In this document: piece after piece, positions 1-64,000 of the stretch | Layout: each line of letters starts with the position of its first letter | Position numbering within the stretch: the stretch's first letter is position 1 | Notes under the pieces: generated by a model | The model's database searches: none | What the model was told of the DNA's origin: nothing | The model's input: only the letters and a program-made list of their open reading frames with translations | DNA from: Alphaproteobacteria bacterium | Lineage (GTDB): Bacteria > Pseudomonadota > Alphaproteobacteria > UBA828 | Reading direction: 5' to 3' | NCBI GenBank assembly: GCA_965237415.1 | Contig: CBDEFM010000001.1 | Span: forward strand, 352,001-416,000 | DNA: 64,000 nt | Translations under genes and position numbers: made by a program

Positions 1-2741
1 GGCTCCTGCAACTGCACCGGGAAGGCGTGGGCCAGGAACTCGATGACGGTCTCCCTCGGCGTGAGGTCGACGGAGAGGTCGTCCCATTCCGATGCCGGGA
101 TCTCGGCGATGCGCCGCTCCAGCAGCGCCTCGCCGGTCGAGACGAGCTGGATCACCGCGGACCGGCCGGATGCGAGATCGGCCTCGATCGCGCGGATCAG
201 GCTCGGGCACTTCATGGCCGTCAACAGGTGCCCGAAGAAGCGCTGCTTCGCGCCCTCGAAGGCGCTCATTGCGGCCGACTTGGCGTTGCGGTTCAGGGTC
301 GACTCGTCGTCGACGATGCCGGTCGCCTTGAGCGCCTCCTGGATGTTCTTGTGGATGACCTTGAAGGCGCCGGCGTAGGCGTCGTAGATGCGCCGCTGTT
401 CCGGCGTCAGGGGGTGCTCCAGAATCTGGACCTCGACGCCGTCATAGGAGAGTGCGCGGGCCTGGTAGAGCCCGAGCGCCTTCAGGTCGCGCGCGACGAC
501 CTCCATTGCGGCGACCCCGCCCGCCTCCATCGCCGAGACGAAATCGGTGCGGGTCTCGAACGGCGTGTCGCCGGCGGCCCACAAGCCCAGCCGTCCGGCA
601 TAGGCGAGGCCCGGGACCGTGGTGGCCCCGGTCGCGGAGACATAGGCGATGCGGGCGTCGGGCAGCGCGTTCTGCAACCGCAGCCCGGCGCGGCCCTGCT
701 GCGACGGCTTGACCTCGCCGCGGTTGCCCTTCGACCCCGCCGCGTTCGCCATCGCATGCGCCTCGTCGAACACGATGACGCCGGCGAAGGCGTGGCGGTC
801 GTCCTCGTCCATGCCGCCGGCCAGCCATTCCACGATCTGGTCGAGCCGGGACTGCTTGCCCTGGCGGGCTGGCGAGCGCAGCGTCGCGTAGGTTGCGAAC
901 AGGATGCCTTGGCTGAGCGGGATGTCGGCGCCCTGGCGGAAGTTGGATATGGGGAACACGTCGTCCTCGGCTCCGCCGAGCGCGGTCCAGTCGCGGCGCG
1001 CGTCTTCGACCAGCTTGTCGGACTGTGAGAGCCACAGCGCCCGCCTCCTTCCGCGCAGCCAGTTGTCGAGCACCATGGCGGCGACCTGGCGGCCCTTGCC
1101 CGCGCCGGTGCCGTCGCCGAGCATCCAGCCGCGGCGGAACCGGACCGGCGCCGACAGCACTTCGCCGTCCGCGGTGACGGACTCGGTGTCGTCCGCGTCG
1201 TCGTCCTCGCCGCAGCGCTGGACGGTCTCCCAGCCCGAGCCGATGCGGTAGTCGGCGCCGAGATGGCGCGAATGGGCCTCGCCCGCCAATACGACGCTTT
1301 CGAGCTGGGCGTCGGAGAGGAGTCCCTCGCTCACCACGCGTTCGGGCAACATGGGGCGGTACGAAGGCGTCGGATGCGGCACCGCGGCCATGGCGCCGGA
1401 CTGCACCAACGGGGTGGGATGCTCGACGGCGCCGGGGATGCGCACGACACCCGGTCGCCATGCCTCGTAGGGGCCGGCGGTCGAAACGGCGGCGGGTGCC
1501 TCGGCACCGGAATCCGAAGGGCCGGTCTCGATGGCGAGCTCGGCGACCGGACCCCATTCATGGGCGGGCTTCGGAGATGCCGCCCCAGACTGTGCGGCGG
1601 CAGCGCGCTTGGCGGCGGGTTTGGGGATTGCGTTGCCGAACAAGTCCCGGCCGGGGCCGGTGACGGTGCGGACGGGTTCCGCCTGGACGGGCAGACGGGC
1701 CGGCACGCCGGCGATGACGGCGTCGAGCAGGGCGGCGGCGTTCTCCGCGCGGGCCTGCGCGTCGACCGCGATGCCGGGCGCCTCGCTGCGGTCGAGGACA
1801 GTAAGCCTGGTGTCGAAGCCGGTGCCGCGCCGGGCATAGGCCCGTCCGTCGATGGCCATCGTGAAAACGATGCGGGCGTTTCCCGCGAGTCTTGAGAAGG
1901 CGTCGCGCCAGGCGGTATCGCCGGGCACGCAATTGGCCGAGGTGATCGCGGCGAGCCGCCCGCCATAGGGCAGCATGGCGAAGGCCGAGCGGAGATGGCG
2001 CAGGTCGGCGTCGTGGCGGATGCTGGAAACACCCGGGGTTGCCGAGAACGGCGGGTTCATCAGGACGACGGTCGGCCGGATGCCCGGCAGGTGGTCGGCG
2101 ATGTTCTCGGCGTTGTGGCGGGTGACGCGGGTGGCGGGAAAGAGCTCGCCGAGGAGCCCGGCGCGCGCATTCGCGATCTCGTTCAGATGGAGCGCGCCGG
2201 TGGCCTGGTTGCCGAGGGCGCACTCGGCCATGACGGCCAGCATGCCGGTGCCGGCGGAGGGTTCGAGCACGACATCGCCCGGGCGGATGGCGGCGGCCCG
2301 GAGCGCGGCATAGGCAAGGGTGAGCGGTGTCGAGAACTGCTGGAGGCGGATTTGGTCCTCGGAGCGCTTGGTGTGCGAGGGCTCCAGAGCGCCAATCGCG
2401 GCCAGCATCGCCAGCATGCGGCGGGGTCCGTCCGGACCGGCGCCGGCCTGCCTGCGCATCGCACGCCCATAGCGCTGCACGAACAGCACCACGGCGGCTT
2501 CGGCGGCCTCATAGGCGTCCTTCCAGATCCAGCCGCCCTCGGCATCGCTGGCGCCGAAGGCGCGGGTCATGGCGGTGCGGATGGTGGCGGCGTCGAGGGG
2601 CCGGCCGGCTTCGAGGGCAGGAAGCAGGGTCCGGGCCGCGGCGATGAGCGCGCTCGGGCCGGCGGGCGCCGGGATGGCCGTCACGGTGTGGGTGGGATGC
2701 GGGCGCGCGGGTACGACCGCCGCCTGGGAGGCGTCGAGCAT
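1..2741 (-). CDS. Strawberry-notch-family methylase/helicase (N6-MTase + AAA_34 NTPase); partial, runs off the left edge
   Basis: ATG at 2741 with GGAGA RBS. The same frame (checked at several points) gives EPSAGTG and MNPPF (MTase motifs I/IV), LGDGTGAGKGRQ (Walker A), VIVFDEAHAM and YVSATGAT. Absent from the ORF track because it has no stop in the window. Confidence 0.88.
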   Translation of the reverse strand, partial: MLDASQAAVVPARPHPTHTVTAIPAPAGPSALIAAARTLLPALEAGRPLDAATIRTAMTRAFGASDAEGGWIWKDAYEAAEAAVVLFVQRYGRAMRRQAGAGPDGPRRMLAMLAAIGALEPSHTKRSEDQIRLQQFSTPLTLAYAALRAAAIRPGDVVLEPSAGTGMLAVMAECALGNQATGALHLNEIANARAGLLGELFPATRVTRHNAENIADHLPGIRPTVVLMNPPFSATPGVSSIRHDADLRHLRSAFAMLPYGGRLAAITSANCVPGDTAWRDAFSRLAGNARIVFTMAIDGRAYARRGTGFDTRLTVLDRSEAPGIAVDAQARAENAAALLDAVIAGVPARLPVQAEPVRTVTGPGRDLFGNAIPKPAAKRAAAAQSGAASPKPAHEWGPVAELAIETGPSDSGAEAPAAVSTAGPYEAWRPGVVRIPGAVEHPTPLVQSGAMAAVPHPTPSYRPMLPERVVSEGLLSDAQLESVVLAGEAHSRHLGADYRIGSGWETVQRCGEDDDADDTESVTADGEVLSAPVRFRRGWMLGDGTGAGKGRQVAAMVLDNWLRGRRRALWLSQSDKLVEDARRDWTALGGAEDDVFPISNFRQGADIPLSQGILFATYATLRSPARQGKQSRLDQIVEWLAGGMDEDDRHAFAGVIVFDEAHAMANAAGSKGNRGEVKPSQQGRAGLRLQNALPDARIAYVSATGATTVPGLAYAGRLGLWAAGDTPFETRTDFVSAMEAGGVAAMEVVARDLKALGLYQARALSYDGVEVQILEHPLTPEQRRIYDAYAGAFKVIHKNIQEALKATGIVDDESTLNRNAKSAAMSAFEGAKQRFFGHLLTAMKCPSLIRAIEADLASGRSAVIQLVSTGEALLERRIAEIPASEWDDLSVDLTPRETVIEFLAHAFPVQLQE

Positions 2742-2874
2742 GGCGTTCTCCGGATGGGAATTGGGTGAAACCGCCGGCGGTGCGGCGCGGGAGGGTCCTC
2801 CCGCACCGTCTCACCGGTCGTGACCGGGGACGGCTGCCCCGCCTCGTGGCGGCGGGGACCGGGGATGCGGGGGA

Positions 2875-3168
2875 TCAGGCGGCGGCGGTGTTCCGGCGCT
2901 CGGCCGCGCGGGCGCGGCAGGACTCGACCAGTTGGGCGTAGTCGGCGGGATCGAGCACGCGGGCGACGTCGAGCAAGTGCGCGAGTTGCAGGCCGATGAG
3001 CCGGACGGCGGGGTCGTCACGCTGCCGGCCGCCCTCGGCGAGAACCTGCCGGCAGGCGTGGTGCAGCGTGGCCGAGATACCGGACGGGTTGCAGGCTCCG
3101 GACTCGGCGATGATGAGCGCGTCGGCGTGCCGGTCGAATCCGGGTGGCGGGCCGTCGAGGGCGTTCAC
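2875..3168 (-). CDS. Hypothetical protein (~97 aa)
   Basis: GTG at 3168 overlaps the upstream TGA (GTGA coupling); protein-like sequence NALDGPPPGFDRHADALIIAESGACNPSG. Confidence 0.6.
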   Translation of the reverse strand: MNALDGPPPGFDRHADALIIAESGACNPSGISATLHHACRQVLAEGGRQRDDPAVRLIGLQLAHLLDVARVLDPADYAQLVESCRARAAERRNTAAA

Positions 3169-3503
3169 CGCGATGCCCTCCGAACCTTGTCGACGAGGCC
3201 GTCGACGACAACGGACTCCGCACGGCAGGCGTGGCCCCAGCCGCGGAGGTTGGCCTCGACGTCGGTCCACGAGCCGATGAGGGCGTTGAAGAACGGGTCG
3301 TCCGTGGTGGCGGCAAATACGCATCCGCCGGTCACCACGGCGCCGGTGATGGCGGGCTCGGTCATCGCCGGCCGTCCTATCAGGCAACAAAGCAGCGCTC
3401 CGAATGCGGGCGAGAGGTTCTCGGCCTTCGCGGGGTCCATCGGGTGCATGGCCGGCGGCGGGCCGGCGGGCGCGGCGTGTGCCGCGGTCTCGATGTGGGG
3501 CAT
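3165..3503 (-). CDS. Hypothetical protein (112 aa)
   Basis: AGGAG RBS upstream; coupled to the next gene. Confidence 0.6.
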   Translation of the reverse strand: MPHIETAAHAAPAGPPPAMHPMDPAKAENLSPAFGALLCCLIGRPAMTEPAITGAVVTGGCVFAATTDDPFFNALIGSWTDVEANLRGWGHACRAESVVVDGLVDKVRRASR

Positions 3504-3526
3504 GGTCGTCTCCTGCGTAAGATGAC

Positions 3527-3568
3527 GAAAAGAAAACGCCCCGCCCCGGAACGGGCCGGGACGGGGCG
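3527..3568 (-). terminator. Intrinsic terminator-like hairpin
   Basis: GC stem CGCCCCG-CCCCGG/CCGGGA-CGGGGCG followed on the minus strand by TTTTCTTTT, just after the DUF2958 gene. Confidence 0.5.
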
Positions 3569-3589
3569 AGAAGCGACGGGTCGAGGGGG

Positions 3590-3976
3590 TCAGGCCGTGG
3601 CGGTGGCGGTCTTGCGGCGGTTCGCGGTGGCCTCGAGCTCGGGGCCACGTTCGACGATTCGTCCGGCGGCGCGGGCGGCTTCGGCATACACCGACAAGCT
3701 GTATTTCGGACGAAAATGCAGATCCCGCTCGATGCCGAGGCCGAACCGGACGCGGATCGCGGCGATCTCGGCAAGGCTGCTGTATCCCAACTCCGGGGTG
3801 CCGAAGCCGAGACAGGCCAGACCGAACAGCGTGTCTCCGTCTTCATCGAGCTCCGCAAACAGCCACGTCGCCGCGCCGCACGGATTGAAAAATTTCAATG
3901 GCGGGGGGTGGTCCTGGTCTCGTTTCTTTCCGTTCGCGAGCAGCTTCTCCCGCAACGCTTTGGTGAGAAGTTTCAT
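3590..3976 (-). CDS. DUF2958-family protein
   Basis: LLANG..HPPPLKFFNPCGAATWLFAELD..LFGLACLGFGTPELGYSSLAEI..IERDLHF matches the DUF2958 pattern; GGAGG RBS. Confidence 0.85.
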   Translation of the reverse strand: MKLLTKALREKLLANGKKRDQDHPPPLKFFNPCGAATWLFAELDEDGDTLFGLACLGFGTPELGYSSLAEIAAIRVRFGLGIERDLHFRPKYSLSVYAEAARAAGRIVERGPELEATANRRKTATATA

Positions 3977-3988
3977 CGGGACCTCCGG

Positions 3989-4207
3989 TCAGTGCGGGAT
4001 GGGCTGGCCGGTGGCGCCCGGCGGGCCGATGGCGACGTCGATGTGGTCGCCGTCGACGGTGATGGTGACCGTGCGGTCGCGAGGCATGAGCCAGTGGATC
4101 TCGGTCCAGAGGGCGTTGGCGATGGCGCGGCGCTGCGCGTCGTCGCCCGAGCACGCCGGGGCGGGCGTTGCGCCGGTGTCCCGGCGGGAAGCGCTGAGAA
4201 GGTCCAT
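3989..4207 (-). CDS. Hypothetical protein (72 aa)
   Basis: GGAG RBS; fits the operon spacing. Confidence 0.5.
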   Translation of the reverse strand: MDLLSASRRDTGATPAPACSGDDAQRRAIANALWTEIHWLMPRDRTVTITVDGDHIDVAIGPPGATGQPIPH

Positions 4208-4446
4208 GGGCGGAATCTCCGGTGAAATGATGAAGGGACTTGGCGGACCGGGGACGCTCCCTCGCCCCGGCTCTCGCTCGCCCGCGCGAAGGCCGGACCC
4301 GGCTCCGGGCGGCGCCGGGTCCGGACTGGCGGTCGATGAAAGGGCGGCGGTGAACCGGGGGTTGGTCGTCGAGGAGGCGGTTTCGGGCGCGTCCTCGCCT
4401 GTCCGTCACGTCAGGGGTGCGCGTCCGGGATGCGCCCGGACGAGTG

Positions 4447-4788
4447 TCAGGCGGGGCTGGTTTCGCGCGTGTGCGCCCAGGGGCATTGCTCCCACAGCGT
4501 GCGGAGCGTGCGCGGCATGCCCGCGTACTCGCCGTCGTTGTGGTTGTAGGAGGGCCAGTCCTGGTCGCGCATCCAGGTGGAGCCGTCGAGGTAGTAGACG
4601 CCGCCGGGGCATGTGCGCCGGATTGGGGCGCCGTCCGCGGGCCGCCATTCGTAGCCGATGAGCGGCCGGTCGTGGTGGTCGGAGCGGTAAAGGGTCAGCC
4701 GCCATTCGTGCTTGCCGATCGTCATGGGCTCGGACTGGCGGATAACCCGGTTGCCGGCGAAGTCGAATGCGCTCCCGCCCTCCATCAT
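4447..4788 (-). CDS. Hypothetical protein (~113 aa)
   Basis: ATG at 4788 overlaps the upstream TGA (ATGA); Trp/Tyr-rich, protein-like composition. Confidence 0.55.
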   Translation of the reverse strand: MMEGGSAFDFAGNRVIRQSEPMTIGKHEWRLTLYRSDHHDRPLIGYEWRPADGAPIRRTCPGGVYYLDGSTWMRDQDWPSYNHNDGEYAGMPRTLRTLWEQCPWAHTRETSPA

Positions 4789-5150
4789 GCGGTCTCCGCG
4801 ACGGGCTTCATCGTGTAGCTGCACTCGACATCGCAGTCGGCGCAGATCGCGGCGGGCTCGTATGTGCTGTGCAACGCCCAGCGCTGGGCATCGACGTCCC
4901 AGCAGGCCCACGCATCCACTTGGACACCGGTGCCGCCGCAGGTGTTGCAGACGGGCTGCATGCGCGGTCCCGCCGCGGGCTCGCGCGGGTTCAGCATCGC
5001 TGCGCCGCCGCACCCCTCGACCGGGCAGTCGCCGGCGGGCATGACGTCGCCGGGATGCACGCGCTCATGCAGGTGACGGAATTCCAGCGTGTCGTCGACC
5101 GGACCCGTCCAGCCGCAGTCCTGGCACGCGGCGGTCTCTATCTGGCCCAT
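4785..5150 (-). CDS. Cys-rich putative zinc-ribbon protein (~121 aa)
   Basis: ATG at 5150 with GAGGAG RBS; CQDC, CPVEGC, CNTC and CADC pairs. Confidence 0.65.
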   Translation of the reverse strand: MGQIETAACQDCGWTGPVDDTLEFRHLHERVHPGDVMPAGDCPVEGCGGAAMLNPREPAAGPRMQPVCNTCGGTGVQVDAWACWDVDAQRWALHSTYEPAAICADCDVECSYTMKPVAETA

Positions 5151-5178
5151 GGGGCTTCTCCTCGAATCGCAGGGGAAT

Positions 5179-5282
5179 TGGTGGGGCGGGCGGGATTCGA
5201 ACCCGCGAGGTCGGTCCCTCCAGTTGACTCCGACCACTCCCGCGCAGAGGGCGTTCACAGCTTGGCCGGAGCCTCACGCCCC
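5179..5282 (-). ncRNA. tRNA-like RNA (104 nt) with encoded CCA, degenerate anticodon arm and long extra arm
   Basis: 5' GGGGCG pairs with CGCCCC-A-CCA; T arm GCGGG-TTCGAAT-CCCGC; D-like stem GGCT/AGCT starts at nt 10 and its loop contains GG; extra helix GGTCGG/CCGACC. Confidence 0.6.
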
Positions 5283-5339
5283 GATGGCGCTCGACCGAAG
5301 GGCGAGTCCGAAATCCCTGTCCCCGGTCGGAATCGCAGC

Positions 5340-5678
5340 TCAGTGCAACAGGTCGGCGACGCCGAGCCTCTCGAAGGCGTGGCGCAATCCGTCGTCACTT
5401 CCGGGGTCGATCTTCATCGGGCCGTAGCCGGCTTCGTCGTTCCACCGCGCGAGCTCGCGCAGCTGCTCTGTGAACTCGGCATCGGTGTCGCAGACCGTCG
5501 TGGTGAGATCTCCTTCGGCGAAGTTGACGATCGTGCGCACGGCGGGCGAACACCATGTGCCGTAATAAGAGGCATCCTGCTTCGTATCGACCTGGGCGAA
5601 GCCGTTGGCGATTGAGCATGGGCCGCAGTCGAAGCTGTAGCGGTCCGACAGCGGCTTGAAGTCTCGGCTGGTTTTCAT
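5340..5678 (-). CDS. Hypothetical protein (112 aa)
   Basis: DRYSFD..GFAQVDTKQDASYYGTW..FAEGD is protein-like and on the operon strand. Confidence 0.7.
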   Translation of the reverse strand: MKTSRDFKPLSDRYSFDCGPCSIANGFAQVDTKQDASYYGTWCSPAVRTIVNFAEGDLTTTVCDTDAEFTEQLRELARWNDEAGYGPMKIDPGSDDGLRHAFERLGVADLLH

Positions 5679-5744
5679 GGGGTCTTGGTCCCTCGTAGCG
5701 AACGCTTGGATGGCGCTCGATGGAGCGGTGGGGCCGGCCTGGCG

Positions 5745-6233
5745 TCAGTTGTCGAATCCGCAGATGCGAATCCGGGCCCGTCCTTCGGTGACCGTCACGT
5801 CCGGGCGGCCCCCGGGTCCGGGCGTGACGATGACGAGCGGTTTGTTGGCTGGGGGATGCGGCGGATCGCGCACCTCCGCGGTGACCGTGCCGGCGGTGCT
5901 CGCGAAACGCATGAGCACCCGCCCGCGGGTGACTTCGATACCGCCGCCGGGCTTTGCCGGGTCGGTGATGGTGACGATCGGCGGCTCGCCCTGCTCGGTG
6001 AAGCGGTCGGGCACCGGCAACGCGGTATCCGTGGCCCACGGATCGGCATCGGCGCCCTCGCACACGGCATCGACGTGCGAGTCGCCGCAATGGTCGAGGG
6101 AGCGCCAGGCATCGCTCTGGTTGGCGGCCTCGAGGGCCTTCTCCAGCGCCTCATCGAGGGTCTCCGCCTCGACGGTGACGGTGTTCGCGAAATACGCCGG
6201 ATACACACACTGGACAGTGAACGGTCTGGTCAT
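5745..6233 (-). CDS. Hypothetical protein (~162 aa)
   Basis: GTG/ATG start overlaps the GHKL gene stop; GAGG RBS; MTRPFTVQCVYPAYFANTVTVEAETLDEALEKA. Confidence 0.6.
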   Translation of the reverse strand: MTRPFTVQCVYPAYFANTVTVEAETLDEALEKALEAANQSDAWRSLDHCGDSHVDAVCEGADADPWATDTALPVPDRFTEQGEPPIVTITDPAKPGGGIEVTRGRVLMRFASTAGTVTAEVRDPPHPPANKPLVIVTPGPGGRPDVTVTEGRARIRICGFDN

Positions 6234-7981
6234 CACGCCACCTCTGCAACGGGCTCGCCCAGCGTGACCGTCACCTTGCGGTCGCGCACCGCGATGTCGA
6301 CGTCGCGGTCGCGGGGGAAGAGCCAGAAGATCTCGCGCGAGAGCGCATCGGCGATGGAAACCTTGCGTGCCTCGTCGTCCGAACAAAGAAGCCTCGTGGC
6401 AATGTGAAGGGCCTCGTGGTCGAAGTCCGCCCTTTGCCGGTCCCACGAGTCGGCGTCGGCGTCATCGGAAGGCGAGAAGAACCCGGCCCGCATCAGCTCG
6501 GCGAGCGCATGGGGTTCGAGAGTGCTGGCGATGGTCACCAGCGGCAGGGCGTCGCCGACCCACGACCAGGCTTCGCCGGCGAACGCGAGATCGGTGTCGA
6601 GGTCGACGATGCGCCCCGGCCCCTCGGCCGGCCTGACCGCGAGGCCGATGCAGATCGCGTCGGGCTGCTGCGGCAGGGGCGCCTGCGGCGCGCCCGTCCG
6701 GTCGGGCACGGGATACGTATCAAGGGCGCAGGCTCGCCCCCCGGCCGTGACCGTGGTGTGGATGTTGCGGACCCGGTCGAGCCGGTCGTACCACGCATAG
6801 CCTTCGAGACGGCGGTCGGTCTCGAACAGGCGGTCCGCGATGCCGGCCCGCTTCGCCGCGCGCGCAAACGCCTGAGCTTCCGGCGGCTCGGGGTCGCAGG
6901 CCATGACCAGCGCGCCATCGCCGACGGCGGCACGCTTCGGCGGCTCGCGCCAGTCGTCGACGTCGGCGAGGCTCGCGCGCCAGGGGCGAAGCTCGGCCGG
7001 CGGCGCGGCGATGTCGATGTCGGCCTCGTGCGCCCGCTTGCGGTCCTCGAAGCACGGGCGCGGGTCCGGATCGGCGGCCATGGCGCGGAAGATGGCAAGG
7101 CGCGCGGCCTCGCGCATCCCGGCAAGGAACGGCGTCTCGACCGCCTCCTTGCGGGCGGGCAGCACCAGCTCCAGGTCGGGGCAGTCGTCGATATCGGCGG
7201 CCACCGTCCACTGGGGACCATGCACGGCTTCGACGGTCGGCAGGCGGACGGCCACGGTGAGGCCGTGGAAGTTCACATCCGGGTCGTTCAGGCCGAAGCC
7301 GTTCCAGCGGTCCTTGAACACGCCGAAGACCAACCCCTGCCAACGCTCGGCATGCAGCGCGCCGTCGAGGAAGGCGCAGCGTTCGAGCGCCGCGCCGCCG
7401 GCCGGGGTGTCCGGCACGTTCTCGAAGAAGACCGGCAGCGGATAATGGCGCGCGGCGGTCTCGGCGGCCCGGCGGATGGCCTCGGCGGTCTCGGTCTCCG
7501 TCGCCTGGAAGGTGACGGCGGTGCCATAGCGCCAGGGCGCGGCATCGTCGGGATAAACGTGGGCTTCGGCTTCGCCCAGGAAGTGCGCGGGCGTCAGCTC
7601 GACACGCCAGCCCGGGGCGGGGTCGTAGCCCGTGGTCCGGGTCCGGGACGAGACGGTGCAGCCGCGTCGCGCGAGGCTCAGCATGCCCATGCCGGCGGCG
7701 TCCTCGCGGCGGACCAGGTCCTCGTTCCAGCCGTTCTCGCCGAACGACAGCAGGACGGACGCGTCGGCGATGCCGGCGCCATCGTCGGCGACGGTGACGG
7801 TCAGGGGGCCGGTCTCAGGGCCGCCGACGATGACGTGGACGCGCGTGGCGCCGGCCCGACGGCAGTTCTGAAAGGTCTCGGTGAAGATGTCCGCGAGCCC
7901 GGCGGCATACATCCTTGTGACGCGGCGGATGGCGCCGTCATGGACCCGCGCGCGGATGGGCGAGGCGATGGAATCGTTCAT
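6233..7981 (-). CDS. GHKL (HATPase_c/Hsp90-like) ATP-binding protein with uncharacterised C-terminal region
   Basis: ETFQNCRRAGA (N box), VADDGAGI (G1 box), DAAGMGMLSL (G2 box), GTAVTF; ATG at 7981 with GAGGAG RBS. Confidence 0.8.
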   Translation of the reverse strand: MNDSIASPIRARVHDGAIRRVTRMYAAGLADIFTETFQNCRRAGATRVHVIVGGPETGPLTVTVADDGAGIADASVLLSFGENGWNEDLVRREDAAGMGMLSLARRGCTVSSRTRTTGYDPAPGWRVELTPAHFLGEAEAHVYPDDAAPWRYGTAVTFQATETETAEAIRRAAETAARHYPLPVFFENVPDTPAGGAALERCAFLDGALHAERWQGLVFGVFKDRWNGFGLNDPDVNFHGLTVAVRLPTVEAVHGPQWTVAADIDDCPDLELVLPARKEAVETPFLAGMREAARLAIFRAMAADPDPRPCFEDRKRAHEADIDIAAPPAELRPWRASLADVDDWREPPKRAAVGDGALVMACDPEPPEAQAFARAAKRAGIADRLFETDRRLEGYAWYDRLDRVRNIHTTVTAGGRACALDTYPVPDRTGAPQAPLPQQPDAICIGLAVRPAEGPGRIVDLDTDLAFAGEAWSWVGDALPLVTIASTLEPHALAELMRAGFFSPSDDADADSWDRQRADFDHEALHIATRLLCSDDEARKVSIADALSREIFWLFPRDRDVDIAVRDRKVTVTLGEPVAEVA

Positions 7982-8011
7982 GGGCGGTCTCCTCAAACGA
8001 TGCGGAAACGA

Positions 8012-8071
8012 AAGCGCCCCGCGCGGCCTGCCCCGGCCTGTGAGCCGGGACGGGTTGCCGGCGGGGCGCTT
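8012..8071. terminator. 60-nt GC-rich hairpin after the parB-like gene
   Basis: Outer stem AAGCGCCCCGC/GCGGGGCGCTT; inner stem GCCCCGG/CCGGGAC. Confidence 0.45.
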
Positions 8072-8088
8072 CGTGGGATGGCGGACGG

Positions 8089-10593
8089 TCAGTGGACGCG
8101 GCGCAGGAACTCGGGGATCTCCAGCGCGTCGTCGGCCACGGTGCGGCCGTTGACGCGTCCGGGGTGCGGCACGGTCGCGTCCGTGTCGATCGCCTCGGCG
8201 AGCTGCGGGTCGGCCGGGGGTTCCTCCGGTCCGTCCCGTCCGTTCACCGGTTCCGGGCCGGCCTCGCCCTCCGCACGGGAGGGAGCCGCGTGGCCGTTGC
8301 CGTTGGCAGGGCCGTCCGGGACGTGCGCGTCGCCCGGCGCAGGCTCGGCGGAGTCGCCACTGCCGTTCGAAGCATCGACCGCACGGGCGACAGCGAGGCG
8401 TTCGGCGACAGCCGGCGAGTCGATGCTCTCGACCACCGACGTCGTGCGCGGCTTCTCCTCGGACTCGGATGTTGCCGTTGCATCCTCCGATGCGTCCGCG
8501 GGTTTCGCCGGCTCGTCCGCCACGGCGGGTTCGGCATTGGCGTCGTCTTCAACGCCGCCGCCCCCGTCGAACGCCGCGAAACCGGGCGGCGCCCAGGCGA
8601 GCGCGGCGGCATGCGCCGTGGCGCCGAGGCCGACCGGCGTGGCGCCGGCCGCGAACGCGGTCTCCATCGCGTCGGCGAGCTTCGTCTTCTTGTACTTCGC
8701 GCGCGCCGACGTCCAGGCTGCGCCGAACGTGTCTCTGGCGACGTCGAGGATGCGGCTCTTCGTGATGCGCGACCACAGCATGGCGGCGGTCGGCCGGACA
8801 TGCTTCGCGAAGTCGATGTCGAGCCGTGCGACGGTGGCTTCGAGCTCGGGCCGGGCGTCGTGCTCGAAGGCGAGCTGGCCCTTGACCGTGCGCGCGATCG
8901 CGGCCGCGAACAGCTTTTCCTTGTCGGACCGGGGCAATGCCCGGAGTGCTGCGAAGCAGGCCGCGTCGTCGTCCCCTTCCATCCACTCGAACGGCAGGTG
9001 CGACCAGTCGGCGAGCATTGCTTCGCCCGGGCTCCAGGCGGCGAAGTCCTCGTCGTTGGCCCGCATGGTGGGCCGGTCGGCGGTCTCGTTGAAGACGATG
9101 TCGAGCGCGTGATACGAGCCGGTGTAGCCGCGCGCGAACACGGCGCGCACGAGCTGGAACACCACGAGGTCGAAGGCGGCCTCGAAGTCCTCGGCCAGAT
9201 ACGCCTTCACGAGCGCGGTGCGGATGGCGCGCAGATCGTCGCCGAGCCCGATGCCGACGCCGGCTTCCGCGCGCGCCACGGCACGCGGGTCCACCGGTGA
9301 GGCGATCGGCGTCGTGATGGCGGGGCCGTCCACGCGTCCCGAATCTGTGCCGTCGCCATTTGCGCCGGTGCCGGCATCCTGGGCGTTGCTGTCGGCGGCG
9401 GGCTCCTTCGGCATGTCCTCGGGCTTCACCAACCCCTGGATGACCTGGAGCGAGCCGTCGCGCCCGACGGTGGCGATGCAGCCGGCAATCGCGAAATCCT
9501 CCCGCCGGAACGTCGCCCTCGCCTCGACATCGGCCTCGATCGCGTCGAGACGCGGCTCAATGGCTTCGGCCTCCTCGACCAGCTCGTCGGTCCAGTCGTC
9601 CTCGTCGAGGTTGACGAGCTCGTCATGGCGGAGCCGCAGCTTCTCGATCTCGGCGGTCTCCTCGGCCGTCGGCTGGCCGGGCTCGGGATGGATGCGGCCG
9701 TAGCGCGCGGTGGCGCTCCAGTCGACGTCCGGCACCGCCTCGGCCCACTTCCAGCGGGTCGCGAGCTCGTCGGCGGCGGCGGTTAGCTTCGCGATGGCGA
9801 GCTGGTTCAGAAGCGCCGGGTCCTCGAGCCAGACGCCGTTCTCGTGCTCGTCGGCGAAGAGGTCGCGCAACACCGGGCCGCCCGCGGCCTCGTAGGCGTC
9901 GACGCCGACATAGCGGGCCATGGCGGCGCCTGCCGGCACCCGTTCCTCGGTCAGCATGCGCTTCACCTGCCAGGCGCTCGGCCGGTGACCCTGGGCCGAG
10001 ACCTGCTCCCACACCGCGCGCTGGCGGTCGTGGTCGGTGGTGACGGCGAATGCCTTCAGCGTCTCGAGGTCGATCTCATCGGCGCGGTAGGCATCCAGCA
10101 GCTCGGGCGCGGCGTTGCCGAGCCGGAGGCGCTGCTCGACGATGCGCTCGCTGACGCCGAAACGCGCGGCGATGGAAGCCACCGTGACACCGGCCCCGGC
10201 GAGCTCGCTGAACGCGACCACCTGGTCGGCGGGGTGCATCGCGATGCGGATGACGTTCTCCGCGAGCGAGAGCTCGCCCGCATTGCCGTTCGCGGCGATC
10301 TTGCAGGGAACGGGGTGATCGGCATGGAGCGTGCCGTCCTCGGCGAGCGCCTTCAGCGCCGCGAGGCGGCGTCCGCCGGCGACGACGGCGAAGCATTCGA
10401 CGCCGTCATCATCCGCACCGTCGGCGCGGGCGACGAGGTTCTCCAGCAGGCCGTGGGCCTTGATGGACGCGCGGAGCTGGACCTGGGCGAAGTCGTCGGG
10501 CGGGGTCTTGCGCACGTTCTCGGGCGCAAGCGCGAGCCGGCAGAGCGGGATTTCCCGGATGAGCGGCTCGGGAGGGGAAGCGATCTGGTTCAT
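8089..10593 (-). CDS. parB: ParB/RepB/Spo0J-family protein (ICE/plasmid type, ~834 aa) with disordered tail
   Basis: ENVRKT, LRASIKAHGLLENL, VVAGGRRLAAL (ParB arginine patch), SLAENVIR..MHPADQ and HTH IAARFGVSERIVEQRLRL; ATG at 10593 with GGAG RBS; frame open upstream to ATG 11022. Confidence 0.88.
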   Translation of the reverse strand: MNQIASPPEPLIREIPLCRLALAPENVRKTPPDDFAQVQLRASIKAHGLLENLVARADGADDDGVECFAVVAGGRRLAALKALAEDGTLHADHPVPCKIAANGNAGELSLAENVIRIAMHPADQVVAFSELAGAGVTVASIAARFGVSERIVEQRLRLGNAAPELLDAYRADEIDLETLKAFAVTTDHDRQRAVWEQVSAQGHRPSAWQVKRMLTEERVPAGAAMARYVGVDAYEAAGGPVLRDLFADEHENGVWLEDPALLNQLAIAKLTAAADELATRWKWAEAVPDVDWSATARYGRIHPEPGQPTAEETAEIEKLRLRHDELVNLDEDDWTDELVEEAEAIEPRLDAIEADVEARATFRREDFAIAGCIATVGRDGSLQVIQGLVKPEDMPKEPAADSNAQDAGTGANGDGTDSGRVDGPAITTPIASPVDPRAVARAEAGVGIGLGDDLRAIRTALVKAYLAEDFEAAFDLVVFQLVRAVFARGYTGSYHALDIVFNETADRPTMRANDEDFAAWSPGEAMLADWSHLPFEWMEGDDDAACFAALRALPRSDKEKLFAAAIARTVKGQLAFEHDARPELEATVARLDIDFAKHVRPTAAMLWSRITKSRILDVARDTFGAAWTSARAKYKKTKLADAMETAFAAGATPVGLGATAHAAALAWAPPGFAAFDGGGGVEDDANAEPAVADEPAKPADASEDATATSESEEKPRTTSVVESIDSPAVAERLAVARAVDASNGSGDSAEPAPGDAHVPDGPANGNGHAAPSRAEGEAGPEPVNGRDGPEEPPADPQLAEAIDTDATVPHPGRVNGRTVADDALEIPEFLRRVH

Positions 10594-11154
10594 GGAAGTC
10601 TCCGTCGATGAGGGAAATGGCGCGGCACGCGGCCTCTCCGGCCCGCCCGCGTCCGCCCGGCCGGGGCTCGTCTCCGCCTCGACAGGGCGCGCAGGCGGGG
10701 ACACGGAAATGTCGGCGGGACTGTGGCCGAGAGCCCCGGTTGGGTCGGCCGGGTGGCACGGGAGGGTGGTTGCCGGCTCGACAGTTCGAGCCGGCGGGTC
10801 GGCCTGGTCCGCGGCGTCGTCGAGAAGGCGCGCGGCCTTGTGGAGCGCTGTGGCTGCATCGCGCATGCACCGGGCGCTCACCGGTATCTCGGGGTACAGG
10901 TCGGGATCGGAGGTCCAGGCAATCCAGAAGGACAGCCCGGCGAGGGCTTCGAGCGCCTGCCTGAGGGCCTCGGCAGGGGCGCCGTGGATGGCGCGTTCGA
11001 ATACGGTCCTGTCGCGGGACATGTCGGACTCCTCCGATGGCGGAAACCGGCCCACCGCCCCCGCGCCATGGCGAGGCACGGGCGGCACGGGGGCATGTGC
11101 GGATATGGCGGGCGCGGAATTGGCGGGGCCGGTCGCGGCCGGATAGCGGGCGCT

Positions 11155-12498
11155 TCAACCCGTGGGAATGTCGATGCGTTCGCCCCAGGGCTCGCGGTTC
11201 CAGTCCGACGGCGGGTCCGAATAGTTGACCCAGCAGACCCCGAAATCAGGCTCAACCTCGGGGTAGCTGGAGCACTCCATGTCCGTGAAATACAGGCACA
11301 CCCCCGGCCGGATACCCTGCTCGTCGAGCCAGGCGAAGCCCGGCCGGAAGTCGGTGCCGCCCCGGCCCCTGATCACGATCTCGTCGGGGAGATCGTCGGC
11401 GGTGTATTCGGCCGCGTCCTGTACCGCCGAGTCGACCTGGAGGACGATGACGCGCTCCGGCTGGATCTCGGTCGCGACCTCGCGCAGCTCGGCCCAGAAC
11501 TCGGCAAGGGTCGCCGCGGGGAGCGAGCCCGAGGTGTCGACGATGACCGCGATCGCGTCGATGCCCTCGGAGCGGATCGAGGGCAAATAGAGTCCCGAGT
11601 CGATGAAGCGCCGGTTGGGCAGGCTCCAGCTGTAGTCGCGGCGCGCGGCGTCGGTCATGTAGCGGCGCAGCAGCGCACGCCAATCCAGCATGCTGGCGTG
11701 GGCGCCCTTCACCGTCTCCTCGACCCCGCCCGGCGCCTTGCCCTCGGCCTTGGCGAGATTGAGGGCCTGATGCATGGCCTCGTCCCACGCCTGCTCCTCG
11801 GCGATGACATCCACCGGCGACTCGTCCGCCTCGCCGTTGCCGCCGCCGCGGGCGCCCGCGTCCATGATCTCTCCGGTGCCGGAGGGATCGTGGCTCGCCG
11901 GTGCGTCGGACCCATCGCCCTGGCCATCCCCGTCCTGGCCGTCCGCATCCTCGTCGCCGCCATCGTCCGGGGAAGCGGAGGAACTGTCCGACTCCCCGTC
12001 ATCGTCACCGGGCGGCGACGGGGCGACTGCTCCGGCGCCGGAGCTTCCGCCGGACGGCGCGTTGCCGTCGTCGCCGGGATCTCCGTCCTGCGGCTCGGTC
12101 AGGCGGTCGTAGGCCTGCTCGACACTGAGCCCGTCCCAAGCCTCGGCCTCGGGCGGCAGGGTGAAGCCCGCGTCGCGCACGAGCGCGTGGGTGACGAGCT
12201 GCGAGGCCTGCTGCCAGCGCTCCGGGTCGCGCTCGCCCCGGCGGGTGTGGTGCTTCAAGGCGCAGGCCATCACAACGCGTGCCATCGCGGTCTCGATGAC
12301 ATGGGCATCGGTGTCGGCGATCCAGCGGGGCGAGTAGCGGATCTCGTGCCCGTCGCTCGCCAGTGTCTCGCGGCTCGGATCGGCGCGGAGCGGGAGCCGG
12401 AGCGCGAGGCTGCCGAAGAAGGGCTGCTTGCGCAGGAGCTCGGTCACGGTGGCGCTGGTGCGCTGCGCCGATTCCGTCTGCACGCGGCCGGCCATCAC
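11155..12498 (-). CDS. DUF2201-type protein: metallopeptidase-like N-domain, acidic linker, vWA-like C-domain
   Basis: PFFGSLAL..TLASDG..HHTRRGERDPERW; vWA motifs VIVDTSGS, GRGGTDFRPGF and YFTD. Confidence 0.82.
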   Translation of the reverse strand: MMAGRVQTESAQRTSATVTELLRKQPFFGSLALRLPLRADPSRETLASDGHEIRYSPRWIADTDAHVIETAMARVVMACALKHHTRRGERDPERWQQASQLVTHALVRDAGFTLPPEAEAWDGLSVEQAYDRLTEPQDGDPGDDGNAPSGGSSGAGAVAPSPPGDDDGESDSSSASPDDGGDEDADGQDGDGQGDGSDAPASHDPSGTGEIMDAGARGGGNGEADESPVDVIAEEQAWDEAMHQALNLAKAEGKAPGGVEETVKGAHASMLDWRALLRRYMTDAARRDYSWSLPNRRFIDSGLYLPSIRSEGIDAIAVIVDTSGSLPAATLAEFWAELREVATEIQPERVIVLQVDSAVQDAAEYTADDLPDEIVIRGRGGTDFRPGFAWLDEQGIRPGVCLYFTDMECSSYPEVEPDFGVCWVNYSDPPSDWNREPWGERIDIPTG

Positions 12499-13406
12499 GC
12501 CGCCTCCCGTGCGGGCTCGGCGGCGGGTTCGGCCGGGGCCGCGAAGTAGCCCGCGAACTTCTCCATCAGCGCATCGGCGTCGCGCTTCACGCGGGTGCGG
12601 GCGAGTGGGTCGAAGCTCCGCGACGGGCGCAGCGTATCGGGATCGACACTCGCGATCTTGTCCTTCACCTGCTCGCAGAGGCGCGCGAGATCGTCGTCGC
12701 CGAAGATGTTGAGACGTGGCACAACGTCAACGAGCTCGCGGATGTTCGCGATCATGGAGTCGCGGAACACCAGCGGCTTGCCGTTCTCGTCCTCCTGCAG
12801 GCGCTCGGAGACGCGCTCGACGGCCTCGCCGAAGCGGCGGTAGAGGTCGCCCACCGCACCGTGCAGGCGCTCCTCGATCTGTTGCTCGATGTCGCGCTTG
12901 ACCCGTTCGATGTCGTCCGTCGCGAGCTTGGCCATGAACTGCTCGGCGTCCTCGACCGCAGTGATGCGGTAGCGGATGGAGAACTTGCCCCGCAGCGCCT
13001 CCTTCGAGGGATAGTCCTCGATGCGGAAGAGCTTGCCGAGGTCGAGGCGGGCCTGGTCGATGTTCTCGTCGTAGTCCTCGATGAAGCGGGCGCGCTCGCG
13101 CACGATGCGCTCGCGGAAGCCGTCCATGAGCGCGGTGTAGCGGTCGTAGTTGGCGACGGTGAGGAGGCGCAAGCCCTGGTCGTCCCAGGGAAGCGTCTGC
13201 TCGTAGTGGGTCGAGCGAATCTTGCTCACGGTTGCCGTCAGGGCGGCGAAGGCGGCCTTGGGCAGGAGGCGTTTGTTGTAGCGCCCGGCGCTGGCCGCGG
13301 CGTCGTGGTGGGCGGCGACGTGGTTCGAGGCCTGGCGGTCGTAGAGCCGGCCGGACCAGGCGGTGATGCGCAAGCTGACCTGCATGGCGTCGTCGGTGAG
13401 GTTCAT
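12495..13406 (-). CDS. DUF3150-like helical protein
   Basis: WSGRLYD, NKRLLP, TLPWDDQGLRLL and DYPSKEALRGKF; sits between the MoxR AAA and vWA genes. Confidence 0.65.
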   Translation of the reverse strand: MNLTDDAMQVSLRITAWSGRLYDRQASNHVAAHHDAAASAGRYNKRLLPKAAFAALTATVSKIRSTHYEQTLPWDDQGLRLLTVANYDRYTALMDGFRERIVRERARFIEDYDENIDQARLDLGKLFRIEDYPSKEALRGKFSIRYRITAVEDAEQFMAKLATDDIERVKRDIEQQIEERLHGAVGDLYRRFGEAVERVSERLQEDENGKPLVFRDSMIANIRELVDVVPRLNIFGDDDLARLCEQVKDKIASVDPDTLRPSRSFDPLARTRVKRDADALMEKFAGYFAAPAEPAAEPAREAA

Positions 13407-13425
13407 GGGTTTCTCCCTGGTTGGG

Positions 13426-13575
13426 TTACCGGAGCGTCCACACGGGCACGCCCAGGGTCCGGGCGAGCTTCTCTCTCGCCGCTTCGAGGCTGGATGCGCG
13501 CACCTTGTATTCGCGCGAACCCCGCCTGCCGGCGGGGTAGTGGGTGATGCGCCAGAGCATGGCTTCCTCCGTCAT
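13426..13575 (-). CDS. Small hypothetical protein (49 aa)
   Basis: ATG at 13575 overlaps the AAA gene stop (ATGA); MTEEAMLWRITHYPAGRRGSREYKVRASSLEAAREKLARTLG. Confidence 0.45.
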   Translation of the reverse strand: MTEEAMLWRITHYPAGRRGSREYKVRASSLEAAREKLARTLGVPVWTLR

Positions 13576-14597
13576 TGCGTCTTGGCCGCGGCCCAGCGGA
13601 TGAAGGCCGGGGAGCGCTGCAACGCCGGCTCGCGGCGCACGCAGGACCCGACGAGGAACTCGCCGACCTCGCGCCGGAGCCGCGTGGCGTAGGTGACGAT
13701 GGCGTCGAAGTTGATGTCGCTGGCGAGGCGGTAGAGCGAGCCGCAGAGCGCCATCAGCGCGCTCGCGTTCTCCGGGATGTCGGCGTTCGCGGGGTCGTTG
13801 ATGACGGCCCTCGGATGAGGCAGCTCGCGCCAGACCTTCAGGAACGCGGCAAACTCGACCGCCGCGGCCTCGCCGATGGTGCCGCGGAACAGCGCGCGCT
13901 CGGCCGCCGGGTCGAGGCCGTTGCGGCGCTGCACGATGTTGCTCGCGAAATGCCAGGTCCTCGGACACGCAAACGCGCGTTCACGCGACTGTGGATCGAA
14001 GTGATGCAGGAGGTCCGGTTCGAGCTGGACGAAGAAGATCACCTCGGCCGCGATGCCGTTGGTGGCGGCCCAGGCGCACCAGTCGTCCGCATCGACGCGG
14101 ATCTCGAGGTGGACGAAGCGCGAGGCGAGCGGGGTCGGCATCCGGTGCACGACGCCGCGGTCGGATTCCCGGTTGCCGCAGGCGATGAGCGATGCACCCT
14201 CGGGCAGCTCGTATTCGCCGACTTTCCGGTCCAGCACCAACTGATACAGCGCCGCCTGTACCATGGGTACAGCCGAGGGCAGCTCTTCGAGATTGATGAG
14301 CCAGAGGCCGGGATCGTCCGACGGCGGCAGGAAGGCGGGCGGCGCCCAGCGGGTGCGGTCGGCGCTGTCGCGCCAGGGGATGCCGCGCAGGTCCACGGGG
14401 TCGAGAAGCAGCGCGCGGACGTCGACATACTGGCGGTTCGCGTCGGCCGCGACCTGCTGGGCGATCATCGATTTGGCGGCTCCGGGCGGTCCCCAGACCA
14501 TACAGGGCTGGCGGGCCTCGACGAGGAGCGCGAGCGTGCTGGCGAGCTCACTCGGGCGCAGCGTGTAGTCGGCGGAGATAGTGGCGGGATTAGTCAT
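13572..14597 (-). CDS. MoxR-like AAA+ ATPase (~341 aa) with variant Walker motifs
   Basis: WGPPGAAKS, DPVDLRGIP, LINLEELP, ACGNRESD and PLASRFVH; ATG at 14597 with GGAG RBS. Confidence 0.85.
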   Translation of the reverse strand: MTNPATISADYTLRPSELASTLALLVEARQPCMVWGPPGAAKSMIAQQVAADANRQYVDVRALLLDPVDLRGIPWRDSADRTRWAPPAFLPPSDDPGLWLINLEELPSAVPMVQAALYQLVLDRKVGEYELPEGASLIACGNRESDRGVVHRMPTPLASRFVHLEIRVDADDWCAWAATNGIAAEVIFFVQLEPDLLHHFDPQSRERAFACPRTWHFASNIVQRRNGLDPAAERALFRGTIGEAAAVEFAAFLKVWRELPHPRAVINDPANADIPENASALMALCGSLYRLASDINFDAIVTYATRLRREVGEFLVGSCVRREPALQRSPAFIRWAAAKTQ

Positions 14598-14852
14598 GGG
14601 CAGGGCTCCGAATGGCAGGGAATCGGCGCGGATGCCCTCCCCGGACATCCGGCCTTCGCCCCACCGGCTGCTCCGCTCCTGCTCTCTGCGGTTCGGCCTC
14701 ATGCGGCCGGCTGGATGACGGCGGCGGGGCGAACAGCGGGCAGGCCTGCCGTCAGGTGGGTGCGGCGGCCGGCTGTCGCGGAGAGGCAACGGAGAGGGCC
14801 GTCGTATACGGACGCGTCGGAGGCGTTGCCGGGTGCGCGGACGGCGTGTTAA

Positions 14853-15152
14853 ATGCCAGTCATGACCGGTTGGAGCGACAACATCGAGGCCGTCGCGCGT
14901 GCCGTGTGCGCGAAGAGGCTGGCGCATGACGGCATTAGCGAGGAGCAGCTCGCTGCCGACGTAGACATGTGGTGGCACTTGACTGCGGCGGAGCTCGAAT
15001 GCGGGGTCATCGACGAGACCGGGGAGTACGTGGGCGACGAGATCGACTGGAAACGCAATATGGACGGTTACCGCGACTGGATGCGCCGCCATCCCGAGAG
15101 CCGCGCGGTCTGGGAGACCGCCCGGTACGGGGCGCCGCTACCGCGAAATTGA
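14853..15152 (+). CDS. Hypothetical acidic protein (99 aa)
   Basis: Only plus-strand gene in the run; Trp/Asp/Glu-rich, protein-like sequence. Confidence 0.55.
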   Translation: MPVMTGWSDNIEAVARAVCAKRLAHDGISEEQLAADVDMWWHLTAAELECGVIDETGEYVGDEIDWKRNMDGYRDWMRRHPESRAVWETARYGAPLPRN

Positions 15153-16015
15153 TGGATGCCGCGGCCGGGCGGAGACGTGCTTGCGAAGGCCGAGCGCCCG
15201 GCGCGCCGACGCCGCATCGGCGTCCACGGGAATGCCGGTCAGGTCCGGCAGGTACTGCCGCGTGGGCGACAGGGTGTGACCGATTCGCCGTTCGAGGGCC
15301 GCGTATTTGACGTAGAGATCGGGGCGCAGCTCGGCCGCGCGGCGCAAGTCTGGTCGCGATGCGAAAATGCAGAACGAGCACGAGCATCTCGACAACCCGA
15401 ATGAGTAAACGGGGTGCGGCGATTGGCCGGCCTCGGCGATGATGCGGAAGACGTCTTCTGTGGTGAGCTCGAACACCGGCAGCCAGTCAAAGACCTCACG
15501 GCCCGCGACGCTCATGCGCTCGTTGCGGCGCCACGGGATGCGCCTGGCGCGCCCTCGGCTCTCGTCGCGCCGCAAGCCGAGGGCGTTGACGAGCCGTCCT
15601 TCGAAGCGGGGATGGGCTTTCAGGTAGCGGCGGAGCCGCGCTGGATAGGTCCGCGCTTCGCATCCGACGTGCACCATCTTGCTGATTTCGAGGGCCACAT
15701 CCCCCTCTCCTCGACGCGTTCGAGCAAGGTCTTGCCGGAGGCGACGGGAGCCGTGATGAGCGGCACGCCCGGCGGAATCGTGTTCTCGATATGCGCGATG
15801 GTGCCAGGCCACTCCACCTCGCCCAGGGGGGCATGAACGACGAGAAGCTGCTCGCGGGGAACGAGCTGCGAGAGCAGGACCGTCATGGATTGGCTGTCCT
15901 TGCCGCCGGAGTGATTGACGGCGACGAGAGTGCCGCGCCGGATCATGTCGCGGCACTCGGGAGGAATGGAAATATCGGAAGTGGGACGGCGATGAAGCGG
16001 AGTGCGCGTGCTCAT
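15138..16015 (-). pseudogene. PAPS-reductase-family protein, frameshifted
   Basis: SGGKDS and RWCTSDAKRGPI in ORF 15620..16015; GLRRDESRGR and SRCSCSFC in the next frame. One base missing near 15636 (cgc g-g ctc instead of cgc gag ctc) would join them. Confidence 0.8.
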
Positions 16016-16251
16016 GCCTCGTGTCCGTCGTGGTCAGTGAGGACCATGAATTTCGGAATCGAAACGAAGATCGGCGCGATCTGGTATCCGGTCTCGGCAT
16101 GGTGGTTGTCGGGCTCATGTCCGGTAGTGGCGACGATTGCTGCTGCGGGTTCGCCGTTCACGTGGGAACTAAATGGAGCGAAGTAGTCGTAGTCACCGCT
16201 CATGAGTGTCTGGAAGGCGCGCCGGTGTTCCTCGGTGATGTTGGTCGTCAT
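16012..16251 (-). CDS. Hypothetical protein (79 aa)
   Basis: ATG at 16251 with AGGGA RBS; stop overlaps the PAPS-reductase ATG (ATGA). Confidence 0.6.
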   Translation of the reverse strand: MTTNITEEHRRAFQTLMSGDYDYFAPFSSHVNGEPAAAIVATTGHEPDNHHAETGYQIAPIFVSIPKFMVLTDHDGHEA

Positions 16252-16601
16252 GGCAGTATCCCTCTGGATGGCGCATCGCGCGGAAACGGCGCGGCGGCCT
16301 CGCTCGGGCACACGCGCCTCGACCGGCTGCCGCAGAGCTCGCCTCGTCATGCAGGTCGGCAGGCTCACGGAGTCGAGACAGAGCGTTATCGTGCAGATGG
16401 GAGCGAACGGGTCTGCGGCTGGCAGAGGGTCAGGTGGGTGCTAAGGTAGGGCCTGAGGATGAAATGAATTCAAGGGGTCGGGGATTGCCTGGGTGCAGTG
16501 GCGAAATCGCACGGGACAACGAGAGACTAGGCAATGAAGGCGCGCCGGATTGCTTTGGCGGCAGTGGGCGGTGCGGGAACGCTGATCAGGGGAGACGTCA
16601 A

Positions 16602-16874
16602 GTGAGAAAGTCGGACCGGGCGAATCGCATCGCTGCAGAGGCGCTTGTGACCCCGCTCGCCGCGCAGACAGTGGTCGATATAACGTTCTCCGAGATCGCG
16701 GAGGTTCTGGCGTGGGGAGAGAAAGCCACTATTCGCGGGTTCGGTACATTCGCGACCACGCGCAGGACTGAGCGCGTCGGGAGAAACCCTCGCACCGGCG
16801 AACCAGCCGCGATACCGGCCTCGACATCCCGGTCATTTAGGGCATCCACAAGTCTCAGTGACGCGGCATACTGA
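16602..16874 (+). CDS. HU/IHF-family DNA-binding protein (drifted)
   Basis: GTG at 16602 after GGAG; GEKATIRGFGTF..RVGRNPRTGE signature. Confidence 0.75.
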   Translation: MRKSDRANRIAAEALVTPLAAQTVVDITFSEIAEVLAWGEKATIRGFGTFATTRRTERVGRNPRTGEPAAIPASTSRSFRASTSLSDAAY

Positions 16875-16965
16875 GTAACGGACAGTCTCCGCCAAAGAGG
16901 AACGGCAGATGCATCCTTACACCGTTCGTGGGGCTAGGTGACGAATCGTCAACGTGGCGGATTCA

Positions 16966-18015
16966 ATGAAGTTGACCGACTTAAAACGACACATACAGGA
17001 GCACTTTCGTGACCGACTGGTTGCGGTGGTCGGGTCCGGGCTGTCGGCGGCCGAGGGTTTGCCCACAATGGTTCAGCTCGAATCCCATCTCCGAACGGAA
17101 GTCCCAAAGCATCTACCGGCTGGGTCGGCTGGAGAGTGGAAGCGAGTCGAGGCAGAGCTTGCAGTCGGAGACGGCCTCGAAGCAGCACTTCATCGTGTCC
17201 AGATTTCGGAAGACCTGGGAGCCACGATTCTCTCCCTAACCGGTACGTACGTTTTGGAATGCGAACGCGAGGTTATACGAAGCGCAGTGGCCGGCGAACG
17301 GATTCTAAGGTTCGCCAGCCTATTGCCCTACTTGAATCCCAAGCCCAATGATCCCGTTTCGGTTGTAACCGTCAACTACGATCGCCTGGTTGAGCTCGGT
17401 GCAGAGATTTCAGGCTGGGGTGTGGACACAATGTTTATAGGGACAAGATTTGGGGTCTTGGACCCTGCCCTCAGCGAACGGTCGTTCGTCCAGGACATCG
17501 CCCGGAGACCCAAGGGCGGGTATCGGTTGATCTACAGAAATCGCATTCGTGTCTACAAACCACACGGAAGTCTCGACTGGTTCAAGAGCGATCGAGGTCC
17601 GTTGTACTGCCCAATTGACTTTCCGGGCGAACGTCTGATCGTAACGCCTGGTGTGACGAAGTATCGGCAGGGCTACGAGCGTCCCTTTGATATACACCGG
17701 GAGAAGGCCAATGAGCAAATCGATGCCTGTCGGCGGCTATTCTGCGTGGGCTATGGGTTTAACGACGACCACCTGCAGGTCCACCTGAGGGACAAGATGC
17801 GGGCGGGTACACCGACTTTAATACTCACTCGAACCTTATCGACGTCAGCCATGGATCTAATTGAACAGTCTTCCGGTGCTATTGCGGTGTCCAACAACGA
17901 AGAAGACCCGACAGGTTCGACAATAGTGGTAGTAACGGCGACTGACTCGGAGGTGATTGCAGCTCCACCTCTGTGGGACCTCGCTGTACTCATCGATGAG
18001 GTACTTTCACCATGA
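16966..18015 (+). CDS. SIR2-like (SIR2_2) NADase, Sir2-HerA defence effector
   Basis: VVGSGLSAAEGLP, VTVNYDRLVE, YKPHGSLDW and VGYGFND motifs. Confidence 0.85.
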   Translation: MKLTDLKRHIQEHFRDRLVAVVGSGLSAAEGLPTMVQLESHLRTEVPKHLPAGSAGEWKRVEAELAVGDGLEAALHRVQISEDLGATILSLTGTYVLECEREVIRSAVAGERILRFASLLPYLNPKPNDPVSVVTVNYDRLVELGAEISGWGVDTMFIGTRFGVLDPALSERSFVQDIARRPKGGYRLIYRNRIRVYKPHGSLDWFKSDRGPLYCPIDFPGERLIVTPGVTKYRQGYERPFDIHREKANEQIDACRRLFCVGYGFNDDHLQVHLRDKMRAGTPTLILTRTLSTSAMDLIEQSSGAIAVSNNEEDPTGSTIVVVTATDSEVIAAPPLWDLAVLIDEVLSP

Positions 18016-19781
18016 CCGAAGCAGCCCTGCAATTTGGCGACCAGGACCGTATAGGTCGGGTTATTGCGGTAGACACAAGCCGCGTAGCGATTGACGTTGA
18101 AGACCATGGGCTAATGACCACCTTGGCCGTTGGCAATTTGGTCGCCATCCGAGGTTTGACAGCACAGGAATTTTTGATCGGCATTATCGAAAGAGCCACC
18201 CGAAGCGTTCGAGAGGAACTGCTGACGGAAGACGCTGATGAAGAGGGCAACGTTCCGGTTGGCGAGGTACAGGAGGACATAATCCGGGCCGTACTTGTTG
18301 GAACGTTCCGGGTGCTCGATGGGGACATTGTAAATATTTTCAAGCGAGGCGCGGATTCATTTCCACAGATTGACCGCGAGTGTTTTCTTATTTCAGCAGC
18401 AAATCTGCAACGGTTCATGAATTTACTGAGTGCCAATGTTGAGGAAGGGGAGAGACTTCAGCTTGGCCAGTACGTATCAGATAGCAATGCAATTGCAATC
18501 GCAAATGGTGACAAGTTCTTTCAAAGACATGCAGCCGTACTAGGCAGTACGGGTTCGGGTAAGAGTTGGTGCACGGCGCTGATCCTGGAGCGCGCCAGTA
18601 AACTTGCGCATCCCAATCTCATCGTGCTGGACATGCACGGGGAGTATTCTCCGATAGCCGACGAATGTAAGGGATACGCAGCGCAGTTTCGTATCGCTGG
18701 CCCAGGGGACCTGGAAGCGCCGACGAATGAGAACGTATTCTTGCCATACTGGTTACTCAATCGAGAAGAAATGCTTGCCATGATTCTCGATCGGAGTGAT
18801 CAAAATGCTCCCAACCAAGCGTCACGTTTCACGCACCACGTTAAGGAGTTGAAGGACCAGACACTTGACGAAGCGGGAAAGCAAGATGTGCGAAAGACCT
18901 TCACCGTCGATTCTCCAGTATTCTATTCTCTTGACGAACTACTAAAGCGGCTTGAATCGGACGATAGTGGCATGAAACCTGGTGCTGGGAAAAACTTAAT
19001 TAAGGGTGATTGGAATGGAAAGCTGACCAGATTCGTTGCCCGACTAAAAGCGAAGGTCGATGATCGTCGCTATGGATTCATGTTTCGCCCACCCGTTGAA
19101 TCGGCACGTTACGAGTGGTTGGGAGAGCAAGTCGTTAGGCTGCTCGACTCGTCGGAGAAGCGACGTGGGATTAAGGTTGTCGACTTCTCGGAAGTCCCCT
19201 CAGATGTGCTTCCCGTCGTGGCTGGTGTTTTTGCCCGACTATTGTATGACGCACAGTTTTGGATTGAGAAAGCCAGTCGTACACCGATTTGCTTGGTATG
19301 TGACGAGGCTCACCTGTACCTGCCGGTGAAGGCCGAGGCTGAAGCAGTGGAACGGCGGGCACTCGAAACGTTCGAGAGAATCGCCAAGGAGGGGCGCAAG
19401 TATGGCGTTGCCTTGATGGTTGTGAGTCAGCGACCATCAGATGTGAGCCGCACCATTTTGAGTCAATGCAACAATTTTCTGGTTCTAAGATTGACGAACG
19501 ACCAAGATCAGTCAGTCGTAAGAAGGCTGATGCCGGATTCAATGGTCAGTTTCACGGAGATGCTGCCGCTGCTGGAAACTGGGGAGGCGCTGCTCTTGGG
19601 AGACGCTGTCCTTCTTCCAACAAGAATTCGCCTTGATGTTCCTGAACTGAAGCCCGCAAGTGCCACCCGAGATTTCTGGACAGAATGGCGAGAGCGAACC
19701 CCGAAGGAGAAAGCGATTCAAGACGCAATTGAGACATTGCGTCGGCAAAGTCGTTTGAACTCCCAGGATGGAGGTTGCTAG
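18012..19781 (+). CDS. herA: HerA/FtsK-family ATPase (DUF87)
   Basis: N-terminal HAS-barrel-like region, RHAAVLGSTGSGKS, LDMHGEY, CDEAHLY, EGRKYGV and SQRPSD; ATGA-coupled to the SIR2 gene. Confidence 0.88.
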   Translation: MTEAALQFGDQDRIGRVIAVDTSRVAIDVEDHGLMTTLAVGNLVAIRGLTAQEFLIGIIERATRSVREELLTEDADEEGNVPVGEVQEDIIRAVLVGTFRVLDGDIVNIFKRGADSFPQIDRECFLISAANLQRFMNLLSANVEEGERLQLGQYVSDSNAIAIANGDKFFQRHAAVLGSTGSGKSWCTALILERASKLAHPNLIVLDMHGEYSPIADECKGYAAQFRIAGPGDLEAPTNENVFLPYWLLNREEMLAMILDRSDQNAPNQASRFTHHVKELKDQTLDEAGKQDVRKTFTVDSPVFYSLDELLKRLESDDSGMKPGAGKNLIKGDWNGKLTRFVARLKAKVDDRRYGFMFRPPVESARYEWLGEQVVRLLDSSEKRRGIKVVDFSEVPSDVLPVVAGVFARLLYDAQFWIEKASRTPICLVCDEAHLYLPVKAEAEAVERRALETFERIAKEGRKYGVALMVVSQRPSDVSRTILSQCNNFLVLRLTNDQDQSVVRRLMPDSMVSFTEMLPLLETGEALLLGDAVLLPTRIRLDVPELKPASATRDFWTEWRERTPKEKAIQDAIETLRRQSRLNSQDGGC

Positions 19782-20128
19782 CTGTGGGAAATGGGATGCG
19801 TGGTGCTGTATCCGTTTCCGGGAAAAAGTTGCACTACCTGCCGGAGTCGATCAACGGACGAGCACAATTTGTACATCGAACGGTGTCGGTGATTTGTCAA
19901 TGGCGAAGATATGCGAGGGCAAGGGACGGAGCAAGAGAGTGCCAGCTTGGTTTTGGGCGCGGCTGAGCGTTCGCTCGGTTCGGACTGGGAGCTCCGGTGC
20001 GTCAGGCTTCTCCGGACGCCGGTTGATCTCCTTCCGGGGGGGCTGCTTGGTAGTGGAGGACCGAATGGCGCCTAGCCGCTGTGCCGCGGCTGCACAGTCG
20101 ATATCCGCCTAACGGAGGTCTGTTTGGG

Positions 20129-21361
20129 ATGAACGGCGGCGATAGGGTACAGAAGTGCAAACCAACACTCAACCATGCTTTGAGACAGTTCGAGTTGGCT
20201 GAAGCGAACCTGGCTAGGCTCGAAACGCTCTGGCAGAAGATTGAAGGCGAGTTGCCGAACGGACCAGCATTTGGTGCTCCTCCTAAGTACGACGAGTGGT
20301 GCATTGCGTTCAAAAGCATCCTCGCGATGTTGCCTGCCGTGGATGGCTTTCGCGTCGAAGATCACCTGTACGAGTACGATGAAGCGGGGCAGATGCAGTT
20401 TGATGCGTTAGAGTTGGGTGAGGTCGAAGCGCAGCTTAGTGTTTCTAGGGAGTTGGCGGAACAGGGACGTCAACTCAGAGAGTATCGTGTTCACTTCCAA
20501 GCGAAACGGCGGAAGTTGGTGCGCGACAGGATTTTGAAGAGAATGAGTGAGCTGGACCAAGTAGTGGCCCAGTTTGACCGTAAGGGCTCCGGAGGGCGGG
20601 GCAAGCCAAACGTTGCGATTGGGGCGTGGAGCCAGCTACGAAAGGCAGTCGACGAGATCGAGACATTGCTTGGCAGCAGTGGTCGGCCAGAACAGTGGAG
20701 CACCCTGAAGCGGCCACGGCACGATGACAACGATGCTCAAGTCGCCGGGGAACTCATGGAGGCCGCTTTTCGCGTTTGGCCGAGTGTCAGGGCCTCACTG
20801 AGCGACGGTCTGTACGGCGAGTTAGATCCGATTCCTGTTGGTGCTAACGACTTGGGCGAGGTCGTCAACGAAGATCCAGCAGGGCCGGTGTCGACCAAGT
20901 TGGAGTGGTCTGCGTTGGACGATGAGGATTTCGAACGCTTGGTGTACCAACTGATCTCCGAAGCCAAGGGGTACGAGAACGTACAATGGCTACAAAAGAC
21001 TCATGCGCCGGACCGCGGCCGGGATCTTTCTGCGGACAGAGTGTACGCCGACGCTTTAGGCAGCGTGCGAAGGTTTCGCACAATCATCCAGTGCAAACAC
21101 TGGTTGTCAAGAAGTGTGGGACGCAGTGAGATAGGGGAGGCTCGGGACGCAATGGAACTCTGGCAGCCCCCTCGGGTGGACATCTTGGTCATCGTAACGT
21201 CGGGACGATTTACGGCAGACGCGGTGGCGATAGTGGAGAATCACAACCAGTCCGACAAGGCGCTTGCCATCGAGATGTGGCCGGAGAGTCACCTGGAGAC
21301 GCTCTTGGCTGCCCGACCCCACTTGATCGGTCAGTTTGGCTTGCGTAGCGCAAGCCAGTAG
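20129..21361 (+). CDS. Mrr-like (PD-(D/E)xK) restriction endonuclease with large N-terminal helical domain
   Basis: C-terminal DFERLVYQL..PDRGRD..IIQCKHW..IVTSGRFT; start uncertain (20081 or 20129). Confidence 0.75.
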   Translation: MNGGDRVQKCKPTLNHALRQFELAEANLARLETLWQKIEGELPNGPAFGAPPKYDEWCIAFKSILAMLPAVDGFRVEDHLYEYDEAGQMQFDALELGEVEAQLSVSRELAEQGRQLREYRVHFQAKRRKLVRDRILKRMSELDQVVAQFDRKGSGGRGKPNVAIGAWSQLRKAVDEIETLLGSSGRPEQWSTLKRPRHDDNDAQVAGELMEAAFRVWPSVRASLSDGLYGELDPIPVGANDLGEVVNEDPAGPVSTKLEWSALDDEDFERLVYQLISEAKGYENVQWLQKTHAPDRGRDLSADRVYADALGSVRRFRTIIQCKHWLSRSVGRSEIGEARDAMELWQPPRVDILVIVTSGRFTADAVAIVENHNQSDKALAIEMWPESHLETLLAARPHLIGQFGLRSASQ

Positions 21362-21515
21362 AACGTCAGCAAGCGTCTAGGTTGGCGAGAGAGCCAGCCC
21401 CCGAGCGGACCACGTTCGCATAAGGCACCGAGCCGTCGCTGACCCTCGACATCACGGCGCGAACCAATGTTCGCAATGGAAGCAGTCCTGGCCGAACGGA
21501 TGCATTTGGGGAGAC

Positions 21516-21953
21516 CTAGACAGGCGTGGCGCCCGTGGCGCTGCGAATGCGGCACTGGACGAACGAGTAGTGTCCGCCTTTCAACCTCTCTGCCTGCTTG
21601 CCGGTCACGATCACCCAGTCTCCCACATCGACGGACGGTCGGGACTTATCATCCCGATCTCCCTCCAAGCGGTACCGAGGCGAATTTTTCTCGCCCTCGT
21701 CCGCTAAGAATTCATGAAGGTCCATGATACGAGTGATCTGGAGCGGCCTCAGAGTCATGAACGGCGTGCGCCACATCCACCACTGGCGGCGCACTTCCGA
21801 CCAGTACGATGCGATAAACGCCAGGCCCGAGACCACAAGAATCGCCCACGCTGCGGGGTCTGCCTGCCCGGGAGGGAAATACGAATCAAAGGTACGTCCG
21901 GCGCCAGCGCCTATACCGATGGCCGATATGGTTCGGAACACCTCTCGAATCAT
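21516..21953 (-). CDS. Hypothetical membrane protein
   Basis: Hydrophobic N-terminal segments (AWAILVVSGLAFIASYW); follows the 125-aa gene. Confidence 0.4.
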   Translation of the reverse strand: MIREVFRTISAIGIGAGAGRTFDSYFPPGQADPAAWAILVVSGLAFIASYWSEVRRQWWMWRTPFMTLRPLQITRIMDLHEFLADEGEKNSPRYRLEGDRDDKSRPSVDVGDWVIVTGKQAERLKGGHYSFVQCRIRSATGATPV

Positions 21954-21981
21954 CTGAGCCTATCCAGGACGACTCGCCTCG

Positions 21982-22359
21982 TCAGTGTTGCGACCACACG
22001 GCGTAGACGTTGTTCAATTCTCCGATCCAGCATGTATCTGGATCGGAGATGTCTCGCCCGCGTTCTTCGGCCATTTCGAAGAACCCAGAGCCTGGTGCCC
22101 CGTCGTCCTTATGGACGACCAAGGCTGTCAGTAAGCCACGCCGCGCTTCGTCTTCCTCGGACGCTATCTCGTAGAGCATGTGGTTCAAGCGAACGTCGTG
22201 GGGCTCAAGGTCGCATTTCGTAATCTTCTGCACGAGGTCAGAGTAATAGATCACATCGTTGTGCCGCGCTCGATCGATCATGACTCGTCGTGCCTCGTCT
22301 TTCGCGGCCTCCCAAGTACGGCGGTCGCAGCATCCAGGATCGAAACCGTCGCGCCTCAT
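21982..22359 (-). CDS. Hypothetical winged-helix-like protein (125 aa)
   Basis: AGGAG RBS; IYYSDL..LLTALVVHK..PGSGFF pattern, which I recall from defence-island proteins. Confidence 0.65.
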   Translation of the reverse strand: MRRDGFDPGCCDRRTWEAAKDEARRVMIDRARHNDVIYYSDLVQKITKCDLEPHDVRLNHMLYEIASEEDEARRGLLTALVVHKDDGAPGSGFFEMAEERGRDISDPDTCWIGELNNVYAVWSQH

Positions 22360-22990
22360 GCAATTCTCCTTTCCGGCAGAGCCGTGGCGCCCCTGCGTTG
22401 GTAGGAGTCTACGGAGTGGAGCAGCGGTGGTCTATGGCGGAAACGGGAGCGCGAGAGGAGCTCGGTCGCTTCGTCAAGTGACTGTGGAAAACGCCGCGAC
22501 GGATGTCTAGCGCAGCCCCGATTGGTGCCGAAATTTGGAGAACGGGGAACATCTCGGCCACTTGGCCGCATCGATTCGGTGGCCGGGTGATGGCGGTCAT
22601 GAATGCACTGGTGCGAGCTCATTGCGGGCAGCCAGGACGTCGGGTTGCCGGTTCCCTCGTGCAGGTTTCACCCCAAGACCGAACGGTATCCAGCGGGTAA
22701 CTGTTGGGTCTTGGGGGATGGAGGCGCAGATGTCGCACCAGTTTGGCGTCAAGCCGTGCCCAGTCGGGGCTGAGTTCCATTCCATCCCCCGGCCGACGAG
22801 CGGGTAAGGGTTCGGTTGGGCCGGTAGACCGTCGCCAGGACCCTCAGCATCGTCTTGTTCTGACCGACCGTGGCCAGCTCTCAGCAGTGCTTTCGCCTGC
22901 CCCATACCGGCCCGACCGAACCTTTACACGAGCGGTTACCGGAATTTCAGGGTGCTTGGCGAGCCACAGGACAATCGCGGCATGGAGGCC

Positions 22991-23153
22991 CAGGATTGCG
23001 GGTCACATTGATTGCAGAATGCTTACGCAAATCAGCGAAGCAGGATCAGGCGGCTTGAGAGAAAACTGGAAAAATCGTTTTATAACGCTTAGTTAGGAGA
23101 TCGATTGGCGTAGGAAGTTCCCAGGTGCTGGCACAAGTGTGCCGTAGGTGATG
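22991..23153. repeat. Imperfect direct repeat, copy A (att-like)
   Basis: Aligns almost gap-free with 25129-25292; shared blocks CAGGATT, GCTTACGCAAATCA, GGCGTAGGAAG, TGGCACAAGT and CGTAGGT. Confidence 0.8.
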
Positions 23154-23165
23154 AAGAACAGCAAC

Positions 23166-23341
23166 TCGGCGGCGATCGCCGAACGCACCTTCGCATGGCT
23201 CGGGCGCTGCCGACGGCTCGCAAAGGACTGGGAGAAATCCATCGCATCCAGCGAGACATGGATCGACATCGCCCACATCCGACTAACAACACGCCGCCTC
23301 GCAAGGCTTTGAAAAATAGCGACGAGTTTCGAGTCAGGCTC
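23166..23341 (+). mobile_element. IS5-family 3' remnant (transposase C-terminus and right end)
   Basis: ERTFAWLGRCRRLAKDWEKSIASS..IRLTTRRLARL* followed by TTCGAGTCAGGCTC-TAA. Confidence 0.75.
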
Positions 23342-23378
23342 TAAGAGATAGGCGAGTAGCCGACCTGATGATCCACCT

Positions 23379-23798
23379 TCATCCCCCGCCGCCGGAGACC
23401 TGCGAGTCGGGATTCGCGAGGAACCGGTCCAGCATCGGGCAATCGGTCCGGCCGGCATCGCATCGGTCGACCAACTCCGCGAGGGCGCGCTCGAGCTTGC
23501 CAAGTTCCTCGATCTTCCGCCTGACACCCCGCAGGTGCCGCTCCCCCAGGGTCTTCACCTCCGCGCACGGCGCCTCGCTGCCCGCCGACAGCTCAAGCAG
23601 TGTGCGGATATCCGCGATCGAAAACCCGAGATCCCTGCAACGCCTGACGAATCGCAAGCGCCCAATGTCCCCTTCGGCGTAGAGTCTGCGGCCGGTTGGG
23701 CCCCGCGCCGCCCGGGGAACAATGCCCTCGCGCTCGTAATACCGGATGGTTTCGATGGTTACGCCGCTTATCTTCGCGGCGGCTCCGATGGGACGCAT
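23379..23798 (-). CDS. merR: MerR-family metal-sensing regulator
   Basis: IGAAAKISGVTIETIRYYEREG, RLRFVRRCRDLGFSI; Cys at PCAEV and RCDAGRTDCP. Confidence 0.88.
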   Translation of the reverse strand: MRPIGAAAKISGVTIETIRYYEREGIVPRAARGPTGRRLYAEGDIGRLRFVRRCRDLGFSIADIRTLLELSAGSEAPCAEVKTLGERHLRGVRRKIEELGKLERALAELVDRCDAGRTDCPMLDRFLANPDSQVSGGGG

Positions 23799-23810
23799 CG
23801 CTGATTCCCC

Positions 23811-23841
23811 TTGATCCTGTAGTGGCTACAGGATGTATACA
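23811..23841 (+). promoter_or_regulatory. MerR-type promoter/operator
   Basis: TTGATC-19 bp-TATACA with dyad ATCCTGTAG-TGG-CTACAGGAT (23814-23834). Confidence 0.85.
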
Positions 23842-23848
23842 GGCGGTC

Positions 23849-24256
23849 ATGAATACAAGAACCGTTCGAATCGCCCCGGCCGAGGACGGCCGTCCGCTAG
23901 AAAACAGTGGCCGAAAGAGCTGGATTGCCGCCGGCGGCATTCTGGGCGCGATCGCCGCGTCGTCCTGCTGCATCCTGCCGCTCGTGCTGTTCAGCCTCGG
24001 AGCCGGCGGTGCATGGATCGGCAACCTCACCGCCCTTGCGCCCTTCCAGCCGGTCTTCGTGGCGATCACGCTTGGCTTTCTCGGTTACGGCTACTGGCTG
24101 GTTTATCGCAAGCCCAGGGCGGCCTGCGCCGACGGGGAAGCCTGCGCCACGCCGATGGCCGGCCGGATCGTGAAGCTGGCCCTGTGGCTTGCCACTGTGC
24201 TGGTCGTGGCAGCGGTCGCCTTTCCGTATATCGCCCCGATCCTGCTCGGCACCTAG
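23849..24256 (+). CDS. merT: Mercuric transport protein MerT
   Basis: AASSCCILPLVLFSLGAGGAWIGNLTALAP and ACADGEAC; three TM segments. Confidence 0.88.
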   Translation: MNTRTVRIAPAEDGRPLENSGRKSWIAAGGILGAIAASSCCILPLVLFSLGAGGAWIGNLTALAPFQPVFVAITLGFLGYGYWLVYRKPRAACADGEACATPMAGRIVKLALWLATVLVVAAVAFPYIAPILLGT

Positions 24257-24281
24257 AGATCCACGAAAGGACAACGTCAGC

Positions 24282-24566
24282 ATGAAGACCATTCTGAAGG
24301 CGGCGATCTTCGCCGGCGGCATCCTGGCCGTTACGCCGGCATTTGCCGGGGAACGGACCGTCGTCCTCGAGGTCAGCGGGATGACCTGCGCGTCCTGTCC
24401 TTACATCGTCAGGAAAACCCTGGCCGCCGTTGAGGGCGTGACGTCTGTCAATGTTTCCCTTGCGGACAAGGTTGCCGTCGTCTCCTTCGACGACAGCAAG
24501 ACCGAAGTGGCGGCGCTTACCGAAGCGACCGGAGACATGGGCTTTCCGTCTGCCGTGAAAGAGTAG
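24282..24566 (+). CDS. merP: Periplasmic metal-binding protein MerP (HMA domain)
   Basis: Signal peptide ending AFA; GMTCASC. Confidence 0.88.
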   Translation: MKTILKAAIFAGGILAVTPAFAGERTVVLEVSGMTCASCPYIVRKTLAAVEGVTSVNVSLADKVAVVSFDDSKTEVAALTEATGDMGFPSAVKE

Positions 24567-24631
24567 ACGGCACGGATGAAAGGCCGCTCGCCGGGCGCGT
24601 CGGTCTTTCCTGCGATCGAGAGGTACGCGAT

Positions 24632-24853
24632 ATGGCGGCGCAAAGGACGGTGACGATACTCGAGACAACCATAACCTGCCCGGCGTGCGGCCGTTCGCAG
24701 ACCGAGACGATGCCGACCGACGCCTGTCAGTGGTTCTACGATTGCCGTCACTGCGGGACGGTCCTGAAGCCCAAGCCCGGCGACTGCTGCGTATATTGCT
24801 CATACGCGACCGTGCCCTGTCCGCCGGTACAGGCCGGCACCGCCTGCCACTGA
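24632..24853 (+). CDS. GDCCVxC-domain Cys-rich small protein
   Basis: TITCPACG..MPTDACQWFYDCRHCG..KPKPGDCCVYCSY..PCPPVQ. Confidence 0.82.
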   Translation: MAAQRTVTILETTITCPACGRSQTETMPTDACQWFYDCRHCGTVLKPKPGDCCVYCSYATVPCPPVQAGTACH

Positions 24854-25128
24854 CCGTTGGCGGGCAAGACTACGCGGTCGTGAGGGACGATCGCAGGCCC
24901 GTGGGAATGGAGGATCCCCGGCGCATCCGTCCTCCCGCCTAGGCCCGTTTCATGGGTGCGAACGCGGGAACCCCGACCGGTCGGGTCACAATCCGAGGTG
25001 GGTCCCCGCGACCTTGCTGCGCTCGGTTGCCGGCAACTCCCGACACTTGCCTCGCACGGCTTGTCGGAACGGTTGCCTCCGAAATCGGGGCGCTGGGCGG
25101 GCTAAAGGACAACTGCGAATAGAGTAGG

Positions 25129-25292
25129 CAGGATTACGGATCAGATCGGTTTCAAAACGCTTACGCAAATCACAGAGGCGTGGTCAAGCGGTTTGAGGTG
25201 ATGTTTGAAAACTCCTGAAAAAAATAATGCGTTAGATGATTGGCCGGCGTAGGAAGCGCCATAGAGTTGGCACAAGTATGTCGTAGGTCATG
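25129..25292. repeat. Imperfect direct repeat, copy B (att-like)
   Basis: Homologous to 22991-23153; lies directly downstream of the integrase stop. Confidence 0.8.
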
Positions 25293-25316
25293 CGGGAGCA
25301 GGCTGCCGAGCTTCGC

Positions 25317-26564
25317 TCAAGCTAAGGACCCGTCCCCGTGCGCGTCGGCGCTCATCAGCTGGTCGATTCGGTCGGCCACCCGCTGGGCGGGGTCGCGGAG
25401 CTGTTCGACGGTCCAGTCGGCGGCGTAGCCCTCGGTGATGTCATCGTCGCGGGCGTGGTTGACCAGCCGCTTGGTCAGCGAGCGCGGCAGCATCAGCTCG
25501 CGCTCGGCCACGGTGATGAAAACATTGCGCAGGCCGTGGAACCAGAACCGGGTTCCGGCGGCGCGCCCGATTTCTTCGTAGTACTGGTGAATGCCGCCCA
25601 GATGGCCCGACGCGCTCATCGTGGACGGGAACAGCCAGCCGTCCGGGTCATCGCTGTCCTCCCGGCGGCGTTTGAAGATCGCGGCCAGTTGCCGGGTGAC
25701 GGGAAGCTCCAGCGGCTCTCCGGTCTTGGTCTCCTCGACCCGGAGGGTAAGGCGTTCAAGGTTCACCCGCTCCCATTTCAGCGACACGATCTCGCCCAGG
25801 CGCATGCCGGTGTAGACCCCAATGAGGAAAATGCCGCGGTGCGCGGGCGGGAGCCCGACCTCCTCGATGCCGGCGCGCCAGCGCGGCAGCACCTCGCTCG
25901 GGGCGGAGATGCGCCGCCGCCGTTTCGGGTGATAGCGCCCGCCGCCGGCGAGCCAGAGCTCGACCGGATTGCGCAGGCCCTCGTGATCGACGCAGGACCG
26001 GCGGTAGATCGAGCGCAGCAACGAGATCGTCTGGTTGGCGGTCGCCCAGCCGTGGTTCATGGTGATGTGATTGAACCGCCCCTCGATGTCGCGCCGGGTG
26101 ATGGCGTCGAGCGGGCGGGAGCGCCAGTCGGGTATATTGACCCGCACGTTCTGGCGGTAGCGCTCGACGGTCCTTGCCTTGCGGTTGGGGTTGGCGGCCA
26201 TGTAGTCCTTGAACGCTTCTTCGAGGGTGGGAATTCCCCGGGCCACGGCGCGTTCGTTGGCGGGGTCGTCCCCTGCGGCGACGCGCCCGAAAAGTTCCTG
26301 GGCCATGCGCCGCGCCTGGTCGGGGGTGATGCGGCCGTAGCGTCCGAGGGTGACGCGCTTGTTGGGCGCCTTGCGCCCGCCGTCTCCGGCGCGATAGTTG
26401 GCGATGAAGGTCCTGGTGCCCGAGGGCTGGACGCGGACGCCGAAGCCCGAAAGCTTGTCGTCCCATGCAATCCAGGGCTTGTCGGTGGGCTCGAGGGCGT
26501 CGAGATTGCGCTTGGTCAGCGTCAGCTTGACCTTGGCGATGCGTTTTGCTGAGAGATTTTCCAT
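25317..26564 (-). CDS. Tyrosine integrase with N-terminal arm-binding (DUF4102-like) domain
   Basis: WDDKLSGFGVRV..TLGRYG; catalytic TGMRLGE, ETKTG, FHGLRN, LVNH and TEGY all present. Confidence 0.9.
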   Translation of the reverse strand: MENLSAKRIAKVKLTLTKRNLDALEPTDKPWIAWDDKLSGFGVRVQPSGTRTFIANYRAGDGGRKAPNKRVTLGRYGRITPDQARRMAQELFGRVAAGDDPANERAVARGIPTLEEAFKDYMAANPNRKARTVERYRQNVRVNIPDWRSRPLDAITRRDIEGRFNHITMNHGWATANQTISLLRSIYRRSCVDHEGLRNPVELWLAGGGRYHPKRRRRISAPSEVLPRWRAGIEEVGLPPAHRGIFLIGVYTGMRLGEIVSLKWERVNLERLTLRVEETKTGEPLELPVTRQLAAIFKRRREDSDDPDGWLFPSTMSASGHLGGIHQYYEEIGRAAGTRFWFHGLRNVFITVAERELMLPRSLTKRLVNHARDDDITEGYAADWTVEQLRDPAQRVADRIDQLMSADAHGDGSLA

Positions 26565-26591
26565 GCGGGCATTATGCCGGGACCTGCGAAA

Positions 26592-26691
26592 TGTTCAACC
26601 CTGTATTCAACACGAGAAAGAGAAACGGAGGCTGGTCAAGCGGGATGCAGAGGCCTTGTGGCACTTGAGGAATCCTACTAACCTGTTGATT
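26592..26691. promoter_or_regulatory. att-like region upstream of the integrase, with IHF site
   Basis: TAACCTGTTGATT (26679-26691) is a perfect YAANNNNTTGATW match; tandem TTCAAC at about 26594 and 26606. Confidence 0.5.
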
Positions 26692-26749
26692 GATAAGCGT
26701 TGAGGTCAGCATATGCGCTTTCGAGAGCATCCATGCCGAAATGTCGTCC

Positions 26750-26920
26750 ATGAATGCTGGGAGGATGTCGACCTCGAGCATGACGAAATCCGGTTGCGCG
26801 ATGCCAAGACTGGCGCACGCGCGGTCCCGCTGTCGCCGATGGCGAGACAGGTGCTGACCTCTCTGCCCGGGCAACCGGATAATCCGTGGGTTATTTCGGG
26901 GCGTGGGCCTGGCGCTCGAG
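26750..26920 (+). pseudogene. Internal fragment of a second tyrosine integrase
   Basis: WEDVDLEHDEIRLRDAKTGARAVPLSPMARQVLTSLP..DNPWVISGR. Confidence 0.75.
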
Positions 26921-27174
26921 AACGCGACCCACGCCACGGCGAGCCTCGGCGCCGACGCCTCGGGGGTCCCGGACAGTCCGATGCGCTCGACGATGCGCTA
27001 CCGCGTCAAGCGCGGCGTCTACCTGATGGAGGAAGGCTTCCTCAAGCTCGCTGCGCGCCGCTAGGCGTGCGTTTCCGAAGCGGCGCAGCGCGGCGGTGGG
27101 CATTCGAGTTTGCTGTTCAGGTGGCGGCGTCGGTATCGCAAGGCGGCGGACACGGGCACCCGGCTCCGGTCTCG

Positions 27175-28593
27175 CTACGGTTCATTTCCTGCGACCACCA
27201 ACTCGTCCCAGTCCCCCGGCGGGCCCGCTCGCAAGCGCTTGAACAGCGTCCTTCCGGCGATATCGAAGCCCATGGCAAAAGCCTGTAGTCGCGTTTCCTC
27301 CGACACCTGCTTCTTTCCGGCATGGACGATCTTCGAGCGCATGTCGTAGAACTCCTTCGCCGCCTTCATGTACCCGAGCCTGCTTGCCGCGTCCGTTCCG
27401 AGATACCAGGCCACCCTGGTACGCATCTTGTGGGCAATCTCGCCGCCTTCCGGTCGATACATCCGCTCCAGCGCAATCGCGACGTCCAGGATCTTGTCAT
27501 CACCGGCAAACGGTCCACTCCGTGCCTGCGCCTCGGCAAGCCGGCTGACGATCGGAGCCATCGCTTGATGGCGTGCGGTTCTCAGGTTGCCGAAGGCTTC
27601 CCTTGCCTCGTCCAAGGCTTCCCGAGCCAATCGCGGACGGTCGGCCAACCCGTCGAATCGGTGCGCCGACAAGCTCCGATAGGACCCGGGACCGCGACGC
27701 TCCAGCCCCAACAGCCTGCCGGCAGACCGATGGATGCAATCGGGCAGTTCGGCAAGACGAAGGACGGGCGCCGCATGCGCCACGGCAATCAGTTCCAGGA
27801 AGGTCCGAGCGTCCTGGAAAAACTCTCCCCGCGGCTTCGACCCTGCAGCCTCCGGGTCGCCCGGCATGCGAAACGAGGGCGTCCATTGGAACGGCCTGAT
27901 GATCGCGCCGACCGAACGCCAGCCGCGCATCTCCGTTTCCGCCGGGGCGAGCTCTTGCACCAACTTCTCGTCCACGAATGCCCTTACCCGCTCGAACGGA
28001 ACGATTGCCATGCCATCGGCGAGGCCGCTCTCCTCCGCCAGCGTCGGGCCGTAGAACAGCACGACGTCGCATCCGACATCGGGGCCGGCCGATACGCGCA
28101 CGGAACCGGTGTTCGTGATCGGAGCGAGGAGTGCGCTCAACTCGCCGGCAGCCGCCCGGAAACGGTCGCCGTCGAGCTCCGCGGCCCGCGCCATCAATCC
28201 GGCGATGAGGTCCGTCAGCGAGGTTAAGCGGCCTGAACCGAGGGCCTGCACCCGGAATTCGTCACGACCGGCAATCGAATCCGGAACGTCGGCCAATGTC
28301 GGGTGCGCCAGCAAGATGCTTCCCACGACATCCGCCTGTGACGCCTTTGACGTCTGGCTCTTCGCCCGGCGTGGCACCCAATCCCAACCGCGTCCTTGCA
28401 TGGCGAAGTGACCCCATACCTGCTCCGGCGAGTAGGTATGCGGTGCGCCTTCAGGCCCGCCGAACAGGAGACCCATGTCCGGGGCCAGCCCGTAATACTT
28501 CCGCAGCATGTTTTCGTGCCCTTCAGCCAGTTCCGAAAGCGCCTGCGCAAGGCGTTCAGTCCAGGCTTCGGCGTCGAACTCATCAGGCTTCAT
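27175..28593 (-). CDS. ApeA-like HEPN-domain protein (putative RNase)
   Basis: C-terminal DVAIALERMY..IAHKMRTRVAWYL..FYDMRSKIVHAG with RxxxxH. Confidence 0.75.
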   Translation of the reverse strand: MKPDEFDAEAWTERLAQALSELAEGHENMLRKYYGLAPDMGLLFGGPEGAPHTYSPEQVWGHFAMQGRGWDWVPRRAKSQTSKASQADVVGSILLAHPTLADVPDSIAGRDEFRVQALGSGRLTSLTDLIAGLMARAAELDGDRFRAAAGELSALLAPITNTGSVRVSAGPDVGCDVVLFYGPTLAEESGLADGMAIVPFERVRAFVDEKLVQELAPAETEMRGWRSVGAIIRPFQWTPSFRMPGDPEAAGSKPRGEFFQDARTFLELIAVAHAAPVLRLAELPDCIHRSAGRLLGLERRGPGSYRSLSAHRFDGLADRPRLAREALDEAREAFGNLRTARHQAMAPIVSRLAEAQARSGPFAGDDKILDVAIALERMYRPEGGEIAHKMRTRVAWYLGTDAASRLGYMKAAKEFYDMRSKIVHAGKKQVSEETRLQAFAMGFDIAGRTLFKRLRAGPPGDWDELVVAGNEP

Positions 28594-28829
28594 GCGCGCA
28601 GCTCTCTTGCGAACGTCGATGTCGTGCTGCCGGCGGCCCCGAATGCGACGTGGAACGCGCCGTCACCCTTGCGGGTCTCGAACCTGCCGGACGGGCGGCT
28701 GCCATCCCCGGCATCAGGCACCCGATGATGCGTGAGTCCAAGACCGGCCTTGCGCCCGGAACGCGGTTCCTGTCCCCAGCACGCTTCGCCCACGCTGCCT
28801 CTCCCCTCGGGTGGACGACCTCCTGCACC

Positions 28830-29354
28830 TCACCGGGGGCCGGCGGCGGAGACGGCGCCTGCCTCACAGCAGCCGGTCCTGGCGGGGGTGCGCCTTCCCT
28901 TCGCCCGCCTTGCGGAACCTTCGCCCGCTTCGCGGCAGACGGCACGACCGAGGCCGCAGCGATGCGCGCCCGTTCCTCGCCCACCACCCGAGGCGAGCGC
29001 CGCGCACAGCTCTTCCGAGCGGCCCGACGCGACCAGGGCAGATGCCCAGGCGGCGAACATCACCGCGATCCGCTCCTGCATGTCGCGCACCAGGGGACCC
29101 GCATCCTCCCCCTCCAGCATCAGCGCGCGAACCTCCCGCACCGCCTCCAGCAGCTCCCGCTGCTCTTCCGCAGCGAGCGTCAGCTCAGGACCGGCGTCCT
29201 CTTCCGAAGCGTCCCGCTCCACCAGCTCTACAAGGTATCGCGCGATCGACAGGCCGCGCCGCTTTGCGTTGCGGCGAACGATCTCCCAATCCGCGTCCGT
29301 CGCCGAGAGCGAGATGTGCTTGCCCACCTTCCGGCGGCGCCGCTTCCGGCTCAC
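28830..29354 (-). CDS. RHH (MobC/NikA-like) protein 3; possible +1 frameshift near 28988
   Basis: HISLSATDADWEIVRRNAKRRGLSIARYLVEL; GTGA coupling. Confidence 0.6.
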   Translation of the reverse strand: MSRKRRRRKVGKHISLSATDADWEIVRRNAKRRGLSIARYLVELVERDASEEDAGPELTLAAEEQRELLEAVREVRALMLEGEDAGPLVRDMQERIAVMFAAWASALVASGRSEELCAALASGGGRGTGAHRCGLGRAVCREAGEGSARRAKGRRTPARTGCCEAGAVSAAGPR

Positions 29355-29662
29355 GGCGCCCGCTCCCGTGCAAGGACAGAGACCGCGCTCAGCAGGCTCA
29401 GCCCGCTGCCGCCCGGAAGCTCGCGCCGGAGAGCCCGCGCCAATGCCTGCAACTCCCGCACCCCATCCCGCAACTCAGCCTGTTCCTCTTCCGTCAGCAC
29501 CAGGGGATGACGGTCCGGATCGTCGGCGAGCGCAAGCTCCATCACATAACGCGACACGGTCTTGCCCGCCGCCTCCGCGCGCTCCCGGATCATCGCCTGC
29601 TCTGCAGGCTTGCAGTGCAGGCTCCGCTGCCGCCTGCCGGGCCGCTCCGCCGCCTCCGTCAC
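29351..29662 (-). CDS. RHH (MobC/NikA-like) protein 2
   Basis: GTG at 29662; RSLHCKPAEQAMIRERAEAAGKTVSRYVMELAL. Confidence 0.65.
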   Translation of the reverse strand: MTEAAERPGRRQRSLHCKPAEQAMIRERAEAAGKTVSRYVMELALADDPDRHPLVLTEEEQAELRDGVRELQALARALRRELPGGSGLSLLSAVSVLARERAP

Positions 29663-30030
29663 GGCTCGTCCTCCCCTTCCGGCCCCACTGCCTTCCAGCG
29701 GTTCGCCGCGCCAGGATCGGTCAGCCCCTCCAGCATGCCCTCCCGCTCGATCCATTCGTCAACCGCGTCGCAGGCGTCCTCCCAGGCCTCGCCGGCGCCG
29801 GCGCCGCGCAGCCGCCTCTCCTCCAGCCTGGCCAGCACCAGCATCTCGCGAACAGCCCGGCGCAGAACCTCCGGCGGCAGTGGGTCCCAGTCCAGCGCGC
29901 GATGGATCACGAAGCGCGACAGGTCCATGCCGCTCTCCGCAGCCGCCCGGCCGATCCGATCCCACTCCGCATCGGTCGCCATCACGGCCCGCTGGCGCCG
30001 CCCGCTGGCATCCTCCTTCATGGTCGCCAT
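29659..30030 (-). CDS. RHH (MobC/NikA-like) protein 1
   Basis: RAVMATDAEWDRIGRAAAESGMDLSRFVIHRAL. Confidence 0.65.
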   Translation of the reverse strand: MATMKEDASGRRQRAVMATDAEWDRIGRAAAESGMDLSRFVIHRALDWDPLPPEVLRRAVREMLVLARLEERRLRGAGAGEAWEDACDAVDEWIEREGMLEGLTDPGAANRWKAVGPEGEDEP

Positions 30031-30280
30031 CCGTCTGAAAAAGCCTGCATCAACTGTGACACACCAGACCCATTTAGGGAAACTATAGTACGAAACTTCC
30101 CAAGAAAATCCTCATCGTCATACGACTCGCATCACTTATAGGTTACGTACAGAACCCATTTATCGCATTATCAGCATCACTCCAATGTCCCAATCCAGCT
30201 TCCACACCCATGTCCCCGAATGCAACTCCTCAATGACACACAATCAAATTCTATGTCGTTCCAACCATCCCCACCCGTCC

Positions 30281-30309
30281 TTGACAACAACCCTAAGCCA
30301 CTGTATTAT
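30281..30309 (+). promoter_or_regulatory. Near-consensus sigma70 promoter
   Basis: TTGACA-17 bp-TATTAT. Confidence 0.6.
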
Positions 30310-30629
30310 AACCCTCTTACAGGAGAAACCTGCAACCCTACATCAGCCTCAATGTACCTAAATCAAGAATATAAACTACACACCTCCTCAACTACATCAA
30401 TCTCAGCCCCTGTGCCTGATCCGTCCGACGCATCGCCTCCCTCCACACCACAGAGGCGTTCCAAAACCGGACAGATCATCTGGTACATGGGACGGACATA
30501 TCCTGTGTTGCCGACGTTCACGAAATTCGGTTCTTTTGCGATCTCAAGAAATCGAAGACAATCGCCGGTTGTCTTGAAGAAGCGAGAAAGCGATCTTCGG
30601 AAGCAGGGGAGTGAAGACCGATCGGGCGG

Positions 30630-30974
30630 TTGACGACACATGTGCTTGATTTGACGTCGGGCACGCCGGCGGGAGGATTGAAGCTGGAGCTCTGGCGCCT
30701 GGACGGCGCGGCGGCGGAACGACTCAAGACAGTCGTGACGAACAGCGACGGCCGGATCGATGGCGCCTTGCTGGAAGGGGAGGCGTTTGCCGCGGGGACC
30801 TATGAGCTGCGCTTCATGGCGGGCGACTATCGAAGGCGCACCGGCGGGCCGTTTCCCGAACCGTTGTTCCTCGATGTCGTGCCGGTGCGCTTCGGCGTGG
30901 CGGATCCACAAGACCACTACCACGTCCCGCTGCTGCTTTCCGCCTATGGCTATTCCACCTATCGCGGAAGTTGA
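30630..30974 (+). CDS. uraH: 5-hydroxyisourate hydrolase
   Basis: TTHVLD, TNSDGR, HYHVPLLLS and C-terminal YRGS. Confidence 0.93.
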   Translation: MTTHVLDLTSGTPAGGLKLELWRLDGAAAERLKTVVTNSDGRIDGALLEGEAFAAGTYELRFMAGDYRRRTGGPFPEPLFLDVVPVRFGVADPQDHYHVPLLLSAYGYSTYRGS

Positions 30975-30977
30975 CGC

Positions 30978-32465
30978 ATGACGCGCTCGTCGGTTCGGTT
31001 TCTCCACCGCGGCGAGGTCGTCTCGCTCTCCGATGTGGCCGCGAACGAGACCCTCCTCGACTATCTGCGGCTGCGCCGCCATGCCTGCGGGAGCAAGGAG
31101 GGCTGCGCCGAGGGCGACTGCGGCGCCTGCACTGTGGCTCTCGGCACCCTGCAGGGCGGCAGGCTGGAATACGCGCCGGTCAACAGCTGCATCTGCCTTC
31201 TGGGCATGATCGACGGCAAGGAGCTGGTCGCCGTGGAAGACCTGGCCGGCCCGGACGGCGCACTGCACCCCGTGCAGGACGCCGTCCTGAGGCATCACGG
31301 CAGCCAGTGTGGCTTCTGCACGCCGGGCATCGTGATGAGTCTCTTCACCCTGTACCACGCTGGCGGGCGCTGTGACCGGCAGGCGGTGAACGACACACTC
31401 GCCGGCAATCTCTGCCGCTGCACCGGCTACCGGCCGATCGTCGATGGCGCGCTGGAGGCGTGCGCCGGAACGCCGCGCGACGCATTCGCGGCGCGCCGTG
31501 CAGCCACCGTCGAACGATTGGCGGCCCTGGACGACGGCGAGGACCTCTTCATCGGCGATGAGGCGACGGGATTCTTCGCGGCGCCGGCCACGGTCGAGGC
31601 CCTGGCCCGGCTTTACGCGCGGCATCCGGACGCCACACTGGTCGCGGGCGCCACGGATGTCGGGTTGTGGATCACCAAGCAGATGCGGGCCCTGCCCAAG
31701 ATCGTTCACCTGGGGCGGGCGGGCGGTCTGGCGGACATGCGCGAGACCGAAGCGGGCTTCAGTATCGGCGCCGGCGTCACCTATGAGCGCGCGGAGAGCG
31801 CCATGGCGGCGATCGATCCCGATCTCGTCGAGTTGTTCCGCCGTCTCGGTGCCAAGCAGGTCCGCGCGGTGGGGACGCTTGGCGGCAACATCGCCAACGG
31901 CTCTCCGATCGGCGATACGCTGCCCGCTCTGATCGCGCTCGGTGCGACACTGCACCTGCGCCGGGACCAGGCGACGCGGTCGATGCCGCTAGAGGACTTC
32001 TTCATCGACTACGGCAAGCAGGACTTGGCGGCGGGCGAGTTCGTGACCGGTATCGACGTGCCGCGCCTCAAGTCCGACGAGGTCTTCCGCTGCTACAAGA
32101 TCTCCAAGCGCTTCGATCAGGACATCTCCGCCCTTCTGGGCGCCTTCAGGTTCACCTTGGAGGCGCGCCGCGTCGTCGATGCGCGTGTCGCCTTCGGTGG
32201 CATGGCGGCCACGCCGAAACGGGCCGCCGCCTTGGAAGCCGCCCTCAAGGGTCTGCGGCTTGCGGACCGGCGTGACTGGGACGCCGCCTGCGAGGCCCTG
32301 GCGTCGGACTTTCGGCCCATCGACGACATGCGGGCCAGCGCCCCGTACCGGCTGGAGACGGCGCAGGCGCTCCTGCGCAAGGCCCTGCACGAGGCGGGCG
32401 GCGAGGCAAGCGCCGCGACCCGGCTCGTGGGCCTGCGGCCCGGGGGGACGGAGCGTGCCGCCTGA
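30978..32465 (+). CDS. xdhA: Xanthine dehydrogenase small subunit (2x[2Fe-2S] + FAD)
   Basis: KEGCAEGDCGAC, QCGFCTPG, GNLCRCTGY and YKISKRFDQDIS. Confidence 0.93.
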   Translation: MTRSSVRFLHRGEVVSLSDVAANETLLDYLRLRRHACGSKEGCAEGDCGACTVALGTLQGGRLEYAPVNSCICLLGMIDGKELVAVEDLAGPDGALHPVQDAVLRHHGSQCGFCTPGIVMSLFTLYHAGGRCDRQAVNDTLAGNLCRCTGYRPIVDGALEACAGTPRDAFAARRAATVERLAALDDGEDLFIGDEATGFFAAPATVEALARLYARHPDATLVAGATDVGLWITKQMRALPKIVHLGRAGGLADMRETEAGFSIGAGVTYERAESAMAAIDPDLVELFRRLGAKQVRAVGTLGGNIANGSPIGDTLPALIALGATLHLRRDQATRSMPLEDFFIDYGKQDLAAGEFVTGIDVPRLKSDEVFRCYKISKRFDQDISALLGAFRFTLEARRVVDARVAFGGMAATPKRAAALEAALKGLRLADRRDWDAACEALASDFRPIDDMRASAPYRLETAQALLRKALHEAGGEASAATRLVGLRPGGTERAA

Positions 32466-34788
32466 CGTTCCTCAACCGGACCGGACAGCGCCCGCTGACG
32501 GCAACCGCTCGGTTGGGCAGGCCCTGGCCCATGACAGCGCGCTGTGGCACGTCCAGGGCACGGCGCGCTTCATCGACGACATTCCCGAGCCGGCGGCGCT
32601 GGTGCATGTCGCGCCCGGCTATGCCGCGCATGCCGCCCGCGGCCGGATCACCGCGCTCGACCTCGATGCGGTACGGGCCGCGCCAGGCGTCGTGGCGGTT
32701 CTGACCGCCGCCGACATCCCCGGACGGAACGATTGCAGCCCGGTCTTCGGCGACGACCCCATCCTCGCCGAAGACCGCATCGCCTTTCACGGCCAGGTGG
32801 TCTTCGCAGTGGCGGCGCTCAGCCGGGACGAGGCCCGCCGCGCCTGCCGCCAGGCGCGCATCGCGGTCGAGGAGGAGACGCCTCGTGTCTCGGTCGAGGC
32901 GGGCCTCGCCTCGGGCGAGACGGTCCTCCCCGACTACCGGTTTCAGCGCGGCGAGCCGCTTGCGGACATGAAACAGGCCCGGCATACCGCGTCCGGCTCC
33001 CTCGACATCGGCGGTCAGGAGCACTTCTATCTCGAGGGGCAGGTCGCCATGGCGCTCCCCGGCGAGGGCGGTGCGATGCACGTCCTCTCGTCGACGCAGC
33101 ATCCCACGGAAATCCAGCACCTCGTGGCTGCCATGCTGGAGAAACCGGACTCGGACGTAGTGTGCGAATGCCGGCGCATGGGCGGCGCGTTCGGCGGCAA
33201 GGAAAGCCAGGCGGCGCAATGGGCCTGCCTCGCCGCGCTCGCTGCGAGCGTGACCGGCTCGGCCGCCAAGCTCCGCCTCGACCGCGACGACGACATGACC
33301 ATGACCGGCAAGCGCCACGATTTCAGGGTCGACTACAGCTATGGCTGCGACGAGACGGGCAGGCTGCTGGCGGTCGACGCCGCGCTCAACGCGCGCTGCG
33401 GCTGCTCGGCGGATCTCTCCATGGCCGTCTGCGACCGGGCGATGTTCCATGCCGACAACGCCTACTACTATCCGAGCGCGCGCATCCTTTCGCGGCGGGT
33501 CAGGACCGACACGGTCTCGAACACGGCGTTCAGGGGTTTCGGCGGGCCGCAGGGCATGATGCTTGCCGAACGGATGATGGACGACATCGCCTGCCGGCTC
33601 GGCCTGGACCCGCTCGACGTGCGCAAGCGCAATCTTTACGGCCGCGGGCGGGATATCACGCCCTATGGCATGAAGGTCGGCGACAACACCCTGTCGCGGC
33701 TGGTGCGCGAGCTCGAGAAGACCAGCGGCTACCGGAAGCGGCGCAAGGGCATCGCGGCCTTCAACCAGAACAACCGGTTTCTCAAGAAGGGGATGTCTCT
33801 TACGCCCGTCAAGTTCGGGATCGCTTTCACGCTGAAGCACCTCAACCAGGCGGGCGCGCTGGTGCATGTCTATACCGACGGCTCCGTGCTGGTGAACCAT
33901 GGCGGCACCGAGATGGGGCAGGGGCTCCACACCAAGGTTGCGCAGGTCGTGGCGGAGGAGTTCGGCATCGACTTCGACAAGGTGAGGATCACCGCGACGA
34001 AGACCGACATGGTGCCCAACACCACGCCGACCGCCGCGTCCTCCGGGTCCGATCTGAACGGCATGGCGGCAAAGCGGGCGGCCGCCACGATCAAGGACCG
34101 CATGGCTGCTCTGGCCGGCCGGCTCTACCAGGTGCCCAAGGTTGAGGTCCGCTTCGCCGGCAACATGGTCACGATCGGCAAGCGGGAGATCCCCTTTGCG
34201 GAGCTGGCGAAGACCTGCTTCCTCGAACGGGTCTCGCTCTCGTCGACCGGTTACTTCGCGACACCGAAGATCACCTGGGACCGCGCGTCGGCGAGCGGGC
34301 GGCCATTCCTCTACTTCGCCTACGGCGCCGCCTGCTCGGAGGTGACGATCGATACCCTGACCGGAGAGATGCGGGTGGATCGGATAGATCTTCTGCACGA
34401 TGTCGGCAATTCGCTCAACCCCGCGATCGACATCGGTCAGATCGAAGGCGGCTTCGTGCAGGGCATGGGCTGGCTCACCACCGAAGAGCTGGTGTTCGAT
34501 GCGAAGGGTCGGCTCACGACTCACGCGCCCTCCACCTATAAGATACCGGTCGCAAGCGATGTGCCGGAGGACTTCAGGGTTGCGTTATGGGAGTCCAAGG
34601 GCAACAGGGAAGCGACCATCTATCGCTCGAAGGCGGTGGGCGAGCCGCCCCTGATGTTGGCGATATCGGTGTTCTCGGCGATCTCGAACGCCATCGCCAG
34701 CCTCAATCCCGGGCGGGTGCCGGCGCTAGACGCGCCGGCGACGCCGGAAGCGATCGCCCGCGCGATCCTCTCCATGCGGGACGCATGA
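32455..34788 (+). CDS. xdhB: Xanthine dehydrogenase molybdopterin subunit
   Basis: GTG at 32455; QEHFYLE, RMGGAFGGKE, AFRGFGGPQG and SKAVGEPPL. Confidence 0.93.
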   Translation: MPPDVPQPDRTAPADGNRSVGQALAHDSALWHVQGTARFIDDIPEPAALVHVAPGYAAHAARGRITALDLDAVRAAPGVVAVLTAADIPGRNDCSPVFGDDPILAEDRIAFHGQVVFAVAALSRDEARRACRQARIAVEEETPRVSVEAGLASGETVLPDYRFQRGEPLADMKQARHTASGSLDIGGQEHFYLEGQVAMALPGEGGAMHVLSSTQHPTEIQHLVAAMLEKPDSDVVCECRRMGGAFGGKESQAAQWACLAALAASVTGSAAKLRLDRDDDMTMTGKRHDFRVDYSYGCDETGRLLAVDAALNARCGCSADLSMAVCDRAMFHADNAYYYPSARILSRRVRTDTVSNTAFRGFGGPQGMMLAERMMDDIACRLGLDPLDVRKRNLYGRGRDITPYGMKVGDNTLSRLVRELEKTSGYRKRRKGIAAFNQNNRFLKKGMSLTPVKFGIAFTLKHLNQAGALVHVYTDGSVLVNHGGTEMGQGLHTKVAQVVAEEFGIDFDKVRITATKTDMVPNTTPTAASSGSDLNGMAAKRAAATIKDRMAALAGRLYQVPKVEVRFAGNMVTIGKREIPFAELAKTCFLERVSLSSTGYFATPKITWDRASASGRPFLYFAYGAACSEVTIDTLTGEMRVDRIDLLHDVGNSLNPAIDIGQIEGGFVQGMGWLTTEELVFDAKGRLTTHAPSTYKIPVASDVPEDFRVALWESKGNREATIYRSKAVGEPPLMLAISVFSAISNAIASLNPGRVPALDAPATPEAIARAILSMRDA

Positions 34789-34797
34789 GGCGATGAG

Positions 34798-35787
34798 ATG
34801 AACACCTGGGCGACCATCGGCCGAGCGCTCCGCGGTGAGCAGAGCTGTGCCATGGTCAGCATCGTCGAGGCCAAGGGTTCGGCACCGCGCGAAGCCGGAG
34901 CACGCATGGTCGTGCTGGAGGACGGCTCGTTCGCCGGCACGATCGGCGGCGGTGCGCTGGAATGGCGGGCGATCGCGCGCGCCCAGGCAGCGTTGGCGAA
35001 GGCCGGAGCAGACAGGAACCCTCCTCCGGTGGGCCTTGCCCGAATGGCGCTCGGCCCCGATCTCGGCCAGTGTTGCGGCGGCTCGGTGCGTGTCCTCCTG
35101 GAAGTGTTCACGCCCGGACGGTCCGCCGAAGTGCAGACGCTCGCCGATGCCGAAAGGGCGGGACTCTTCGCCACCGAGGGCCGCATCACCGGGCAGTGCG
35201 TGGTGCGGGCCATTCTGAATCGCGATCTCCCGGGAGGCGAAGGCAGCCTGCTGGCGGCTGACGGACGTTTGCTGGAGCGCTTCGGGACGCGGAAGCAGGT
35301 TCTGGCGCTCATCGGCGCCGGCCATGTCGGACGCTCCCTGATCATCGCGCTCGCGCCGCTCGACTTCAGCGTGGTGTGGATCGATCCGCGGGAGGACGCC
35401 TTCCCCTCCATCGTGCCGGGCGACGTGCGTATCCTCGTGACGGAGGCGCCGGCGGCCGAGCTTGATGCGGTGCCCGATGGCGCTTTCGTGCTGGTCATGT
35501 CACACAGCCATGCGCTCGATTTCGACGTCGTCCTCGCCGCGCTGCAGGCAAGGCGGTTCGGCTATGTCGGCCTGATCGGCTCGGCGTCGAAGAAGGCCCG
35601 CTTCATAAGCCGCCTGCGGCAAGCGGGCCTGGAGCATGACGATATCGAGCGGCTGGTCTGTCCCATCGGCATCGACGGTATCGCATCGAAGCAGCCGGCG
35701 GCCATTGCCGCGTCGGTGGTCGCGGACCTGCTGCGCCGCAGGGATGCGATGGCGCTTTCGGCGCACAGCGCGGGAGCCTCGTCCTAG
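34798..35787 (+). CDS. xdhC: Xanthine dehydrogenase accessory protein
   Basis: GSAPREAGARM, GTIGGGALE, LGQCCGG, GAGHVG and GLIGSASK. Confidence 0.9.
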   Translation: MNTWATIGRALRGEQSCAMVSIVEAKGSAPREAGARMVVLEDGSFAGTIGGGALEWRAIARAQAALAKAGADRNPPPVGLARMALGPDLGQCCGGSVRVLLEVFTPGRSAEVQTLADAERAGLFATEGRITGQCVVRAILNRDLPGGEGSLLAADGRLLERFGTRKQVLALIGAGHVGRSLIIALAPLDFSVVWIDPREDAFPSIVPGDVRILVTEAPAAELDAVPDGAFVLVMSHSHALDFDVVLAALQARRFGYVGLIGSASKKARFISRLRQAGLEHDDIERLVCPIGIDGIASKQPAAIAASVVADLLRRRDAMALSAHSAGASS

Positions 35788-35813
35788 GGACCCGTGCCGC
35801 GGGTCCGGGACGG

Positions 35814-37399
<1,586 letters not shown>

Positions 37400-37403
<4 letters not shown>

Positions 37404-38458
37404 TCCTCAGGCTGGAAAGGCGCAGCCAGCGTTCGACGCTGATGGCGCTGCTGTCCCCGGTGCTGGCGATCGCCGTCACGCTGGCTCTTGGCGCCATCAT
37501 GTTCGCGGGCCTGGGATTCGATCCCGCCGAAGCGCTCTACATGTACTTCGTCGAGCCGTTGACCAGCGTCTGGTCGGTCGAGGAGGTGATCGTCAAGGCC
37601 GCGCCGCTCATCATCATCGGCGTTGGCCTCGCCGTCTGCTACACCGCCAATGTCTGGAACATCGGTGCGGAGGGCCAGCTTACGATCGGCGCCCTGCTCG
37701 GTGCCGCCATCCCGATCTATTTCCCTGCCTGGCAGTCGCCGCTGGTCCTGGCCCTCATGCTCGTTCTCGGCGCCGTGGGCGGTGCGCTCTTCGCCGCCAT
37801 CCCGGCGTTCCTGAAGAACCGTTTCTCCGCCAACGAGATCCTGACCAGCCTGATGCTCGTCTACGTCGCCCAGTTGCTGCTGGACTGGCTGGTGCGCGGG
37901 CCCTGGCGAGACCCCGACGGCTACAACTTTCCGCAGTCCATACCGTTCGAGGGCTGGCAGCTCCTGCCGCTTCTGGGCGAGGGAAGGGTGCATATCGGCG
38001 CCGTCTTCGCCGTCGCCGCGGTCATCGTCGTCGCCTTCATGATGGGACGGACGCTGCGCGGGTTCGAGATCCGCGTCGTCGGCACCTCACCGCGCGCCGC
38101 CGCTTTCGCCGGCTTCAAAGGGAAGCGGGTGATCCTGTTCTGCTTTATGCTGTCCGGCGCCCTCGCCGGGCTGGCTGGCATCTGCGAAGTCGCCGGCCCG
38201 AACGGCGAACTGCAACCGAACATCTCGCCCGGTTACGGCTTCACCGCGATCATCGTCGCCTTTCTCGGCCGCCTGAACCCCATCGGCGTGCTCTTCGCGG
38301 GCGTCCTCCTGGCGATCAGCTATATGGGCGGAGAGGGGGTGCAGGTGGAGCTCGGCATCTCCGACAAGACGACTCAGGTGTTCCAGGGCATGCTGCTGTT
38401 CCTCATCTTGGCCTGCGACACGCTGATCCGTTACCGCATAAGGCTCGTTCACAACTAG
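37400..38458 (+). CDS. ABC transporter permease
   Basis: WNIGAEGQ and GYGFTAIIVAFLGRLNP; multi-TM. Confidence 0.9.
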
Positions 38459-38489
38459 AAGATGACCAGGGAGGTCTAGGCAGCGATCG

Positions 38490-39410
38490 ATGGGAGCCCT
38501 GGAAGCCGTCATTCTGACGATCATCACGGCGTCCACGCCATTGCTGCTGGCGGCGACCGGGGAGCTCGTCACGGAACGCTCGGGCGTCCTCAACCTGGGC
38601 GTCGAAGGCATGATGATCATGGGCGCGGTGTGCAGTTTCGCCGCCGCCTACACGACCGGCTCGGCGCTGCTCGGCATTCTGGCCGGGCTGTACGCGGGCA
38701 TCGCTATGTCAATGCTCTTCGCCTTCCTGACCCAGACCTTGATGACCTCGCAGGTTGCGACCGGGCTGTCGCTCACCCTGCTGGGACTGGGGCTCTCGGG
38801 CCTGATCGGCGAGGGGTTCACGGGGCTGCCCGGGGTGAAGCTCGCATCAATCCACATCCCCCTCCTGAGCGACATTCCCTTCATCGGACCGATCCTGTTC
38901 GGCCAGGACATCCTGGTCTACGCCTCTCTGGCGCTGACCGCGGCCGTCGGCTATGTGCTGTTTCGCACCCGGATCGGCCTCGTCATCAACGCGGTAGGCA
39001 ACAATCACCATTCTGCCCACGCGCTCGGCTACGGCGTGATCAGGGTGCGCTATGCCTGCATCGGCTTCGGCGGCGCCTGCTCCGGCTTGGCCGGCGCGTA
39101 TCTGGCGCTTGCCTACACCACGCAGTGGATCGAGAGCATGAGCGCGGGCCGCGGCTGGATCGCGCTCGCGCTGGTCGTCTTTTCCACTTGGCTGCCCAAG
39201 CGCCTGTTTATCGGGGCCTATCTCTTCGGCACGGTCTGGATCATGGGCCTCTACGTCCAGGGTATGGGCGTCGGGATCCCGTCGCAGCTATTGTCGTCCT
39301 TGCCCTACCTCGTCACGATAGTGGTGCTGGTTATCATTTCAGGGAACAGGTCTTTGATCAGGGTGAACACGCCCGCGTGCATCGGGCAGCCCTTCGCGCC
39401 TGAGAGGTAG
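38490..39410 (+). CDS. ABC transporter permease
   Basis: ERSGVLNLGVEG and AGRGWIALALV. Confidence 0.9.
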   Translation: MGALEAVILTIITASTPLLLAATGELVTERSGVLNLGVEGMMIMGAVCSFAAAYTTGSALLGILAGLYAGIAMSMLFAFLTQTLMTSQVATGLSLTLLGLGLSGLIGEGFTGLPGVKLASIHIPLLSDIPFIGPILFGQDILVYASLALTAAVGYVLFRTRIGLVINAVGNNHHSAHALGYGVIRVRYACIGFGGACSGLAGAYLALAYTTQWIESMSAGRGWIALALVVFSTWLPKRLFIGAYLFGTVWIMGLYVQGMGVGIPSQLLSSLPYLVTIVVLVIISGNRSLIRVNTPACIGQPFAPER

Positions 39411-39502
39411 AGGGGGAGTGAAGCCGCTGGCGCGTCACGGTGAGCGTTGGCGGAACAACATGTTGCACCGCATGGACACTTGCTGAAGCGAAAGGAGTCA
39501 TC

Positions 39503-40573
39503 ATGAAGAAGCTCATTGGAATGGTCGCGGTCGCGCTGGCGATGACCCTCGCCTCGGGCGCCGCATCCGCTGCCGACAAGCTGAAGGTCGGTTTCATCTA
39601 TGTCGGACCCATCGGCGATCATGGCTGGACCTACGCCCATGACCAGGGCCGCCTCGCGCTCGAGGGGGAACTCGGTGACATGGTCGAGACCGTGTACGTC
39701 GAGAGCGTGCCGGAGGGCGCGGACGCCGAGCGCGCCATCGAGCGACTGGCGCGGCAGGGTGCCGGGCTGATCTTCACCACGTCCTTCGGCTACATGAACC
39801 CGACGATCAAGGTCGCCGAGCGCTTTCCCGACGTGAAGTTCGAGCACGCGACCGGCTACAAGCAATCCGACAACGTCGCGTCCTACAACGCGCGCTTCCA
39901 TGAAGGCCGGTATGTCATCGGCCAGATCGCCGCGCGGACGTCCAAGTCGGGGGTTGCCGGCTATATCGCGTCCTTCCCCATTCCCGAGGTCGTGATGGGC
40001 ATCAACGCTTTCCTGCTCGGCGCGCAGACCGTAAACCCAGACTTCAAGCTCAAGGTGGTCTGGGTCAACACGTGGTTCGATCCGGGCAAGGAAGCCGACG
40101 CCGCGAAGGTGTTGATCGGCCAGGGCGCGGACATCATCACGCAGCACACCGATTCGACGGCGCCCCTGCAGATCGCCGAAGAGCAAGGTGTGCACGCCTT
40201 CGGTCAGGCCTCCGACATGATCCACTTCGCCCCCAAGGCGCAGTTGACGTCGATCATCGACAACTGGGCCCCCTACTACATCGAGCGTGCCAAGGCGGTG
40301 CTCGGCGGGACCTGGGAGTCGTCGGACACGTGGAACGGCATGGCCGCGGGTACGGTCAAGATGGCGCCCTACACCAACATGCCCGATGACGTCGCGGCGG
40401 CGGCGATGGAAACGGAAGCCATGATCGCCTCCGGGGAACTCAACCCCTTCGCCGGTCCCGTGTACAAGCAGGACGGCACGCTGGCCGTGCCCGAAGGCGA
40501 GATCATGGACGACGGGACGCTGGCGGGCATGAACTGGTACGTCCAAGGCGTCGACGACACCTTGCCGGAATAG
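39503..40573 (+). CDS. BMP-family purine/nucleoside-binding protein
   Basis: ATG at 39503 with AAGGAG; signal peptide; GFIYVGPIGDHGWTYAH and TTSFGYM. Confidence 0.9.
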   Translation: MKKLIGMVAVALAMTLASGAASAADKLKVGFIYVGPIGDHGWTYAHDQGRLALEGELGDMVETVYVESVPEGADAERAIERLARQGAGLIFTTSFGYMNPTIKVAERFPDVKFEHATGYKQSDNVASYNARFHEGRYVIGQIAARTSKSGVAGYIASFPIPEVVMGINAFLLGAQTVNPDFKLKVVWVNTWFDPGKEADAAKVLIGQGADIITQHTDSTAPLQIAEEQGVHAFGQASDMIHFAPKAQLTSIIDNWAPYYIERAKAVLGGTWESSDTWNGMAAGTVKMAPYTNMPDDVAAAAMETEAMIASGELNPFAGPVYKQDGTLAVPEGEIMDDGTLAGMNWYVQGVDDTLPE

Positions 40574-40784
40574 GCCGTTACCGATGCCGGCCGGCGCACC
40601 GTTCCTGCTGCGATGCAGGCCCGGTGCGCCGGCTGGCCCGGATTTCTCACCAATGTCGCGGCCTGCGTCGCGTGGGACGCGCGACGCGCTGCGCGCCTTT
40701 CCTGCCCTGTCGCCCTGAAAGCGCCGCGCAGACCATGCCCTTGGTGAGAAGTCCGGGCTAGCGTGAGGACCGGGAGACACGCGC

Positions 40785-41963
40785 TTGGCCGCCTTCGCCG
40801 TCGACTGGCTCAATCTACTCATTCGCTGGGCGCACATGATCGCCGGCATCGGCTGGATCGGCACCTCCTTCTATTTCATCGCTCTCGACGTCGCGCTGAA
40901 GAAGCGCGAGAAGATGAAGGAGGGCGTGCTGGGGACGGCGTGGCAGGTGCATGGCGGCGGCTTCTACCATGTCGAGAAGTTCACCGTTGCGCCGAAGGAG
41001 CTGCCCGGCGACCTGATCTGGTTCAAGTGGGAAGCCTATCTCACTTGGTTTACCGGCTTCCTGCTCCTGGTCGTACAATTCTATCTCAACGCCGGCACCT
41101 GGATGATCGATCCCGCGGTGCTGGACCTCGAGCCATTGCACGCGGTCGGCATCTCGGTGGCGAGCCTCGCCGTCGGTTGGTTCGTCTATGACGGCGTGTG
41201 CCGCTCACCCATCGGCAAGCGGCCGACCCTGCTCGCCGTCGCGACATTCCTGTGGATTCTCCTAGCGGCTTACATCTACACCAACGTCTTCTCCGGCCGC
41301 TCGGCGTTGATCCATGTCGGCGCCTTCATCGGCACCCTCATGGCGGCCAACGTGTTTGCGGTGATCATTCCCAATCAGAAGAAGATCACCCGGGCTTTGC
41401 TGGAGGCGCGAGAGCCGGACCCGAAGTTCGGCGCCATCGGCAAGCAGCGCTCGGTCCACAACACCTATCTGACGCTGCCGGTGCTCGTGACCATGGTGGG
41501 CGGGCATTACCCGATGCTGTCGGCGCATCCCCAGGCCTGGCTGATCGTCGCCTTCATCCTCGTCGGCGGCGCCTGCCTGCGCCACGCCTTCATCCGCCAC
41601 GAGGCGGGCGCCCCGTTCGCAGGTTTCGTCTGGACCCTGCCCGTCATGCTGATCGCCCTCTTCGCGGCCGTGTGGATGACCTCGCCTCAGCAACGGGAGA
41701 CGGCGGCGCTCGACGTTTCGGACGTGGAGGTCATGACCATCGTGGACAAGCACTGCGTGTCCTGCCACGCCGCGAGTCCGAGCCACGAAAGCTTTGACAC
41801 GCCGCCCAAGGACATCGTGCTGGAGACCATCGATGACCTGCACCGTCACGCGGAACTGGTGGATAAATTCACGGTTCAGACCCGCACCATGCCGCTCGGC
41901 AACGAAACCGGCATGACGGACGAGGAGCGCGGACAGCTCGGCGCCTGGATCGACAACAGGTAA
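40785..41963 (+). CDS. puuD: Membrane urate hydroxylase with cytochrome c domain
   Basis: WIGTSFYF, VHGGGFY, WFKWEAY and KQRSVHNTY; C-terminal CVSCH. Confidence 0.9.
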   Translation: MAAFAVDWLNLLIRWAHMIAGIGWIGTSFYFIALDVALKKREKMKEGVLGTAWQVHGGGFYHVEKFTVAPKELPGDLIWFKWEAYLTWFTGFLLLVVQFYLNAGTWMIDPAVLDLEPLHAVGISVASLAVGWFVYDGVCRSPIGKRPTLLAVATFLWILLAAYIYTNVFSGRSALIHVGAFIGTLMAANVFAVIIPNQKKITRALLEAREPDPKFGAIGKQRSVHNTYLTLPVLVTMVGGHYPMLSAHPQAWLIVAFILVGGACLRHAFIRHEAGAPFAGFVWTLPVMLIALFAAVWMTSPQQRETAALDVSDVEVMTIVDKHCVSCHAASPSHESFDTPPKDIVLETIDDLHRHAELVDKFTVQTRTMPLGNETGMTDEERGQLGAWIDNR

Positions 41964-41967
41964 GACC

Positions 41968-42516
41968 ATGGGCGACGGGACGATGGGCGGCAGGGCGGCA
42001 GGCATGCTCCTCTCCATCGGCGATCTCAACCGGATGACCGTGTCCGATTTCACCGCCAAATTCGGCGACGTGGCGGAGCATTCGCCCTGGATCGCCGAGC
42101 GTGCCGCCGGCGCCCGTCCCTTCGCCGACCGGGACGGGGTCGTCGGTGCATTTGCCGCTGCCCTGCGCGGCGCGGCGCGGGACGAGCAACTGGCCGTGCT
42201 GCGCGCGCACCCGGATCTCGCCGGCCGGGCGGCGGTCATCGGCGCATTGACCGAGACGTCCCGCAGGGAACAGACGGGCGCGGGCCTCGACCGGTTGACG
42301 CCTGAGGAATTTGAACGCTTCACCGCGCTCAATGCCGCCTACAAGGAACGCTTCGGGATACCCTTCATCTTCGCGGTCAAGGGCGCGACCAAGGAGATGA
42401 TCCTCGCCGCCTTCGAAGAGCGTCGCGCCAACGGGCGGGAGGCCGAACTCAAGAACGCGACCGACAATGTCTGCCGCATCATGCGCTTCCGCATCGAGGA
42501 TCGGATCGCGGGATGA
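41968..42516 (+). CDS. uraD: OHCU decarboxylase
   Basis: EHSPWIAE, RAHPDLAG, EQTGAGL and YKERFGIPFIFAVKG. Confidence 0.9.
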   Translation: MGDGTMGGRAAGMLLSIGDLNRMTVSDFTAKFGDVAEHSPWIAERAAGARPFADRDGVVGAFAAALRGAARDEQLAVLRAHPDLAGRAAVIGALTETSRREQTGAGLDRLTPEEFERFTALNAAYKERFGIPFIFAVKGATKEMILAAFEERRANGREAELKNATDNVCRIMRFRIEDRIAG

Positions 42517-43853
42517 CGACGGGCGCCGATACCGCAGCGCGGGTTCTGCGCGGTCGCACGGTGAGCTTCAGGGACGATCCCCGCTTTGTCGGCCCCGACC
42601 AGGCGATGCACGGCCACGACGACGGCGCGGTGGTCATAGGCCAGCGGGGCCGCATCCTGTGGCACGGCGATTTCGCCAACCTGCCGCGGGAACACGCCGA
42701 CGCTCCGTGCGACCGCTATGGCGGCGAGGTCATCCTGCCCGGATTAATCGATGCACACGTTCACTTCCCGCAACACCGCATGTTGGCAGCGCCCGCGCAC
42801 GACCTGCTCGAATGGCTCAATCGCTTCGCCTTCCCCGAGGAAGCGCGATACGCCTCCGAGGACCATGCCGCGGCGGCCGCGGAGAGCTTTCTCGACAAGC
42901 TCGTGAGCCACGGCACCACCAGCGCCCTCGTCTTCTCCTCGGTGCATGGGAAAGCGGCCGTCTGCCTCTTTCGGGCGGCGCGGCGGCGCGGACTCTGTCT
43001 GATAACGGGGGCGACCATGATGGACCGCAACGCTCCCCAAGCCGTGACTCAGGACGCCGAAGCGAGCGCCCGGGAGAGCGCCGAACTCATCGCGTCGTGG
43101 CACGAGGTCGAACGCCTGCGCTACGCTCTCACGGTGCGTTTTGCCGTCACGTCGAGCGAAGCCCAGCTTCGACTTGCCGGCGAGCTCCTGGCGGACCATC
43201 CCGGCTGCCTGCTCCACACTCATCTCTCGGAGAGCGCTGCGGAGATCGATCTGGTGAAGCGGCTGTTTCCCTGGTCGAAGGACTACACCGATGTCTATGA
43301 GCGGTTCGGCCTCGTGGGTGAGAACGCCGTCTTCGCCCATGGCATCCACCTCTCGGAACGCGAATGCCAAGCCTTGCACGACGCAGGCTCGATGGTCGTC
43401 CATTGCCCGACCTCGAACGCTTTTCTGGGATCGGGCCTGTTCGACATCGAGCATGTGGGCGCGGCGCGGCGTCCGGTCAGAGTGGGCGTCGCCACGGACA
43501 TCGGCGGCGGCACCAGCTACTCCCTGCTCCAGACGCTCGCCGAGGCGTACAAGACCGCCAGGCAGAAGGGCTGCAGTTTCAGCGCCTTCGACGGGTTCTA
43601 CCTCGCCACCCTGGGCAATGCGCGCGGCCTTCGTCTCGATGCCGAGATCGGCACGCTCGATGCCGGACGCTGGGCCGATGTCGTTGTCCTCGACCCGTGG
43701 GCGACGCCGGTGCTGGCCGCCCGCCAAGAGCTCTCGGAGAGCCTGGAGGACATGCTGTTTGCGCTGATGATGCTGGGCGACGATCGCGCCGTGCGGGCGG
43801 TCTACGTCAAGGGCAGGAAGGTCGCCGGCCGGCTCCGCCGAGCACGACCGTGA
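42513..43853 (+). CDS. guaD: Guanine deaminase
   Basis: PGLIDAHVHFPQ, LLEWL, HTHLSE and TDIGGGTS. Confidence 0.9.
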   Translation: MTTGADTAARVLRGRTVSFRDDPRFVGPDQAMHGHDDGAVVIGQRGRILWHGDFANLPREHADAPCDRYGGEVILPGLIDAHVHFPQHRMLAAPAHDLLEWLNRFAFPEEARYASEDHAAAAAESFLDKLVSHGTTSALVFSSVHGKAAVCLFRAARRRGLCLITGATMMDRNAPQAVTQDAEASARESAELIASWHEVERLRYALTVRFAVTSSEAQLRLAGELLADHPGCLLHTHLSESAAEIDLVKRLFPWSKDYTDVYERFGLVGENAVFAHGIHLSERECQALHDAGSMVVHCPTSNAFLGSGLFDIEHVGAARRPVRVGVATDIGGGTSYSLLQTLAEAYKTARQKGCSFSAFDGFYLATLGNARGLRLDAEIGTLDAGRWADVVVLDPWATPVLAARQELSESLEDMLFALMMLGDDRAVRAVYVKGRKVAGRLRRARP

Positions 43854-43872
43854 CCCTGGCAAGAATTCCGGG

Positions 43873-44973
43873 CTAACCGATCAGGCGAAGCTCGCGCGGA
43901 AACGACGTGAGCGAGCGAGAGCCATCCTCGGTGATGGTCACGTCGTCCTCGATCCTGATGCCGACATCGCCTGACCCGTAGAGGCCGGGCTCGACGGTTA
44001 TGACGAAACCCGGCTCCAGCGTCTGGTGGTTCCCGACCATGACCTGCGGTGCCTCGTGCACGTCGAGCCCGAGCCCGTGGCCGGTCTTGTGCACGATCAT
44101 GTCCGCGAAGGGCGAGGAACGGAGCACGTCGGTCACGGCCGTGTCCAAATCGTGCGCCGTGACGCCCGGCCCGGCGATGCGGCGGCCGAGCGCATTCGCC
44201 GCACGCACGGTCTCGTAAATCTCTGCATGGCGGTCGTTCACGTGCTCGCAGAAGAATGTGCGCGTGATGTCCGCGCTGAATCCGTCGATCTTCGCCCCGA
44301 AATCGATCAGGAGCGCATCGCCGGGTTCGAGCGGCGTGTCGCCCGGCGTTCCGTGCGGGTTCGCCGCATTGGCGCCCGCCAGCACGATGGGATCGAAGCC
44401 GAATGCTGCCGACCCGTGGGCGAGCATGCGGGTCTTCAGCAGTGCCGCGATGGTCTGCTCGGTATCGCCGGCGCCGACCTCTTCCAGGGTTTCTCCCAGC
44501 GCCAGCTCGCTGATCTGGATTGCGCGGGAGAGGCTTGCGATCTCATCCTCGTCCTTGGCGATGCGAAGCGCCTGAAGGGCCGCATCGGCATTCCGTACCT
44601 CGCCGTTCCCCATGTGGCGGCGAAGGGCATCGTATTCGAACATGCGCATCCGCCCGCCTTCGACGCCCATCGCCGCAGCCCCCATCGCGCGCGTCGCGGC
44701 CTTGAAGGCGTCTTCAAAGCCGTCGCTGTCCTGCCAGTAGAAGGTCTCCGCATCGGGGAAAGCGCTCGACCACTTGAGGCGTTCGAGCTCCGGCATGATG
44801 GCAAGGATGCCGCCCGTTTCCGTGACGAACAGCAGCGTCGGGCGCTCCATCAGGGGGAAGTCGAGGCCGGTCAGGTATTGGAAGTTGGGCCCAGGCACGA
44901 AGGCGGCGGCATCCAGGCCCGCGCCTCGGATCAGCTGGGCTGCACGGTCACGGCGCCCGGCATGGCGGGTCAT
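43873..44973 (-). CDS. M24 Xaa-Pro dipeptidase/aminopeptidase-family protein
   Basis: LIDFG, ADITRT, GHGLGLDVHE, TVEPG and RIEDD metal ligands intact. Confidence 0.88.
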   Translation of the reverse strand: MTRHAGRRDRAAQLIRGAGLDAAAFVPGPNFQYLTGLDFPLMERPTLLFVTETGGILAIMPELERLKWSSAFPDAETFYWQDSDGFEDAFKAATRAMGAAAMGVEGGRMRMFEYDALRRHMGNGEVRNADAALQALRIAKDEDEIASLSRAIQISELALGETLEEVGAGDTEQTIAALLKTRMLAHGSAAFGFDPIVLAGANAANPHGTPGDTPLEPGDALLIDFGAKIDGFSADITRTFFCEHVNDRHAEIYETVRAANALGRRIAGPGVTAHDLDTAVTDVLRSSPFADMIVHKTGHGLGLDVHEAPQVMVGNHQTLEPGFVITVEPGLYGSGDVGIRIEDDVTITEDGSRSLTSFPRELRLIG

Positions 44974-45701
44974 AGCGCTCCAAGCCCCTCACCAAAGCGC
45001 TCTAGACCCATCTTCGCCCCGAACCGGGGTTCAAGAGAGCGGACAATGATCGCGACGTCGGCCAGGATCATTCGCTCGATGGCGCGGTCGCTCGCGTCGG
45101 CATCGCCGGCAAGAATCGCTTCTACGAGCGCCTTCAGGCAGTCGGCCGACGCACGGCGCTCGTCCGCGGTCGCATTCGGAACGTAGTGGAGCACCCGCAT
45201 CCGCATGCCCGCATCGATGACCTGCTCGAAGAACTTGATCAGGAAGATATTGCCGGAAAGCCCCGCCAGATGGCGAAGCACCTCCAGCTCGCTCCTGAGC
45301 GACGCTTCCCAGTCTTCGGCTTCCACGGCCCGGACGAAGCGCTGTACATGCTCGTTCAGTACCTCCGCTTCGGCCCGGCCGGAGACCGCCGCCGCCCGTG
45401 CCACAGCCCGGGAGATGATCAACGCGGTGTCCAGATAATCGCCGGTGTTGTCGAGCGAGAAGGGCGCCACAATGCTGGTCCGGTTCGGCAGGAACTGGAC
45501 CAGTCTTTCGCCCGCGAGCAGGAGCAGGGCCTCCCGGATAGGCGTGCGCGAGACCTCGAAGCGGGCAGCCAGGTCGCGCTCGTCGAGGGCGGAGCCTGGG
45601 GCGATCCGCAGCCAGAGAATCTCCTCGCGAAGAACGTCATACACCTGCAGGGCGCCGCGGCGCCCGCGCTTCCTGGGAGTTGCCTTGATCTTCGCTGCCA
45701 T
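44970..45701 (-). CDS. GntR-family (FCD) regulator
   Basis: LAARFEVSRTPIREAL HTH. Confidence 0.88.
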   Translation of the reverse strand: MAAKIKATPRKRGRRGALQVYDVLREEILWLRIAPGSALDERDLAARFEVSRTPIREALLLLAGERLVQFLPNRTSIVAPFSLDNTGDYLDTALIISRAVARAAAVSGRAEAEVLNEHVQRFVRAVEAEDWEASLRSELEVLRHLAGLSGNIFLIKFFEQVIDAGMRMRVLHYVPNATADERRASADCLKALVEAILAGDADASDRAIERMILADVAIIVRSLEPRFGAKMGLERFGEGLGAL

Positions 45702-45741
45702 GCTCCGAGATTCAGGCCGCCGGTACGCTTGCTCTGCCGGA

Positions 45742-45769
45742 TTGCATTATGTTTGCATAATGGTAGACT
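45742..45769. promoter_or_regulatory. Divergent promoter with palindromic operator
   Basis: CATTATG-TTTG-CATAATG (45745-45762) overlapping TTGCAT-16 bp-TAGACT. Confidence 0.6.
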
Positions 45770-45804
45770 GCGGGTAAGTCAAGATGCAGAAGGGAGACAT
45801 CGAA

Positions 45805-46803
45805 ATGACGCGATCCGTAACCTTGGCGCTCGGGGCCGCAGCCCTCGCCCTTGCCGTTGCGCTGGCCACCCCCGCAATGGCGCAATCGAAGAAAATCGCC
45901 TTCTTCGCGGCCTCTTCGCAGAACGGCTTCAACCAGGCCACGTTCGAAGGGGTCGAGGAAAGGGCCATCGAGCTTGGCTACGAGGCCGAGATCTTCGACG
46001 GCCAGTTCAACGCCAGCCACCAGTACAGCCAGATCGAGGACGTGCTCGCCAGCGGCCGGTTCGCGGGCATGATCGTGGCGCCCAACGACCCTGTCGGAAT
46101 CTCGGGCGCCTTCGAGCAGGTGATCGAAGCCGGAGTGCCGATCGCGACCGTGCTCTTCCCGATCGGGCCGGAGCTCAACACTCTGGAGCCGCAGGTGCCG
46201 GGAATCACGGCGACCGTTGCCTCGCCGCCCGTCGCCGGGGCCACCTGGCAGGCCGAGGCCGTGGCGGCCTACTGCGCCGACAAGGATCCCTGCAACGTCA
46301 TCATCATTATCGGCTTCAAGACCTTCCCCTTCGACAATCTCCGGCTCGAGACCTTCGAGAAGGTCCTCGCCCGGTATCCCAACATCAAGATCGTGGGAAC
46401 CGGCGAAGGCTGGTATTCGCCTGATACCTCGCTGAAGGCGATGCAGGACATGCTGCAGGCGGCGAAGGACGTGCATGCGGTGCTGTCGAATGCCGACCAG
46501 CATCTGGTGGGTGCGGAGATCGCGCTGGAGGCCGAGGGTTACACCGTGGCCGACCTCTACCTCGTCGGCGGCGGTGCCGCGGCGATCTCGATCGAGGCGA
46601 TCCGCGAAGGGCGCTGGGATGCCACCCTCGCCTACTTCCCCAAGACCATGGGCGCGCTGGCGATGGAGCAGATCGCCAACGCCGTCGAGGGCAAGCCCGT
46701 GACCAACGCCATCAACATGGACGTTTCGGGCCCGCTCCAGGCCATGATCGACACGGCTATTCTCGACGCCAACCCCGACTTCAGGGGCGAGTGGGAGCAG
46801 TAA
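45805..46803 (+). CDS. Sugar-type (Peripla_BP_4-like) ABC substrate-binding protein
   Basis: Signal peptide ending AMA; periplasmic-binding-protein type I pattern. Confidence 0.85.
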   Translation: MTRSVTLALGAAALALAVALATPAMAQSKKIAFFAASSQNGFNQATFEGVEERAIELGYEAEIFDGQFNASHQYSQIEDVLASGRFAGMIVAPNDPVGISGAFEQVIEAGVPIATVLFPIGPELNTLEPQVPGITATVASPPVAGATWQAEAVAAYCADKDPCNVIIIIGFKTFPFDNLRLETFEKVLARYPNIKIVGTGEGWYSPDTSLKAMQDMLQAAKDVHAVLSNADQHLVGAEIALEAEGYTVADLYLVGGGAAAISIEAIREGRWDATLAYFPKTMGALAMEQIANAVEGKPVTNAINMDVSGPLQAMIDTAILDANPDFRGEWEQ

Positions 46804-46814
46804 TCGACAATTCA

Positions 46815-46838
46815 CGCCGGGGCCTCCGGGCCCCGGCG
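46815..46838 (+). terminator. 10-bp hairpin after the SBP gene (attenuator or mRNA stabiliser)
   Basis: CGCCGGGGCC-TCCG-GGCCCCGGCG; no U tract. Confidence 0.5.
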
Positions 46839-46864
46839 ACCGATTAGCGCCGGGAGGTGCCGAC

Positions 46865-48892
46865 TTGACCCGACACTACCGGGTGTCAGCCGACATCGGC
46901 GGCACGTTCACGGATATCGTCTACCAGGATTGCTCGACCGGCGCGTGCGGCGCGACGAAAGTCCTCTCGACGCCGGTCGATCCGGCCCTCGCGGTGTTGC
47001 AGGGTATCGAGGCGGCCATTCCGCCCGAGGCGGCGATCGATTTCTTCGTTCACGGGACGACGGTGGGGCTGAATGCGCTCCTTACCCGGCGGGGCGCCAA
47101 GGTCGCGCTGCTCACCACCGAGAACTTCCGCGACATCTACACGATCCAGGGCAACGACCGCGGCGAAATCTTTTCGATCCGCTGGAACAAGCCCGAGCCG
47201 CTCGCGCCCCTGGAATACACGTTCACGGCGCGGGAGCGCATCGCCGCGACGGGCGAGGTCGTGACACCGCTCGACACTGGCGACCTCGACCGCCTCGTCG
47301 AGGCCGTCACGGAAGAGGGCTTCGAGGCGATCGCCATCGCTTTCCTCTTTTCCTTCAAGAACCCGGCGCATGAGCTGGAGGCGGCCGAATACCTCGCCGC
47401 CCGCCTGCCGGACGTTCCCATCGGCCTCTCGCACCGCGTCTCGCCGGAATGGCGGGAGTTCGAGCGCACCTCGACCACGGTGATGAACAGCTATCTTGCG
47501 CCGGTCGTGCGGCGATATCTGGAGACGCTGATCGGCGGGCTCAGCGATCGCCTGCCGAAAGGGCGAGGGCTGCACGTGATGCAGTCCAACGGCGGAGTCA
47601 TGACGGCCGAATCCGCCAGCGAGACACCGTTGCAGACCCTGCTCTCCGGCCCCGTCGGCGGAGCCATCGGCGGCAGGGCTCTCTCCGCCGCGACGGGGCG
47701 GCCCAACCTCATTTGCATCGACATGGGCGGCACCTCCTTCGACGCGAGCCTGATCATCGACGGGCTGCCGTCCGGCTCCAACGAGGCCAAGCTGGAGGGT
47801 CTGCCGGTTCAGATGTCGGTGGTGGATATCCACGTCATCGGCGCGGGCGGGGGCTCCATCGCGTGGGAGGAGGCGGGCGCCATGCGCGTCGGCCCGCAAT
47901 CGGCCGGTTCCATGCCGGGACCCGCCTGCTACGGGCTAGGCGGAACCGAGCCCACGGTCTCCGATGCCAATCTCGTGCTCGGCCGCCTGGATGGCGCGAA
48001 CTTCTCCGGCGGGGAGATGGCGCTCGACCGCGACGCGGCGGTTGGCGCGTTGCAGGGGATCGGCGATGCGTTCGGGCTGGCGACCGAGGCCATGGCGCAG
48101 GGCGTCGTGGATGTCGTGAACGCCAAGATGGCGGATGCGATCAGGACCATTACCGTCCAACGCGGCATCGATCCGCGGGATTTCTCCCTCGTGGCCTTCG
48201 GCGGGGCCGGCCCGGCCCAGGCGGGGGCGTTGGCCGAGGAGCTGCAGATCCGCGAGGTCATCGTGCCGGTGCACCCCGGCGCCTTCTCGGCCTGGGGCAT
48301 GCTGCAGACGGACGTGCGCCACGACTACAAGGAGACGCTCTACGGCTTCTGGGACCTCATGCAGCGCGCCGTTCTCGAATCGGCCTTCGCGGGGCTCGAG
48401 GAGAATGGCCGCCAACACCTCCTGGCCGAGGGAATCGCCGAGGACGCCATCGCCTTCGAGCGGGCCATCGACTTCCGCTACTACGGGCAGGAATACGTGC
48501 TCACCATCCCGGTTCCGCAGGAGCCCATCGACATGGGCGCCGTGCGAAAGACCTTCGATGTGGCGTACGATCGGCAGTATGGCCACTCCAGTCCGGAGAA
48601 CCGCGTTGAGATGGCGAATATTCGCGTGGCCGCGCTCGGTCGGTTGGCGCGCCCCGATTCCGCCCCGCCCGCGCAGGAGCCCGCGCGAGAGGCACGGGCG
48701 CGCGATGTCTTTTTCTCCGGCCGGCCAGTGAAGACGCCGGTCCTCGACCGTAACGGGCTCGAGATCGGCGACGCCGTGGCGGGCCCCGCCATCATCGAGG
48801 AATCGACGGCGACAACGCTGGTGCCGCCCGGCTGGCAAGCCACGGTGATCGAGGGCGGCCACCTCTCCATGACGCTGGAGGCGGGATCATGA
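46865..48892 (+). CDS. Hydantoinase A / 5-oxoprolinase alpha-type subunit
   Basis: DIGGTFTD, HGTTVGLN, SGPVGG, DMGGTSFD and GPQSAGSMPGPACY. Confidence 0.9.
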   Translation: MTRHYRVSADIGGTFTDIVYQDCSTGACGATKVLSTPVDPALAVLQGIEAAIPPEAAIDFFVHGTTVGLNALLTRRGAKVALLTTENFRDIYTIQGNDRGEIFSIRWNKPEPLAPLEYTFTARERIAATGEVVTPLDTGDLDRLVEAVTEEGFEAIAIAFLFSFKNPAHELEAAEYLAARLPDVPIGLSHRVSPEWREFERTSTTVMNSYLAPVVRRYLETLIGGLSDRLPKGRGLHVMQSNGGVMTAESASETPLQTLLSGPVGGAIGGRALSAATGRPNLICIDMGGTSFDASLIIDGLPSGSNEAKLEGLPVQMSVVDIHVIGAGGGSIAWEEAGAMRVGPQSAGSMPGPACYGLGGTEPTVSDANLVLGRLDGANFSGGEMALDRDAAVGALQGIGDAFGLATEAMAQGVVDVVNAKMADAIRTITVQRGIDPRDFSLVAFGGAGPAQAGALAEELQIREVIVPVHPGAFSAWGMLQTDVRHDYKETLYGFWDLMQRAVLESAFAGLEENGRQHLLAEGIAEDAIAFERAIDFRYYGQEYVLTIPVPQEPIDMGAVRKTFDVAYDRQYGHSSPENRVEMANIRVAALGRLARPDSAPPAQEPAREARARDVFFSGRPVKTPVLDRNGLEIGDAVAGPAIIEESTATTLVPPGWQATVIEGGHLSMTLEAGS

Positions 48893-50610
48893 ACGATACG
48901 TTTCTGCGCAACACGGCAGACCCCGTCACGACCGAGATCGTGCGCAACTTCGTCATTTCCTGCGCGGAGGACATGAACGCCTCGCTGTGGCGTTCCGCCC
49001 ACTCGGCGGTCATCTACGAGGGCCGGGACAGCGCCGTCGCGCTCCTCGACGCGGACGGCAACATGCTGGGTCAGTCGAGCGGCGTACCGCTCTTCATCGG
49101 TGCGATCGATGCCAATGTCCATCATGTGATGGACTATTACGGCGACGACATCGCCCAGGGCGACGTCTTCATCATGAACGACAGTTACATGCAGGGCTCG
49201 CACCTGCATGATGTGTCGGCGGTCGGGCCGATATTTTTCGATGGCGAGCTGATCGGCTTCGGAGCCGCGCGCGCGCACTGGAACGACATCGGCGCCATCG
49301 ACCCCGGCACGGTCATGGGGTCCACGAATATCTATCAGGAAGGGCTGCGTCTCGGGCCGACCCGCATCGTCGCGCAAGGCAAGCCCATCCGCGAGTGGTT
49401 CGACCTGCTGCGGCTCAACACCCGCATGCCGGACGCGAGCATCGGCGATCTCGGCGCCCAGATTGCCGCCATCCGCACCGGCGAGCGGCGGCTTTCCCAA
49501 CTACTGGAACGCATCGGCATCGACACCTACCGGGCCGCCTGCGAAAACATCTTCGAGCAGGCTCGGCGCATGGACCGCGAAGCGATCGCCGCGATCAAGG
49601 ACGGCACCTGGTACCGGGAAGGCTATCTGGATAACGACGGCGCGGGCGAAGACCCGGTGAAGGTCGCGCTGACGCTCACCGTCAAGGGCGAGGAGCTGAT
49701 CGTCGACCTCGCCGGCTCCTCCGGCCTCGTCCCCGGATCGGTCAATTGCGGCGCGAGCCAGACCGTGTCGCTACTGCGCCTCGCCTACAAGACGATGATC
49801 AATCCGGAGCGGGCGATCACCGGCGGTTCCTTCGAGACGATGACCGTCTACATACCCGACGACTGCCTGTTCAACGCCAAGGAGCCTGCGGCCTGCGAGT
49901 GGTACTTCACCGGCCTAGGCTTGCTGGCGGACCTCTTCATCTCCTGCCTTTCAGAGGCCATACCCGACCGCTCCACCGCCGCTCACTACGGCGATTCGAT
50001 GGTGGCCCTCTTCTTCTCCGTCGATCGCCAGAGGGGCCAGTGGATGTCCATCGAGGCCACCGCCGGCGGCTGGGGCGGCCGCAACGACGGCGACGGCGAG
50101 AGTGCGCTGATCAACCTGGTGAACGGCAGCTTCCGCAACATCCCGGCCGAGGTGATGGAAACGAAATTTCCCGTCCGCCTCGAGGAGTTCTCTATCCGCC
50201 CCGATTCCGGCGGGCCGGGGCGGCATCGCGGCGGCTGCGGCGTCGTACGCCGCTACAAGACACTCGAGGACTGCCACTGCGCTCTCTGGTTCGAACGCTC
50301 CCATACGCCAGCCTGGGGGCTGAATGGGGGCAGAGACGCACGCGGTCCGAAGATCGAGATCACCCATCCCGACGGCTCCTCCGAGGGGCCGCTCAAGATG
50401 CGGGCCCGGCCGGTCACGGCCGGCACGGTGGTCGAGACCAGGACGGGCGGAGGTGGCGGCAACGGCGATCCGAAGGCGCGCCCGTTCGAGGAAGTGAGGC
50501 TCGACGTGCAGCGGGGTTACGTCTCCCCCGAAGGTGCATGGAGGGACTATGGCGTCCGCATCACCTCGGGCCTCTCCGTGGACGAGACGGGATCCGAGCC
50601 ACGCGCTTGA
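48889..50610 (+). CDS. Hydantoinase B / oxoprolinase beta-type subunit
   Basis: [34 protein letters not shown] and TGGGGGNG. Confidence 0.9.
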
Positions 50611-50659
50611 CGGCGGAAGGCGCCGCGCAGACCGCGACCACGGTGAGCCACGGTGAGAC

Positions 50660-52177
50660 ATGGGGGTTAGCGAGCCGGCGCTCAGAGCCAACGGGATCGG
50701 CGTTGCTTTCGCCGGTGTGTGGGTGCTCAGCGACGTGTCGGTGGACATCCTGCCGGGCGAAATCCACGGGCTGATCGGCGAGAACGGCGCCGGCAAGTCG
50801 ACGCTCGGCAAGGTGTTCGGCGGCTACTACGCGGCGAGCGCCGGCACGCTCGATGTCTTCGGCGAGCGCGCGAGCACGTGGGACCCGCTCATGGCGCTCT
50901 CCAGGGGCGTCGCGATCATGCACCAGGAGCTGCAACTCGTGCCGGCGCTGACCGTGGCCGAGAATGTCTTCCTCGGCCTGGAGGACCAGCGCTGGGGCGT
51001 GCTGCGCCGAACCGAGGTAGCGCGCCTCTCGGAGCTGATGGCGGCGAGCGGCTTTCAGCTAAACCCCAACGCCATCGTCTCCCGGCTCCCCATCGCCGAC
51101 CAGCAGAAGATCGAGATCTTGCGGGCACTGGCGCGCAATGCGCGAATCATCGTGATGGACGAGCCCACGTCCTCGCTCTCGCGGGACGAGGTGTCGCAGC
51201 TGCACCGCGCGATGCGGAAGCTACGGGACGAAGGGCGGTCGATCATCTACGTCTCGCACTTTCTCAACGACATTCTCGACGTGTCCGACCGGATCACGGT
51301 GCTACGTGACGGCAAGCACGTGAAGACGGTGCCAGCCGCAGGCGAAACCCGGTCGAGCCTCGTCGCGGCAATGCTCGGCGGCGGCAAGAGCGAAACCCCC
51401 TTCCCGCCGCGGGTCCGCCCTCAAGATCCCGAGCCCGTGCTGGAGGTGGAGAACCTCGAGAGCGCCGAGGGGGCCAATGGCGCGAGCCTCTCGGTCGGCC
51501 GGGGCGAGATCGTGGGCCTCACCGGCCTCGTCGGCAGCGGCAGGAGCGAGATCGCCCGCGCGATCGTGGGTGCCGACCCGGCGACGGGCGGCGAAGTCCG
51601 GCTCAAGGGCGAGGTCTACCGCAACCGCTCCGTACGGCGCTCCGCCGCGCTCGGCATGGTGATGTCGCCGGAGGACCGCCGCAAGCAGGGCCTGGTGATG
51701 ACCATGCGGGTCTCGCCCAACATGACCTTGCCTCATCTCGGTCGCTTCGCGCACCTTGGCGTCATGCGACGCCGCACGGAACGCTCGCGCACCTTGAGCC
51801 TGATCGAGCACTTCCGCGTGCGCCCGGTGGACCCCAACGGCAACGTCGCGACTTTTTCCGGCGGGAATCAGCAGAAGGTCCTGATCGGCAAGTGGCTCAT
51901 GGAGAATCCCGACATCGTGATCCTCGACGAGCCGAGCCGCGGCGTGGACGTGGGCGCCCGCGAGCGGATCCACTTCGCGATTGCGGAGCTCGCCGCGGGC
52001 GGAACCGGCGTTCTGCTCATCTCCAGCGAGATCGAGGAGGTATTGGGCCTCGCCCACCGTGCCTATCTGGTGGATGGGGGCCGCATCGTCGACGAAGTGA
52101 TCCCTGCGGAGTCCAGCGAAGCGGACCTTCTCGCGCTGCTCTTCCAGCACCAAAGCCAGCGGCGCGGGGCCGAATGA
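50660..52177 (+). CDS. Sugar-type ABC ATP-binding protein
   Basis: GENGAGKST, MDEPTSSL and FSGGNQQK. Confidence 0.9.
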   Translation: MGVSEPALRANGIGVAFAGVWVLSDVSVDILPGEIHGLIGENGAGKSTLGKVFGGYYAASAGTLDVFGERASTWDPLMALSRGVAIMHQELQLVPALTVAENVFLGLEDQRWGVLRRTEVARLSELMAASGFQLNPNAIVSRLPIADQQKIEILRALARNARIIVMDEPTSSLSRDEVSQLHRAMRKLRDEGRSIIYVSHFLNDILDVSDRITVLRDGKHVKTVPAAGETRSSLVAAMLGGGKSETPFPPRVRPQDPEPVLEVENLESAEGANGASLSVGRGEIVGLTGLVGSGRSEIARAIVGADPATGGEVRLKGEVYRNRSVRRSAALGMVMSPEDRRKQGLVMTMRVSPNMTLPHLGRFAHLGVMRRRTERSRTLSLIEHFRVRPVDPNGNVATFSGGNQQKVLIGKWLMENPDIVILDEPSRGVDVGARERIHFAIAELAAGGTGVLLISSEIEEVLGLAHRAYLVDGGRIVDEVIPAESSEADLLALLFQHQSQRRGAE

Positions 52178-53115
52178 TCGTCAGGGGCTTCCATATCGGC
52201 CGCTTCCTTCAGACCTACGCGGTCCTGATCATGATCGTGTTCCTGGTCATCGCGCTGAGCTCGTTGTCCGAGAACTTCCTGACGTTCCGCAACCTGCTGA
52301 ACATCCTCAACCAGAACGCGCCGCTCGCGATCATGGCCTCGGCGATGACGCTCGTGATCATCGCGGGCGGGTTCGACCTCTCGGTGGCGGCGATCTTCTC
52401 CATGGGCTCGGTCATGTCAGCCTGGATCGCGCTCCACGTCGACCCCTATCTCGGCCTCTTCGTGGCGCCCTTCATCGGCCTGGCGCTCGGCACCATGAAC
52501 GGCGTCGTCATCAATGCGCTCCGGGTGCATTCCTTTCTCGCCACCATCGCCACGAGTCTGATCTTCAAGGGCGTCGCCATCGTCATCTCGGACGGGCGGT
52601 TGATCTCCGTCCGCCTCGACACCTTCACATGGCTCGGGCGCGACAAGGTGGGCGGCGTATTCATCGCCGTGTGGATCATGGCGGTCTTCGCCATGATCCT
52701 GACCTTCATGCTGACCCGGACCGCATTCGGGCGGCGGGTCTTCGCCGTCGGCGGCAACGAGGTGGCGGCGGTGCTCTCCGGCATCCGCACGGATCGCGTG
52801 AAGACCGCCACATTCGCCATCGCGGGCTTTGCGGCGGGGCTTGCCGCGATCATCGCGACATCGCGCGTGGCGCTGGGGCAGGCGGGGGCCGGGCAGGGCA
52901 TGGAGCTGCAGGCCATCGCCGCCGTGATCCTTGGCGGCACCAGCATCTACGGCGGGGCCGGCGCGGTGTGGCGCAGCCTCGGCGGCGTCTTCCTGCTGGC
53001 GCTCATCAGCAACGGCTTCAACATCCTGAACGCCGATCCCTTCTACCGCGACCTCACCACCGGGCTGGTCATCCTCGCCGCAATCGGGATCAGCGCGGCC
53101 GGCAAGCGGCGGTGA
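52174..53115 (+). CDS. Sugar-type ABC permease
   Basis: ATG at 52174 (ATGA overlap); GGFDLSV and ELQAIAAVILGGTS. Confidence 0.88.
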   Translation: MIVRGFHIGRFLQTYAVLIMIVFLVIALSSLSENFLTFRNLLNILNQNAPLAIMASAMTLVIIAGGFDLSVAAIFSMGSVMSAWIALHVDPYLGLFVAPFIGLALGTMNGVVINALRVHSFLATIATSLIFKGVAIVISDGRLISVRLDTFTWLGRDKVGGVFIAVWIMAVFAMILTFMLTRTAFGRRVFAVGGNEVAAVLSGIRTDRVKTATFAIAGFAAGLAAIIATSRVALGQAGAGQGMELQAIAAVILGGTSIYGGAGAVWRSLGGVFLLALISNGFNILNADPFYRDLTTGLVILAAIGISAAGKRR

Positions 53116-56100
53116 GCTGGCCCAGCCAAGGGTCACAGCGTCTCACCGAGATTCGGGCGGCGATGCGCGCCGCCGCCATCGAAGACGAAGTCGATGCGGT
53201 CCGCCGGATGGTGGAGGCCGCAGGTCTCACGCCGGCCGATCGGACGGCGATCAGCGCGCATGCGGCCGATCTGGTCCGCGCTGTCCGGGCGAGCGGCACC
53301 GCCTCGATCATGCAGGGCTTCCTCGCCGAGTACGGGCTCTCGACCCGTGAGGGCGTGGCGCTCATGTGCCTGGCCGAGGCCCTGCTCCGGGTGCCCGATA
53401 CGGAAACCATCGACGCGCTGATCGAGGACAAGATCGGCGCGTCGGACTGGGCGGCGCATCTCGGGCAGTCGAGCTCGCCGCTGGTCAACGCGTCCACCTG
53501 GGCGCTGCTGCTCACCGGCAAGGTGCTGGGAGAGGCGGAGGAGGGCCTCGCCGGCGTGCTTCACGGCGCGATCCGCCGCCTGGGCGAGCCGGTCATCCGC
53601 GCTGCGGTCGCCCAGGCCATGCGCGAGCTCGGGCATCAGTTCGTGCTCGGGCGCGACATGGGCGAAGCCATGGCCCGCACAGCAGAGCCGGAGGCGCAGG
53701 GCTGCAGCTTCTCCTACGACATGCTGGGCGAAGCGGCCCGCACCGAGGCGGACGCGCGGCGCTACCATCTGGCCTATTCGGATTCCATCACCGCGCTCGC
53801 CGCTGTCGGCCGGGGTAAGGGCATCCGCGACCGGCCGGGGGTCTCGGTCAAGCTGTCTGCGCTCCACCCGCGCTACGAGTTCGGCCAGCGTGAGCGGGTG
53901 ATGACCGAGCTCACTGCCCGCCTCGGCGCGCTTGCGCTGCTCGCCAAGTCGGCCGGGATCGGTCTCAACGTGGACGCCGAGGAGGCAGACCGCCTCGACC
54001 TCTCGCTCGATGTCATCGAGGCGGTGTTTGCCGGCCCCGCGCTCGACGGCTGGGACGGCTTCGGCGTGGTGGTGCAGGCCTACGGCAAACGGGCGGCGCA
54101 CGTCATCGATTGGGTCGGCGCGCTCGCCGCAGCGCACGGGCGCCCGATCATGGTGCGCCTCGTCAAGGGCGCCTATTGGGACAGCGAGATCAAGCGCGCG
54201 CAGACGTTGGGCCTCGACGGCTTCCCGGTCTTCACCCGCAAGGCGAGCACCGATGTCGCCTATCTCGCGTGCGCTCGCAGGCTGCTTGGCATGACGGATC
54301 GCCTCTATCCGCAGTTCGCGACCCACAACGCGCACACGGTGGCGGCCGTGCTGCACATGGCGGGCGGGCTAAAGAACTTCGAGTTCCAGCGCTTGCACGG
54401 GATGGGCGAGGCCCTGCACGAGGCGGTGCGCGCGGCGCACGGGGTCCGCTGCCGCATCTACGCGCCGGTGGGCGCGCACCATGATCTTCTCGCCTATCTC
54501 GTCCGGCGATTGCTGGAGAACGGCGCCAACAGCTCGTTCGTAAACCAGATCGTGGATGAGAGTGTGTCGGCCGACGAGATCGCGCGCGATCCCATTGCGG
54601 CGGTGGAAGGGCTCGGCAGCGCGGTCGCGAACCCCGCCATCGTGGCGCCCGCCGGGATTTTCGCCCCCGACCGCCGCAATGCGAAAGGCTGGGACCTCAC
54701 CGATCCCCTCACCGTGGATGCGATCGAGACGGCGCGCGAGCCGTTCCAGACCGCGGTCTGGGAGGTGGGTCCGCTCGTCGCGGGCCCGGTCCAAGGGGCG
54801 GACCGCAAAGAGGTGCGGAACCCGGCGCGCCCAGACGACGTCGTGGGCACCGTGACCGAAGCCGCGCCGGCCGATATCGAGGCGGCCCTCGAGGCAGCCA
54901 GAGAGGGCGCGGCGGCGTGGGCTGCGATGAGCGTCGAGGATCGCGCGCAGAGACTCCGCCGCGTGGCCGATCTCTACGAAGAACACGCGGCGGAGCTCTT
55001 CGCCCTCGCCGCCCGCGAGGCGGGCAAGACATGGCCCGATTGCGTGGGAGAGGTGCGCGAGGCCTGCGACTTCGCGCGCTTCTATGCGAGCGAAGCGCTG
55101 CGCCTATGTGCCCCTGCGGGCGTGGCCCCGCGGGGCGTGATCACCTGCATCTCGCCCTGGAACTTCCCGCTCGCGATCTTCTCAGGACAGATTCTCGGTG
55201 CGCTAGCCGCCGGCAACGCGGTCATCGCCAAGCCGGCGGAGCAGTCGCCGCTCATCGCGGCGCGCGCGATCCGGCTTATGCACGAGGCCGGCATCCCGCG
55301 CAGCGCAGTGCAGCTGCTGCCGGGCGATGGCGCGACGGTGGGTGCGGCGCTTGTCGCCGATCCGCGCATCGACGGTGTGTGCTTCACCGGCTCGACCGAG
55401 ACCGCCTGCCTCATCGACCGCGCGATGGCGGCGCACCTCGCGCCCGACGCGCCGCTCATCGCGGAGACCGGCGGGCTCAACGCGATGATCGTCGATTCCA
55501 CCGCGCTGCCCGAGCAGGCGGTGCGCGACATCGTCGCGTCCGCCTTCCAGAGCGCCGGCCAGCGCTGCTCGGCGCTGCGCATGTTGTACGTCCAGCGCGA
55601 GGTCGAGGAGCGGATACTGACAATGCTGTTCGGCGCCATGGACGAGCTTCGCATCGGCGACCCGTGGGCACTGGCGACGGACATCGGCCCCGTGATCGAC
55701 GACGACGCGCGCAGCCGCATCGAGGCGCACTGCGCGCGGGCCGAGCGGGAGGGGCGCGTGCTCAAGCGGCTCGCAGCGCCGGAGTACGGCACGTTCGTGC
55801 CGCCGACCGTGCTGCGGGTTGAGGGCATCGAGGCGTTGGCCGGAGAGGTGTTCGGGCCGGTGCTGCACGTGGCAACCTTCGGCGCGGGCGAGATCGATGC
55901 CGTCGTCGATGCGGTCAACGGGTCAGGCTACGGGCTGACCTTCGGCCTGCACACCCGCATCGACGATCGTGTGCAGCACATCGTCGATCGCGTTCGCGTG
56001 GGCAACATCTACGTCAACCGCAATCAGATCGGCGCAGTGGTGGGCTCGCAGCCCTTCGGCGGCGAAGGCCTGAGCGGCACCGGGCCGAAGGCGGGCGGCC

Positions 56101-56729
56101 CGCATTATGTGCGGCGCCTGATGGCTCGTGCCGTGCCTGCCGGGGGCGCTCCCGCCGGCGCAGTGGTTGACGAGGCGCGGCTCGCTGCTGCCATTGCCGA
56201 TGCCGCGCGCGGCCTCGCGGCACGGCCGCATCGTCGCGGCACGGGCACCCTCACCGGGGGGCGCGGTGGCGTCTCCTTCTTGCCGCTGGAGCTTCCCGGC
56301 CCCACCGGAGAATCCAACCGGCTGTCGTTCGCGCCCCGTGGCGCGGTGCTCTGCCTCGGCCCCGGTGCCGAAGCGGTGCAGGCGCAGGTGGCGATGGCCC
56401 GCGCGGCGGGAAACGCCGTCGTGGCGGTCTCCGCCGGAGCGAGCGCGGCGGTCTCCGCCTGCGCCGCCGATCCCCACGTGATCATTCTGGACGGGCAGGT
56501 CGCGCCGTCCACGCTCGCCACGTTGGGCGGTATCGCCGCCATCGCCTGCTGTGCGGACCGGGACGTGCTCAAGGAGATGCGTGCCACGCTCGCCCGACGC
56601 TCAGGCCCGATCCTGCCGCTGATTACGGAGCGGGACGCACCCGAGCGCTACGTGCTGGAGCGCCACCTCTGCGTCGATACCACGGCGGCGGGCGGCAACG
56701 CGTCACTGCTCGCACAGGCGGGAAGTTAG
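53112..56729 (+). CDS. putA: Bifunctional proline dehydrogenase / P5C dehydrogenase
   Basis: GTG at 53112 overlaps the permease TGA; SYDMLGE, RLVKGAYW, YLVRRLLEN, ETGG, SAGQRCSA and DTTAAGGNASL. Confidence 0.93.
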   Translation: MSWPSQGSQRLTEIRAAMRAAAIEDEVDAVRRMVEAAGLTPADRTAISAHAADLVRAVRASGTASIMQGFLAEYGLSTREGVALMCLAEALLRVPDTETIDALIEDKIGASDWAAHLGQSSSPLVNASTWALLLTGKVLGEAEEGLAGVLHGAIRRLGEPVIRAAVAQAMRELGHQFVLGRDMGEAMARTAEPEAQGCSFSYDMLGEAARTEADARRYHLAYSDSITALAAVGRGKGIRDRPGVSVKLSALHPRYEFGQRERVMTELTARLGALALLAKSAGIGLNVDAEEADRLDLSLDVIEAVFAGPALDGWDGFGVVVQAYGKRAAHVIDWVGALAAAHGRPIMVRLVKGAYWDSEIKRAQTLGLDGFPVFTRKASTDVAYLACARRLLGMTDRLYPQFATHNAHTVAAVLHMAGGLKNFEFQRLHGMGEALHEAVRAAHGVRCRIYAPVGAHHDLLAYLVRRLLENGANSSFVNQIVDESVSADEIARDPIAAVEGLGSAVANPAIVAPAGIFAPDRRNAKGWDLTDPLTVDAIETAREPFQTAVWEVGPLVAGPVQGADRKEVRNPARPDDVVGTVTEAAPADIEAALEAAREGAAAWAAMSVEDRAQRLRRVADLYEEHAAELFALAAREAGKTWPDCVGEVREACDFARFYASEALRLCAPAGVAPRGVITCISPWNFPLAIFSGQILGALAAGNAVIAKPAEQSPLIAARAIRLMHEAGIPRSAVQLLPGDGATVGAALVADPRIDGVCFTGSTETACLIDRAMAAHLAPDAPLIAETGGLNAMIVDSTALPEQAVRDIVASAFQSAGQRCSALRMLYVQREVEERILTMLFGAMDELRIGDPWALATDIGPVIDDDARSRIEAHCARAEREGRVLKRLAAPEYGTFVPPTVLRVEGIEALAGEVFGPVLHVATFGAGEIDAVVDAVNGSGYGLTFGLHTRIDDRVQHIVDRVRVGNIYVNRNQIGAVVGSQPFGGEGLSGTGPKAGGPHYVRRLMARAVPAGGAPAGAVVDEARLAAAIADAARGLAARPHRRGTGTLTGGRGGVSFLPLELPGPTGESNRLSFAPRGAVLCLGPGAEAVQAQVAMARAAGNAVVAVSAGASAAVSACAADPHVIILDGQVAPSTLATLGGIAAIACCADRDVLKEMRATLARRSGPILPLITERDAPERYVLERHLCVDTTAAGGNASLLAQAGS

Positions 56730-56949
56730 ACCGCATTTCTCACCAGAGTCCCGACCCGGCAGCAGCCGCGCGGACCATGATCGCGGCGATAAGACGGGGT
56801 AGTGGTTGACACTTATGAAACGGACGCCTTCATGCCCACTGGTGCATGATATGTCATTGTTATAAAGCGAGTTTTCTCCTTTTCCGATGCCAAAAGGCCC
56901 TTGCCATGCACTCACGGGCCGGCTTGAATGCGCTCCAGCTCGATTTCGG

Positions 56950-56983
56950 TGTCAATCGGCATTCAATACTGACCCCGGATTGG
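56950..56983. mobile_element. IS21-family-like terminal inverted repeat remnant
   Basis: TGTCAATCGGCATTCAATACTGACCCC resembles IS21-type ends (TGTCAA..GACCCC); no istA/istB nearby. Confidence 0.45.
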
Positions 56984-57059
56984 AGTGGGCCCCTGGGGTC
57001 GGACAGGCGGCTTGAAATGATTTGACCGGTGCGTCGGGCATTCGAAGGATCGACGGCCG

Positions 57060-57217
57060 TGGCAAAGATGCCGTAATGGGGCTCGGCGCTCACCGGCGAC
57101 GCTTGAGCTATTGGCCATGGCGGAGATTCGGGTGTCGTTGCCCTTGCACGCGTAGCGTGTTCACGGGGTCTTGCCGAAAGGCGCGGCCCATATCCTAGAC
57201 AGGAAAGGGCAACGACA
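57060..57217 (+). ncRNA. Structured IS110 non-coding leader (bridge/seek-RNA candidate)
   Basis: 13-bp stem TGTCGTTGCCCTT/AAGGGCAACGACA enclosing a large internal loop and a GAAA-capped hairpin; a second hairpin lies upstream. Confidence 0.5.
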
Positions 57218-57237
57218 TGGGAGTTTTTGTCGGCCTA

Positions 57238-58420
57238 GTCACCTGGCACTGAAGTAAGGCTCAGTGTAGGCTGTTCATCGTGGTGTGGCTGTGGAGGTCA
57301 TTGCGATGGCGCGTGGTACTGGCCGGCCGATGGCGGTCTTGGTTCTGAGCGATGAAGAGCGGTCGTATCTTGAGCGTCAGGCTCGACGGCGCCGGGTCGC
57401 GCGCTCGATCTCCGATCGCTGCCGCATGATCCTGCGCTGCGCAGACGGCCTGACCAACAAGGCGGTGGCCGCCGAGATCGGCGTGCACGAGCACACGGTC
57501 GGCAAGTGGCGCCGCCGCTTCCTGAAGGAGCGCATCGAGGGGCTGTCGGATGAGCCTCGGCCGGGACGGCCGCGAACGCTCACGGACGATCAGGTGGCCA
57601 AGGTTGTCGAGCGGACGCTCAGCGCGACGCCGGCGGACGCCACCCATTGGTCGTTGCGCTCGATGGCCAGGGAAAGCGGCCTTTCGCACACGACGATCTG
57701 GCGCATCTGGGGCGCCTTCGGCTTGCAGCCGCACCGCTCGGAGACCTTCAAGCTGTCGGGTGATCCGCACTTCGTGGACAAGGTCCGCGACATCATAGGC
57801 CTCTATCTGTCGCCGCCGGACCGCGCGCTGGTGCTCTGCGTCGACGAGAAGAGCCAGATCCAGGCGCTCGACCGTACACAGCCGGTCCTGCCGATGTTGC
57901 CGGGCATGCCTGAGCGGCGCACGCACGATTACAAGCGCCACGGAACGACCTCGCTGTTCGCAGCCCTCGATGTCGCCACGGGTTCCGTCATCGGCAAGTG
58001 CTACAGGCGCCACCGGGCCAGGGAGTTTCTCGACTTCCTGAAGGAGATCGACCGACGTGTTCCCGACGAGCTGGACATCCACATCGTCATGGAAAACTAC
58101 GCCACCCAAAAGACGGCGGCGGTCAAGGCGTGGCTGGCGCGGCGGCCGCACTGGCATGTTCACTTTACGCCGACTTCGGCGTCCTGGATCAATCAGGTCG
58201 AACGCTGGTTCGCCGAGTTGACGCGCAAGCAACTGCAGCGCGGCGTGCACACCTCCACCCGCCAGCTCGAAGCCGATATCCGGGCCTTCATCGAAAAACA
58301 CAACGAAGACCCCAAGCCCTTCAGGTGGACCAAATCGGCCGACGACATCCTCGCCGCCGTCAAACGCTTCTGCCTCCGCGTCGATCAAAACTTATGCCAC
58401 GAACTTTAGATTCGGGTGAC
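57238..58420 (+). mobile_element. IS630-family insertion sequence
   Basis: TA duplication (57236-57237, 58421-58422); terminal IRs GTCACC.../...GGTGAC. Confidence 0.9.
57306..58409 (+). CDS. IS630 transposase (second catalytic Asp replaced by Glu)
   Basis: RPGRPR, THWS, VDEKSQIQAL, HIVMENYATQK and SWINQVERWF. Confidence 0.85.
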   Translation: MARGTGRPMAVLVLSDEERSYLERQARRRRVARSISDRCRMILRCADGLTNKAVAAEIGVHEHTVGKWRRRFLKERIEGLSDEPRPGRPRTLTDDQVAKVVERTLSATPADATHWSLRSMARESGLSHTTIWRIWGAFGLQPHRSETFKLSGDPHFVDKVRDIIGLYLSPPDRALVLCVDEKSQIQALDRTQPVLPMLPGMPERRTHDYKRHGTTSLFAALDVATGSVIGKCYRRHRAREFLDFLKEIDRRVPDELDIHIVMENYATQKTAAVKAWLARRPHWHVHFTPTSASWINQVERWFAELTRKQLQRGVHTSTRQLEADIRAFIEKHNEDPKPFRWTKSADDILAAVKRFCLRVDQNLCHEL

Positions 58421-58640
58421 TAGACGTATCGCTGGCAAGCACGACTATCTGCGTTCTCGGCGAGAAAGGCAAGATCGTGACGGAGGCGCAGGTCGCCAGC
58501 GCGCCCGAATCGCTCGTTGCGTTCATGCGCAAGCTGCCGCACGGGATCGCCGCGATCGGCCTCGAAGCCGGCCCGCTGTCTCATTGGCTGCACAAGGGAC
58601 TGAGCGACGCCGGTTTCGAGACCGTGTTGATGGAGACCCG

Positions 58641-59430
58641 ATGCAGGCAAGCGATCTCCTCTAGCGACAGGAAGCGGGTGCTGTCGTCCGTCTTTCCGCT
58701 TCCACTCTGCTGGGACAGCGCGCGGTCGAGCCGTTCGGCGACACGCTCGGGCTCATAGTCGTCGAATTCGGGTTCCTGCCAATACTGTTCGAATGTTGCC
58801 TTGAAGCGCTCGATAACTTCAGGGTTTTTGGCTGCACTCACACGCACGTTCCATTCGAGGCCCTCGATCTGCGCTGTCTGCGTGAGGTTTAACGAGCCGA
58901 TGTCGGCGGTGTGCAGACCGCTATGACGGTGAAACAGCCGCACCTTGGCATGCAACCGCGTCCTCGCGACCTCGTACGAGACCTTCACGTGGGCGCCGAG
59001 CGCGACAAGTGCGTCGAGCGCTCGGCGCTCTGTCGATCCGGTATAGATGCTGGCGATTACCCGTATCTGCGCTCCTTCCCGTACCCTCGCTTCGAGCTAA
59101 GACTGGAACAGCCGCAATCCCGAGTGACGCACGAACGCACATAGGAGATCGATTTGGTCGGCGCTTGGTATCTCCCGCGTTATCTCACTCGCAATCTGGA
59201 CGTCGCGCCGTCCATTGACGAGTAGTCCGGTTCGACGGAGAGAGAGTGTAGGGCGGGGGGCTGGTGAGGGCGTGCCGCCAAGACTTGGGCGTTCGACGGC
59301 CTCGAAGAGCAATCGCGCAGCCGTTGCGACTCGATCGTCGGCCATCGCACCGTGTTCGAAGAGCACCTCCACCATCCGGTTCGCCAGAGAAATCTGGGCG
59401 GAGGCCTCTGTGTCACCTGAGCTACACCAG
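58641..59430 (-). pseudogene. Remnant of PLD (HKD) nuclease domain of a DUF3427-type nuclease-helicase
   Basis: SADQIDLLCAFVRHSGLR*..YTGSTERRALD..TRLHAKVRLF..IGSLNLT..GLEWNVR; in-frame TAG at 59097-59099; helicase part absent. Confidence 0.75.
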
Positions 59431-59540
59431 TGATCGCTTGGGCAACCCTTTGCGCCACGCTGCAAGCCTCGTCGCTGCTTCCGTCACTGTCAATCCGAGG
59501 CGGTCGAGGCACACGCGCCGCGTGATCCTCGATGTAAGAG
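59422..59540 (-). pseudogene. Possible HigA-like HTH antitoxin fragment
   Basis: RRVCLDRLGLTVTEAATRL resembles the HigA N-terminus; no start codon or partner gene. Confidence 0.3.
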
Positions 59541-59957
59541 CTGAATTCACTGTTATAGCGGTCGCGAATTGATCGTAACGCCCGGAAGCGGGGCCAGCTT
59601 GGCCTCGAAATGAACGCGGCGGCGAGGGCGCTCGACTCAATTTCAGCTTACTTTGTGGTTCTGGCTACGCTCCTGCGGGCCGGTCATCGCCCTCTAAGCC
59701 ACTGATCCGTATAGCTATATCTCACTATATCCCGCCAATCCAGCAAAATTCGGGCTTACTGCGTCTTATGGGTCGTTACAGACGGCACCGGCCGCGACCG
59801 AACGGCAACCACGGAATGTGGAAGAGAAGCTGTACCGGACCGCGAAGCGGGCCGGAGCGCGCGACTGCGCGCCGCGCCTTTGGCGCGAAAGCCAAACGAG
59901 CGGAGCGAGCGCCCGGCGCCTGAGGGATATATAGGGCGAGCGCCCAGCGCTCGCGCT

Positions 59958-60278
59958 CTAACGCGCGTAGCGGGCCCAGAGGGCGGCCGGGTCGGGGCGC
60001 TTCTCGTGCTTGGCGGCGGCCTCGGCGATCTCGGCCTCGCTCGGGGCGCCGTGCTCGAGCGCCTGGAAGGCGCGGACCACGGGGCCTGCACGGTTCGCGT
60101 GGCGCTTGGCGGCCATGCTGATGGGCTCGTGCAGCGCGCCCGAGCAGTGGGCGCAGGGCCAGGCCAGCCGCGCCATCAACTCAGCCGCCTCGCCGCCGGG
60201 ATAGCGCTCCAGCAGCTGCACGATGGTGGTCGAGCCGGTGATCGGCTGAGCCGCGTCAGCCGCGCCGGAGGGAGACAC
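59958..60278 (-). CDS. DUF1858-like CxxC small protein
   Basis: ITGSTTIVQLLERYP..AELMARLAWPCAHCSGA..EPISMAAKRH. Confidence 0.6.
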   Translation of the reverse strand: MSPSGAADAAQPITGSTTIVQLLERYPGGEAAELMARLAWPCAHCSGALHEPISMAAKRHANRAGPVVRAFQALEHGAPSEAEIAEAAAKHEKRPDPAALWARYAR

Positions 60279-60288
60279 GGCGCCCGCC

Positions 60289-61704
60289 TTACTCCGCCGC
60301 TTGGCTCAGCGGCTCGGCCTCCATCGGCATGCGGATCGCATCGCGCGGGAGCTGGTAGCGCGCGAAGGGCAGCACCGCGACCCTGGCGTCCGGCCCGTGC
60401 CGGGTCATCGCCGCGGCGAAGGCATCCTCCAGCGAAGTTCCCGCCTCGATCCCGATATCGGCGGCCATATCGAGGTTCTCCTCCAGCGTCACCACGTGGA
60501 GGTGCTTGCGCACCATGACCTCGTAGATCGGCACCCAGATACAGCCCGCCCACATCTCGATCGTGCGGCTGTGGATGTCGCGGTAGACGCGCTCCATATT
60601 GGCCGCAGACGGCGGCATGTAGGGCTTCATCAAGTCCATGAGCGCGAGGCCCGGGAAGTCGCCGAGATGCGTCTTCACGCCGGGCGACGGGCTGCAATAG
60701 ATCAGCGTGCCGCCGTCCCGCACCAGCAGGTCGGACGACATGCAGCCCCAGCCGGTGTGGAAGAAGAGGTGATCGGTGGGCGCGAACACGCCGCAGATGC
60801 CGATATCCGCCGGGCCGCCGGCGGGGCGGTCATAGGCGTAGATGCCGTTGAAGTAGCGGATCGCCTCGAGGTGCGCGTCCGGATGAGCGCCGAAGTTGAT
60901 GAAGCAGAGACTGCCTTTCGTATCCAGCACGCTGTTGAGCGTCGCCGTGAGCCCGCACATGGTGGCGGCCTCGTCGATATCGGTCCGCATGGGGCCGGCC
61001 ATGGCGCCGTAATGGGTCTTGGGCGACATCACGAAGGCGCAGTGGTTCGATTCGATGGTCTCGTCCGAGACCACGCCGGGCAGGATCAGCTTGCCGCCCC
61101 CGCCGGCTCCCCAATGGTTGGACTGCGCCTGGCCCATGGAGAGCGTCACATCGGACTTCGCGACCTCCTTGTGCAGCCAGACCGGCGTGCCGCCCGTGGT
61201 CATGCCGATGAAGACGTATTGATCGGGGTCGCGCGGCTCGTTCTGGAAGAAGGGGATCCCGAGCCGCTCCATGCGCGCGAGGTTCTCCCGCCCCAGCTTG
61301 AGCTCGGTGTCGCGCTCCGACATGGGGAAGATCTTGCCGTTGGCGCAGACGACGCGCGCCTCCTTGATGCCGTGCGCCTCGATGGCGTCCAGCACCGCCG
61401 GCAGCAGCTTTGAGGTCGGCGTCGGGCGGAACTGGTTGTCGATGATGATGGCGAGGCTCTTGTCCGGCCCGATCATCTCGGAGAACGCGGGCCCCGAATG
61501 CGGCGTCTCCAGCGCGGCCGCGCAGGCCCGGGTGGGGTTCGCGATGGGCGCGGGCTCATCAGGGAAGAGCGCCGCCATAAGGTTGGCCTCGGGGATGTCG
61601 AGGGTCAGCGTCTCCCGATAGACCATGGACGGATCGTCGACCGAGCCGATGGTGAGCGGATCGAGGGATTCGTAGGGGATCACCGCGCGATAGGTGTCGG
61701 ACAT
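60289..61704 (-). CDS. LarA-superfamily (nickel-pincer, DUF2088) enzyme, divergent
   Basis: IIIDNQFRPTP, GGGGKLILPGV and ETIESNH; GGGAGG RBS. Confidence 0.75.
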   Translation of the reverse strand: MSDTYRAVIPYESLDPLTIGSVDDPSMVYRETLTLDIPEANLMAALFPDEPAPIANPTRACAAALETPHSGPAFSEMIGPDKSLAIIIDNQFRPTPTSKLLPAVLDAIEAHGIKEARVVCANGKIFPMSERDTELKLGRENLARMERLGIPFFQNEPRDPDQYVFIGMTTGGTPVWLHKEVAKSDVTLSMGQAQSNHWGAGGGGKLILPGVVSDETIESNHCAFVMSPKTHYGAMAGPMRTDIDEAATMCGLTATLNSVLDTKGSLCFINFGAHPDAHLEAIRYFNGIYAYDRPAGGPADIGICGVFAPTDHLFFHTGWGCMSSDLLVRDGGTLIYCSPSPGVKTHLGDFPGLALMDLMKPYMPPSAANMERVYRDIHSRTIEMWAGCIWVPIYEVMVRKHLHVVTLEENLDMAADIGIEAGTSLEDAFAAAMTRHGPDARVAVLPFARYQLPRDAIRMPMEAEPLSQAAE

Positions 61705-61839
61705 CGCCGCCCTCCCGTGATTGAGCCGACCTCAGGCCGCGAAACTGGCGTTCCCGCGCCAAGCCGAGTGTAATGGAGCGAGCCGGTTAAGCACAGGGCG
61801 CCCTGGCCTCAGGCGCGCCCGCGACGGGGGGAGCGCGAC

Positions 61840-63867
61840 ATGACGGCCTATCCACGGCTTTTCTCAGAATGGAAGATTCGCAACACCACGATCAAGAACC
61901 GGGTCGTGTTCCCGCCGACCTGCCCGAGCTGGGTCTCCGACCCGTGGAACGGGCTCTTCATCGACATGGCCACCCACTATTACCGGGAGCGTGCCGAGGG
62001 CGGAGTCGGCCTCATCATCATCGGAGGGACCCATGTCCACCCGAGCTCGATCATGGCGCCGCTGCTCATGCCGCAGCTCTTCGACGACCGGCAGATCGAG
62101 CCACTGTCCCGCATCGCAGAGGCGGTCCACGCCGAGGGCTGCAAGCTCGCGATCCAGCTCTGGCATTCGGGCGTGCGGGGCTTCCCCACCCTCAAGCAGG
62201 AGGCCACTTACGACCCCGATGCGACCTGGTACTCTGTCTCGCCGAGCCAAGTGCCCTTGGGCGAGTTCCCCGGCGCATCAACGCCCAAGGAGCTGGACGA
62301 GGACGAGATCGAGGAACTGCTGGAGGCCTTCGGCAGCGCCGCGGTCCGTGCGTTCGCGGCGGGGCTCGACGGGGTCGAGCTTCATCTGAGCCACGGCTAC
62401 CTGCCCTGGCAGTTCATCTCGCCGCTTTACAACAAGCGCACCGACCGCTGGGGCGGCTCCCAGGAGAACCGCCTGCGCTTCCCCCTCGAGGCATTGAAGC
62501 GGATGCGCGCCGCCGCCGGCGACGACAAGTTCGTCGGCTACCGCATCAACTCGACCTCGTTCTGGCCGGGCGATCTCGAAATCGACGACGTGCGCAGCAT
62601 TGTCGCCGACATCGAGAAGCGGGCCGACATCGACTACGTCAACGTCTCGGCCGGCGTGCATCACGCCTTCATCCACACGCCGATGGAGTTCGAGGCGGGG
62701 TGGGAGCGGGGCTACGCCCGCAAGATTCGCGAGGTCTCGTCCAAGCCGGTGCTGCTCGTTGGCCGCATCACCACGCCGGACGTGGCCGAGCGGCTGCTGG
62801 AAGCAGGCGACGGCGACGCGATCTGCCTCGCGCGCCAGCTCTTCACCGACCCCCACTGGGCCAAGAAGGCCGCAGAGGGCCACGCCGACGATATCCGCTC
62901 ATGCGTTGCCGCCAACTTCTGCTGGAAGAGCGTGAGCCGGGGCGGGCGGGTGCAGTGCATCTATAACCCTGCGGTGGGCCGCGAGAAGGCCTGGGGCGAG
63001 GGCACGCTCGACCGGGTGGCCGAGCCCAAGTCCGTGTTGATCATCGGCGGCGGCCCGGCGGGGCTCGAATACGCGCGCATCGCTTCGGCCCGTGGCCACA
63101 ACGTGACGCTCTACGAGGCCGAGGGCGAGACCGGCGGCCATGTGCGCGTGCAGTCCCTCCTGCCGAGCCGGGCCGAGTACGGCGAAATCGGCCGCTGGCT
63201 CACGGCGCAGGCCGAGAAGAACGGCACCCGCATCGTCACCGGCGCGCCGGTGACGGAGGAGGATATCGACCAGGCGCTTGCGGAGGTGAAGCCCGACCAC
63301 GTGGTGGTGGCGACGGGCTCCGCCGTCGCCGTCGACGGCTTCCAGGGCTGGACCGGCGAGGCGTTGCCCGGCTGGGAGAGCGGCAATTGTGTCGGCTGGG
63401 ACGCCGTGGCGCAGGGACACGCCAAGCCGCGCGGCAAGGTGATGGTGCTTGACGACCTCTGCGACGTGATGGCGCCGCTCACCGCCGTCGCCTGCAAGGA
63501 TGGCGGCGCAGACGAGGTGACGCTGGTGACCCGCTGGCCCATGATCGGCATGGAGACCATCCTCGACGTCTATCTCGACTGGATCCTGCCGAAGCTTTAC
63601 CGCAGCGAGGTGGCGGTCTGCGTCGATCACTTCGTCCGCCGCATCGAAGGCAACCAGGTCACGCTCTACAACGTCCATCACGACGAAGCCGAGCGGGTTA
63701 TCGAGGCGGACTGGATCGTCATGGCGACAGGCCGGCGTTCCGTGAATTCGCTGCACGCGGCGGTTGCGGCCCGCGCCATCTCGGTCGAGACCATCGGCGA
63801 CGCCACCGCGCCCCGCAGCGCCTACGAGGCGGTCTACGAAGGCCACCGCCAAGCCCGCAAGCTATAA
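61840..63867 (+). CDS. OYE/TMADH-like NADH:flavin oxidoreductase with Fe-S and FAD domains
   Basis: KNRVVFPPTC, ERAEGGVGLII, SHGYLPWQF, NKRTDRWGGS, CVAANFC..C and IIGGGPAGLE. Confidence 0.88.
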   Translation: MTAYPRLFSEWKIRNTTIKNRVVFPPTCPSWVSDPWNGLFIDMATHYYRERAEGGVGLIIIGGTHVHPSSIMAPLLMPQLFDDRQIEPLSRIAEAVHAEGCKLAIQLWHSGVRGFPTLKQEATYDPDATWYSVSPSQVPLGEFPGASTPKELDEDEIEELLEAFGSAAVRAFAAGLDGVELHLSHGYLPWQFISPLYNKRTDRWGGSQENRLRFPLEALKRMRAAAGDDKFVGYRINSTSFWPGDLEIDDVRSIVADIEKRADIDYVNVSAGVHHAFIHTPMEFEAGWERGYARKIREVSSKPVLLVGRITTPDVAERLLEAGDGDAICLARQLFTDPHWAKKAAEGHADDIRSCVAANFCWKSVSRGGRVQCIYNPAVGREKAWGEGTLDRVAEPKSVLIIGGGPAGLEYARIASARGHNVTLYEAEGETGGHVRVQSLLPSRAEYGEIGRWLTAQAEKNGTRIVTGAPVTEEDIDQALAEVKPDHVVVATGSAVAVDGFQGWTGEALPGWESGNCVGWDAVAQGHAKPRGKVMVLDDLCDVMAPLTAVACKDGGADEVTLVTRWPMIGMETILDVYLDWILPKLYRSEVAVCVDHFVRRIEGNQVTLYNVHHDEAERVIEADWIVMATGRRSVNSLHAAVAARAISVETIGDATAPRSAYEAVYEGHRQARKL

Positions 63868-63913
63868 CCCGTCGCGTACCTGGCACACCTCATTCCAACC
63901 AAGGAGAACTGCC

Positions 63914-64000
63914 ATGCCCGCTGCCTATCTCGTCTCCACCTCGGAGGTGACCGATCCGGAACTGATGCAGGAGTATGTCGAGAAGGCAGGCCCGACAGGC
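63914..64000 (+). CDS. DUF1330-like protein, partial
   Basis: AAGGAG RBS; MPAAYLVSTSEVTDPELMQEYVEKAGP. Confidence 0.55.
   Translation, partial: MPAAYLVSTSEVTDPELMQEYVEKAGPTG

What the first reader, a model, noticed from the sequence alone, without database searches (positions are those of the whole stretch)
5164..5338. 104-nt CCA-ending tRNA-like RNA with broken anticodon arm inside the mobile-element operon
Seen (minus strand, 5282 to 5179): acceptor GGGGCG/CGCCCC plus A-CCA, a perfect T arm (GCGGG-TTCGAAT-CCCGC), a D-like stem starting at nt 10, no valid anticodon loop (no U33, stem of only 2-3 bp), and a long extra helix GGTCGG/CCGACC. It is flanked by a 9-bp direct repeat GAATCGCAG (5164-5172, 5330-5338) and sits just upstream of the Zn-ribbon gene RBS. 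Inference: a tRNA mimic rather than a decoding tRNA. It could be an RNase P/Z processing cassette for the polycistron, a decoy for anticodon nucleases, a Y-RNA-like elbow mimic, or a captured integration target.
Basis: partly seen in the sequence, partly recalled or inferred. Interest (0 to 1): 0.72.

Follow-up and report, generated by a model that had tools for sequence, protein, structure and literature searches.

The report
Anticodon-less tRNA-like RNA in mobile element
A 104-base RNA that keeps the top half of a real tRNA but has no anticodon arm sits between two genes of a mobile element and is conserved in related elements, so it is probably a processing signal or a tRNA mimic, not a decoding tRNA.

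Summary
The element is real. Window 5179-5282 (minus strand) has a 6-bp acceptor stem, a canonical T arm and ACCA. ARAGORN calls no tRNA and no Rfam family reaches its threshold.

It belongs to a family of 22 distinct sequences, all from uncultured Alphaproteobacteria-type MAGs and metagenomes. It lies about 28 nt upstream of the start codon of an acidic Zn-ribbon gene in the window and 19 of 21 related loci.

The family supports this layout: acceptor, long irregular arm (P2, AGUA/GAA loop-E-like motif, P3 with a variable tip), short P4 hairpin, T arm. The 9-bp direct repeat exists only in this copy. The encoded CCA is not conserved; R-C-C is.

Acceptor and T arm match genuine class II tRNAs (Leu-UAA, Tyr-GUA) of other phyla. 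No tRNA of the host genome matches.

The RNA is more conserved than fourfold-degenerate sites of the neighbouring gene. Even so, 8 related loci have lost it or let it decay.

My best reading (about 0.4) is a co-transcribed, tRNA-derived RNase P/tRNA-end processing module. A trans-acting tRNA mimic is the main rival. Nothing about function has been tested experimentally.

The parts
5179..5282 (-). tRNA-like RNA, 104 nt, member of a 22-sequence family (model R1)
   Evidence: R1 score 104.8 bits
5277..5282 (-). acceptor stem, 5' strand GGGGCG. It is followed by invariant U7 (5276) opposite invariant C (5189): a U.C mismatch, or G8-C with U7 bulged
   Evidence: pairs 1-6/97-102 are about 96% paired; U7, G8 and C96 are invariant in 22 of 22
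5179..5189 (-). acceptor 3' strand C-CGCCCC (5189-5183), discriminator A (5182) and CCA (5181-5179). Across the family the end is R-C-C-N
   Evidence: position 103 A15/G7, 104 C21/U1, 105 C22, 106 G14/A6/U1/C1
5190..5206 (-). T arm GCGGG-UUCGAAU-CCCGC. With the acceptor it gives a 12-layer stack
   Evidence: all 5 pairs never vary. The 24-mer shared with the 3' acceptor strand equals the 3' end of genuine class II tRNAs
5228..5271 (-). long arm. P2: 5271-5265 with 5234-5228. Loop-E-like module: 5264-5262 opposite 5238-5235. P3 hairpin: 5253-5249 with 5246-5241, with a variable tip
   Evidence: P2 92% paired with GC<->CG at 16/53 and CG<->GC at 18/51. Columns 19/50 are G.A in 19, G-C in 2 and C-G in 1 (the window)
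5208..5218 (-). P4, a short hairpin one nucleotide before the T arm, in the position of a class II long variable arm
   Evidence: 67/77 G.U 20, A-U 2; 70/74 C-G 4, U-A 2. It aligns with the variable arm of the host's own tRNA-Ser and tRNA-Leu
5219..5227 (-). conserved single-stranded linker UCAACUGGA (UGGA almost invariant)
   Evidence: columns 63, 64 and 66 are invariant; column 65 is G in 21 of 22
5151..5178 (-). 28-nt spacer with conserved UUCCCC and the Shine-Dalgarno GAGGAG (5163-5158)
4785..5150 (-). downstream gene: 121-aa acidic double Zn-ribbon protein (P0001), no known family
5340..5678 (-). upstream gene (P0002, 112 aa); matches the C-terminal part of phrog_24512
5164..5172 (.). 9-bp direct repeat, copy 1 (copy 2 at 5330-5338); not a family feature
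5330..5338 (.). 9-bp direct repeat, copy 2

Best explanation
What it is (about 0.85 confident): a structured RNA descended from a class II tRNA.
- It keeps the acceptor/T-arm minihelix, the R73-C74-C75 tail and a short variable-arm-like hairpin (P4).
- Its D arm and anticodon arm are replaced by one long irregular hairpin: P2, an AGUA/GAA loop-E-like module, then P3.
- It cannot decode.

How it most likely works (about 0.4 confident; inferred, not shown):
1. It is transcribed as part of the minus-strand operon of the mobile element.
2. The host's tRNA-end machinery recognises the minihelix. RNase P would cut 5' of G1 (5282). 3' trimming would act at or after R-C-C.
3. This cuts the polycistronic mRNA just upstream of the Zn-ribbon cistron. 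The downstream message would then have its own 5' end about 28 nt before the ATG.
4. A stable RNA of about 105 nt is released.

The conserved long arm suggests the released RNA, or the uncut leader, also binds some factor. That factor is unknown.
For: Shown:
- It forms a conserved family: 22 distinct sequences, 83-127 bits with R1.
- It is on the same strand as the Zn-ribbon gene in every locus, about 28 nt before its ATG in the window, and the gene follows it in 19 of 21 related loci tested.
- The upstream gene differs between loci: P0002 in the window, L088 and L090; a 144-aa paralogue in most others. The RNA therefore travels with the downstream cistron.
- No sigma-70-like promoter or intrinsic terminator is found in 4600-5900, which fits co-transcription.
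- Acceptor (6 bp), the position-7 layer and the T stem (5 bp) make the 12-layer stack of a tRNA. The T loop UUCGAAU is canonical and invariant.
- R73-C74-C75 is kept in 21 of 22 sequences, while position 76 is G in 14. By contrast, 42 of the host's 46 tRNAs end in an encoded CCA. This pattern is what RNase P needs (established knowledge, recalled: RCC pairs with the P15 loop of type A RNase P RNA). It is not what an encoded aminoacylation end looks like.
- The host has a type A RNase P RNA, 268 bits.
- G.U pairs mark the folding strand as the operon sense strand: 67/77 is G.U in 20 of 22; see also 13/56 and 15/54.
- RNA identity is 0.865 against 0.682 at fourfold sites of the adjacent gene. 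The RNA is higher in 164 of 171 pairs.
- L088 has a deletion variant that keeps only a stem made of the two ends plus ACCG. That is a minihelix plus RCC.
- An RNA-library contig of a roughly 90%-identical relative spans 5095-5304. This is weak evidence, because DNA carry-over is not excluded.
Against: - No transcript ends are known. All runs available were contigs, which cannot show starts or ends.
- The RNA is dispensable for the Zn-ribbon gene. Eight of 27 protein-anchored loci lack it or keep only a decayed part: L088, L089, L091, L095, L097, L100, L107, L112.
- Covariation is thin. Only 3 pairs have changes on both sides (97 of 500 shuffles reach that), and the sequences are close relatives.
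- A plain processing signal would not need the strongly conserved long arm or the UGGA linker.
- Some copies carry acceptor mismatches (L011, L036, L038).
- Folding z-scores are modest, from -0.19 to -3.38.
Confidence: 0.4

Rival explanations
1. A trans-acting tRNA mimic. The excised RNA is the product. It occupies or titrates a protein that recognises the acceptor end, T arm or elbow of tRNA. Candidates are a host toxin or defence enzyme acting on tRNA 3' ends, or a factor encoded by the element. This would help the element establish itself in a new host.
For: - Conservation extends beyond what a cleavage signal needs: the AGUA/GAA module, the UGGA linker and invariant U7, G8, A9.
- It sits in an operon of establishment-type genes of a mobile element: strawberry notch helicase, a large ParB-HTH protein, AAA ATPase plus VWA/DUF2201, with an integrase and NikA-like genes nearby.
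- In most loci the upstream neighbour is a basic protein, pI 8.65.
Against: - No partner is identified.
- The Zn-ribbon family is acidic (median pI 4.66 across 99 proteins, a few of which are partial or fused forms), so it is an unlikely RNA binder.
- PADLOC finds nothing in 10 operon proteins.
- With no anticodon loop, the known anticodon-nuclease targets are excluded.
- The RNA is lost in 8 related loci.
Confidence: 0.2
2. A cis-acting leader of the Zn-ribbon mRNA. The folded tRNA-like domain stays attached and acts as a 5' stabiliser or translational modulator, without endonucleolytic processing.
For: - The distance to the SD and ATG is constant, and the spacer motif UUCCCC is conserved, even in decayed copies.
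- The RNA moves together with the downstream gene.
Against: - A generic stabilising hairpin would not need a perfect T loop and RCC.
- Two of 21 loci keep the RNA without the Zn-ribbon gene: L010 and L037.
- UUCC/GGAG pairing with the SD is only 4 bp (read from the sequence by eye).
Confidence: 0.15
3. A decaying pseudo-tRNA. A class II tRNA gene once carried by the element lost its D and anticodon arms and now drifts without function.
For: - It is lost or truncated in 8 of 27 protein-anchored loci.
- A few copies have acceptor mismatches or T-loop changes: L010, L011, L036, L038.
- The acceptor and T arm are identical to genuine tRNAs of other phyla.
Against: - The RNA is more conserved than neutral-like sites in 164 of 171 pairs.
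- The non-tRNA long arm is itself conserved, with compensatory changes.
- The same architecture is seen in 22 distinct sequences.
Confidence: 0.1
4. A non-decoding aminoacyl carrier. After trimming and CCA repair, a synthetase that ignores the anticodon (Leu, Ser or Ala type) charges it. It then donates the amino acid outside translation.
For: - It has a class II layout with A73 (15 of 22) or G73 (7 of 22) and a variable-arm-like P4.
- The minihelix is intact.
Against: - There is no G3.U70.
- There is no D arm or D loop for LeuRS-type tertiary recognition (recalled knowledge).
- P4 is only 3-4 bp.
- CCA is not encoded in 17 of 22 sequences.
- No aminoacyl-tRNA-dependent transferase was found among the operon proteins scanned.
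Confidence: 0.07
5. A DNA-level site, either an integration target or att remnant, or a single-strand initiation structure, rather than an RNA.
For: - The 3' 24-mer is the kind of tRNA end that integrases use. A mycobacterial locus (L143) shows such a duplicated end next to the start of what looks like a tRNA.
- Decayed copies L089 and L095 keep only the 3' part.
Against: - The full length is conserved, including the 5' strand.
- G.U pairs are strand-specific.
- The element lies inside an operon about 20 kb from the integrase at 25317-26564.
- No host tRNA shares the sequence.
- No interrupted copy was noticed among the 35 matches: each aligns end to end with the model.
Confidence: 0.05

Closest known systems
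Class II tRNAs (tRNA-Leu, tRNA-Tyr, tRNA-Ser)
   Same: - The acceptor 5' strand GGGGCG, the T arm and the 3' acceptor strand are identical over 24 nt to tRNA-Leu(UAA) of Chloroflexi and tRNA-Tyr(GUA) of actinomycetes.
- The discriminator is A or G.
- P4 aligns with the long variable arm.
   Different: - There is no D arm and no anticodon stem-loop.
- Position 7 is U opposite C, not G-C.
- Real class II tRNAs score only 18-37 bits with the family model, against 83-127 bits for members.
- ARAGORN and Rfam do not call it.
tRNA-like domain of tmRNA (RF00023)
   Same: - It is the best Rfam match, 19.8 bits.
- It has an acceptor plus T arm without an anticodon arm, and a long helix leaving the core.
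   Different: - The score is far below the gathering score of 47.
- It has no G3.U70, no pseudoknots and no tag reading frame.
- It is 104 nt.
- The host has its own permuted tmRNA elsewhere.
tRNA-like processing signals inside longer transcripts: mascRNA/MALAT1 (RF01684), plant mitochondrial t-elements, RNase P sites in E. coli operon mRNAs (all recalled, not read here)
   Same: - It is a tRNA-like fold embedded in a longer RNA.
- The proposed use of RNase P and tRNA 3'-end enzymes to define RNA ends is the same.
- The weak mascRNA match, 16.9 bits, covers the same minihelix.
   Different: - It is bacterial and carried by a mobile element.
- It has an extra conserved long arm.
- Processing is not demonstrated.
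- It is not a sequence relative of these elements.
YrlA / bacterial Y RNAs (recalled)
   Same: It is a non-decoding RNA with a T-arm-containing tRNA-like module.
   Different: - In YrlA the RNA ends lie in the Ro-binding stem, not in the acceptor stem.
- No Rfam Y RNA match was found.
- No TROVE/Rsr hit was found among the operon proteins scanned.
tRNA 3'-end att remnants of integrative elements
   Same: It shares the 3' tRNA half. Decayed copies L089 and L095 look like such remnants.
   Different: Intact copies conserve the whole 104-106 nt, including the 5' strand and the non-tRNA arm. They are not next to an integrase.

Membership tests
tRNA (RF00005) | acceptor stem with discriminator and CCA end | tested here: inconclusive
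   There are 6 bp plus a conserved U.C at layer 7. R-C-C is conserved, but A76 is encoded in only 6 of 22 sequences
tRNA (RF00005) | T arm with a 5-bp stem and UUCRANY loop | tested here: met
   GCGGG-UUCGAAU-CCCGC; the five stem pairs never vary across the 22 distinct sequences and the loop is the same in all but L010 and L038
tRNA (RF00005) | D arm (3-4 bp stem from nt 10, loop with GG) | tested here: not met
No alternative D hairpin is conserved
tRNA (RF00005) | anticodon arm with a 7-nt loop and U33 | tested here: not met
   The P3 tip is 3-7 nt and varies in sequence and length
tRNA (RF00005) | recognised by tRNA finders or at Rfam's gathering score | tested here: not met
   ARAGORN finds 0 in the window and 0 in 16 family loci. 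No Rfam gathering hit. The best clan hit is 19.8 bits
tmRNA (RF00023) | score at or above gathering; tag ORF and pseudoknots; G3.U70 | tested here: not met
   19.8 bits against 47, with only the model's ends aligned. Pair 3/70 is G-C in 22 of 22. At 104 nt there is no room for a tag ORF
tRNA-like processing element (t-element / mascRNA type) | embedded in a longer transcript on the sense strand | tested here: inconclusive
   It is intercistronic, on the same strand, with no promoter or terminator pattern. One RNA-library contig spans it. No direct transcript map exists
tRNA-like processing element (t-element / mascRNA type) | cleaved by RNase P at +1 and by a 3' tRNA-end enzyme | not testable with these tools
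   Only contigs were available. The substrate features are present: a 12-layer minihelix, RCC, and a type A RNase P RNA in the host
att-site remnant of a tRNA-integrating element | only the 3' part of a tRNA, identical to a host tRNA, beside an integrase or at an element end | tested here: not met
   The full length is conserved. No host tRNA has this end. The integrase is about 20 kb away
Y RNA / YrlA | Rfam model match and a neighbouring Ro (TROVE) gene | tested here: not met
   No Rfam match. No TROVE domain in the 20 proteins scanned against Pfam. The rest of the genome was not searched for Rsr

The most novel reading that the evidence does not exclude
The mobile element carries a purpose-built tRNA mimic. 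It has the top half of a class II tRNA, fused to a new protein-binding arm with a loop-E module, and is cut out of the operon mRNA by the host's own tRNA enzymes. The released RNA would then act in trans on a factor that reads tRNA acceptor ends or elbows. One example would be neutralising a host toxin or defence enzyme that modifies tRNA 3' ends when the element enters a new cell. A non-decoding RNA counter-defence or host-manipulation factor has not, to my knowledge, been described for conjugative elements. That statement is from recall; my four literature searches listed nothing of the kind.
Probability: 0.2. Interest if true: 0.8.

Novelty: new variant of a known kind. Interest (0 to 1): 0.55.

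Why it matters
- tRNA-like folds reused for non-decoding jobs are known from tmRNA, viral 3' ends, mascRNA, organellar t-elements and Y RNAs. None is described from the cargo or establishment operons of bacterial integrative elements, as far as the searches here show (search listings only; no paper was read).
- This family is absent from Rfam 15 and invisible to tRNA finders. It is nevertheless more constrained than the protein gene beside it.
- If it is a processing cassette, it shows bacteria-borne mobile DNA using 'tRNA punctuation' to shape operon mRNAs.
- If it is a trans-acting mimic, it would be a new type of RNA effector of mobile elements.
- Either way it gives a compact natural example of which tRNA parts can be kept and which replaced. 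The acceptor/T minihelix, RCC and variable arm are kept. The D and anticodon arms are replaced.
- Caveat: the hosts are uncultured, the family is narrow, and no functional data exist.

Tried and rejected
- **Mis-typed pattern scan.** The scan of genome contigs gave 0 hits because I wrote six N where five belong. It is my error, not absence. The corrected 24-mer scan is.
- **Phage and plasmid BLAST.** BLAST of 5100-5400 gave only matches of 29-38 nt over the T arm.
- **Wider searches with R1.**
  - None of the 23 genomes from other genera of the family had a hit.
  - In 150 genomes spread over the class, only ordinary tRNAs scored, at 35.5 bits or less.
- **Zn-ribbon protein.**
  - No Pfam, NCBIfam or PADLOC family.
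  - One weak PHROG of unknown function.
  - Atlas neighbours are unnamed small zinc-finger clusters.
  - The AlphaFold model has mean pLDDT 68, and Foldseek against the PDB gives nothing at E <= 0.001.
  - No functional lead came of this.
- **Distant plasmid relatives.**
  - Relatives of the Zn-ribbon C-terminal domain have no tRNA-like RNA beside the gene.
  - Relatives of the VWA/DUF2201 gene on betaproteobacterial plasmids have none either.
- **Antisense targets.** Targets of the conserved single-stranded stretches in the window do not exceed chance.
- **Promoter and terminator scan.** Nothing found.
- **Sequencing runs.**
  - All 24 runs listed were contigs. The four laid cannot show ends, strands or levels.
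  - Parts without cover are not evidence.
  - The depth spike at 5181-5217 reflects the widely shared tRNA 3' half.
- **The 9-bp repeat as a target-site duplication.** Rejected, because it occurs only in this copy.
- **Protein-coding reading of the RNA.** The Zn-ribbon frame stays open upstream. This reading is rejected because copies are 100, 104, 105 or 106 nt long, with 1-2-nt indels.
- **K-turn in the long arm.** Considered by eye and rejected: the GA/AG positions do not fit.
- **Alternative hairpin, columns 52-55 with 62-65.** Rejected, because L008 and L035 change column 53 together with column 16, not column 64.
- **Complex prediction.** Not used: it takes proteins only, and no binding claim is made.
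Full report
**1. The observation**

Read on the minus strand, window 5282-5179 is GGGGCG...CGCCCC-A-CCA with a T arm GCGGG-UUCGAAU-CCCGC.
- The Shine-Dalgarno GAGGAG (5163-5158) and the ATG (5150) of a 121-aa ORF follow. I corrected that ORF's frame.
- The 9-bp repeat GAATCGCAG is exact at 5164-5172 and 5330-5338.
- ARAGORN finds no tRNA or tmRNA in the 64 kb. No Rfam 15 family reaches its gathering score.
- With permissive thresholds on 5100-5400 the best match is tmRNA, 19.8 bits against a gathering score of 47. Only the ends of that model align, to the T arm and acceptor. mascRNA scores 16.9 bits on the same minihelix.

What remained open was the fold and what the element means.

**2. It is a family, not a chance fold**

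- The host assembly (4.75 Mb, 2 contigs) holds one copy.
- BLAST against 100 relatives found 17 long matches (74-86% identity) in 10 genomes, all of the same genus. Several genomes hold two or three.
- A covariance model (R1) built on the 18 sequences found the same 18 places. That is 11 of 44 genomes of the family, counting the host, and none of the 23 genomes from other genera.
- In 150 genomes sampled over the class, only ordinary tRNAs of about 90 nt answered, at 35.5 bits or less.
- I then anchored on the downstream protein.
  - 19 loci came from the species-representative genome collection. 13 of them carry a full-length RNA.
  - 8 loci came from metagenome contigs. 4 of them carry a full-length RNA.
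- Altogether there are 35 matches, 22 of them distinct.
- The record titles name uncultured MAGs labelled Alphaproteobacteria or Rhodospirillales, with two labelled Gammaproteobacteria.
- By plasmid BLAST the neighbouring genes resemble those of alphaproteobacterial conjugative plasmids.

**3. The fold**

RNAalifold and pair counts support five helices. Column numbers refer to alignment A1/A3.

| Helix | Columns | Support |
|---|---|---|
| Acceptor | 1-6 with 97-102, plus G8-C96 | about 96% of cells paired |
| P2 | 12-18 with 51-57 | 92% paired; GC<->CG at 16/53; CG<->GC at 18/51; U.G variants at 13/56 and 15/54 |
| P3 | 30-35 with 39-44 | 94% paired; tip varies in length and sequence |
| P4 | 67-70 with 74-77 | G.U to A-U at 67/77; C-G, U-A or A.A at 70/74 |
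| T arm | 79-83 with 91-95 | invariant |

- Overall 93.5% of cells pair, against 42-55% when the partners are slid.
- The covariation score is 0.075 against 0.059 in shuffles (0 of 500 reach it).
- Only 3 pairs change on both sides (97 of 500 shuffles reach that), and the sequences are close kin. The fold is therefore well supported but not proven by covariation.
Both are accidents of the window copy.
- Single-sequence folding gives the same four-armed layout for the window and for 5 of 6 other copies. In those folds P4 is drawn one or two positions out of register. z-scores run from -0.19 to -3.38.

Next to P2 lies an almost invariant AGUA (columns 47-50) opposite GAA (19-21).
- Columns 19/50 are G.A in 19 sequences, G-C in 2, and C-G in the window.
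- I read this as a loop-E / bulged-G-like module. That assignment rests on recalled motif knowledge, not on a tool.
- U7, G8 and A9 are invariant, and the linker UGGA almost so.

**4. Where it comes from**

- The 24-mer covering the T arm and 3' acceptor strand occurs in 55 stretches of the genome collection.
- Sixteen of these lie in the MAG group. ARAGORN calls no tRNA in any of them. The two I tested with R1 score 115 and 118 bits.
- Of 21 other loci examined, 19 lie in other phyla (L149 and L169 belong to the MAG group). In 15 of the 19 the 24-mer is the 3' end of a genuine tRNA:
  - tRNA-Leu(UAA) in five Chloroflexi;
  - tRNA-Tyr(GUA) in five actinomycetes;
  - one Ser, two Met, one Ala and one Lys.
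- Four loci had no ARAGORN call: L143, L144, L150 and L168.
- Those Leu and Tyr tRNAs begin GGGGCGG and score 28-37 bits with R1. Their long variable arm aligns to P4.
- The host's own tRNA-Ser and tRNA-Leu align the same way, at 18-29 bits.
- None of the host's tRNAs has this acceptor/T arm.

The RNA is therefore best described as the top half plus variable arm of a class II tRNA, with the D and anticodon arms replaced by P2-P3.

**5. Selection and dispensability**

- Mean pairwise identity is 0.857 in the RNA, against 0.654 upstream, 0.696 in the spacer and 0.741 at the CDS start.
- Against fourfold-degenerate sites of the adjacent Zn-ribbon gene it is 0.865 against 0.682. The RNA is higher in 164 of 171 pairs.
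- Length differences of 1-2 nt rule out a coding reading.
- Yet 8 of 27 protein-anchored loci have no intact RNA:
  - L088 keeps a hairpin made of the two ends plus ACCG.
  - L107 has an unrelated hairpin.
  - L089 and L095 keep a decayed 3' part.
  - L091, L097, L100 and L112 have other upstream genes and no RNA.
  - Two further loci, L113 and L114, are cut off and uninformative.
- Two of 21 RNA-bearing loci lack the Zn-ribbon gene: L010 and L037.

**6. Context**

- The window's minus-strand operon runs in this order:
  1. AAA ATPase (13572-15092);
  2. a 303-aa protein;
  3. VWA/DUF2201 (11155-12498);
  4. a 999-aa ParB-HTH protein;
  5. a GHKL-like protein;
  6. two small proteins;
  7. the RNA;
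  8. the Zn-ribbon gene;
  9. three unknown genes;
  10. a strawberry-notch helicase (3-2741).
- An integrase (25317-26564), NikA-like genes and an Mrr nuclease lie further on.
- In most related loci the order is VWA, then a 144-aa protein with the same N-terminal Zn ribbon, then the RNA, then the Zn-ribbon gene. The RNA therefore moves with the downstream gene.
- The Zn-ribbon family has 98 clusters and no known domain. It is acidic, with median pI 4.66. Its model is mediocre and has no structural match.
- No promoter or terminator pattern flanks the RNA.
- One contig from a metatranscriptome library, from a relative about 90% identical, spans 5095-5304. This is weak evidence, because DNA carry-over is possible and contigs show no ends.

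**7. Mechanism**

What survives of the tRNA is exactly what tRNA-end enzymes read:
- a 12-layer acceptor/T stack;
- a canonical T loop;
- R73-C74-C75, kept in 21 of 22 sequences.

Position 76 is free: G in 14 of 22. The host, by contrast, encodes CCA in 42 of 46 tRNAs. The host also has a type A RNase P RNA.

I therefore favour (0.4) a co-transcribed processing module. RNase P would cut at G1 and a 3' activity at the tail. That would free the Zn-ribbon message and an RNA of about 105 nt. This is the logic of mitochondrial t-elements and of mascRNA, both recalled rather than read here.

The conserved long arm is not explained by this model. It keeps the trans-acting-mimic reading alive (0.2). 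The other rivals are listed in the rivals section:
- a cis leader (0.15);
- a decaying pseudo-tRNA (0.1);
- an aminoacyl carrier (0.07);
- a DNA-level site (0.05).

All mechanistic steps are inferred. None is shown.

**8. Comparison and novelty**

- It fails membership of tRNA: no D arm, no anticodon arm, not called by the finders.
- It fails membership of tmRNA: low score, no G3.U70, no tag ORF.
- It fails membership of the Y RNAs and is not an att remnant.
- It works most like a tRNA-like processing element.
- Four literature searches gave no listing that describes such an RNA in conjugative or integrative elements. I saw search listings and abstract starts only, and read no paper.
- I rate it a new variant of a known kind. 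Interest is 0.55: a solid new RNA family with an unusual anatomy, but narrow in distribution, dispensable in some elements and without functional data.

Noticed in passing
L122 8534-8686 (Cupriavidus taiwanensis plasmid I): An sbcD RNA motif (RF01757, 144 bits) lies about 3 kb downstream of the ATPase/hypothetical/VWA gene trio that is homologous to the window's operon. Related conjugative-plasmid regions therefore carry other structured RNA motifs.
   Followed up: no
L088 2453-2480: In one related locus the tRNA-like RNA is replaced by a hairpin of about 27 nt. It is built from the family's 5' GGGGC and 3' GCCCC-ACCG ends, with the same upstream (P0002-like) and downstream genes: a natural internal deletion that keeps a minihelix plus RCC.
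   Followed up: partly
L143 3575-3640 (Mycobacterium sp. contig): The same tRNA 3' half (T arm plus CCGCCCCA) stands 3 nt before what looks like the start of a tRNA (GGGGCGGUAGCUCAG...). This looks like an att-type duplication left by an integrated element. Neither ARAGORN nor Rfam at gathering scores calls a tRNA there.
   Followed up: no
G003:C2 1186566-1186671, 1273610-1273709, 1377981-1378086; also G006 (3 copies) and G008, G011, G014 (2 each): Several genomes of the genus hold two or three copies of the RNA with its operon. In G003 all three lie within about 200 kb of one contig. This suggests multiple related elements, or tandem accretion.
   Followed up: no
window 5340-5678 (-): The upstream 112-aa protein matches only positions 195-305 of the 305-position phrog_24512 (149 bits, unknown function). 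It may be a C-terminal domain or a split gene, with the ORF at 5745-6446 upstream.
   Followed up: no
L085 10089-10523 (-) and homologues: A basic 144-aa protein (pI 8.65) shares the N-terminal Zn-ribbon domain of the downstream acidic protein and sits directly upstream of the RNA in most loci. It is absent from the window's genome.
   Followed up: partly
G000:C1 289700-290098: A second partial copy of the DUF2201/VWA gene (aa 1-133, 82% identity) lies about 62 kb upstream of the window in the same contig. It may be a remnant of a second related element.
   Followed up: no
window 15000-30900: This stretch has lower third-position GC. It holds an Mrr-type restriction endonuclease (20081-21361), a tyrosine integrase (25317-26564) and two NikA-like genes (28830-29354, 29659-30030). 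Housekeeping genes (xanthine-dehydrogenase-like) begin at about 30978, so one end of the element probably lies near 26.6-30.9 kb. No tRNA gene flanks it in the window.
   Followed up: partly
window 5181-5217: In three metagenome contig sets the summed depth over the T arm and 3' acceptor is 6- to 20-fold that of the neighbouring bins. This reflects how widely the tRNA 3' half is shared among organisms, not copy number.
   Followed up: no

Follow-up and report, generated by a model that had tools for sequence, protein, structure and literature searches.

Membrane anchors, inhibitors of division and proteases all recognise FtsZ through its C-terminal peptide, which serves as a hub. FtsZ tails follow a general consensus, [DE]-[IV]-P-x-[FY]-[LM]-[RK], placed a few residues from the C-terminus, and binding to FtsA, ZipA, MinC, SlmA or ClpX through this peptide is known only for FtsZ itself. 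A separate line of work concerns ParB-related proteins of conjugative plasmids. The ParB2/YfhA/YfjB family was given the name HerB in a 2026 bioRxiv preprint, the available text of which describes the family as never accompanied by a ParA of its own (PMC13370423). In the same preprint, the HerB protein of the F plasmid was reported to bind the host chromosome, to form nucleoid foci and to reprogram transcription, acting just after transfer (PMC13370423). ParB2 of pED208 has been described as delivered through the type IV secretion system (T4SS), with Cre-ParB2 giving ~1e-3 recombinants per donor (mBio 2021, PMC8406263).

The locus described here lies in an alphaproteobacterial genome (GCA_965237415.1). 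The window is a stretch of 64,000 nucleotides, positions 352,001 to 416,000 of contig CBDEFM010000001.1 (C1 below). On its minus strand, positions 8089..10593 encode a ParB-like protein of 834 aa, with ATG at 10593 and the C-terminal end ...DDALEIPEFLRRVH. The first-pass annotation had pointed to this terminal peptide, to the Ala/Pro/Glu/Asp/Gly-rich low-complexity linker before it and to a likeness of both to the end of FtsZ; translation gives the peptide and its TGA stop exactly as described, and the linker spans approximately residues 676-820. Upstream of this ATG no stop interrupts the frame as far as 11154, and a 977-aa form represents the protein in the database. More than 930 aa were found in 40 of 121 ParB-like proteins (a set up to P0121 that includes the window's own P0001 and P0002). 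The first segment of the N-terminal extension is conserved at the protein level among the 25 that were aligned of these 40 long forms, and some loci carry a stop ~20 codons upstream of M1 (for instance L058, with an 853-aa frame). The stretch upstream of the ATG may belong to the protein (Table 1).

The ParB-like gene is part of a same-strand block with genes for SSB, Toprim-DUF7146, YAcAr, strawberry notch and DUF2958, and this block adjoins the genes of a TrwC relaxase and of an F-type T4SS, the latter including a TraD-like coupling protein. The gene sits in an integrative and conjugative element (ICE) with an F-type T4SS and an integrase, and the integrated element probably ends on the right at the integrase gene. 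From ~30978 there are housekeeping genes resembling those of xanthine dehydrogenase. Low-GC cargo is present at 16-22 kb, with SIR2-HerA and Mrr.

Table 1. Features of the element in order of their position in the window. Locus counts for the module upstream of the ParB-like gene (11155..15092) are lower bounds, as 4 kb of flank was available per locus.
Feature	Position	Strand	Basis or remark
Strawberry-notch-like helicase (AAA_34)	within 1..3988	-	Pfam E 4.6e-110; N-terminal 936 aa in the window, continues to C1:350245
DUF2958 gene	within 1..3988	-	Pfam E 4.1e-39
GHKL-type ATPase gene, directly downstream of the ParB-like gene	6233..7996	-	likely ATG at 7981, after GAGGAG
Terminal peptide DDALEIPEFLRRVH + TGA stop, FtsZ-C-terminal-peptide look-alike	8089..8133	-	sequence and translation
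Disordered (predicted) acidic Ala/Pro/Gly-rich linker, ~residues 676-820	8134..8568	-	pLDDT and column conservation
ParB-like core, residues 1-675	8569..10593	-	ParB/Srx CTP-binding domain, HTH, helical middle, C-terminal helical domain
Possible in-frame N-terminal extension (977-aa form)	10594..11022	-	conserved ~70-aa segment FERAIHGAPAEALRQALEALAGLSFWI..., then a variable low-complexity stretch
DUF2201_N+DUF2201 gene (metallopeptidase-like + VWA-like)	11155..12498	-	Pfam; homologue in at least 36 of 68 loci
303-aa ORF, no Pfam family	12495..13406	-	homologue in at least 28 of 68 loci
MoxR-like AAA+ gene	13572 to at most 15092	-	Pfam over 13575-14600; homologue in at least 24 of 68 loci
Tyrosine integrase (Arm-DNA-bind_3 + Phage_integrase)	25317..26564	-	Pfam

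The core of the protein carries GGRRLAAL within VVAGGRRLAAL, the GxxRxxA box of the ParB/Srx domain (G73, R75 and R76 are invariant among 57 sequences), and its C-terminal helical domain ends in AWAPPGF. Profile matches in the PDB were to the N-terminal domains of Spo0J, Noc and ParB (E 2.7e-14 to 2e-6) and end at residue 202 or earlier. Pfam HTH_ParB scored 20.4 bits, under its cut-off of 22.6, while NCBIfam PRTRC_parB (61 bits, cut-off 278.6) and PRK13832 (55.6, cut-off 640) matched over the N-terminal 200-250 residues only. A far longer match was found with the IncI protein YfhA (652 aa), which was chosen as the protein between ssb and psiB and serves as a stand-in for F-plasmid HerB: hhalign aligned residues 13-647 with 36-622 (probability 99.9%, E 1.6e-35), and BLASTP gave 35% identity to the YfhA-type family over residues 15-360. 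On these alignments, homology to the leading-region ParB2/YfhA/YfjB (HerB) family extends over the entire core and takes in the HTH domain and the family-specific D3 and D4 (dimerisation) domains that follow it. By homology, the protein is probably a ParB-fold dimeric DNA clamp that depends on CTP.

A canonical partition ParB (ParABS) was considered and rejected: there is no adjacent ParA of the AAA_31 family and no full-length match to a partition ParB with its canonical C-terminal dimerisation domain, and the core is that of the HerB family. ParA, searched for as the AAA_31 family (PF13614) only, gave two genomic matches, each on contig C2, and none on the element's contig C1, in agreement with the absence of ParA noted in the first-pass annotation. 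The ParA-independent partition system proposed there was not borne out, as the whole core is HerB-like and the element is integrated and carries an integrase, so that plasmid-type segregation is not an obvious need. The genome also holds a second copy of the gene (C2:2286355-2288334), which was rejected as an intact paralogue. It is 65% identical over residues 9-662, beyond which the sequence passes, in a different frame, into the C-terminal portion of a GHKL gene, and it lacks the tail; this out-of-frame fusion to a GHKL remainder marks it as a deletion remnant.

How close is the terminal peptide to FtsZ? The host FtsZ (G000:C2, locus L001 703..2733), whose gene adjoins that of FtsA, has the C-terminal sequence STNDPLDIPAFLRRQAN-stop, ...NDPLDIPAFLRRQAN-stop. 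Its tail, LDIPAFLRRQAN-stop, and that of the ParB-like protein, LEIPEFLRRVH-stop, have L-[D/E]-I-P-x-F-L-R-R in common. In many close homologues the tail reads DPL[DE]IPEFLRR and agrees with the host's DPLDIPAFLRR in 10 of 11 residues. The ParB-like tail fits the general FtsZ-peptide consensus near the C-terminus; FtsZ tails of six genomes were read for comparison. In a six-frame scan of both contigs (about 28 million residues), the pattern [DE]IP.FL[RK][RK] was matched exactly twice, by FtsZ and by the ParB-like protein, and the looser [DE][IVL]P.[FY][LM][RK][RKG] returned only the same two matches from the 4.75 Mb genome, both placed 2-4 residues before a stop. That only these two matches exist and that both are C-terminal argues that the likeness is more than chance. 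A recent capture of the 3' end of host ftsZ was considered and rejected, since the DNA encoding the motif is identical to host ftsZ at 22 of 33 bases with different codon choices and thus bears no sign of such an event.

The tail is conserved while the linker is not, as the first-pass annotation had asked of the homologues. Of 120 close homologues from the database (72-100% identity), 114 have a strict pattern, [DE][IVL]P[AE]FL[RH][RG], within the last 14 residues, and 116 have a relaxed core, [IVL]P.F[LM]. Among 68 genomic loci, the strict tail was found in 54 and the core only in 7; the remaining 7, with neither, are partial matches, truncated frames or a contig end. The 57-sequence alignment shows no variation at P827, F829 or L830 and at least 90% conservation at each of R831, R832, V833 and H834. 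Averaged over columns, the commonest residue has a frequency of 0.85 in the core, 0.57 in the linker and 0.87 in the last 13 residues. Across homologues the [DE][IVL]P.FLR core is fixed or nearly so, and there is variation in the 0-3 residues at the very end (VH, VQ, T, S, GD, VAQ, IAS, A or none). The linker ranges from 74 to 185 aa; it has semi-conserved NG[HR] repeats, with N766, G767, N815 and G816 at least 90% conserved (57 sequences), and the block AIDAMNAVPTADGGPRVIV in most homologues. AlphaFold2 pLDDT is below 50 at 669-770 and 772-834, so that the linker and the tail are predicted to be disordered. To judge from the alignments, the selection pattern of the tail and linker resembles that of FtsZ. 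The earlier proposal that both the motif and the layout of linker plus terminal peptide copy FtsZ therefore stands, on the sequence, the predicted disorder and the uniqueness of the motif in the genome besides FtsZ. At the level of sequence, the tail is a real, selected FtsZ-tail-like motif, for which we infer the function.

The FtsZ-like tail was found only in a clade ~50% or more identical to the element's protein. Among more distant relatives (31-43% identity), 0 of 39 sampled loci had an FtsZ-like C-terminal end; in 12 of the 39, [DE]LP[AED]FL was present 15-25 aa from the end and followed by acidic, not basic, residues. This acidic internal LPxFL means that the ancestor of the motif need not have been an FtsZ mimic. 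Within the clade, the tail is kept in loci labelled Alphaproteobacteria, Gammaproteobacteria, Dehalococcoidia and Nitrospinota, labels that are uncertain given the binning of mobile elements in metagenome-assembled genomes (MAGs). The FtsZ tails of the hosts checked are of the same general type (for example DVPTFLRKQVD and NIPDFLR). The ParB-like tail did not track host FtsZ differences in any of five genomes, a small sample with uncertain MAG host labels: a Nitrospinota-labelled and one 'bacterium' genome have FtsZ DDLDVPTFLRKQVD versus tails DIPEFLHGD and DIPEFLRGD, a Dehalococcoidia-labelled genome has NIPDFLRIDLPPVLRR... versus LDVPAFLRRS, and two Gammaproteobacteria-labelled genomes have NPVPTHLRKQVD, with no Phe, versus DVPEFLRRVAQ and DVPEFLRRIAS. 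The lack of tight tracking in these five neither proves nor kills mimicry.

The reading that we favour, put forward tentatively and at somewhat less than an even chance, is that the tail docks the DNA-bound clamp on one of the host proteins whose usual ligand is the FtsZ tail. A HerB-type clamp, carried beside the relaxase alongside ssb, would in this clade have gained a disordered linker of ~160 aa after the core, ending in a short linear motif that copies the FtsZ peptide core ([DE]-[IVL]-P-x-F-L-R-R). FtsA would be the most likely receptor because it is present in all host phyla seen. With many clamps loaded, many tails would be exposed, and these could hold DNA of the element or of the nucleoid at the membrane-bound division apparatus. 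Alternatively, they could vie with FtsZ for the anchor that it uses, which would delay division during transfer or establishment. By homology, the element's protein would behave as a CTP clamp and, like the F-plasmid protein, be expressed around transfer; every binding step between the tail and host proteins is one that we infer. A complex prediction that paired host FtsA (residues 8-392) with the C-terminal 40 residues (795-834) of the ParB-like protein scored 0.00 in two runs, which had no controls and count neither for nor against binding. A phmmer search of PDB sequences with the last 28 residues gave no matches at E up to 10, the query being too short for the method. A wider proposal, speculative and in our judgement improbable without being far-fetched, is that HerB-type clamps spread among phyla by F-type elements evolved a universal 'FtsZ-tail plug': tail arrays would capture FtsA and other readers, which would link the element, on entry or after excision, to the site of division or would hold back Z-ring anchoring until establishment, and the GHKL ATPase would remodel or release the clamp. 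This would amount to nucleoid occlusion by a mobile element, workable in any host as the peptide is among the most conserved in bacteria.

The tail could instead bind a protein of the element itself. The downstream gene, placed there by the first-pass annotation as well, encodes a GHKL-type ATPase whose motifs are intact in a 45-sequence alignment (N-box, E40 and N44; DxGxG, D72, G73 and G75; G102/G104). Its Pfam HATPase_c match is weak (18.5 bits), and its AlphaFold2 model (mean pLDDT 83.8) has best Foldseek matches to TRAP1/Hsp90, MutL/MLH1 and MORC2 (E 4e-9 to 1e-6), and the fold is Hsp90/MutL/MORC-like. The gene lies downstream in 61 of 68 loci, and it occurs in 60 of 61 loci with the tail versus 0 of 43 distant-family loci, which have neither. 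Such co-occurrence would suit a tail that binds the ATPase, and with an F-type T4SS and a TraD-like coupling protein on the element, the tail might alternatively be a transfer signal that the type IV coupling protein recognises; the likeness to FtsZ would then be coincidental. Indeed, pED208 ParB2 is reported as a T4SS substrate (PMC8406263), and C-terminal signals, positively charged ones especially, are described as supporting transfer in the F system (PMC11288057). The last 25 residues of the element's protein, however, have a net charge near zero, and distant relatives, such as one on a Sulfitobacter plasmid, carry LPxFL without a GHKL gene. The co-occurrence may also be a single inherited event among kin loci and has little weight, and an accidental 8-10/11 match to the FtsZ peptide would be unlikely given two matches in ~28 million residues. 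A receptor within the element is unlikely, if well worth keeping in view.

Mimicry of FtsZ could also serve turnover, not tethering. The tail would then be a degron copying the part of FtsZ read by ClpXP/ClpAP, the receptor being a protease, and the clamp would be removed after establishment or with the cell cycle. In 35 of the 39 distant homologues the protein ends in ...AA or ...AAE, which suggests a C-terminal turnover signal as a family trait, replaced in this clade. These ends resemble ssrA/CtrA-type C-terminal ClpX signals, although to our knowledge a terminal Glu, as in AAE, is not a known ClpX signal. In Caulobacter, FtsZ is described as degraded by ClpXP and ClpAP and as stabilised by a C-terminal tag or by a change of the last two residues to DD (PMC4285227). 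Clp degrons at the C-terminus usually need the very last residues, whereas here it is those that vary and the upstream [DE][IVL]P.FLR that is fixed, and we consider a degron rather improbable. The likeness might, lastly, be of no specific consequence, the tail being a generic amphipathic end that helps the clamp to fold, stay soluble or self-associate. Short ends with hydrophobic and basic residues are widespread, the first-stage scan covered so many windows that a few look-alikes should arise by chance, and the complex prediction with FtsA gave nothing usable. What makes this account very unlikely is the invariance of P827/F829/L830 and the conservation of R831/R832 (at least 90%) across 57 sequences, together with the retention of the motif in 54 of 68 loci of differently labelled phyla: a tail conserved beside a freely diverging linker points to a specific partner.

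Full-text searches of the literature found no description of a protein from a mobile element with a copy of the FtsZ C-terminal peptide; IPAFLRK retrieved papers on FtsZ itself only, and other variants of the tail motif had no matches. In the main text of the HerB preprint, FtsZ and ClpX are absent and 'cell division' occurs only in the title of a reference (PMC13370423). If the tail binds FtsA or ClpX, it would provide a molecular handle on how the element interferes with division or on the lifetime of an establishment factor, a second activity for the newly described HerB family and a natural portable peptide with which to probe the FtsZ-tail interface in many phyla. If it binds the GHKL partner, a ParB clamp and a GHKL ATPase would form a new two-protein module on conjugative elements.

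Several known systems bear comparison with docking on a reader of the FtsZ tail. By linking DNA to the membrane, Noc prevents division over the nucleoid, and SlmA, bound to DNA, takes hold of the tail of FtsZ; a clamp on DNA that displayed FtsZ-like tails would work the same interface from the other side. Noc is also a ParB-family CTP clamp and is among the PDB matches (7nfu, 7ng0) of the N-terminal domain. The resemblance to Noc and SlmA is one of possible mode of action, not of membership; the NCBIfam model nucleoid_noc scored 33.6 bits against a cut-off of 315, and the protein belongs to a mobile element. BisD is reportedly a ParB-like CTP clamp that activates ICE genes. It is likewise ICE-borne and ParB-related and acts on gene expression, not segregation, but it is a different protein with a different mechanism. 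For an ICE that arrests host division, in transfer-competent cells, ParA-Shi of ICEclc is a precedent (PMC6812849). It too is an ICE-borne, ParB-related system acting on host growth and division instead of segregation, but it uses other proteins and another mechanism, Shi being a partner of ParA enriched at the membrane, and the available text of that report describes no FtsZ-like peptide (PMC6812849).

The closest comparisons are with the FtsZ tail and with the HerB family. With FtsZ, it shares the C-terminal core [DE]-[IV]-P-x-F-L-R-[RK], the few variable residues after it and the long, disordered, length-variable linker; position 4 of the ParB-like tails is mostly Glu, not Ala, and the peptide sits on a DNA clamp, not on a tubulin-like polymer. 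With HerB/ParB2 of IncF and IncI plasmids (the ssb-parB2-psiB-psiA region), it shares homology over the whole core, GGRRLAAL, the HTH and a place on a conjugative element near the relaxase, with ssb in the same block of co-oriented genes and no ParA (AAA_31) of its own. E. coli members of the HerB family stop ~25 aa past the core motif (RWVPGWM...) and end in ...LADAA, whereas the element's protein adds a disordered extension of ~160 aa with an FtsZ-like end; its gene is followed by that of a GHKL ATPase in place of psiB/psiA, and the element is integrated. The protein is thus a new form of the known HerB family, with an FtsZ-like tail.

The ParB-like protein (P0001), read from the ATG at 10593, has 834 residues and carries the peptide DDALEIPEFLRRVH at its end, and Ala, Pro, Glu, Asp and Gly are abundant from about residue 676 to 820. 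The first-pass annotation had described a long reading frame closed by an FtsZ-like terminal peptide behind a low-complexity linker, and that description is therefore accurate. The window covers G000:C1:352001-416000. The host genome contains a single FtsZ_C match, located on contig C2, and its ORF terminates in STNDPLDIPAFLRRQAN before the stop codon. Motif patterns were scanned over six-frame translations of both host contigs (C1 and C2). The pattern [DE]IP.FL[RK][RK] occurs twice, at the ends of FtsZ and of the ParB-like protein, and the looser [DE][IVL]P.[FY][LM][RK][RKG] also exactly twice, its matches stopping 2 and 3 residues short of the stop. With two occurrences in the genome, both at C-termini, the match is thus specific and not a frequent word of this high-GC genome. 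The DNA encoding the motif is identical to host ftsZ at 22 of 33 bases, and codon choice differs.

Features of the ParB-like gene and its surroundings (window coordinates)
Feature	Position	Strand	Remark
GHKL gene	6233..7996	(-)	directly downstream of ParB-like gene
Terminal peptide DDALEIPEFLRRVH, then TGA	8089..8133	(-)	translation
ParB-like gene	8089..10593	(-)	
DUF2201 (metallopeptidase-like and VWA-like) gene, 303-aa ORF without Pfam match, MoxR-like AAA+ gene	11155..15092	(-)	conserved module upstream of ParB-like gene
Weak PAPS-reductase-like gene	15138..16118		beyond DUF2201/MoxR module
SIR2-like, HerA-like helicase and Mrr-type restriction endonuclease genes	16954..21361	(+)	lower-GC island, 52-60% GC
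Tyrosine integrase	25317..26564		past low-GC cargo

Among 120 close database homologues (72-100% identity), 114 have [DE][IVL]P[AE]FL[RH][RG] within the last 14 residues and 116 keep the core [IVL]P.F[LM]; the remaining four terminate in unrelated or truncated sequence. An alignment of 57 sequences with identity down to 50% shows no substitution at P827, F829 or L830, and conservation of at least 90% at R831, R832, V833 and H834. Averaged over columns, the commonest residue has a frequency of 0.85 in the core, 0.57 in the linker and 0.87 over the last 13 residues, and linker length, counted after the core motif W..PGF, ranges from 74 to 185 residues. The test proposed earlier, whether homologues keep the tail motif while the linker diverges, has been passed. 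AlphaFold2, run on the clade alignment, gave a pLDDT below 50 over residues 669-770 and 772-834, which corresponds to predicted disorder. Scanning genomes, one from each species, yielded 68 genomic loci (38-79% identity), with the strict motif terminal in 54, the core alone in 7, and neither in 7 that are partial matches, truncated frames or at a contig end. The residues past the motif vary by sub-clade (VH, VQ, T, S, GD, VAQ, IAS, A, or none). The linker itself contains NG[HR] repeats (8134..8300, minus strand, and homologues), with N766/G767 and N815/G816 at least 90% conserved, and a conserved block AIDAMNAVPTADGGPRVIV lies 20-30 residues ahead of the tail in most homologues. The block or the repeats may serve as a second docking site.

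The N-terminal 200 residues of the ParB-like protein match the solved N-terminal domains of ParB, Spo0J and Noc, and a GGRRLAAL box is present in the N-terminal part. Matches to partition-ParB models are far under cut-offs and confined to the N-terminus. A tblastn search against plasmids returned at least 5000 matching records, and 3780 of the 5000 among the matches listed are typed as conjugative. One of these plasmid matches is yfhA of an IncI plasmid, situated between ssb and psiB; the clade profile aligned with IncI YfhA (residues 13-647 versus 36-622) at a probability of 99.9%. The protein belongs to the ParB2/YfjB family. Upstream of the ATG the frame is open (10594..11022, minus strand), and its product would comprise a conserved helical segment, about 70 aa long, and then a variable low-complexity stretch. 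The frame is open up to 11154, the database representative of identical sequence has 977 aa, and the long form is called in 40 of 121 proteins (up to P0121, including the window's own P0001 and P0002). This frame may be part of the ParB-like protein and is a candidate extension.

The reach of the tail within this family was examined at greater distances. Among the best 150 representatives at the 50% clustering level, the core motif lies in the last 14 residues of 41 and non-terminally within the last 60 of 8, and is absent from 101, many of which are fragments or frame-shifted calls. A search of 401 genomes of the phylum (400 others and the window's own) found a family homologue in 42, the window's own included. 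The C-terminal ends of 39 distant loci (L013-L051, 31-43% identity) from 35 other genomes were compared, and none is FtsZ-like. In 12 of them [IVL]P.F[LM] occurs in the last 60 residues, typically as [DE]LP[AED]FL followed by acidic residues, and 35 end in ...AA or ...AAE (such as VAAE, IAAE, LAA or HAA). Plasmid members end in LPAFLSGDAA (Sulfitobacter), ...AAVAA (Sphingopyxis), ...SRPAA (Burkholderia) and ...LADAA (E. coli). The extreme C-terminus, very conserved in these distant loci and noted for the plasmid loci L008-L011 as well, might serve in turnover or as a signal for transfer throughout the HerB-like family, HerB being the F-plasmid member. Family members thus often have a tail that is acidic and conserved at its extreme end. 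The LPxFL element predates the window's clade, and the FtsZ-like form (terminal, then RR) is confined to the clade that shares about 50% identity or more with the ParB-like protein.

Upstream on C1 are F-type transfer genes encoding TraC, TraU, TraN, TraH, TraG, a TraD-like coupling protein and a TrwC relaxase. A long block on the opposite strand contains YAcAr, DUF7146-Toprim, NADAR, 2OG-Fe(II) oxygenase, SSB, strawberry notch and DUF2958 genes and also holds the GHKL, ParB-like, DUF2201 (VWA-like), MoxR-like ATPase and PAPS-reductase-like genes. The SIR2-like/HerA-like/Mrr island, which follows the block, is probably anti-phage defence cargo, and the tyrosine integrase comes after it. The element is accordingly an integrated conjugative element, and gene content suggests a leading-region placement. 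A search for the AAA_31 family found no ParA of this type on contig C1. A second, decayed ParB-like copy is present on contig C2 (G000:C2:2286355-2289834, L012), 65% identical over residues 9-662. Past the core, it runs in a different frame into the C-terminal part of a GHKL gene, and a homologue of a small ORF (window 5745-6200) comes after it; linker, tail and most of that GHKL gene have been lost to a deletion.

A GHKL-gene homologue lies downstream in 61 of the 68 genomic loci, and the GHKL ATPase is a fixed downstream partner of the window's ParB clade. The protein retains Bergerat-fold motifs, and its model (mean pLDDT 83.8) resembles Hsp90/TRAP1, MutL/MLH1 and MORC2. The gene occurs in 60 of the 61 tail-bearing loci, the sole exception being a contig of 2.1 kb. 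No match appears in 43 distant loci, for 39 of which the downstream DNA covered was 1-1.5 kb. Because the loci are kin, the co-occurrence of tail and GHKL gene may reflect a single event. Whole-module close relatives among the 68 loci (L052-L119) are 55-79% identical, often with multiple copies per genome. Record titles of these loci name Alpha- and Gammaproteobacteria, Dehalococcoidia, Nitrospinota, Binatia and unclassified bacteria; all are from MAGs, in which mobile elements are readily mis-binned, and the range reflects either very broad element transfer or mis-binning. In five of these genomes FtsZ has a tail that is either of the usual type or divergent, and the ParB tail does not mirror it. 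In the host ftsA (L005, 1150..2760), the 40 codons ahead of the conserved N-terminus contain no ATG, GTG or TTG; because homologues have 420 aa, translation may start at an unusual codon, or the N-terminus may be extended.

What does the tail bind? The tentative choice, held with something short of even confidence, is docking onto a host protein that reads the FtsZ tail, with FtsA as the first candidate. The fixed [DE][IVL]P.FLR, the free last residues, the free linker and the uniqueness beside FtsZ are as would be expected of a copy of the FtsZ peptide and hard to get by accident; a tail without any specific role is very improbable. Counted against host docking are the ancestral LPxFL in a different sequence context, a tail that does not track host FtsZ, and the co-inherited GHKL gene. 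Since tail and GHKL gene are inherited together, the GHKL protein is a candidate receptor, and a receptor encoded by the element, either this protein or the coupling protein, is a somewhat doubtful alternative. A protease degron is unlikely. The pattern suits a docking motif better than a degron dependent on the terminal carboxylate.

Host docking by the tail would add to what has been described for the family. For pED208, the T4SS is reported to deliver ParB2 into recipients (PMC8406263). F-plasmid YfjB was renamed HerB in a July 2026 preprint, which describes a dimer that binds CTP, bears an HTH and has a new dimerisation domain, D4. In that account the protein is produced directly after plasmid entry, reprograms transcription and binds to the chromosome of the host (PMC13370423). 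HerB has a short C-terminal tail to which no role is assigned, and FtsZ and ClpX are absent from the main text (PMC13370423). The main texts in the literature searched contain no description of the long linker, FtsZ-like end and paired GHKL gene, and the searches on the tail question brought up no case of a ParB-type clamp paired with a GHKL ATPase on conjugative elements. The tail variant is of real interest for the division and conjugation fields and is cheap to test, in a family that is already known and whose F-plasmid member is newly characterised.
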